Positions 1-64,000 of a DNA stretch of 64,000 nt are shown one piece after another. Each line of letters begins with the position of its first letter. The stretch's first letter is position 1. Made by a program: the position numbers and the translations under genes. The DNA is from Trichoplax sp. H2 (Eukaryota), in contig NOWV01000107.1 in assembly GCA_003344405.1 (NCBI GenBank), positions 1 through 64,000 of the forward strand, written 5' to 3'. The notes under the pieces were generated by a model that worked only from the letters and a program-made list of their open reading frames with translations, ran no database searches and was not told the DNA's origin.

Positions 1-12738: not shown

Positions 12739-15700
12739 TCAATTTTGTAAAGAATACTGAAAACCGTTATCTTGCTTATCGGGTAGCTCATGGGGATTCA
12801 ATATGCCAGGCACAGCCATTTGCCTTTTTCTTTTCTCTTCATCTGCTTTAGCCAATTCTGCTTCTCTTTCACTCAAAAATAAATCACTTACATCTTCCCC
12901 GCAATATTCCTTCGCCGAAAGTAATAAGTAATTAGATGAGGCTCAATTTTTAACAATTTCCCAAAACACGTATTTGATCTAAATCTAAACCACAAATACC
13001 TTTATTTGGACTAGAAAATCGCGCAGATGTTCTCGAAAAGCGTTTGTGTCTTCGTTGAGATCAAATAGGCCTTTCACGATAATGTGAATTTGTGAACTAT
13101 ACACAGTCAAAAAACATTATTGTTACAGAAAAATTTCGATCAATATCCCAAAATTATAACAATAGTTCATAATTGTATTTCTTACTCTAGTAAATGAGGG
13201 TAAGCCTGCTTCAGCAAACCACCAATAAACTCCAACAAATACGTTCTGTTATCCATATTAGGGTTAGGAACATTGCTAGGATCATACAGTGGAATTTTAA
13301 CTTTACCATTTTCGACAATACGGAACATATAAGCCAGTATCTTTGCCTGCTTGTTCAAACCTAAAAGAGAAGTACTTTCTTCATAATCTGAACTCTAACA
13401 GTCAAAAATCTCTATCAAACAGCAAACGTACTTGCAACATGGGATGAATCTGTTAGCACAGAAAAGACATGTTGCAGTAAAGATACATAAAAAGCTTGAT
13501 AGAAACCCTGCTTAGCAGCATCGGCGGCTTGCAATTGCACATTTTCCAGAAATGTCTGCAGCATGTCCAGAGCTGTTACAGAATTGTATGATTACATTAG
13601 CACGGTATTATACAGAAATAATAAATGCATGGCAAATGTTATAACGTTTCAATCGATAAGCAACAAATAGAGATCTAACGATAATAAACGAACCTGTGTC
13701 TGCGACATTGCGCATCGTATGCTTCATACCCCAAATTATAGAATTAATTACCAAAGAAAATTCATCTGGTGGTATATGAAAAAAGGCTAGACATATATGC
13801 CAAGAAAGAGTCTTACTTAGACTATCCAACTCAACTCAATGATCTTATCGTAATGAAATATTTCTATACTCATAAATAGTACCTTCAAAAGTATGTTTCG
13901 TAATAGCTTGTAACAGCAAGTAAAAGTTTACACGATGTTCTGGGTATTCTTCGAAGTCCTTCAATCAGCGTATATATAAATTGACATTAGTAATAGAAAG
14001 AGCTATACAGACCACTGTCATACTATGCATACCTTATTGATCATATTTAATGTACATTGAAAGCTAGCGGTAAATATAACAGGAATATGGCCCATGATAT
14101 GATTCTAAAATATGAACGTTTTGACAAATGTTAAAGAAGTAACGTCTTGGAGAATTAAAAATTAAATAGTCTAATCATTACTATGAGACTTACTTCTAAT
14201 CGGTTTATAATTATAGCAAAGGAGTTTAAAACTTCCGGTTCTCTTGCAGCAGGAATACTCCTTTGATAATCACCAAGTACGGCATTCATTAAAGGAGGGA
14301 TGAAGTTTTCGCAGACCTAAATATTTGGAGGTATGAAATTAAGCTATGTAGGTTAGAATTATTATAGTAGATATTATAAAACGTACGGTTTTAGGATCAT
14401 GCGATTGCTCTATCCACTTCGATATCAATTTAAGGATTTCTTTCTTGATGGCTCGCATAGTTTTAATAACAGGTTCTTTAACAGCCGCTTCTCCTACAAT
14501 TCATAACACGGAACAGTTAACTTATGATTTTTACAACGCCAGTGCAAAACAGAGTTCTTACCCCTAGTTGCAACACATGACAGGATACTTTCGCCTAAGG
14601 TGCTATATAAATTCAGCATTTCCAAATAATTTCGTCTCAACTGGACGATAAAGTCATGCCCAATCGATTTACAAGCTCTTCCATTCGTTTTTAGGATGCT
14701 GTATATGGTTTTTAAATTTTCTGGATCTTTAAGAATATCAGGATTCTATATACATAAATAGAATAAAATGATTGGAGATAATGATATAACAACAAGGGTA
14801 ACCTCTAAATAACAATTGTTGTACTTTTGAAGCTTCGTTCAGAATTGTATCCCAGCTGCTATTTGGTAATGACATCAATTTCTCTATGAGTCTTTCCATT
14901 ACGACCTTATCCTGTTTATTATCAACCCAATGTTGCATTTTGTCAATAGAAGTTGCCATAGGGCATAAAAATAAATCCAAATATTTGATAACTTACAGGT
15001 TGAGCGCTTATCATATACCCAACTGCTTCGTAAAATGTTTGAACCTAAGATAAGAAGTATTTTACAACGTTTCAAATACTTATACAACACATTAAAAAGA
15101 ATTAGCACTACGAAATTCTATACAATCACAAATCACGAAACAAGCCGGTTACTTAATTCGAACCTGTTGAGGTTGCAAGTCACATATAATACTACTAAGG
15201 TCATTCAATATTGTCTCAATAAACGGCATAACTTCAGCTGATTGAACCTAAGGAAGAAGTTATAGAAAAATCGTATTCAATTCAGATTGTATTACATTAA
15301 CAGTAGATAGATAACAGCAGCAAATATGAATTACATGTATAAAATGAGGTCTGCATTTCTGAGCAATCTTGATAAATGTATCGCATGCCATGTCCTGGAC
15401 TCCATCATGTGTTTCTGTTTATAGAATAAACTTCAGTTAGTCTCGATATGCGCAGATGTGAAGCATTACTAAAATTCGTAATACAAACCGTGCATAAACT
15501 CGAAAAGTTTGTTAACAACAGTTTTCAAAAACTTCCAATGAGCCCTGAAAATAAGCTTCTGGGTTTAATGACATGTCCATTTTGTACTAACATTAACAGA
15601 GCAAAAGTAAACAAACCTTAAGAATCTTGGATATTGTCCAACAATGTACATAATGTTTGAAGCTATGATCGCTTTATTGTCTTTGCCTCTCTTTACTTCA

Positions 15701-18700
15701 CACAATCCTAGTAAATCCTAAATAGTAGTCAACGATACTACTGTTACGATATTAAACATACCGAATGTTGGCAGAACTTTATACGTACCTTAATAACCGC
15801 AACAAGGAAGCGTTTTTCGCCTTCTTCATGCATTGCGCCGCTAATAGAGCCAATGGCCCAGCATAGCTAAGGCCATCAATAACAATCCCATTTAATAATA
15901 GAGAATCATTAAGATTATTACAATTAACTCTAATAACCTCTTTGCAAGTAATGGGACATTTTAAATATTTATCTTACCGTATTTAAATTTTTCCAAGACC
16001 ATTCTGTGCCATTCACTTGGTTTTGCAACTTTTCGGTCATTATTCTCTCAATATCCGTATAGTCCAAGTGTGTTAAATATACTGGTAGATAAAAAATCGG
16101 TGCAGTTATAATTTCAAGATACATCTAATAAAATATATAGTATAGGAAAGAAAAGAGCTTCATCGGTACCTAATGTTTCTCTCATGCTCTTGTACATATT
16201 AATCGCATCAGTATCCTTCATAAATTCTCGTACTACTTCTCCATGCTCATTCTCAACTACTAATACCTTTAAAAGGTTTAAAGCGTTAGTCATAATAATA
16301 TGAGGTTTTAACAAATGACTCAGCACCAATAAATTGCGGAGATGATACTATAGTACATACCTCTTCAGGTTTGGCCATTCGGGAAATCATTATATATCGC
16401 ACCTTTAGATAATACGATAGATTATTTTTAATATGACACAAGTATTTCTTAGCTATCTATCATTCTAAAATTACCTTCGATAGAACAGATTGGTAAAGTT
16501 GGCGCCTAGGCGTTTGATGCGTCGGTAGGCCTAAGATTGGGCTGGCAGTTGCAAGAGGACTCTCTCGATATAAATCAGCTGCCAATGTGTTCCAATATTC
16601 TAAGCAAATCTTAAATATCTCAGTTTCTTCCACTTCAGATATTAATACCAAGTAATGCAATGCCTGAGTTAAATAAAAGGCGTACCAAAAATTCGAATTT
16701 AACGAGACGCGTTTCAATATTTTAGGTCTAATATCTTTATAAGGAAATTACCTCAAGTAAGGGAGTGTGGAGGTCGACCTATAAAGTAGGCAAAACGGTT
16801 ACAATTAGCAACATACCAATCAATACAGTCTTTCAAGATAACACAACGAAGTATGAGACTGACCAAATAAAGCATGGATGGAATACTATACAAATATTGT
16901 TATGAAAGCTTGACTTACTTTTGCCTCTAAAACATCTCCATGTTCACTGAGAAAGGTATGCAGGAATAAACTTAAATTTTGAATAAAGTATTGTTCATCA
17001 TTTGTTCCATTTCCATACGCTTCCTTAATGTTAATTGATAAAGGAAGAATCTGCGATAACAAAACAAAAATCGAACCCAATAAGAAATTGTATATAAAGC
17101 GTTCATGTATGTATATATCTGTTAATCATACTATCTATGCATACCTGTTTTAGATTTGCTAGAGTAGACGTAAACAGTTCTATAAACTGCCCTTCGTACT
17201 GCGAAGCTTTGATTCCAGCTATTTCAGCAAAAAAACAGTCAAATCAAGTAATGAACGAAATCATCTCATATTACTCAAGCTATTTGTGAGTTCTGTAGTT
17301 CTTACAAATTTCCGTAAGACATTTTAACGTTGCATTTCTGAATAACGGGACATTCAAGAACTATTTAATAGTTAAAATCGAAAACATCAGTTAATAAATG
17401 ACGACTAATTATGTTAATAACGAAGAAAGTGAAACAAACTTTATAAATCATTGTGTTGATCAAGTTGGTTTCAAATATGTAGCCAAGCGGTATCCAACTT
17501 AGGAAGCGCAATAACGTCTAAATTATAAAATTTTTCGTATTAAATAAATCCAAGCATTTCAGCTACTATTAATCTCAAACTAAAATCAACTCACATTCAA
17601 AGTTGTACATATAAGCTGTGGATTTTGCGATGTTTCCTAATGTTGTTAAATGAAATACAATTACACTTATTAAGAATAAAGTATTACTTGATTTATTATT
17701 TTAAGTCTGTACTAACCATAATATGTTGGCACAATGCATATACTTCTGAAAATTCGTTGCACATGCTACATAAGAGTCTATATTAGTATTCGTAGCATTC
17801 AAATAAAAGAATAATTGCTACTACCAACCTGTCCTTTAAATGCTTAATTTTTCCTTGCGTCATTTGGCCTAGAGAGAACTCGAAAACATCCTCACTATAA
17901 AAAATGCGAGATTGGTCAACATTTATCATAATACCATTATAAGGATACATGCTTCAAATTTTAATCAATAAAATTATAAGCCGCTATTGTCGACGAAAAT
18001 ACCTTAAGAGTTTCAGAATTACCAAATTGTTTTGACATAGTGACTGATTTGTACGACAAGATCCACAAATGTCACTGATAAAGGTTGGCCAGTTTTTGGG
18101 CCATTCTTTCTTTAAAATCTATAAATTATTACGATCTTATTACTACAATACTGAAAACAATTCAACGAGGTTGTCCTATATTAATATTGCGTTTACCTGT
18201 ACTAGGATAATGTTCATCTTATTTAAGAAAGTTTTCTGTTTCTGGATATAATTTTAAGAATTGAATACAGAATATTCAGTTGTAACCAGGACAGAAATCA
18301 AGACAACTTTGATATTAACTATCTACGTACTTCTGCTAATTCCGTGTCAGAAGAGATCTTTATTATTTGGCCAACAGTGAAGTCTTTTATACCTGATAAT
18401 ATAATTCATAATCATTTAAAAATTTCGAAACAGTGATCTTGAAGGCAACCAAGTCAGTTACCTTGTCTTTGCTGTGGTGGCAAGACTTTCCATCTAGTTT
18501 GAATGACATACTCGAGAATTTGCAAAGCAAAATACTGAAACAAGTAGAACAAAGTAATTATGTTTATTATAAAATAATAATAATGTATAAAATTAACAGA
18601 TCTTATTTATGCTTTCGTTGAAAACCTTCGAGTGGTCATAAGTTGACAGTTCTAAAATAGCTTCAACGACAGTCCAAGAATGCGGATGTTGCTTCAGTTC

Positions 18701-20360
18701 ATCCAAGACCTTTTGTAAATATTGCCTCTACAAGAGTTATTTTGATAATAGCATTAAATATATGCTTTAATAAATCTCTCCACTAGTAAATAAAATATTT
18801 TGATTTAAGCTAAATAGACGGCGAAAACTATTTTATTATCTATTCATTATAGTCTACAATTACATTATGCCGGCAAAACGCATACCATTTACAATTTATA
18901 CATACATTCTTTTTAAGTTTACTTGTCAAGTTGAAGGACTATCAAATATTGTATATTGATACTAGAATTCAACCGTTAAAATGAAAACATGAGTCCTGAA
19001 AGATATTTCTCATATAGAAATAATTTTATTCTACCATGTATCTGCTCTAATAATAACATTTTGTTGGGCTATTGTTATCGGAGGCAAAATTTGGCAATTA
19101 GTAAGGTATCAAGTTGCAAACATGCGACTGATACAAAGCGTTGATAGTTTTTTTTCAAGAAGATGAAGTTACAGTAATGTAGTCCATACAGGATTCTAAC
19201 ACTTGATATGAATTATACATAATTAATGGAACACATCTACATTTTCTTATCAACGGCGCATTAAAACGTTGGCTACAATGATGGTGACAGTAAAAATAAG
19301 CAACAGCCTATAGCTCAAACATTCGTCCACTTTAACGAAAGCATTACTATAAATGCAAATACTAGCTCTATATTGACGGCGGCGTAGTAATGACAAAAAA
19401 ATGTCCATGATGATAGATGATAGCTACTTGATTTTATAATCAAATAGTCCAAAAGCTTACTACTCATATGCGAAAGCATATCGCTATATATCAATGATAT
19501 ATAACAAAAAAGTAATGGAGGACTTTAATTTCGATATGTATTCCGATGCGTAGTCATGCAATACAAATTGCGTACTTTTACTTTGTAATATACATGTTAG
19601 AGCATTTACACTTGCAGCAAGACTTAAATGAAAGACCTATTAGCATCTTGCTAGACAGGTTCAATGACTTAGGTATTGTACACATTTTCATACCAAGAGT
19701 ATGCCAATTCGCTGAAGAGCCGTAATAAGGATATACATAGAGGAAGATAATATAAGGTAGATAAAACTACAACTATAGCACATCATGCCCATGAGTTGGT
19801 AGAGAATGCACATAGCAAGTTCAATAAAAGTAAATCAGCAGACGTGACATTAGTAATTTAGTATTACGCATAATAATAACGACTAAACTAGAATAGAAAT
19901 ACGCATTTACATCATTCATAACACAACTTAGCATTGTCTTTCGAACACGAGATATTCATGGCTACATCGTGAAGAAACGTGAAATAAAACGGTTGAAAGC
20001 CATTTCCAGAAGCAATAACAATAAAAATTTTTACTTCTAAAGTATAAAGTATCGTATAGTATGAATATAATTATTAATACGCGTATAGTACCGCAAGTCA
20101 ACAATAATACCAATTACGTTGCTTGTAATTCATAAGTTTTACCGTAATATAGATCAAAGGAATGTACAATAAAACTAACTAAATGACAAATTACAGTATG
20201 ATTATATAGTAAAGGAATATAAGTTACAAAATACCTGAGGCAATTCTCCGATGCACATGTTAACGCTAGCTAGTGTGCGATCCAAAATGTCAACAGGAAA
20301 CTTTTGATTAAAATCGAGAAGTCTCTTTGCTTCATCCTCGTTGGGTAAGATAATGGCCAT
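12739..20360 (-). CDS. XPO1: Exportin-1 (CRM1), >25 short exons
   Basis: N-terminus [100 protein letters not shown]-terminus [24 protein letters not shown] (stop 12739-12741). Confidence 0.97.
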
Positions 20361-23300
20361 CCTTGATTTTATCTTAAGCGTAGCTATCTCGTAGTTTTGA
20401 TGAAATCGTAATCACTCTAAATATTATGATAGAAGATTATCACTTTACATGCTGGTCAGAGCTTCAATTAAGTTGTCAAAGCCGACAAAGAATTACAAAC
20501 TTGACGTTAAGCAGCTCACTAACATGCAAGAGTAGGTAAAGCTTACTATCTGCGTATTGCAACAGCCTTGCCAGCTATGTACAGTGCAGCGATCAATGTA
20601 CATGCTTATTAATATTAATGAGTGTAATAATTATTCGCCGATACGCTTAAACAGTATAAACCTAGTCGAGACAATGCTATTTTTGGCTAAACGATTAAAT
20701 TCTAGGATAATTCGTTTACTCTCGCAACGCCTATTTGTTACAACGTATGATACCTGGTTTATTCTATGATGTTAATTACCGAAATTTTACTCTAGCAATA
20801 AAATAATTAGTAACCTGATAAAATAATCATATTTTCCTTTGGATGCAAATCACTTTCGCACCGTATAATCTCTTGCATAGGAAACTAATGTATGCTACGA
20901 AAGCGATCGTTGTAAAGAATGATGGTTAATAAATACCAGGTTTGAGATCCATAAGGTGCTACGACAATATCTACAGTTGGTAGAGAGCAAATAGATTCAG
21001 GCATGAACAAATTGCATACTCTGGTTGCAAGCTTCGTAGCACAGCTTGATATCATTACGAACTTTTAGCCATTACCAATGACACTAAAACAGTGTTTAAA
21101 ATAATAGCCACTGAATAGTCACACATATGTTGATACCCGACTAATGGGTGATTTGTATTTATATAGTGACTCCTACACTAAGTTGTCGCAGATCCTGTTT
21201 AGGGCACAAAACCTGCAAAGATGTCGACTACATGCAGTACTTGTATGAAACGAATACTGATACTGCACGATATGTTTATTTAAGATTTCAATTCAGTTTA
21301 TAACCATAACGTAATATCATTCATTAACCCACCCCACCCCCATCGAAAGAAATAACATTATTAATACTATATTAAATATCATGGAAAGAATTTCAATATT
21401 ATTCCAAGAATAATAACATTCAGGTAGGTATTTCACTGTAATAACAGGTTTTGAGGGTTACTGTATAATGATAAGCATATCAACCAAGGGTTAAATTTGT
21501 TGTCAATTCCTATAATTGATGGAATACACAGTATGATATAGTAATATGTATTCATAGTCACTATAAGTCATATCTGCACCGTTGAAGTAGGCTGAAGAGA
21601 ATATTACACGTTACAACTCTTACTCTGTGGACGCGATCATTAGTAATTGAACTATAAAAATCTTAACGGTCAAGCGGCGATATCTTACGAAGTGTCCAGT
21701 CGAACTTATTATGCAATCATAACTAAAGTGCGTGATATTCAAGCAATCTACATCAAGTACCGTTACTTACACGATCTTAGACGTAGACAGCAAACTATAA
21801 ATCAAATCATCTACGTCAATGGCACATATTTTATTACAATTTAACTACCATTGGCAAGTTATTTCTGTTCCTGTAGTCTAGTAGAGTAGATACAGTACCT
21901 CAATTTGACAGCTTTCAGTATTGGACTGATGCTGCTAACCGTAATTTCTGATGTTTAGGATAAGATTATCATCAAGGTGGATGACTTTGCATCGGAAAAA
22001 CTAATAATATCCGTAATTAAAATAACCTCTTCAATACTTTAATACTACTATCTTTACGTAAACTCTGATGGAAATGCAGCATATTAATAACACTCGATTG
22101 CATTAAAACTGTAACAACTCGTATAGTGCAGATGGTGCAGACGTAAAACTACCAATAGAGTGTCCAATAGCTAGATAGTAACTGATATATATTAACCCTA
22201 TTATAATAATAATTATTGTATGAAATTGGAGAACGATCGGTGTACCATACTGGCAAGTACAGTACTTCTTCAATCCGATATTGATATTAACTCATCACTG
22301 TACTGCAATGATATCAATAGCTCATGGATTAACAATTTTGTTAACACTCTTACTGTACAGTATAAGTCTAACATTTTATGATAATCATTAATTAACGTGT
22401 ATATCAATAAATTCAATGCTATCAATCAGGCATCGGTACATCAGTGGATTAATAACACTATAACGTAGTAGGGCTGGGTGCATTATGATTTGGAATTCAA
22501 TAAAAATTAATTGAACTATATTATCGGCAGGCGATACTACTGACCATTAATGATTTATCTGCAGTGGCTTCGAAGCAATAACAACGACAACGTTCTACTT
22601 AAACGCTAACTTCAGTTACCTCGATCAAATGATAGTCATTTCAATTTCTGCATAATCAACTTGTTAATGCTTAGTACTGCATCGATGATAAGGAGCAAGT
22701 TGGAATTATGCCAAATACAATCGATTCAACTACAAGTTTTACTTGTTTCATGCTCAAATGTAACAATCCAGCATTGATTTCCTTCATCATGGTAGTCATG
22801 ACTTCACGGTCGAGTCATCACTATCTGCTCACCATCATCAATTGCAACAACAATGACTACAAGTAAAAAGATTCAACGAGCTTGTGATGAAAAAAATTTG
22901 AAATGTTATTTCCGGGGATACCAGAAGTACAATCGCAATCATCATGGACAGTTATTTTCTCCAATGAATGTCAGCCATAAACGAACGCTACGTTATGATG
23001 AATAACTGCATTCTAAGCCTATATCGGTGTCATGGACTAAACAAATTGATAATGGTCCAAATTGAAATCAAATTACCAATTGGAAAATCGTTGTTGGAAT
23101 GTCAAGTGAAGTACTGATACTATGGCATCCTACTACTGTATTGAGAAGAAGCATTTGCTCCTTATCATAGCTGCTAGAGCTGATCGACACCAAAGAACGT
23201 CATCAAACTACTCGTCTTCACTCGATATTTCCATGCATTTAACACTTGCATATCGTTGAATTGGAATGAATGCAATATGCCACCACGCAAACTACATTAT

Positions 23301-23425
23301 TGACACTAGGAAAGTAAGATTAGCAACGCAAAAGTGCTTACTTTCAATCACTTATTGTCATTGCCATACTGTACAGTACTGTAGATGGGTCATTAGGAGG
23401 AGTCATGAACGTACAACATACTTAC

Positions 23426-23800
23426 TAGGTTGAACTGTCTTTTTGCGCGCTCTGGCTTTATCACTTTCAAGATTGGTGAACGTCTCTTATCCAAATTCAA
23501 CTCAATTTTCAAGCCAGGCTATTTTGCAGCTTGTATCTTTACAGCGTAAGCCAATCCTCTGGACAATTTAGACGTAATAATCCAGCAAATACCTATGGAA
23601 TAGTGTTGCTTTTTTCTCTTTCTGGACTGATCACTGACTAAAATTCAACTCGATGACTGATATTGTGCCTACTGGAGCTTTGAAAATTGCTTACTGAACT
23701 CGACCAACGACTGCCTTAGTCTTTGTGTTCATGGCTTTGGTGCAAAGCGCAAGCTCGTCAAACTGGCTTGACGGGTTTTAAATACGTGCGCGCGCGCATT
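23426..23800 (-). promoter_or_regulatory. Predicted XPO1 core promoter (TATTTAAAA 23784-23776 after a GC-dinucleotide run) and two 5' non-coding exons (~23755-23695, 23592-23426)
   Basis: Minus-strand donors GTAAGC (23694) and GTAAGT (23425); acceptors TTCCATAG (23593) and ATTTAG (20417, just 5' of the ATG exon). Confidence 0.5.
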
Positions 23801-23969
23801 GCTTCCATTGTTTTCGTTTTGTCCGGTACAGCAACGTCATTCAAACTTTTCATTTCATTTCGGTTATGTCAGCTCTAAGTTGGCACATGTGCAGTGTAAA
23901 TGATGACACACCAAATATGGACTTTCAAGATACATACAATACAGTATGCAAATAATTCATAGTTATTAT

Positions 23970-25760
23970 TGATTAGCTCTACAGTACTGTCATCCTCAGT
24001 CAGTCAAGTCAAGAATAGTAAAGACTGTAAACTTGCAGACACTACGCTAGTGTTACTCTACAGTATTGTACTGTAGACTGTACAGTACTGTACTGTACGG
24101 TGCTCTCCAGTAGACATGTTTATTGACCGTAAGATTATTATCGACGGTTGGTACATATTTACCGTACCGCCAACGTCAATACAAGAGATACTACTGGACA
24201 GTATACAGTATTCCACTATAGTATTAGTATTAGTCTAGGCTTATAGTGTACAGTATTGGAAATATCATTTGGAATGACTTTTATGCTCAAGATGGACGAC
24301 ATCCATGACTTCCATCATGATGCAGCATTATTGCTACATGATTCGTACTCAGAGAGATTTCTATGCGTATCTCGAAATAGAGCGACTCAAGACAATCATC
24401 ATCGACATCGACACTTCCATAGGGCTGCCTTAGTGAAAGCTATGAACGCAGTCTGTCCTAGGTCATTTGAATTACTGACTACTATACTGAGAACTCAGTG
24501 AGATGTAAAAAGTCCTTTAGACCTTATGCCTTCGAATCAGGAATGCCTTCTTCTCACGTGTTGTACCGCTATACTACACTGTACAGTACAGTACAGTACA
24601 TCATAATGGTCACACTGTACTGTACTGTACTGTACTGTATGACTCACATACAGTACTGTACAGTACAGTACAGTAGCACAGTACAGTGTACAGTACACCA
24701 AAACTGCTTCTGCATGATACTGTAGATTTAGTAGTGTACAGTACAGTATAATGTACAGTACTCAGTGACGACATAGATTTGATACGACTACAGTACGTCA
24801 CGAACAGAAAATTCAAACTGTTTACGCGATTATTCGAACGTGAAAGAATAATTAATTACGCTGTACAGTACAGTTAGTGTTGTTGCGGAACACTAACTAC
24901 TGTATAGTACTATACTTTGAAATTAAAGGCGAAAATAGTATTATAATCATCATCACTTGAAATACCGGTTACGCCGGTGGAACTATGGAATCATAGTACA
25001 TTGAAGATCACCATGGTGCGCAGTGACGTAGTCACTTTTAGGTTAATTTAAAGATGAAAATTTTTTCTTTGACAGCAAATCAAATCCTGGATGTCATGTC
25101 GAAAAAAAATGACGATCAAAACTAAAAATTGGATTGAGTTCATCACACCGATCTGACTTGTAGTCTACAGTACAGTACAGTACAGCACAAACTGCACATG
25201 TACCCGTTGCTTGTTGTAGGCGGTACTGCTGTAGTAATGTCCGATCGTCCGCATTTCCCTCACCTTCAGTGCTATACTTACAGTGCATACTGTACTGTAC
25301 GTACTGTACTGTACAGTACAGTACTGTACAGTAGAATTGCGAACAGGGCAAAATTACGAGACGACAAGGCACGATTGCTCATTGGCCTGATCCCCACGAT
25401 AAACAAAAGAAACTAGGGAAAATCGTGGAGATCAGGCCAATAAGCATTGAGCAATCGTGTCTAGTTGTCTCGTCATTTTGCCCTTCTGAACATCAAGTTA
25501 AAATCTACAGTACAGTACTGTATGGAAAAGCCGGAGTTGCGGTACAGTACAGTATAGTACACTAGTACAGTACAGTACAGTACAGTACAGTACAGTACTG
25601 TAGTTGTACTGTACTGTACAGTACAGTGGCTGATTATAATAATTTGAAAAGAGAGGCACGTGATACCTTCTGGCTATTGTTGTTTTCGGCCTTGGTATGT
25701 CTAGTTTCGAACGTGACGGAGTGCGCTGTAAAGCCTGTACAGTGTACAGTACAGTACAGC
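23970..25760. repeat. Largest CAGTA/TACTG pentamer cluster, with mixed-orientation runs
   Basis: Runs at ~24060-24100, 24580-24760, 25165-25185, 25290-25333, 25507-25625 and 25735-25760. Confidence 0.92.
25345..25484. repeat. Long imperfect inverted repeat (~56 bp arms, 21 nt loop)
   Basis: AGGGCAAAATTACGAGACGACAAGGCACGATTGCTCA-TTGGCCTGATCCCCACGAT pairs with ATCGTGGAGATCAGGCCAA-(TAAGCAT)-TGAGCAATCGTGTCTAGTTGTCTCGTCATTTTGCCCT. Confidence 0.93.
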
Positions 25761-27821
25761 TCAAGCGTCAATTTACCGGATTTACCAGTTATTTGCGCAA
25801 GTTATTTATACTCGTGCTAGTACCGTAATGCCTGTATTGTACGGTACAGTGCGATACGTGAATTTCCAGTCTCACATCCGGTGGCCGGTACCGGTACCGG
25901 TACCTGTGACCTATATCCAGTTACTTGATTCAGGTTGCATAGTTACGGTACTCCTGTTTTTTTTTCTTCTACCCTCCTCCCTATGATCATGGAGCGTTGA
26001 ATCTTCTTCGTCTGCCTTCCTGGATACTACTGTTGTAAAGCTGAATAGAAATGACTTTAGCAAGCAATAACTACTAATATGCTTACTAATTTATTAACTA
26101 ATCAGTTGGGGCCGATCGATAGGACCAACCTCGCTTTAAATATCCCATTCGATATTCGATATTAGCGCACAGTATTACTGAACAGTACTGGATTCAGTTG
26201 TCGTGATTGAAGTAGCCCAATATAGTTATTACAACATTCAATATCAAAAGGCAGCAAAAACTACAGCCTATTGTGCAATAACAGCGTAAAGTACAGTATA
26301 TGGAGGAGCCGCTCGATTTACTCATTTCTTCATATGAGATATTGCAGTGGGTTCTGTATACTGTATTTGCACATTGGGTATACTTTACACGCACTTACAG
26401 GTGTACAATGGCGACCTGTACAGTCATTAATCATGAAAAGAAATGAATGGATAAACTAAAACCAGTCAAAAAAAGTGATTAGGTATTATTATTTTTTGTC
26501 GAAAAATTGAATAACTGCTTAATCATCGCGTTACAATATATCGTATGTAAGACTTTCATATTCATGCGCTGCTTTCAGTATTTGTCATCTTTATTGATGA
26601 CCAACGAGTTCGGTTACCAAATACCCGTCTAGTTCATGAATAAGAATAAAATATCATTTTTATATCATTCAATTAGAAACGTATAGTAAATATATAGTGG
26701 ATAATATTAATCAATTATAAATTAATTATCAATGGAGCTTAAGTATACTCCAACCTCGAAAATATCGACCATTTCTACATGATATATCTAAATTAAAAAT
26801 CCTCTGTACTCAACCATACATACGCGTACAGTAGTTCAGTCTAAAGCACATTTTAGCCTTATTAGGTTTCCATAGACGATAGATAACACGTATACCCGGT
26901 CAAACCCCAAATATTAGTCTAAATCGTCCATACTAATAATAAAATATTGTTCTAGTCTTCAAGAAACCTATTTTTAACTAAAAAAATTTCAAGCACACCT
27001 TATCAAGGGAGTTTGAAAAAAATAGGTGCTAATCTTGGAATATCGATCATTTCAAGGTTCTGTGTTTATGCAATTTATTTAAGCCCAATCTGAAATGTTG
27101 TTTATTCCATTCCAATATACTACCGGCAACAATCTATTGTCGCCAAAAATATTTGAAAATAAGATTGGTTATACCGAGCATAAAGACAATATGGGTATTT
27201 TCATCGAGATGGAGTAAAGTTGAGGTAGAAGCACATTCTTATATGATTTAATGTGTTTATTGGATACTTTTCAAGTTTAGATTAGATATACTTAAAAGTG
27301 TTTGCAACATTATACGATATAATAGTGCTAACTTAAAAACACTATAAAGTAAAGACTTTCAAACTGTAATAACTGATCAATATTTATAAGGTAGAAGTTA
27401 TAGTGTTACTGTATTACGACATAGAACATGATGGATCGAGTTTCCACCATAATTTTGATCGTAAAGTGACGGTAAATCGTCTAGTCATGGCACAGTATAA
27501 TACTATACTGCTACTCGATGCGAAAGAATCACATTTTCTTCATAAATAACATATTAAAAATTGATTATAGCTAAAAAAAATGACAAGAGACGATTTGTAT
27601 CATATTCTAATGAACACGATATTATCGACTATATTTGATCACAGCCTGTACAATACTTAAGCATCAATTTATAATATTACTACAATATATGTAAAGTTAT
27701 AATTATAAAGATATTCATAACCATATTCTTACACGTCTATAAATTAATTAAATAGCAATAGCTTGAAGTACATACGCAAAATTAATCATCCAATGCCAAT
27801 AATTTAGCCCTAGATAGAGAA

Positions 27822-27876
27822 TGTAATGGTGTACCATCATTTGTTGTAATGGTGTACCATCATTTGTTGAAATGGT
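27822..27876. repeat. 23 bp tandem repeat, ~2.4 copies
   Basis: TGTAATGGTGTACCATCATTTGT twice, plus a partial copy. Confidence 0.9.
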
Positions 27877-28908
27877 TGATCAAATTGTGTAGATACTCAT
27901 TCTTCTACACATGATAATTAATTAATCATACCATAGGCCCCAATAGTAGATAGTATAACTTTAAAATAAGTAAGATTGACAGAGTAAAATTGCATAATTA
28001 AAGATTTGTTATTAAAGCCACGAAATAGGATTATCACCCATGACTGATTACATGCGTAGAAGTAAGCAATTTTAAGAGAATGGATATAAGTCGATATAGA
28101 CCGCCTATTGTTAATACATAGTTACCTAAGATTGTATGAGAATAGTTTAACTTATATGTTAGACAATAAGATAATTGTTTATAAATCGTGAATTTAGCAG
28201 AGTAATTTAGATAGTCTAATTGCAGCTAGATAGTACTTGGTTGTTGTAAGACCAGTCTAATTTATGTAATAAAGTGTAGTTTACAAGAAACTGTAGTTCT
28301 TGTTTTATTTTTTTGAAGACACTTTATCATATACTACTAGCCTGTAATATATTAAGTCTCTACTTAGTTGGTGACTAAAATCACATAATTAAGGCAAGAT
28401 ATTATGAATAGGTAGGATACATCCTCATTAGGACTACTTTATCATTAAAATACATCTTATATATGCCATATCTGCATATTAAACACACATTCATATTGAG
28501 AGAGATAGAAAGAGTTTTACACATAGACATATAGATCCAGACACGCATCTATGCTGTATACACTATAAGAATTTTTAACTTATAGAATAGATATGATAAC
28601 GCCCAAATAATTGAGGAGAAAAATTATTTTTATTGCACTATGTATAATATAAATTCTATCCATTCTACCATTAGTATACATGCAATCGTAAAAACCTAGT
28701 AGTAATTGATTATTATTTTACTTAAGGCCCACATTGGGCTTATATGAGCATTAGCTCATACTCTTTATAATTATAAGACATATCATAGAAAGAAAAATAC
28801 GCCTCATAACTATACAGTAATTTGCCGTCATTTATGACTTGACAGTTAAGAAAAATTGCAGATTTTTACTAATTAATTTCTGCCTGGGTAAAAGACTGAG
28901 AATGAGTA

Positions 28909-29730
28909 TTACACATTTGTAACATTTATCTCAGTAGAATTTTGGTGGTTATGTGTAGACGTTAAATCGCTGTCGGTTTTATCTTTAGGTTTATGCCAAC
29001 GACGATGAGATGCTAAGTTAGCTGGGCAATTAAATACTTTCCCACATTCGGGACATTTGTGTTGAACATGCACAATTTTAGGACATTTATGCTGAGCCAA
29101 ACCTAACGGATTTGGAAATGTATTCTTACATAGTTGACATATGTATTCGTTGGGGATACTAGAACTTTTTTTACTAATACAACTATCAGCGTTCGATTGG
29201 ACGGTAATATCACTATCCGTAGGACTACTGCTACGGCATTTTCGGAACTGGTGCTCAAATTCTTCTTTTGGACAACTTGGATAGACAGCATTAGGTGATT
29301 CAATTTTAGAGGACAATTTTTCAAACTTTTGACTTGTTGGGAATGAAGTAGAGACAGGCGAGATTGTTTTCTCGCATGTATTCATTGGTAAAATAGACGA
29401 AAATTGGCCAAGATTGTGTAAAAAGGCATTGTCCAATTGAAGTTTAAGAGCTTGCTGCTGATTTGCCATCATAGCGGTGGCAGCTGCAGCAGCAGCGGTA
29501 GCGGCATGATGTTGCAATGGATATGCAGATGATCTATAAAGTGGACTATCAAGTAAAGGCATCATACCTAGCCCTGATGGTGAAAGCATAGGATAATTAT
29601 ATTCTGGATAGGTATTGTTGAATAAAGCAGCTTTACTTGGATTTTCATACATATAGTTGTTAACATATGGAACCGATTTGAAAGGATGATATAAATAAGG
29701 TCGATCTTTCATTACATAGACTTTCGGCAT
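28909..29730 (-). CDS. INSM1: INSM/IA-1 (Nerfin/EGL-46) family C2H2 zinc-finger transcription factor, apparently single exon, 273 aa
   Basis: [53 protein letters not shown] matches INSM fingers 1-2; SNAG-like start MPKVYVMK at ATG 29730; Ala/Gln-rich middle region. Confidence 0.92.
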
Positions 29731-29854
29731 CTTTTCTTTTCTTTTTCGTCGGTTTTTTGTAAATGGACAAAAAAATTGATTCGTAGTACGTTCACTATAC
29801 GTGAATGAAACAAGTAAACGTAGATTACAGTAACAATAACTTGATATCAAGGGG

Positions 29855-30000
29855 TTAATATAGCGCCCAACCAGTTCCTGTGCTAGCTATTTTTCTTTTC
29901 TTTTCTAATCACAAGCTGCGGATGTCGAAAAGAGATGCAATGCGGGAGGAAAATAAAAAAAGAAAAAAATTGAATATGAACATTAATTGACCTTTGCACT
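29855..30000 (-). promoter_or_regulatory. Putative INSM proximal promoter: GGGCGC-TATATTAA (BRE/TATA-like) and DR1 element AGTGCA-A-AGGTCA (29988-30000)
   Basis: Motifs read directly ~125-270 bp upstream of the ATG; function is inferred. Confidence 0.5.
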
Positions 30001-33000
30001 AACAGATACTATGATCTCCTTTCCTCTCTTATTTCAATATTTTGTTGGTTTTACATAGATAACACGAGGAAGAGATTATCAATACCATCATCATTATGGC
30101 CTATAAAAAATTCACGCTTCCAGTGTATGCTATCTCTTAGATATAATTATTCGCGGTAAGGTAGGATAAGAATAAGTAACTAGGCTAGTTAAAATAACTG
30201 ATATATCTACACAGCTAATTAAGTTTCCATCTATTTCGGTTAATAAATATTCAATTATTGACCTACCTCGCTAATTTTGAACGATCTTGATGAGGATAGA
30301 CTTCCGTAGAACAGTAATAAATCAACTATTCTGTTAAAAGAGAAAATAAGAAAAAATGAATTGTTAAAAGTAAGTGATACATTCTTCTTTAGAAAGACCT
30401 GGCGACAAATTTAGAATTTTACATTAAATTGGTATTGGCTTTTTCCAAAAAAGATTTCTCTATTTTCTTTCTTATGTATTGTCGCCCCCGCCCATTAAAA
30501 ATAATAATAGTTACACCGACAAGATTGGCAATTTTTATGACTACATTGATAGTAAACGCATGATTGAATTTCCATTTGAATAGGTCTACCATAACAACAA
30601 TAGCTACAGCAGAAAATTTTCATTTTATTTCATGCTATTCAATAATTGTGTCACGCTTGATAATTTTAAAATATTACCTTGAAATTAAAACGTTGGGTTT
30701 TTTGTTACTATTGTCAGGCTGATATTACTCATTACTAATTTTCGCTTTCGTCAGCTTAATTGTGATAGAAATGAATTCTCTTTTTCTATCCATCTTCATC
30801 TATTGCATTTTACCTAATTTTTTTATCTATGTAAAGCCAACACTAGTCCGTTATTTGGATAAAACTATCAATTTTTACTACAAGAGGATGATGATTCTAT
30901 TAATAAGATGCTGTGATTTATACTAATCTCTCGACAAAATGTTAATTTTCTTTTATAGGTCGTTTCGTAACTAGCGATTACATAAATTAATTATTTCTTA
31001 AATTTAAAATTTAAGCTACAGTATTCCATATTAGTAGAAGAATCCAATTCGTTGAACCTGAATTTCAATCACGGTAATGCTATCAAGGATAGAATTACGA
31101 TACATCGAAATTAAGATTGTGGGTATGCTTAGGTGGATTATTATAAAATATTATAGAAATATTCTAACCTTTGGATTATAATATAAATTAAGTGTGAATT
31201 TATACTGTATTAACTAGAAATTGAGATAGTACATCAACAGCCTTTCATTAAATTTGTAATCGTTGATAGCAATGCCTGCAATATGGGATACGGCACCGGT
31301 ATATTTTTTACTTAAACAAGTTTATAAAACACCTTATCTTCCCTTACCTTTCAGTGTGAGTGATATTAACAAAATCCAGTTTAATAAGAATTTTCAATTT
31401 GATTTTTTCCCAGTTTATCTGTAACAGTAGTAGAAATATCGAGAAAATCAATTGAAATGCTTAATAATAACCATGAAAATAAGAATTTCATTAAATTTAA
31501 TTATAAGGTAGCGACTGAAATATATAGCAAGAATTAAAAGAAAAATTAAATAACTAGAAGCTAGTTAGCAATAAGTAGTAGAATAAGTTAGAAATAGAGA
31601 ATTTCTATTCTTGCAAACGTTAAGGAAAAAAAAATTGACCCAGACCTAGTCAATCGAACTGGAGTAGAATCTAATCTGTCGCTGAAGGATGCAAGACGCA
31701 ACTGATCGAAAAATAGCGAAGAAGGAGTTTATTAAATGATATTGCTATTGATAATTAGTGTGACTGGATATCATCATTCGTATTGTTATGGTGACGATGA
31801 TGCCTGTAATTATAACGAAATCAAAAAGAAAGAGAAAAATACGCGAGATATCCTATAGAAGGAAATCAGATCTACCAGGTGGGAGAAATTCTTTACATTA
31901 AATTGTGTTTTCCATAAGTTGAGCATTACTTTGTGATTATTTCTCTCCGCCTACTTGTTATTGTTATTTTTCCATTTGGTCCTAATTGTGCAATACCTTT
32001 ACCAAATTTATTCTAATCATGACATGCTATAGAGGAGTTGTGTTTTAATAGATGGAGTTTGCTTAGAAATAAATCAATTCTAAACAATACCAACTGACGA
32101 TGGTAAAAAAAATATGTTGAAAAGACTAGAATAATAGTAGGTGACGAGTTGAGAGAAGTATTGACACTAATTGAACTATAGGATGACGACATTATTATTA
32201 GGGGAAATAAAAAAAAGGAAAAAATAGCTTTGGGATAAAAAAAAATACGTATAGTTATTGTTGAAGTAAATACATATCATAAATAATGTAATAGAATCAA
32301 AATATTCGATTGAAGTCTACAATCTATATTTATAGTTTAATATACTCTATAAAGCTATATAGTAGATTGTGTAACAGTCAGTAACTCTTGCTATCGAATT
32401 TTGTAATAAAGTTGGCATATACGCTAATATTAAAATTCAATAATTTCAAAATTCTACTATTAAACAATATATGTACATTATAGACATTGTGTGTCGACAA
32501 ATATCTACATGGGTTGTATTATATTAGTTAGAGAATGTATTTTATTATATGTATGTATGTATGTATATTGTATATTTTTACAAAGAATGTGATGGAATCA
32601 AAATACTCGATTAAAAAATCCACAATTGAAATATTAATCTAAATTTTGACCAACAAAATGCGTGAGTTATACCCACTCTAGGAGTAGTGTAATAGAATCA
32701 AATGCGTTTTATCGATTATTATGTTTTGTAGATATTTTAACCTTCAATACTGATAAATTTATTAAATGGAATATATTTAGATTTGTTCATGTTTTCGTCC
32801 TTGTTAAATTACATTGATGTTCATTGGAAGATGAAAAGAGTCAATTGATTTCTATAGGCGTTATACCACTTTGAATTTTTACCTAACGTATACTTATTGT
32901 AGATTATATAATATTAAATTGATCATATCCAGCTCAATTTGGATATTATTCCTCTATCTACATGTCTATACTAATGAATAAATGTAATTTAAGCACATCA

Positions 33001-35902
33001 CATCATTAGGTAAGAAAGGGTAAGAAGCTGGAATACTACATTTGTATCTCACCAGTTTTTTTCTCTCTGTCTTTCAATAATATCAATTATATGTATATAT
33101 ATACATTTATACAACATAGATATGTAAGAATTCTTGGGAAATTTAAATTTTGATTAACCATATATTTTTAATTAATGATAATTGTCGTCGTCATGCAAGC
33201 AAACAGTACCAGCTGGAATTAAAGCCTTTCACAGTATGATAGAATAATAGCTATTTTATTTATCCTGAAAAATAATATCATTAGGGTTATATTATATATT
33301 TCTATCTATGACTGCCAGACTTATGCAACCAATCAGCCATAATATTATCATCATTATCATTTGGATACTGTCTCGACCGGAGACGTCCTTACGTTGGATA
33401 GAAAGGCACGATAATATAGTCATTCATATTCAACATCCGTCATATTTTACTCTTGCCGGCAAAGCATTATCTTCTTCCTCACGATAAATAATAAAATCCA
33501 ATACAATCGATCTATCGCTATTTGTGTATTTATTTTTCCTTTCTTTAAGTTTACTCGCGATTTAAAATGTCTGCACATAATGTCTGAATAGTCTTAAAAT
33601 AATATAGCGTCGCTATAACATTACCTGTACAGTATTTACTTTATGTTAGTTAGTTCGGTAATGTATAATATTTATTCTGATTTTAAAATTTCTATTTTAA
33701 AGTCTACACTGGCATAGTATTGAATACAGCGGCTTAATGTAGCCATCGATTTACGTTAAATAAATTAAAATGGTCAATTCTACTATCCAGCTGTAACTGG
33801 TAAAGTTATGGGATATCACTCTCCACGAAAGGTATCGTTGATGATATCTGTACCATTGACATACTTTTATATCTACACGGCTATAGTTTTTCAGGTTATA
33901 CATGAAATATTTGCTAATTTACTATACTATACTCACTAATATTATTGTATTATTGTTATCAAAGATCATACAAATTCAGGTGATTTTTAGCATTACTCAT
34001 TAATAAGTGAAATAAGAGAAAAAATGTATCGAAAATGTCAAGATAATTGTTATTTAAAGCTGAGATTTTATACCATAGACAACTAAAAGTTGATGGCAAT
34101 AGAAATAGAATAAAAAAATATTTTATTCACTGGAAATGTATACAACTCATTATTATCCATTCAAATTCTATTATAATTGCTAAGAGAAGCATAATAAATA
34201 ATTTAGTAAATGTCCATAAATGCTCATCAAATTAGATAACTAGGGAGTGATAGCACAGAATCAATTGTCAAAAAATAAAATTACTAACTGTATACTCCAA
34301 ATATCAATAGATTGATAGCTTCAGTTGAGCAAGTACGCCTAAAATTGCTGGAAATATGATTTATTCTTGTATCAATATTGGTATAATGTATTTAGGACAT
34401 AATGAAAATAAAATGATAGATCCTGTGATATTGGTTTGATTGACAATTGAGGTGGCGTTAAATTAAATTTATTTTTTCTCGTTTTTTATATATCTAGTAA
34501 AAGCTAAGGATAAATATTATCATTCTTTATAGGATGTTGCTTGTCATGTGAGTACAATTAGAATTATAGTCAACCATGCTTGAAAAAAATTAGATATGGT
34601 AAAATTTTATAATACATTTTATAAAAATAGAGCTGCTCAATAGATCAATCTATCCATGTCCGATAAGAAAGGAACCAAGGGGAGTGATGTACGTTGTAAA
34701 AATATGGAGAATTACGGATATCTAAGGGACAATTTCATCCAAGTAGAAGATGGTTTGATTTTTACTTTTTCCACGCATGAAATAGATCAGACGGTAATGA
34801 TACTCAAGGGCTAAAAGAAGGTAGAAAATAGAGTAGTCCTAACGTGATACCAGTAAGTAGTCATTTTGTTTTAACTTGACGCTAAACAAATGAGAGACGT
34901 AAAAAATCTCTCCCACTCTCTACATATTAATAATTTCCGTGGTTAGAACAGATTGGGCTTGGTTAATGTTTTTTTCTTAATTATGATACGTATTGATAGT
35001 AACGACTCGATAGATACCGGACCAAAATATAACTATTGTCGTTGACAACATTCCTGCATCGTACTAAATAATTGCAATTGTGTTGTTGGTATCCAAAGAA
35101 AATAAGATAAAGTCAAAAATAAATCATTTACTGATGTACTTTGGACTTATTAACGTCATGTTTTTCAACTTGACAATTGTACTCAGAAGAATAGAATATA
35201 ACAATTAGCCATGTCGACTTTATTTTAATGTCTATGGACTGATTTGATAGAAAGTTAATGATGGCTATGTAACAAAATCATCCTAGCGGAAGAAGCGCTA
35301 TTATCTTCTTATTCGTACAATGGCATGACCATCTAGAAGGTTAGTAAATGCCAAAGGATGTACCATACAAAGTAGAATCAGTTGTAAATGAATTGGAGTA
35401 AAATAGATTGTAACGCTTTATCATTCATATTTTAATAACAACCAGGTAAAGGAGGTGTGGAGGATTTTCCTATTTACTTCTATTGAATTGAACTTCAATC
35501 TCGCTCGGGATTATTTTACAAACTTTACCTTTAACTTTTTATTTTTTTTCACCTCTTTCCTGATTAATTGACATATCTATTATATTCGGTTGGAAACCAT
35601 TGGCTAGTCTTCATATTTTTTGAATATTAATTAAACGTATTAGCTGCTATTCTTTATTAGCATCTAACTGGAAATTTTTCAACTTTCTTACAGCTGAACT
35701 TGACGACGATGCTCGTACTATTGATTGAATCGATAATATCGACGTAATCAAGTAATTTACTTTTCTACACTAGATAGTATCCAAGTTTTCAATATTCGTG
35801 TTTTATTGGATGATAAATTACGTCTAATCGGTGTCATGGCTTTAGCGGATAGTAGAAGATGAGAAATAAACCATCCTATTTCCATTTCTTTCTAGATCAT
35901 TC

Positions 35903-35949
35903 AAGTGGTGATTCGATTGGAAGTGGTGATTCGATTGGAAATGGTGATT
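35903..35949. repeat. 18 bp tandem repeat, ~2.6 copies
   Basis: AAGTGGTGATTCGATTGG twice, then AAATGGTGATT. Confidence 0.9.
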
Positions 35950-38900
35950 GAGTTACTATTGAGGCATCAAGAATAGTATTTTTTAAAGATTTTATTTTTT
36001 ATTGCATGACATTAAAATTGTTATGACGATTGAAGTCAAGAAGAGTTGATGTGGAACAAAATGGATCATCTCCGGTTTAACGATATTTTAAAAGTTGATG
36101 TTATTCATTTTTAGCCTGAATCTGTCATTGGATTCAATTGCTATTTCTACATCGAGAATAAAATGTCAATATACTGTCGACATAGGCCGAGAAATTGTTA
36201 AGAATAGTTTTACTTTTCGACTTTGTCTATTAAAATGTCAATTTTCATTGTAGGATAGTATCCATACAATATGGAATGATTCGAATAATTAGTTAAACCA
36301 TAGCTTAGCTTACTCCTTGATCACCTTGACATGACAAGTATTTAAATAGCTAAATAAAGAATTATGCTATTTACATGGTTGGCTTGACTACTTCATTTCT
36401 CACCTAATTTAGACTGCGATTTTTTCACCATTCTAAATATTCCATTGGTCCACTGGTCATTCTTTCTTAGATTTAACGGAGACTTTGAGTCAATAAAAAT
36501 CCATGACAATATGCTAGGACAATGTAGATAGGCATTATTATTAGTATACAGTTAAAAAATTGAAAATGTTATTCTCATAGAATGGATTATTCCACATTTG
36601 TAAAATGGAAGATTTTGATTTAAGCTATTGATATCCTAAACGGCATAGTTGCCTTAAAAAGAATAATAATGAAATATTCAAGCTACATCATCCATGGTTA
36701 TATATTCTATTTTACTGTCAAGGCGTTATTCTATGAGGTAAGAGATCAAGTCAGAACAGTGATAGTAAAATGGACTGAAAACCAAAACGATGACGTTTTC
36801 CTTCTTTACAATTGATCAATGCAGTCTATTAGGATATTGTGCTAGTTGATACTGATTCAGTAGATGATATTGTCTACTGGATATAAAAGCCATAATTAAA
36901 ATAATTTCACCACTATCGTTCAGAATTTCCAAGGCTGTTCAAAGGCTGTTGGTGCAATAACTGCATCATCCTAGGTAATATCGTCCTTGAAATAAACCCA
37001 ACTATTTTGACTAAACAACAAGATGAACTATGTTGATATAGAAAAGCGTGATCTTAATCATCCATAACATTATGGCAATTTAATAGGTATTCCATAAAGA
37101 CATAAAATTAATCAATATCGCCAATAAGACCCTTGATAAAAGAGATTGATTTTGAAAGGCGACAAAAAATCTGCGCATCCTTTCTTTACAATAAAAATAT
37201 AACGTATTAGCTATATTGTTCTAATCGACGAAAAGTATTCTTTTCTATCTGTTTATTCTGTCAAACAGTAATAGTAAACACATTTAGGAATTATTTCTAT
37301 TGCGATCAATGGATTCAATTCGAATTGAAGAATTGAAATGGAGTTAAAAAGGTGTTGAATTAACGCTTTTAGCTATAAATCGCGCTAGATTGTATTTTAA
37401 TAGGTAAAAAATATGCAGAGTTCATTTTTTACTCTATTCTAAAGACATCGAATGGAGTGAAATGGACGATCAAGTTGCAAAATTCAAAATTACATAGGAG
37501 TATGATGGTCAAGAGGATGGAACTATTTTATAGATGGATTCTGTAGGATATTGCTATGGAAAATAGCGACCATCCAATGTTGTATTACCTCTCTATTGCG
37601 CTCCCATTACTGCATACTCCTTTACCACTTTCATCCTTTCAACTTTCTACGTCTACAATAAATTGCCTATTTGCGCTTTCTTAGTGAATAAATGTCATCC
37701 TTTTATTGCCGTATTATTCCATATTGAAAAGTATTTTGATGGCGTATTATAGAAAGCATTCTTACTCAGTTGTTTTTTTACAGTAAAATGAGACTTTAAA
37801 TGATGAATTCAATTTGAATTATTTTTTCTTATCCCCATATTTTCTTGAACAACTATTTCAAGAAATAAAATGATAATGAAAGAATCCTGACAGTAGTATT
37901 CCACTTTGACCAAAGCATTATCGACAGCTATTGAAGTTAATTTAGAATAAAAATCGAGCCAAAAACAATATGAAATGTGGTTGATATTCTATTGAATCTG
38001 CTGCATCATTTTCAAAAATTAATATCGTATTAATTTATGTCGGTGGAATAAAATTAAGTCGTGTGATTCTTAACGTAATAAGGCATAATGAAACACTCTG
38101 ATGACAAATTCTCTACTATATAGTAGATTACTAGATAATAAAATGTGTAATATTGCCAAGGAATTCTTTTTAGTAGAAAATAAATGAGTAGATCGGAAAT
38201 GTTTAGTTCGATCAATATTACTCAGTAAATTAAAATCATAAAAACTACTGGCATCCCATTGAGGAAATTAAGTGTTATTATAATCGTTGTGCTTTTTTTT
38301 CACCAAGGATTGCAGTTCAATTTTTGCAATAAGTCAGCATTGCATTTTCCTCTATCGTCAACTCAATAAATATGTTAGAATAACTAAATAGTCCTGCTCT
38401 ATCATCATCGCCTAGAATCAATGTAGACAGAAAGAAATTAGAACGAGAAAAAGTGTAGAATGAATGTCCAAGCTTAATGTCTTTCTAATCATCTTATGAT
38501 CGATTAAGCGTATGTAACTTGTAGGGATCATTCATAACTCCATTCTAAGCTGCAGTTATCAAGACGTATCGAAAGAGAAAAGTAAAATAGCGAAGTATTG
38601 TCATTATGTACTTGTTTTAAACTTTCTATCTATTGAAATTTTTATTTTTTAAAGCGATAAAAAAACTAATTATTGTTTGTTTAATTTCTAGTGGGCAGTT
38701 ATTGAAGTCAAGGCGCGTTTGTATTGTGGATGAAATGAATATAAAGAATAGCAACAGCATTTCTCGGAAAAAAATCCACTATAATAAGTAGATGGGTTGT
38801 TCTAACCGATCTCAGCCAATAATAAATTAAAATTTTTGAAACACAAATGGTTAGACAGGAAGGCTTCTCGGACTTGATAATACAGGTTAGATAGTAATTT

Positions 38901-38961
38901 TGAAGTAGAGTGATTTTTATGAGGATGGAGCTTTAATAAACTCTTCTATATTGACTTGAAG

Positions 38962-39187
38962 TGGTACTAGGAATTGATTTTTGAAAATAGGAAATAATTA
39001 ATTTATTGCAGCTTGAAGTGGAACAAAGTGTACATCGTCTATTAACGGTTATCAGACTGCCCTTTTGGTTGAAAATGGTACTAGGAATTGATTTTTGAAA
39101 ATAGGAAATAATAAATTTAACGCAGTCTGAAAAGGAACAAAGGGTGCATCGTCTATTAACGGTTATCAGACTGCACTTTTGGTTGAA
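38962..39187. repeat. 114 bp tandem duplication, two slightly diverged copies
   Basis: TGGTACTAGGAATTGATTTTTGAAAATAGGAAATAAT...CATCGTCTATTAACGGTTATCAGACTGC...TTTTGGTTGAA at 38962 and 39076. Confidence 0.93.
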
Positions 39188-42100
39188 TGATCAATTTATA
39201 TGATAGGTCATATTTTATCCTTGTAGAAGCTAGATTTATCCATTCACTATGGGTTACCGTAAGGAAGGAGAAAAATATGACATAGAAAATGATAATTGTA
39301 TTTCAAAATAGAGCAGATAATGAATTGAGAAATTTTAAATTAAATCAAAATTACGATACCAATACTCACTTTTAGAAATTACAATGTAAGCACAGCTGGT
39401 TATTTTTTGAAACGGTATCTGGTACAGTTATATTTCTTTTGAAAATATTTATCATCCAAGTAGTTACCATAGCCATTCCATTACTGATGATCCAGTAAGA
39501 AAAGATTTTTAATAAGCAAGGTAAAACAATCATTTCCCACTTTGATGGCTTAACAGTATCCTATTTCTTCAATGTTTGATGACAATAGGTGCAATCCAGT
39601 TATTAGTAAACATAGCAATTTTTTAAATCTTTGATTTTAAATATTATCAGCTTTAGAAATTGCTTACAGCTAGCTAATCATAATTATAACGATGGAAAAT
39701 AACAAAGCGCAAGTTGATCGCCTCGGATTATTAAAGGGTTGTAAAGTTTCTATTTGAAAATTGTCGATGCGTAGTATATTGGCTAGAGCAAAACCTGTGG
39801 AGCAGGATATAATTGGCCACTCCTTCCCTATATACTTTATCCATTACTGTGTTTAGAATGCGATCGATTCATAAAGCTATAGTATCAAAAAAAATACTAA
39901 TGACAATGCGGATGAATAGATTGTTGTTGAAATGCATTAATAGCTCTAGTGTCAAGATTAAAATATTAAAAAAATGTGATCATATTTGGCAAGAGAATAT
40001 GCCGTAGAGGGCAATCATAGAAAGAGGAATGATTTAAAAAGTGGCCTGATTGATGTCAGAGTGTCTTATTGCCATCAGTAGTTGAATATCTTTAATCTAT
40101 TTTATAATTTTCAATAGTATTATTGCTGCCTCGGCTCACTGACAGATTATTTCCTTATTTTTAAGAAATTTTAATTATCAAGATATGTCTCAAGTCAAAT
40201 ATGTAGACACGTAATGTAGGTAAGGCACGTATGTGACGGATTTTATTTGCCATTGAAGAAGAAAATTAAATATTTTTATCCTGTCTACAGAGATATTAAT
40301 TGGATCTTTACTACCTTACTTGTGATGTCTAGATTGAGAAATTAATAGTTATAGAAGGAAAAATCTACACGTAGACACATATTTCGGTTATGAAATTTCC
40401 TTATCGATCCTAATTTGATGAGTATATTAGGGAATTAATTCTTGCGTTTGTCAATAAATATTTTCTATAAACGAAAGGTATAAGTGCATAAGTATCGTAT
40501 GACTACTTGCAAGCCAATCATGAATACCGTAGAGTAGAAATAAATACATTTCAAAAAGTGTAGTATTGTATTTCAGTGTCAAAGACTTTTGATAGTTATG
40601 AATAAATTATTCGTATTTTATTCTTATTGATCACCTGGATTTCTATCGGTTAATCGATATTGTATACCTTTACTATTACCATAGCAAATTTCAATTCTGC
40701 TTGCTCACTCATAGCATGATAGGTATTTTACCTCAAGCTATTTCTTAAAAGTTTTTATTACTTATTTATGAAATGAATTTTCATCATCGATCTCCTTTAT
40801 AGGCAATGTTCAATTCCTTACAAAAGTGCGCTGCTGTATTTCAGTAAAGTAAATAACACCCAAATTTTAATTATTTTTCTGAAGTTAATGTGAAAAATAT
40901 CCAAAATTTCTATAAATACCATCCTGTAGAAAAGAATATTCAGATGAACATATTACATTTTGCATGTTCATCATAGAATAGCTTTGTCAAGAATAAAACA
41001 ATGGCATAATTTTTACGGTTAGCTTTGACTACCGAACTGAGTAGAGCTTACACTAGTTGCGATATTGAACGAGCGACGTTTTTTGTTAGCTATTAATGTT
41101 ATACTAAGTGGTTTATTTTTAATAAAAGTTAGCCAATCATAAAATTAAGTACATTATTTAAGTATTGCAATAATAAAAAATGTTTTACAATAATTGGATT
41201 TCCTGGAAATAGAAATAAAGTTTTCCGATATAAGCAAATTTATAACTATATTATTAATTGAAGGTATTATATTGCCATTTACTGTTAATTCCAACCTTAA
41301 TATGACCGATTTTATTCATTTAAGCTACACTTTATTCTTAGTTAATTAAGTTGCTGTTAGTCCAGTTTTAGTCTTTTTGCCGATCTGTGATTGCATTCTG
41401 AAGCAAAAGAATTAAATGATATCAATTAATAATTTACATAATTAGATAAATCACTCAAATTAGTGAAGCTAAACGGAATTTATGTTGATAAGGAACTGAG
41501 CTTAGATGTAAACCCTTAGCAATGAGGAAAAGAATATCCAGCAATACTAACAATTGAATTTAAGGAGTGTGACGGACGTAATTATATAGCTTTATTACTT
41601 GCATGTTTAGCAGTATTAAATTTACAGCATGGTATTCAGCATTACATAGTCAAATAGTTGCGAAGCGAACGATTATTTCATGAAATACTAGTAACATAAA
41701 AGCAAATAGACGATATATTCGTTGACAGGCATATCTTTTTTATTATTTTCAATGGATAATTTGTGAGTATATCAACTGTTTTAACGCATAAAGCATTACT
41801 TTAGAATCTTTTACACGATTAAGTTTACCCTAAAGCAGTTAGTTTCTTTACATACGTCTATATAGTTTTACGATAATGATACAATACGAGATGATTATTG
41901 CGGCTGTGTTAAACTTGAAAATTAAGTTTAATTTCATACGAGTGGTATAAATGGTATAATTAAGAAATTGTATAATAGAAAATTAAGTGTTCTAACGTTT
42001 GTCATGAACTGAGAAATGCTGTAAATATTAGGAATGCTGATTGATGCTAATGGGAAGTGTAATACGGATAGTCCTATGATGCATTAACTAGTACAACATC

Positions 42101-42929
42101 TTTTCTTTTTTGTGTGGCGAAGAAAATTCCTTACTACGCCCTTATTAATGGTAATTAAATAATAAAAAGTCTTACTGCCAGGTAGATACATTCGCGGGTC
42201 TTGATTCAATTCAATTTTACTACTGAATTACGAGAGAAAGGAAGCGAGTGTTGAACTTTCGGAGGCCGTATCACTAGTATGTATCATCTGCATTGGACTT
42301 TGTAAACTTTCTCCAGAAAGAACAACTACAGTAACTTCTCCAAGATCACTCTAAAACCCATAAACTTTTGTATCGAGATCCACAAAATTTTATATACAAC
42401 TTGTAATAAAAGTACCTGACAACGAAGTCATTTATTGCTAAGTTAAATACTAAAAAGATAGCATTTGCTGCTTTAAGAAATGCATAAAGATTTTTATTAA
42501 ATCCTTTAAAGCAATTTTTTGGGTGGTCATTACCAGGTGTATCATTAATAAGATCTACGATAGAGGCAGAAAAGTATGATGCAAAATTGATGGTGCTGTG
42601 TGCACGTGTTCGTTTTTAATCTACAGACTAAATACCGGAGGGAACAGCAGGCGATATACCGTCATATTTTTACTTTATTCTAATTGATCGCAATCGTTGC
42701 TATTACATTTCTAATACGGTTAGAATAATGATATGAATTTAATCGAACAACGATTATCATTAACTAGTTCATTTATGCCTGTAATGAGTGAAATAGTGAA
42801 TCAATAAGAAGTTGCAGGTGCTTGAATAATATCCGTACACCTTTAGGATTGTATGATTATCTAATTTAGTATGCTCTATTTGCTTGAGATGTACTACATA
42901 AGGTAGTAGTATAATTATAATTAAATATA

Positions 42930-45413
42930 TTATACAAGAAACAGCATACCTTTAATTTCACTCTCATCTTCAAGTGGCTTGTTTAAGGCAACATCAAGTG
43001 GTAAATCGAAAGAAATGCACATCATGTGTTTATCGGGAGCGACATCTCGTACGTCGTAGACATGATAACTTCCTTCCTTAAGCGATGTATTAAGAACATT
43101 TTCTACTTGATGAATTACATCAATTTTTCTATCTTCTGCTTTAGAAAAGCAATAGCAATGTATACGTGGTAAATAACGCCTATCAATTTCGATTGAGTTT
43201 GACTTATGTAGCGGGCTATTTTTATAGAGACCGCGGAAGACATCTAAAAATTCGATTGCTGACGCCGGCAAATTCATAATAATGTGATTGATAACGAGTA
43301 AATTCTTGCTCTCCGTTGTTCCTTCATTTATAATTTTATCTCTTACAATTTGTTGGATAAAATCTCGACCATCTAAATTAAACGTATAAAATTGTTTTCC
43401 TAGTTTATTTGTTTTGCTATTATGGAGTAGCCAGTGATAAGAATCCGGATTTAAATCGTTTGCATATACAATACAATTTTTCCTTGCTGCAGGGATAGCA
43501 AATGGTCCCACGCCGGCAAAAACGTCGACAATAACTTGTTTTGGCTGGAGTAAATCAATAATTCGGCGATGCTCCGTATGTAATCGAGAATTCCAGTAAA
43601 CTTTACTATAATCGAACCGGAATTGGCATTCATTCTCTTTCACTGTAGTGATCATGCAATCGTCACCTGCTAAAATTTCCAACGGCGCTACTCGAAATTG
43701 ATTGTCGATTTCACTGGTCTTATTGACAACAGTTTTTAAGTGTGGATTTTTATCTAGTATAACTTGGCCTAAGTGAAATTAATAGACAAAATTTGTAATG
43801 GACGTGTATTATAATATGCACAGTAGTAAACTATGCAAAATCCTATCATAGCCTAGAAATTTAGACACAAGACTTGGTCATCAATGACTAGCTAAGAAGT
43901 TCTATGATGGCACTAACTAGAATGTCTAAGCTATAATTGAGTTGAAAATAATTGATAGCTCATCGATTTATTATGTTCTAGTACAATTTCATATCACATC
44001 ATACACTTGTACTATAATAATTAAGCCTAGAAATTAACGTTGTTATGGTTCATTAATTGCTGAAATTTAAGAAATTTCTGTAAGAATTTAATGATACTGC
44101 ATCATTGCTAGCTGATACTTTGATATAAAATCTACTGTACTCCTGTATCATATGCAGTATATAAAATAGGTTGAATAAAAGTTTTAGCATATTCTCTAGA
44201 TTGAAAGAGTTGGGGAAGGGGGTAAAGGGAATGAAGGAATTGTGTTTGAAGTTTCTGATCAACACTGAGGTATCCCATCGTTGAGCTTGCAAGGTAATAC
44301 TTTGGCTAATTATTTATCACGTTCTAGGTACATTACAACTACGGTATATCAGTATCAAGATGTGGGAAAGGAGGGCGAATAGGTACGAATTGATTCATGA
44401 TAAACAACAAATCGTTCAATTCTCAGGAATTGAACGATATTTTTTAGTTTCTAACGTCAAAAGTATTCATTAATTAATCATGCTATTACAAAATCCTACC
44501 ATGGCCTGCGTGACTTAATGCATAACTAGTTGTAGAATTAATAAGTTATCACAAGATGGGAAATGTAGTACTAGTGATAGCTAAAAGTTCTGATGGCTCG
44601 AATCGAAGTAACATCTGGGCTAATAAATTAATTTTAACTGCGGGAAATGCTTGCGAGTAATTGTAGAGTCTCTACTTTCTAGTCCACCTATAGTACAGTC
44701 TAAGAGCCATATCACTTGTAGCAGTAGCTAAATATTCTGGCTCCAACAAAAGTAACATCTTCGTTAATTCACTTTTGTAATGGACTTTAAACATGAATGT
44801 CATCTTAATCTATTAATCTATCGTAAGTTATCAAGATCTACCTAAGGTAATTCTAAATTTTGAGATTGATATCAAGGATTAACAGCAACTGGAATGCTTC
44901 ATAGTTCGTGTCAAAACCATGATTCAATACTGACAATTGCTTACCGATTAATTTCTTATAATTCTGCATAGGAGGACGTAAATTTAAATGGGCTATTTGA
45001 CCAACACTTTCAAATGATGTAATAGCTTGGTCTGTATCAGGCCTTAAAATCGCTCTTAGGACATCCTTGACCGACCAATGATCGTAGTTAACCGGTAGAT
45101 GATGACTACATAATTCACCATGATGATCACGAACAAATTGCAACTCCTTGTCATCGAATTGGGCCTGAGGGTGGAGTAAGACAATTTTTTTAAATTTATC
45201 GGTTTGATCCAGTTGGATATTAGGAATACGCTGTTGATTGAATGTCTTAGATTGTAATTGTCGAAGGAAAAGCGAGCATAATTTCGGTTGGACACGAATA
45301 GCCGGCAATTGAAATACTTGATTAAATGCAGCTCTATTTAATTCCGTCATTCCAGCTACCTGTGCTGGAGGTGACCAATTGAAAGCGGTTCTCTGCAAGA
45401 CGTTGGCCATCAT
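42930..45413 (-). CDS. TRMT5: tRNA (guanine37-N1)-methyltransferase Trm5; the true 3' end may include a further exon below 42950
   Basis: SFESVGQIAHLNLR...KKLIG|QVILDKNP; FDYSKVYWNSRLHTEH; DVFAGVGPFAIPA; ANDLNP; IMNLP; RDVAPDKHMMCISF. Confidence 0.94.
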
Positions 45414-47569
45414 CGGGCTATCTATAGCCTATTAGAACTAGATTTCTTTACTTACTTTAGTGTTGTTGATTTCAGTTAGTCAATATTCAGTGGAAGTGAT
45501 GGATTAATTTGGATTTAATCGCAAGCAGAGGCGCAGCATCTAGGCAACCATCGATCGCTGGTGCTGCAGCAACGATTAGACTCGTTCGCTATATTGGTGC
45601 CTAAGGTGCTCACAATACTATAACGCTCAGTATAGAGGGGTTTTACGTGATGCTCAGCTAGTGTAAGGTTTTGTAGTCAGTTTGTTGGTGAGCAGGATAC
45701 TGTATAATGAACGTCGATGTTAGGTAATATACAGTATGGACAATTCTTCACGGTGCTTCTACTGCACTCGTTTAAAAGTCCCACCAATCTTCATCGGCCG
45801 GAAGGCTAAACTATCTACGTCCTAGACCAAGACGTTTGATATTGATCAAATTGATTAGATGGCAAGCCAAATTGGTCAATGGAGATCTACAACTACAGTA
45901 TTTGAGCTGACGAGGTGCAGCATCGACTGAAGTCAATCAGTAGATCAAGAGAACTCGAAACAGTGCTACCAATCATGGCACAGTATACACGGAGGTGCTG
46001 CTGCCACTACTCGCTTGGAACAGTTATCTTGTCCATAAATAAAAGTAGTCTATAAATTCCTTCAAAGGCCTTCCCAGGGACGACTGTATAAAGTAGATCT
46101 CCGCCCACCGGACCGTTCTAAAGCCTACAGGATAGACTACCGATATTTGGTATAGATCGATTTGATTTGATAGCTAGCAAAGCTGATCATGAGCAACATA
46201 AACTGCAGCATTTAGTGAACTGAATCAGTACTAATGGTACTTGAAACAGCGCTACAACGTAGAGCATGGTATGCAAGATTCGATTTATTTTGATGGAGTT
46301 TAGGTGAGGAATGCAATCCGTCGATGAAGAATGACTTTGTAGACTTCTGCTGTAAAATAAAACACACTAGCCTACTGTACTGAATGATATTAGATTTAAT
46401 CTACGGGACTGCCAATACGTTTACAATACAAATAAATGTTTACTAGTCCTGTAGAATATAGGAGGAAGAAGAAGGATTGTTGTTGAGAAATACAAGGCCA
46501 TTGCTGTTGTAAAGCAACGTAATGAAGAAAGGAGATATCCCCAAGACTCAGTGCGATATAAAATATCCATTCAGAGATTAACTCTACATTTCTAGATCAT
46601 ACGTAAGTACTGTACGCATCAAATTCAAGCGATCTGTGAGTAAAGGATCAGATTGCAAGGGTAAGAAAATAAATGAACTCTAGAAACTGACGAGGCTTGT
46701 GTGTAAAGAGCAAGCCCTCAATATACTAATATATACCAATCAAAGCAATAGCATTGAGAACCCTAATAAATTGATCACTAAGCCACTAGGCTTGACAATT
46801 TATTTACTGTGATTTAGATCTGTAAAAATTTTGGGCAACATGGTTTATAAAAGTTCACTTGAAACATTGGCTAATACTGACGATTTTATCACCACTGACG
46901 TTTCCACAAGCTACGATTCTACGAAATTTATTGAGACATGCACGTAGCATATGTACAATTGTACATACGTATTTAAAAGAATAGTATCCAATAATATTAA
47001 TATATTGACCAACAGTTAGACTACCTTAGCCATAGCAATTCTATCAAAATATTAACAAAGTAACTATAGCATATACGAATACTCTATTACATACAAGTAA
47101 TACTTGCAGAGATCAATATATACCCTACACATATTAGATACGAGTCGTATCTATGCGTATGCGTATGTGTATTACAATAATGACTACTAATAATAATTAG
47201 TATAAATTTGGACCTAAATATAAACAGTACTATCCAATTCTATCGGAGATAGTTGATGTTATCCAAATAATATATCCAATTTTACAATTTACCCAAAATC
47301 TATATACGTTTACCATGGGTTATGGTCAAATGATAGCCAACCAATTGCTATACAAATATAACAATATATTACACTAAGGTAAGATAACTCAATTATAGCT
47401 TTCGTTATATTCACGACGTTAATTTGAGACTTTGATATATAAATACAATAATCTCCTTAGTACAAGGTACAATTAATATTTAATTCAATTCAATTCTAAA
47501 AAACTACGATCTAAATGTCAGCAATTGATTGCTTTTAAAGAAAACAGTGTTCAGTTTCAAGTCCCATTC

Positions 47570-54837
<7,268 letters not shown>

Positions 54838-55199
54838 ACTGCAATTAGTAAGTGGATTTTCTTCTTTTCTCCCTTGTACGCGTGTCGTCAAGTAAAATCC
54901 CTTTGCAATGGGCAATATTCCTCTCGTTCCAAGTAAGAATGACTACTACACCACCTCGTCTCCCACTCGATCGATAAGCGTCCAATAACGAACTATCAAG
55001 TAAGACGTTGATTTCGATGGCCAACAAGTCAAGCAATTTCCCTTTCCAACCAACTCACTTCTACTCGATTCGATTAATGAAATTTTCCACTACAAATGCT
55101 GGACAAGATTAACTCCAGTTTACGCCAATCTCTTCGGCTCCCTCTTGGCTACCGAATATGTCTGCTGTCTCCTCCCGACTCTCTCTACCGTAGTTACTC

Positions 55200-55839
55200 A
55201 AGCAAGGGGAACGAGGACGGTCGTCTTGACGCGGCTGATTGGCTGAAATGGACTGGACTGGCCCAGCTGGTCCCTACCTATTGATTTAGTACGACATGCG
55301 TCGACGATGCCAGTCACAAGCTAGAGGGGGTGGGTGTACCCATCAGATAGACAGACAGACAGCTAACTTGCCCACTAGAGTCCAGTATGGAAGACCCGGT
55401 AGCAAACTGGATGGGGTGGGGAATGAGTATGGGAAAAAGAGGCAGGCCGATTCTTTTTTTTTCGACTTGTCCGTATGTCGATGTTGACAAAGAAGTAGAA
55501 TCTTATTATTTCACTGGAGTAGTTTTACTCACTCACCAATATACTGTATTGGACTAGTGAAAGCGTCTACCGTATTGTCTAAACCATCAGTTACTACTAG
55601 AAATAGAAAACTGGTCAAAATTTCTCCAACTTTAAGTAGTCGATGGCCTCTCGCCTTCTCATAGGCACGGATTGCCAGAAAGACGGCACTCTACTTTCCA
55701 GTACTATTCTGTACAGTGTACAGTACACACCTACAGTACCGTATTGTACTGTAGGACTATAGTACAAGCGTCAGTGTACGGTACGGTACAGTACCATAGT
55801 GAACAGTCTATACTCCACCGAAAGCAACAACATCGAGGA
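55200..55839. promoter_or_regulatory. Putative bidirectional promoter KLC/RRP36: CCAAT box (55238-55242), GGGGTGGG boxes (~55327, ~55413), CAGTA cluster (55700-55800)
   Basis: Locally GC-rich interval between divergent ATGs; motifs read directly. Confidence 0.6.
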
Positions 55840-58666
55840 ATGGATGAAGAAGGTAAGATGGCCACCACTTTACTGTACTTTAACCTTACTTTCAGTTGGA
55901 TATTGCTTACCTACAACGTGTGTCATAGGTTACTGGGCGATAGATCATGCTTTTGCCATAACATTTCATCTATTTGACTATTGTATGCAATTATTCTCTC
56001 AGTAGAGCAGCCATCAGTAGCAACTGTCTAAGCAATGTGCTGTATGCAGTCTGCAAAGGAGTCCTACATGCAAGTTGCAATCAATGAATGTGCAACCGAT
56101 AGTTCAGTCAGTCTATTCGATCCTTTAGTTCATGAAGGATGGCCTGTTTGGCCTATTCGCTATAGGTATACAGTAATCCATGACAAGTGTTAGAGAATAA
56201 TAAATGCAACATCTACAGTACTGTGCGTTTCAGCCACTACTATTCTTCCTTATTACTCAATGGACTTGCAGTCCATGGACTATTTAATATATAACTATAC
56301 TTACAGAATCGATAGCATCATAGAGTGTCTTACAGCTACTGGAAGTCTGCAGTATTAGGCAACATAAACATATTACGTGTAGTCTGCAAACGAGTCCTAC
56401 ATTCAAGTTGCAATCAATGAATGTGCAACCGATAGTTCAGTGACGCTTAAGTCAATGAATGATGGCCTGTTTGGCCTATTCGCTATAGGTATACAGTAAT
56501 CCATGACAAGTGTTAGAGAATACTACATGCAACATCTACAGTACTGTGCGTTTCAGTCACTACTATTCTTCCTTATTACTTAATGGACTTGCAGTCCATG
56601 GACTATTTAATATATAACTATACTTACAGAATCGATAGCATCATAGAGTGCTTTACAGCTACTGGAAGTCTGCAGTATTAGGCAACATAGACATGTTACG
56701 TGTATAACTGATCAGTTTATGTTACATGTAAATGCTCAAACATCAATCCAACACCGATTCGTAGTAGCAAAACAGAAAGTGAGATAGATTCCCATGATAG
56801 GGTAGCAAAAATATCATAGGCCAGACAATCCACATGGAAGAAGTAGAGTTGGACCTCAAACGAAATAGATATAGCAGTAATATACTGTAGTTTGCACTAT
56901 ACGCATACTTACCTTGTGTAGAGTAGTTTTCATGGACTAAAAGTAATTCTTGTCACACCAATGGGTCTGAATAAAGTTTATTTATATATTCTGTATATGT
57001 TATTCTATTTTAGATTTAACCGATATACCCTTTGCAGACCTGCAAAAACTTCGTGATCAAGTTGGTATTAAGAGGTGCGTCTAGCGTTCAAGTTGCTAAC
57101 ACCTGACCATCTTACATCTTTTGGTAGTTTCAGTTGTGTCACAGTTTGAAGACGTGATTAAGTTGATTTGTTAGTATAGTATGCATAGACACTAGTATCT
57201 TACTATAGTTTATAAGAGGTATGAAAAGTGAACTAGCTTACAGAATGATGAAAGCATGGCTAATATACTTTTATTGATTAGCTTAATTTGATATTTTGTG
57301 TGAGGCCAAGTGCACAATAAATTACTGTAAATGATACATTTTTAAGGAGAACACCAAATATAAACTTGCCATATTTTCCATCTTATACTTGTAACTGATA
57401 ACTACAGGTATAACCAGGCCATCCGCAATACCGAAGGCAAAAAAGGAAATAAACTGACGGACAATAATACTAAATATAGGTATCTTTTGATTGAAACTTG
57501 ATCATAGACTTCAGCAAGCTGTAGCGATCATGCAGTATTTCCAAAATGATAAATGCGTAAAAACCAGTGCCATCAGTTTGATTATCCTTAAAACATCTTT
57601 TAGGATAGATAATACTAGACCTCAATTTTTTCCATTGTTAATACTAGACCTCAAGAATTCTCATCCAAGAAACCAGTTTCAGTTTTAAGACAAAATCATC
57701 AAACCAAAAAATCCGTAAGTAGTCTACCGCATAGCATAGTTTATAATAATATTTATGAAATCGTACATATATTTTGGTAATTACAGTCTAGTTAAAAAAG
57801 TAATTCTCACGTCGGTTATTGAAGTCATTAGAAGGAACATGAATCCTATTGTGAGTTGCATTATCATGCATTGGCCTAATAAACTAATCAATACTTTATG
57901 ATCAATTAACGGGATACACAAATTTAGAAACCGAAAGATCCCAGATTCACTAGAAAGAGTGGCACATTAAACGAGGACTTATTTGAGAAATCCTTCGGAT
58001 TTATCAAGGAATTGAAAACAAATGAAGAGCAGGTTAACTTGTTTATTCATTAAGGCGAAATTTTATAGTTCGCTGGGATACACTGTCCTAATCGATCAAT
58101 GTAAAGCGTTAGCTTTGTAATCGCTGCGTTCGTTTTCTGCCTAGATGTTAATCAAGCAATTGCATAAAACGAAAGATAAATCTCGTAAAGCAGAGATATC
58201 AGCTGCTTTGGAAAGACTTGTGAGTCTAAAGGCTGTTTAACTCTGGTTTTTAGATCACCAGACTTTTCATGTTTGATTTCTTTCGTTAGAATCAACAACA
58301 ACAACATATTACGGAAAGAAAACAGAAGCAAGAGATTATCAAGCAGCATCGTAAGAAAGAAATTGAACTTATCGAGAAGGGAAAGAAGCCTTTTTATTTA
58401 AAGAGATGTAAGTGCAGTAAAATTGTAGGTCCTTCAATTTTATTATGATCATGACGTAGTGATATTGCTTTTGTCTCTATTAACGTTGTAATCCTAATTT
58501 TGATCGATCTGTTTATTTAGCAATGAAAAAACAAATGTTTGTAGAGCAAAAACATGATACACTAAAAAAGCAAAGAAAATTAGATAAATATCTAAAAAGG
58601 AAAACTAGGAGAGATACTGCAAAAGAAAGAGCTAAGATGCCAAAATCTCGTCAAGTAACGGAATAA
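55840..58666 (+). CDS. RRP36: rRNA processing protein RRP36, ~7 exons; largely missed by the ORF track
   Basis: MDEE|DLTDIPFADLQKLRDQVGIKR|YNQAI...KYR|PQEFSSKKPVSVLR...|KPKDPRFTRKSGTLNEDLFEKSFGFIKE...GKKPFLLK...KLDKYLKRK...MPKSRQVTE*. The exon 1 assignment is less certain. Confidence 0.88.
56048..56703. repeat. ~330 bp recent tandem duplication in RRP36 intron 1
   Basis: Copies 56048-56380 and 56381-56703 are nearly identical apart from one short indel/diverged patch and scattered substitutions. Confidence 0.95.
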
Positions 58667-59562
58667 AATTTTATTCGGTTGGCACAGACGATAACTTTTT
58701 GTTGAAAGTCATGATATCTAACAGTTGATATCATTAAAATTTCAACGGCTAACTTGGTAAAGGAGCATCTTTGCTAAGCATGTGTGTGATTTGTAGCTTA
58801 TGATCTTTATTATGTACATAACATTAATATGTTTGTAATGTAAATTATCCTGTGTAATGCCTTTACTAGGTGTTTAAAAGTATGCACGCATGTTTGCAAA
58901 TTTAATGTAATAGCAATAAATTTTTATTAAATTTCTTTACGAACTTGAAAGGATTTAATGCGATGCTTGTGATAATGATGAATGTCAATTAATATGTATT
59001 CTGCATGGCAGTAAATGCCTGCAGGGTTATTGAATTATCTATCATATTCACGTTGTTGATATTTCGGAAATATTTCATCTTGGATAGCAGACTGGGCATT
59101 TAGGGCAAACAACTACGCCAAAGTGTACAGATAAAGCCGCGACAGTACTGTAGAATTACATACAAGTATGATTGTACTGATGATTTCGTATTGTTTCTAA
59201 CTTCATGTATGACATTTGCAATCCAAGTCAATAATATATTCTTGTCTCATCTTCATTTAAGTATATTAATGATCATTTTTATCAATAACATGGACTGCAA
59301 ATACATGGATAATTTATGATGAGCGCATACAAATTGGCAATATAAGACAATTGGTAACAAAGTATATTTCTTTAGTACTGCAACATATGATTACCATCCA
59401 GAATCCTTGCGATAGAGTACAGCACAAACTTTTTCGTGATGTACGCTTCCATTTTCAGATAAAATATTACATAAATGGCTAGATACAGTATCATAATTTT
59501 TAAAAAATACTCCAAGAGCGGGATTACAGTATATGGTAGTTTTACACTTATTCATTCGTAGA

Positions 59563-60433
59563 TTATTCTCTGACAACCTTGATTCCAATACTTTTTGCGC
59601 TACCCATTATAGCTTTACATACATGTTCCAATGTCATGTTACGAAACTGCTCATCGTTGTGTTTAACTTTGGCAATTTCGTAAATATGCTTTAAGGTGAC
59701 AACGCCAGCAACTTCTTTACCTGAATGAAAGATAGTATGTATGTTCGATTTAGTGACGACATATACAGCATCTAACTCGATATTTGCGATAACTATATGG
59801 CTATGTGATATCAATTGTAGTATTGTTAACCTTGGTGCGCGCTTCCTTTTTCAATACCAGCTGCTGCTTTTAAAAAATACGAAGCAGGAGGTGCGGAGGT
59901 CGAGAATTTATATGATCGATCAGCCTATGAGAACAGTTTAAGGATACTCAGTATAGTAATGAAATAGATAAAAGCAAATATTACAGAAGAAGATGGAATT
60001 GTTTAGGATAGAAGTTGACTACCAATTTTATATGATTTGGATTATACTTTAAAGTATATTCAATTCAGTCTATAAAGGTATAACTTACATAAATAAAAAT
60101 TTTGGTTGGAATGGGGATGCCTTCTTCCATATTGGCGGTTTTATCATTAAATTCTTTACAAAACTTTCCAATATTTAAGCCACGCTAGTGTGAATACAAA
60201 TTAAAAGTAATAGGCATTAATAGAAGATGATATGATTGTATAAATGGATCTAACCGGCAACAGATTCTTTGAGTAGACTTAAACTGTAATAAAACGAAAT
60301 ACAGTACAGTACTTCTCCATGTTATAGCTTTGTCATTTACCTGTCCAAGGGCTGGTCCGAGTGGCGGTGATGGTGAAGCCTTCCCAGCCTTGATATACAT
60401 TTTATGCAATTGGACTAATTTTTTGGACGCCAT
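59563..60433 (-). CDS. MRPL11: Mitochondrial ribosomal protein L11 (uL11m), 4 exons
   Basis: [32 protein letters not shown]...[15 protein letters not shown]...[35 protein letters not shown]...[11 protein letters not shown]. Confidence 0.96.
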
Positions 60434-60624
60434 ATCGTTCTAAATAAACTAATGCAATATATATATATATATATTTATATACATATTAAAACCAGGAAAT
60501 GATCTTGATATCGTCTTTAATTTATTCTTTCGATCAATCACTAATATACAAATTAAAGGCATAGCAATGATAATAATAATAACAATATACTCGTAAGATT
60601 ACGCCAAAGCGATAGCAATGCATT

Positions 60625-61240
60625 ACTGTACAGTATGTCGATTTTTAACTAAATTCTAAGATAAGAAATAACTAGTACAGTATATCTACTGCACGACTAT
60701 GGGCTATGCTAAAGCACTTGATGGCTGTGCATCATGTCAGCTAAGCTATATTATTACACTGTTTAATTGTAACAAATTTATTGATTACTGTCTATGACAA
60801 GAAAATACTGTTAGTGAATAGGAAGATGGTCAACGAGCTTGAAGTCAATGCGAGCATACTGACTGCTCCAAACAAATGATACAGTACCTGTGAAGATTCA
60901 ATGCAATTGGATTTAATTTCGGTGTCAATAATATGGATTGGGTAAACATACACACCTTGTCAAATAGATTTTTTTATGTTGGCATGAGACAAAATTGAAG
61001 ATGAAGAGACATCAATTAGACTTGCCACGATAGCTGAGAAGCAAAATCAGGCAATAACTGCAGGCAACCTGCAAACCTGCTGCAGCTCTACAGTACTGTA
61101 GGCTAATGCACGCCAGGAAAATACTGTAGCATGAAGGAAAGACTACCAGTACATACAATACATTGTACTGTAACACACACAGTACGATACACTGTAGGAG
61201 ACCCTTTCGTCTGGGCACTTTTACTGTACTAAGTACTGTA
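60625..61240. repeat. Dispersed CAGTA/TACTG units between MRPL11 and the SLIRP-like gene
   Basis: Examples: TTACTGTACAGTA (~60623), TACAGTACTGTA (~61089), TACTGTACTAAGTACTGTA (~61221). Looser than the other clusters. Confidence 0.6.
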
Positions 61241-61673
61241 GCTGCTGGACACTCTTAGGGTATCGTATTATGCAAAATAGATAGTCATCATTTAACCGTC
61301 TCTTCTTCAACAAGTGTATAGGAAAACATGATAGAAAAGAGTTCTAGTTTTGAACGAGGGGTGACACACTGACTGCTTGTTGTAAAACACGAATAGACAG
61401 TATGAAAGTGCACCTTGGATAACTACCTACAGTATCAGGAGTTATTTGACATTGAATACTACATTGCCGACATGGGTACACTTACAGTACATTAAGTACA
61501 GTACCAGCCATGATTTCAAAGAGAACCATGTGGATCGTTTCATTTGACACTACAGTATACTGACGGCAGTAATAATCCATACTGAAATAACATTGAACAT
61601 TTAACATTATATAACTCTCGCTAAAAAGGAAAATCTTTTTTCTTTTCCCTATTCCAACTTTGAAAGCATAGCC

Positions 61674-63011
61674 ATGTTTGCCTCCTATGTTGATAAAGCA
61701 CGATCTCTATTTGTTGCCCGTTTGCCATGGTTTACATCTCCAGGTATACATAAACAGCGATTGATTCTACAAGTGGTAATAGCGCTCAATGTGTGTAATA
61801 AATCAGGCGCACTTTAGGCTGCAGTGTGCAGTGATATGCCATGTGCAATTGTGCATTGGTGGTCTGTCTGACAATTATCCTGCTGCAACATGCATACCAT
61901 ATCATTACAATATCAAAGTACTGTATAGATGTTATAGATCAATGTCAAGTACAGGATATAATCATAGAACGTAGAATATATTGGATATATCAAGTCTTCA
62001 TCATCGATACTGTCTAGTGAGATTGAACTTCATGTATAGCTGCATTGGTCATTAGCATTCGAAAGTACAACAGCTTTAGCAGTCTTTTACCTACTAAAGT
62101 TGTTTGTTACCAACATCGACATGTTCAGTTAGAGTACAAGTGTATTAGCAGGCTTCTAGACCTGGTAGTATTGTTGGGAATATCAAATTGGTGAACAGTT
62201 TTAATCCTTATATAGTAAAGCTTGCGAACGATCTTAGCTGTATAAACTTTCTAACCAATCCCTTTTCATCATTACAATGATATGATTAGAAATCCTTAGG
62301 CAATATTTTAGCAAATACGGCATTATTACCCGGGCATCAATTGTATACGTAAGTATGGATTGGTTTAAATAACATACATAGGGCTTATTATTCTATGTAG
62401 TGTACATAAAATTAAAGGCTCTTGCAATAACTTTAGATACTTTTAAAAGTATCTACAAATATGCTTATACCATAATTTAATTCTGTATTAAATACCTTGC
62501 ATACCTAGTATCCATCGTACTGTAATATCTTGCATTCTATACCTCGTATAGAATACGATATAATGCACGCGTACTTTCAAGATATGCGATTTGCGAGTGA
62601 GACTACTGTTTAACAATCTCGCTGTAGTAAATACAGCGTATTCTCTCATGTCGGAATCGTTCATTGTGCTACCTTATCGTATGCTAATACGTATTTTCAA
62701 TCATATACCATAGGATAGAGATACTGGAAGATCGAGACGTTACGGATTTGTTGAATTTCGTTCAAGATCATCCGTACAGCAAGCGCTAACGGAGCAACCC
62801 CATGTGATTGACGGAACAGAGGTAATTATGATGTTATTATGACAGTTAATTGTACGGCATACATTCATTTAAACTTATCGTAATAAATGTGTAATATAGA
62901 TACCTAATAACACAGTATATGTTGATTTAGGCACTCGTAAAGGAAGTTTTGACACAGCCCCCGGAGCCAGCGCAGAAATCTGGTCTTGCTGATGAAGAGA
63001 AACAAATTTAA
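61674..63011 (+). CDS. SLIRP: Single-RRM protein, SLIRP-like, 105 aa; exons 61674-61743, 62290-62348, 62714-62821, 62931-63011
   Basis: Spliced frame: MFASYVDKARSLFVARLPWFTSPEILRQYFSKYGIITRASIVYDRDTGRSRRYGFVEFRSRSSVQQALTEQPHVIDGTEALVKE...*. RNP2 followed by PW, RNP1 and HVIDG, as in SLIRP; all exon phases are compatible. Confidence 0.8.
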
Positions 63012-64000
63012 TTTATGTGCTTTTTGGGGAATATGTGAATGCTTCTATAGCCTATATTTATACAGTTATGTTTAAAAACTATCTATTTAAACTTAACATG
63101 GCTTAGCATTCACCTTACAATATACGACGTTTCGTATAATTGAAATAATGTAATATACAGTATTTCCACTCACGCGTTCTATGACTAGTTGCAAAATTGT
63201 ATATGGAAGCTACATGAAAATCAAAGAGTAACAAAAAATTTGTATTAAACAACTATGGCTTTTAATGTGCTAGCATCTGAAATTAGTTTTTACGCGTGTT
63301 TAAATTTTACGATTTATACTTTATGCAATGATATTAAAAGAATTAATATTATTTCGCATGCATATGCCATAATAAATCCTAAATTGCAGATACCGTTAGT
63401 GATTACATAGCACAGCGTATAAGATCTAAAGGTATTCGGAAACGAAATAGGACCACAATACTGTACAGATCGATTATCGTTGCAATGTATTTTCTCCACT
63501 ACAGTATAATCAGTAAAAGTATAGTAATTACACTCCGTATTAATTTTTGAGCTAAAAATTGATGTTCGTTACGTTCTTTGTAAACACTGCTACATCATCG
63601 AATTTAATATGGACTAATTACAGTACAGTATACGAGTATGTTCGATTGCAACACTGTCTATCAAAAGGAAATCATTTAACAAAGCGTCTAGCTTATTTTT
63701 GATTCCATACTGGTGCATCTTCTAGCCTCAGGCCTAGCATAAAGTATTCAATTCGTAGTAACATCGTGGTTGTATTTACAGTACCGTGTAGATATCACAT
63801 AAGAATTTTTCAGAATAACGTATGAAAATTATTCACTATCTGCAATATCTAGCGAACCTATAATTAACACAGACATTATCCAAGCCTATTATAACTTCAT
63901 ACCAGTCTTAAATAAATTGGTAGTGTTACATTTTAATTGGTGTATTCTCGTAAGCATTAATCAATCAAGTAATTACTGTATACTACATCAAGTCTACATG

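What the first reader, a model, noticed from the sequence alone, without database searches (positions are those of the whole stretch)
23970..25760. CAGTA/TACTG pentamer clusters coincide with housekeeping-gene promoters
Seen: dense clusters lie between CCT4/ARMT1 (7530-7785), just upstream of the predicted XPO1 start site (23970-25760), between KLC/RRP36 (55700-55800) and, more loosely, between MRPL11/SLIRP (60625-61240). By eye they are sparse across 26.5-43 kb, including the INSM promoter. Units flip orientation often, producing the palindromes CAGTACTG and TACTGTACAGTA, which simple slippage does not readily make. Inference: this could be a lineage-specific promoter mark, functionally analogous to CpG islands or DRE (factor binding, nucleosome exclusion or cruciform formation), that distinguishes housekeeping from developmental promoters. 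TRMT5 has only a weak signal, so the rule is imperfect.
Basis: partly seen in the sequence, partly recalled or inferred. Interest (0 to 1): 0.8.

Follow-up and report, generated by a model that had tools for sequence, protein, structure and literature searches.

The report
Known Trichoplax ACAGT promoter repeat islands
These five-base repeat clusters in front of everyday genes of the tiny sea animal Trichoplax were described in 2010; they are largely missing from developmental genes, and new units appear to be written one at a time into open promoter DNA, like the scars that jumping genes leave, although no such jumping gene was found.

Summary
The clusters are real: 64 CAGTA/TACTG sites in 23970-25760 against 9.7±2.8 in shuffles. 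The genome is a Trichoplax placozoan. The repeat is the ACAGT microsatellite reported upstream of genes in 2010 (PMC2871265). This scan noted it before on other DNA of this genome (66 notes). The housekeeping contrast holds elsewhere in the genome: clusters lie upstream of 30 of 40 housekeeping genes, 11 of 55 transcription-factor genes (4 of 36 homeobox) and 2 of 20 GPCRs. RNA places the XPO1 5' end at the cluster, 3.6 kb beyond the ATG. Units are TA-C(A/T)G-TA, so a 'flip' is one base. Between allelic or duplicated copies, 13 of 14 five-base indels are exact modules, and 8 are not slippage copies. Copies of a young MITE show gains at three lone TA sites. Best reading: modules accumulate in constitutively open promoters, as Tc1/mariner-type excision footprints or as templated break repair, and slippage extends them. 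No matching transposon was found, and function (factor binding, nucleosome exclusion) is untested. Cruciform selection and 'part of a TE family' are not supported.

The parts
23942..26363 (.). Field of TA-C(A/T)G-TA modules in four sub-clusters (23942-24255, 24473-24902, 25168-25756, 26028-26363) with single-copy spacers; XPO1 promoter / first-exon region
   Evidence: counts; spacers match only self and allelic contig C103; 26.8 sites per kb in 23678-26400
23426..23677 (-). Non-coding XPO1 5'-UTR exon; AG acceptors at 23678-23679 and 23649-23650 imply a further upstream exon inside or beside the cluster
   Evidence: RNA contigs 23426-23651 (X19) and 23483-23679 (X20), each with 30 unaligned nt at that end; splice signals; the upstream exon is inferred
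20417..23425 (-). XPO1 5'-UTR intron (GT donor at 23425-23424, AG acceptor at 20418-20417); 6.6 sites per kb
   Evidence: contig boundaries in 3 RNA runs
20235..20416 (-). First coding exon of XPO1, ATG at 20360, spliced in frame to the exon ending at 18727
   Evidence: joint 18727/20235 with CT..AC ends in 3 of 3 RNA runs; in-frame join; CRM1 repeat in a later exon
24789..24795 (.). Lone TACAGTA module, a bare TA in the allelic contig C103 and in DNA run X3
   Evidence: table 4
24898..24904 (.). Lone TACTGTA module absent from the allelic contig (only 2-nt microhomology)
25346..25483 (.). 138-bp foldback element inside the cluster, a small dispersed family; flanks match at 7 of 9 bases (possible 9-bp target duplication, Mutator-like; inferred)
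   Evidence: fold z = -11; 15 matches in G000
25566..25567 (.). TA at which the allelic contig C103 carries a 262-bp repeat-family insertion beginning CAGTGTG; empty in the window
7479..7809 (.). Module cluster in the head-to-head gap between the chaperonin (CCT) gene and ARMT1; 48 sites per kb
   Evidence: CCT RNA contigs end at 7475-7478
55699..55875 (.).
60624..61584 (.). Loose clusters upstream of MRPL11
45430..46430 (.). TRMT5 5' region: raised density (10 per kb) but no cluster
26500..43000 (.). Cluster-free region around the C2H2 zinc-finger gene (28912-29730, minus); negative control

Best explanation
This is the known ACAGT repeat of Trichoplax, better written as stacked TA-C(A/T)G-TA modules. 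It marks promoters of broadly expressed genes, mainly as a record of their open chromatin. Shown: it sits at housekeeping 5' ends; modules are added one at a time at TA sites, including TA sites with no neighbouring unit, in either orientation; slippage adds some same-orientation copies. Inferred: the writer is a cut-and-paste element of the Tc1/mariner kind with CAG...CTG ends. It inserts at accessible TA sites, and each excision leaves TACAGTA or TACTGTA. Each scar adds a new TA target, so scars pile up where chromatin is open in every cell. Any later use as a binding or hub-forming element is possible but not shown.
For: Clusters (at least 6 sites in 200 bp; shuffled windows reach at most 5) within 5.5 kb upstream: 30 of 40 housekeeping, 11 of 55 TF, 2 of 20 GPCR genes (p=9e-8; housekeeping 3 kb vs TF 7 kb, 26 of 40 vs 12 of 55, p=4e-5). 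Density peaks 1-2.5 kb upstream of housekeeping domains and is flat for homeobox genes. Convergent 3' gaps in the window have 5.5 and 7.8 sites per kb against 27-48 in the two best-mapped 5' clusters. Middle base of GTAC-N-GTAC: A 374, T 335, G 28, C 23; adjacent units share orientation in only 289 of 483 pairs. In three allelic or duplicated pairs, 13 of 14 five-base indels are exact modules at TA, and 8 of the 13 are not tandem copies; p=0.02 against the local share of CWG among TA-N3-TA. Six copies of a MITE that differ by at most 2 substitutions in 173 unique bases show lone-TA modules in 1 of 6, 1 of 6 and 2 of 6 copies, so gains by parsimony, in both orientations. TACAGTA and TACTGTA are the two canonical Sleeping Beauty footprints (bioRxiv 10.1101/659086, passages). 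TA-CAGTG-TA and TA-CACTG-TA occur 71 and 74 times against 4-16 for four control words, as a one-base overlap of CAG and CTG overhangs would give (my inference).
Against: No element with CAG...CTG inverted ends was found around the 9 Tc1/pogo domain loci within 1.5 kb (58, 60, 78, 79) or in about 1 Mb of fetched DNA. Mariner-type families gave no match, but with no positive control. Wang 2010 calls the TEs scarce and inactive. The non-canonical Sleeping Beauty footprints TACATA and TATGTA are not enriched (428 and 454 vs 486 and 472 for TC and GA), and the fully filled TA-CAGCTG-TA is rare (3). Arrays are preceded by G (39% vs 20%) and followed by C (38% vs 20%), and 9 of 11 non-tandem events have at least 3 nt of microhomology, which fits templated repair equally well. 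Polarity rests on 3 sites in one MITE family; allele indels have no outgroup. Anchors are domain matches, not mapped TSSs, so neighbours' promoters can count.
Confidence: 0.4

Rival explanations
1. Self-templated break repair: breaks in open promoters are rejoined by microhomology-mediated end joining that copies five bases from a nearby module on either strand. Clusters then seed their own growth with random orientation and need no transposon.
For: G-before and C-after bias of arrays; all 3 polarised gains are at GTA, and 6 of 8 non-tandem allele indels have at least 3 nt of microhomology; no CAG-ended element found; similar mixed arrays in metagenome contigs of GC 0.30-0.71. The repair pathway is recalled, not from a call.
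Against: 2 of 8 non-tandem indels have only the TA as microhomology. Insert length is almost always exactly one module or 5+7 combinations, whereas templated insertions are usually more varied (recalled). It does not explain why this one word, identical to a known footprint, seeded thousands of loci (2604 matches of a 19-mer).
Confidence: 0.25
2. One reading: a selected, multivalent promoter element. A placozoan factor binds the dyad GTAC(A/T)GTAC, opens housekeeping promoters or gathers them into hubs, and the central base is free because the site is symmetric.
For: Housekeeping bias; central A/T tolerated while G/C is rare. Kim 2025 reports a motif at loop-forming housekeeping promoters shared by four placozoans (PMC12221973, passages). 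Chimaera recovers a repeating ACAGT motif as predictive of Trichoplax Micro-C structure (PMC12817080, section 61). Wang 2010 proposed a binding site.
Against: Module number, position and orientation differ heavily between alleles (16 indels vs 17 substitutions in 1.9 kb). 10 of 40 housekeeping genes lack a cluster, including 7 of 14 ubiquitin-conjugating genes. Modules also accumulate inside MITE copies. Chimaera ties Kim's motif to ACGG, not ACAGT. No factor is known from the papers I read. Selection alone does not create modules at bare TA sites.
Confidence: 0.22
3. An ordinary microsatellite: slippage plus A/T point changes, which survives in non-coding promoter DNA.
For: Same-orientation neighbours exceed chance (60%, p=9e-6); long pure runs exist; 5 of 13 module indels are tandem-compatible; the two orientations differ by a single base.
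Against: 8 of 13 module indels and 3 polarised gains have no neighbouring unit to copy. Interruptions of TACAG runs are TACTG in 32 of 44 cases. Long non-coding gaps around TF and GPCR genes lack clusters.
Confidence: 0.08
4. Cruciform-forming palindromes are selected or drive the flips.
For: Arrays can fold as single strands (-37 kcal/mol for 24575-24700; longest perfect arm 12 bp). Central A/T differences between alleles are frequent (3 of 17 and 6 of 25 substitutions; 0 of 23 and 0 of 16 in two other comparisons).
Against: Perfect palindromes are not favoured: 4 of 36 four-unit arrays (25% expected at random), 72 of 176 two-unit arrays (50% expected). Some central differences may be alignment effects of shifted indels.
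Confidence: 0.03
5. The clusters are internal parts of one dispersed transposon family.
For: A ~450-bp MITE family (97 matches) carries 15-17 modules per copy and sits in one proteasome promoter. Two small repeat families touch this cluster. Kim 2025 reports Mutator insertions in these promoters.
Against: Both spacers tested in the XPO1 cluster are single-copy, and modules vary among MITE copies, so they were added after insertion.
Confidence: 0.02

Closest known systems
(ACAGT)n microsatellite of Trichoplax adhaerens (Wang et al. 2010, Biol Direct 5:18, PMC2871265; parts 1-2 of 4 read, covering the whole findings text)
   Same: Same unit and genus; dominant repeat; 54% and 85% within 1 and 5 kb upstream of genes; enriched at translation genes; proposed as a binding site
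   Different: Wang treats pure tandem runs. Mixed orientation, single-module gains and the contrast with homeobox and GPCR genes are not in the text I read
Placozoan promoter-hub (GP1) motif and Mutator TIRs (Kim et al. 2025, Nature, PMC12221973; passages, methods section 31, supplement search)
   Same: A motif at promoters of housekeeping genes, absent from cell-type-specific genes, linked to DNA transposons, conserved across placozoans
   Different: The motif letters are only in a figure that I could not see (supplement files 2 and 6 were unreadable). Chimaera identifies it as ACGG-type. ACGGTAC-type words are about 5-fold enriched in my housekeeping set and co-occur with clusters but are far rarer
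Repeating ACAGT motif from the Chimaera Hi-C model (PMC12817080; passages and section 61)
   Same: Same word and species group; predicted to affect chromatin folding
   Different: In-silico only; no promoter-class or origin analysis in the section read
Sleeping Beauty (Tc1/mariner) canonical excision footprints TACAGTA / TACTGTA (bioRxiv 10.1101/659086; passages)
   Same: Identical sequence, TA duplication plus three bases, two orientations from one mismatch
   Different: Here stacked in thousands of loci; no matching element found; non-canonical footprints not enriched
CpG islands and Drosophila DRE/M1BP housekeeping promoter elements (recalled, apart from the mention of M1BP)
   Same: Sequence signature that separates broadly active from developmental promoters
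   Different: No CpG contrast here (observed/expected near 1 throughout); no fixed position; no known binding factor

Membership tests
Trichoplax (ACAGT)n microsatellite (Wang 2010) | ACAGT unit in a Trichoplax genome | tested here: met
   sequence; window protein clusters at 90% with T. adhaerens XP_002117232
Trichoplax (ACAGT)n microsatellite (Wang 2010) | Very abundant genome-wide | tested here: met
   1304+1300 matches of a 19-mer, control 0+0
Trichoplax (ACAGT)n microsatellite (Wang 2010) | Lies upstream of genes | tested here: met
Trichoplax (ACAGT)n microsatellite (Wang 2010) | Enriched at translation and kinase genes | not tested
   other housekeeping families were used; only MRPL11 in the window bears on it
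Placozoan GP1 promoter-hub motif (Kim 2025) | Match to the published motif | not testable with these tools
   logo is a figure; no letters in text or readable supplements; Chimaera points to ACGG
Placozoan GP1 promoter-hub motif (Kim 2025) | Housekeeping promoters, not cell-type-specific genes | tested here: met
   30 of 40 vs 11 of 55 and 2 of 20
Placozoan GP1 promoter-hub motif (Kim 2025) | ATAC and H3K4me3 peaks, loop anchors | not testable with these tools
   only assembled contigs of runs were offered
Placozoan GP1 promoter-hub motif (Kim 2025) | Motif lies in Mutator TIRs | tested here: inconclusive
   spacers single-copy; one foldback with a 7-of-9 flank match; MULE domain not found in G000
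Tc1/mariner (Sleeping Beauty-type) excision footprint | TA becomes TA-CAG-TA or TA-CTG-TA | tested here: met
   13 of 14 five-base indels; 3 polarised gains
Tc1/mariner (Sleeping Beauty-type) excision footprint | Both orientations about equally | tested here: met
   1075 vs 953; 387 vs 330 relative to gene direction
Tc1/mariner (Sleeping Beauty-type) excision footprint | An element with CAG...CTG inverted ends flanked by TA, and its transposase | tested here: inconclusive
   none at 9 domain loci or in ~1 Mb; one family has 25 ends reading TA-CAGTGTGAACC but its other end is not an inverted copy in the one full copy seen; about 1% of the genome was read
Tc1/mariner (Sleeping Beauty-type) excision footprint | Non-canonical footprints (TACATA, TATGTA) accompany the canonical ones | tested here: not met
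   this feature may be element-specific
CpG island | CpG excess against a depleted genome | tested here: not met
   CpG observed/expected 0.82-0.96 in the finding's bins, near 1 across the window
DRE-type core promoter element | Discrete site at a set distance from the TSS, bound by a specific factor | tested here: inconclusive
   sites spread over 0.3-2.4 kb and vary between alleles; TSS not mapped; binding not testable

The most novel reading that the evidence does not exclude
The dominant repeat of placozoan genomes is a pile of transposon excision scars, still being written into constitutively open promoters. The scars have become a CpG-island-like signature that an architectural protein now reads to build housekeeping promoter hubs. 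The TA-CAGTGTG-ended repeat family, present in one allele of this very cluster, could be a non-autonomous member of the writer family.
Probability: 0.15. Interest if true: 0.85.

Novelty: already known. Interest (0 to 1): 0.4.

Why it matters
The repeat and its promoter position have been in print since 2010, so the headline is a rediscovery. Two things remain open: what writes it and whether anything reads it. The allele and MITE comparisons show a fast, sequence-specific gain process at TA sites, which makes the origin testable with existing placozoan genomes. If these are footprints, module density is a long-term record of chromatin accessibility in an early-branching animal, and a route by which a mutational by-product can become a housekeeping-promoter code.

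Tried and rejected
Paper searches: (Trichoplax, chromatin loops, Mutator, motif, promoter; motif words; nothing relevant among 20 listed), (Trichoplax+ACAGT+microsatellite: 2 papers, one relevant), (placozoa, transposon, footprint, promoter, Hoilungia: 6 listed, none proposes footprints in its title or abstract start). Najle 2023 (PMC10580291, passages) had nothing on the repeat. My statement that the footprint reading and the homeobox contrast are not in print rests on these searches of an open-access library only. My first reading, that this is Kim's motif, was dropped after Chimaera tied that motif to ACGG and Wang 2010 was read. A 12-kb DNA search for more allelic contigs did not even find itself and is uninformative. 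The 41-aa first XPO1 exon alone hit nothing in Pfam or PDB; its assignment rests on the RNA joint. An off-frame translation was discarded. Two other dispersed repeats (about 440 and 520 bp) showed no module indels. The joint table was cut (202 rows unseen), so the first exon and TSS are not located; depth inside the cluster is inflated by contigs from other loci and was not used. The 84-codon ORF at 24250-24501 has no Pfam match. Rows dropped before the gene count: 1 of 14 LSM and 1 of 20 Fox genes (contig edge); for UBC only the first 14 distinct non-edge genes from 44 matches; 20 of 147 GPCR matches, taken at even steps. L093 and L101 may be one gene (92-96% alike, both negative); without one of them the count is 30 of 39. 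Both ends of further copies of the CAGTGTG family were not seen, so whether it has inverted ends is open.

Full report
Observation. The window has 186 CAGTA and 154 TACTG sites. In 23970-25760 there are 64 against 9.7±2.8 in 300 dinucleotide shuffles; 7530-7785 has 15 vs 3.5 and 60620-61240 has 16 vs 2.8 (0 of 300 each); 55695-55800 has 5 vs 1.8 (6 of 300). 26.5-43 kb has no cluster, though single units are 1.5-fold over chance, and the TRMT5 5' region is raised but unclustered. The description is accurate.

Organism and genes. The zinc-finger ORF at 28912-29730 clusters with a Trichoplax adhaerens protein; the genome is 94.9 Mb in 1128 contigs. Pfam confirms ARMT1, CRM1/XPO1, TRM5, L11 and a TCP-1 chaperonin; 3 of the 11 pieces scanned had no match, and one had only weak coiled-coil hits. 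The XPO1 ATG is at 20360, joined in frame to the next exon by a joint seen in 3 of 3 RNA runs. RNA contig boundaries and splice signals define a UTR intron at 20417-23425 and a UTR exon from 23426. Two contigs stop at AG acceptors with 30 unaligned bases, so the first exon lies right of 23680, at the cluster (inferred; the joint table was cut). The chaperonin RNA ends at 7475-7478, and the 7.5-7.8 kb cluster follows directly. Convergent gaps carry 5.5 and 7.8 sites per kb against 48 and 27 in these two 5' clusters.

Test elsewhere in the genome. I located genes by Pfam domain, fetched 115 upstream regions and called a cluster at 6 or more sites in 200 bp, above the maximum of 5 in 30 shuffled windows. 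Within 5.5 kb upstream: proteasome 12 of 13, LSM 11 of 13, UBC 7 of 14 (30 of 40); homeobox 4 of 36, Fox 7 of 19 (11 of 55); GPCR 2 of 20. Fisher p=9e-8; giving TF genes 7 kb and housekeeping genes 3 kb still gives 12 of 55 vs 26 of 40, p=4e-5. Density peaks at about 12 per kb 1-2.5 kb upstream of housekeeping domains and stays near 3-4 per kb for homeobox genes. The positive TF genes look like broadly expressed classes (PBX, FoxK, FoxO, FoxJ, FoxN; labels recalled, not tested). Limits: anchors are domains, not TSSs; neighbouring promoters can count; gene density differs between classes.

Anatomy. The unit is TA-C(A/T)G-TA, so reversing a unit changes one base, and the two palindromes arise wherever opposite units touch. 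In 831 kb, the middle base of GTAC-N-GTAC is A 374, T 335, G 28, C 23. Neighbours share orientation in 289 of 483 pairs, more than chance (p=9e-6) but far less than slippage predicts. Perfect palindromes are not favoured (4 of 36 four-unit arrays). One mixed 22-mer occurs at 345 sites in the genome and in at least 106 metagenome stretches; of the 80 listed, 40 have 20 or more sites per kb, at GC 0.30-0.71. So the sequence type is not confined to placozoans. Two spacers of the cluster are single-copy apart from the allelic contig C103, so the cluster is not a piece of one TE family. It does contain a 138-bp foldback repeat, and the C103 allele has a 262-bp repeat insertion at 25566.

How modules change. 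Across three allelic or duplicated pairs, 13 of 14 five-base indels are exact modules at a TA, and 8 of the 13 are not copies of a neighbouring unit; a fourth comparison, the 323-bp tandem duplicate, had none. Local composition alone would give this with p=0.02. For direction I used a ~450-bp MITE family with 8-bp target duplications and TAGT ends (hAT-like by recalled criteria). Six copies differ by at most 2 substitutions in 173 unique bases, yet show lone-TA modules in 1 of 6, 1 of 6 and 2 of 6 copies, two CAG and one CTG. By parsimony these are gains, and they arise faster than point mutations.

Mechanism. TACAGTA and TACTGTA are the canonical Sleeping Beauty footprints. The balanced 7-mers with CAGTG and CACTG (71, 74; controls 4-16) fit the same end chemistry (inference). 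Insertion into accessible DNA would explain the housekeeping bias without selection. Against this: no CAG-ended element at 9 Tc1/pogo loci or in about 1 Mb, no excess of non-canonical footprints, and a G/C flank bias that suits microhomology-templated repair. One lead remains: 25 of 39 CAGTGTGAACC sites in the genome follow TA (controls 0 and 11), and they largely coincide with the family inserted in the C103 allele. The other end of the one full copy seen is not an inverted copy. I put footprints at 0.40, templated repair at 0.25, a selected binding element as primary cause at 0.22, and the rest at 0.13. Origin and later function are not exclusive.

What is known. Wang et al. 2010 (PMC2871265) report ACAGT as 78% of pentanucleotide repeats, with 54% and 85% within 1 and 5 kb upstream of genes, enrichment at translation genes, and a proposed binding role. 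Kim et al. 2025 (PMC12221973) describe housekeeping promoter hubs with a conserved motif tied to Mutator TIRs; I could not see the logo or two image-only supplements, which bear on whether their motif overlaps this one. Chimaera (PMC12817080) lists repeating ACGG and ACAGT motifs and assigns the first to Kim's element. Earlier notes of this scan describe the same repeat on other contigs and first gave me the 2010 paper and the footprint idea; I tested both here.

Verdict. Function is untested. Interest 0.4.

Noticed in passing
window 227-2429 (minus): 18S and 5.8S rRNA genes at the contig start, about 2 kb from the end of the chaperonin gene: an rDNA array border next to single-copy genes.
   Followed up: no
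window 25346-25483; L002-L009: Foldback family with about 55-bp arms (z = -11), several dispersed copies, possible 9-bp target duplication; MITE or hairpin RNA source.
   Followed up: partly
L002:352-615 (G000:C103), empty site at window 25566: 262-bp allele-specific insertion bounded by TA; belongs to a family of at least 40 partial matches, 25 ends in the genome reading TA-CAGTGTGAACC; candidate non-autonomous element.
   Followed up: partly
L067:2609-3057, L008, L293-L296: Young ~450-bp hAT-like MITE with 8-bp target duplications, GGACG-type repeats and 15-17 internal modules; L009 is an empty allele. Possibly related to the ACGG motif of Kim 2025 (untested).
   Followed up: partly
window 25984-26465: RNA contig in one run (X14) beyond the cluster with no long ORF; possible divergent non-coding transcript.
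   Followed up: no
window 56048-56704: Two tandem copies of a 323-bp unit (92% alike) in the head-to-head gap before RRP36; also a 114-bp duplicate at 38962-39187.
   Followed up: partly
window 18728-23425 (minus): The two long first introns of XPO1 are covered by continuous RNA contigs in three runs, suggesting abundant unspliced or retained-intron RNA.
   Followed up: no
L107, L164, L172; L033, L103, L115, L159: Two further dispersed repeats (about 440 and 520 bp) with TG...CA-type ends near TF and GPCR genes; the first ends in a short hairpin.
   Followed up: partly
L178-L186: Single-copy pogo/Tc1-domain ORFs without inverted ends nearby, several with long open frames; possibly domesticated, and candidates for a module-binding protein (speculation).
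   Followed up: partly
L187-L266 (metagenome contigs): Mixed-orientation TAC(A/T)G fields, some over 100 sites per kb, in contigs of widely different GC; other eukaryotes may have the same process.
   Followed up: partly
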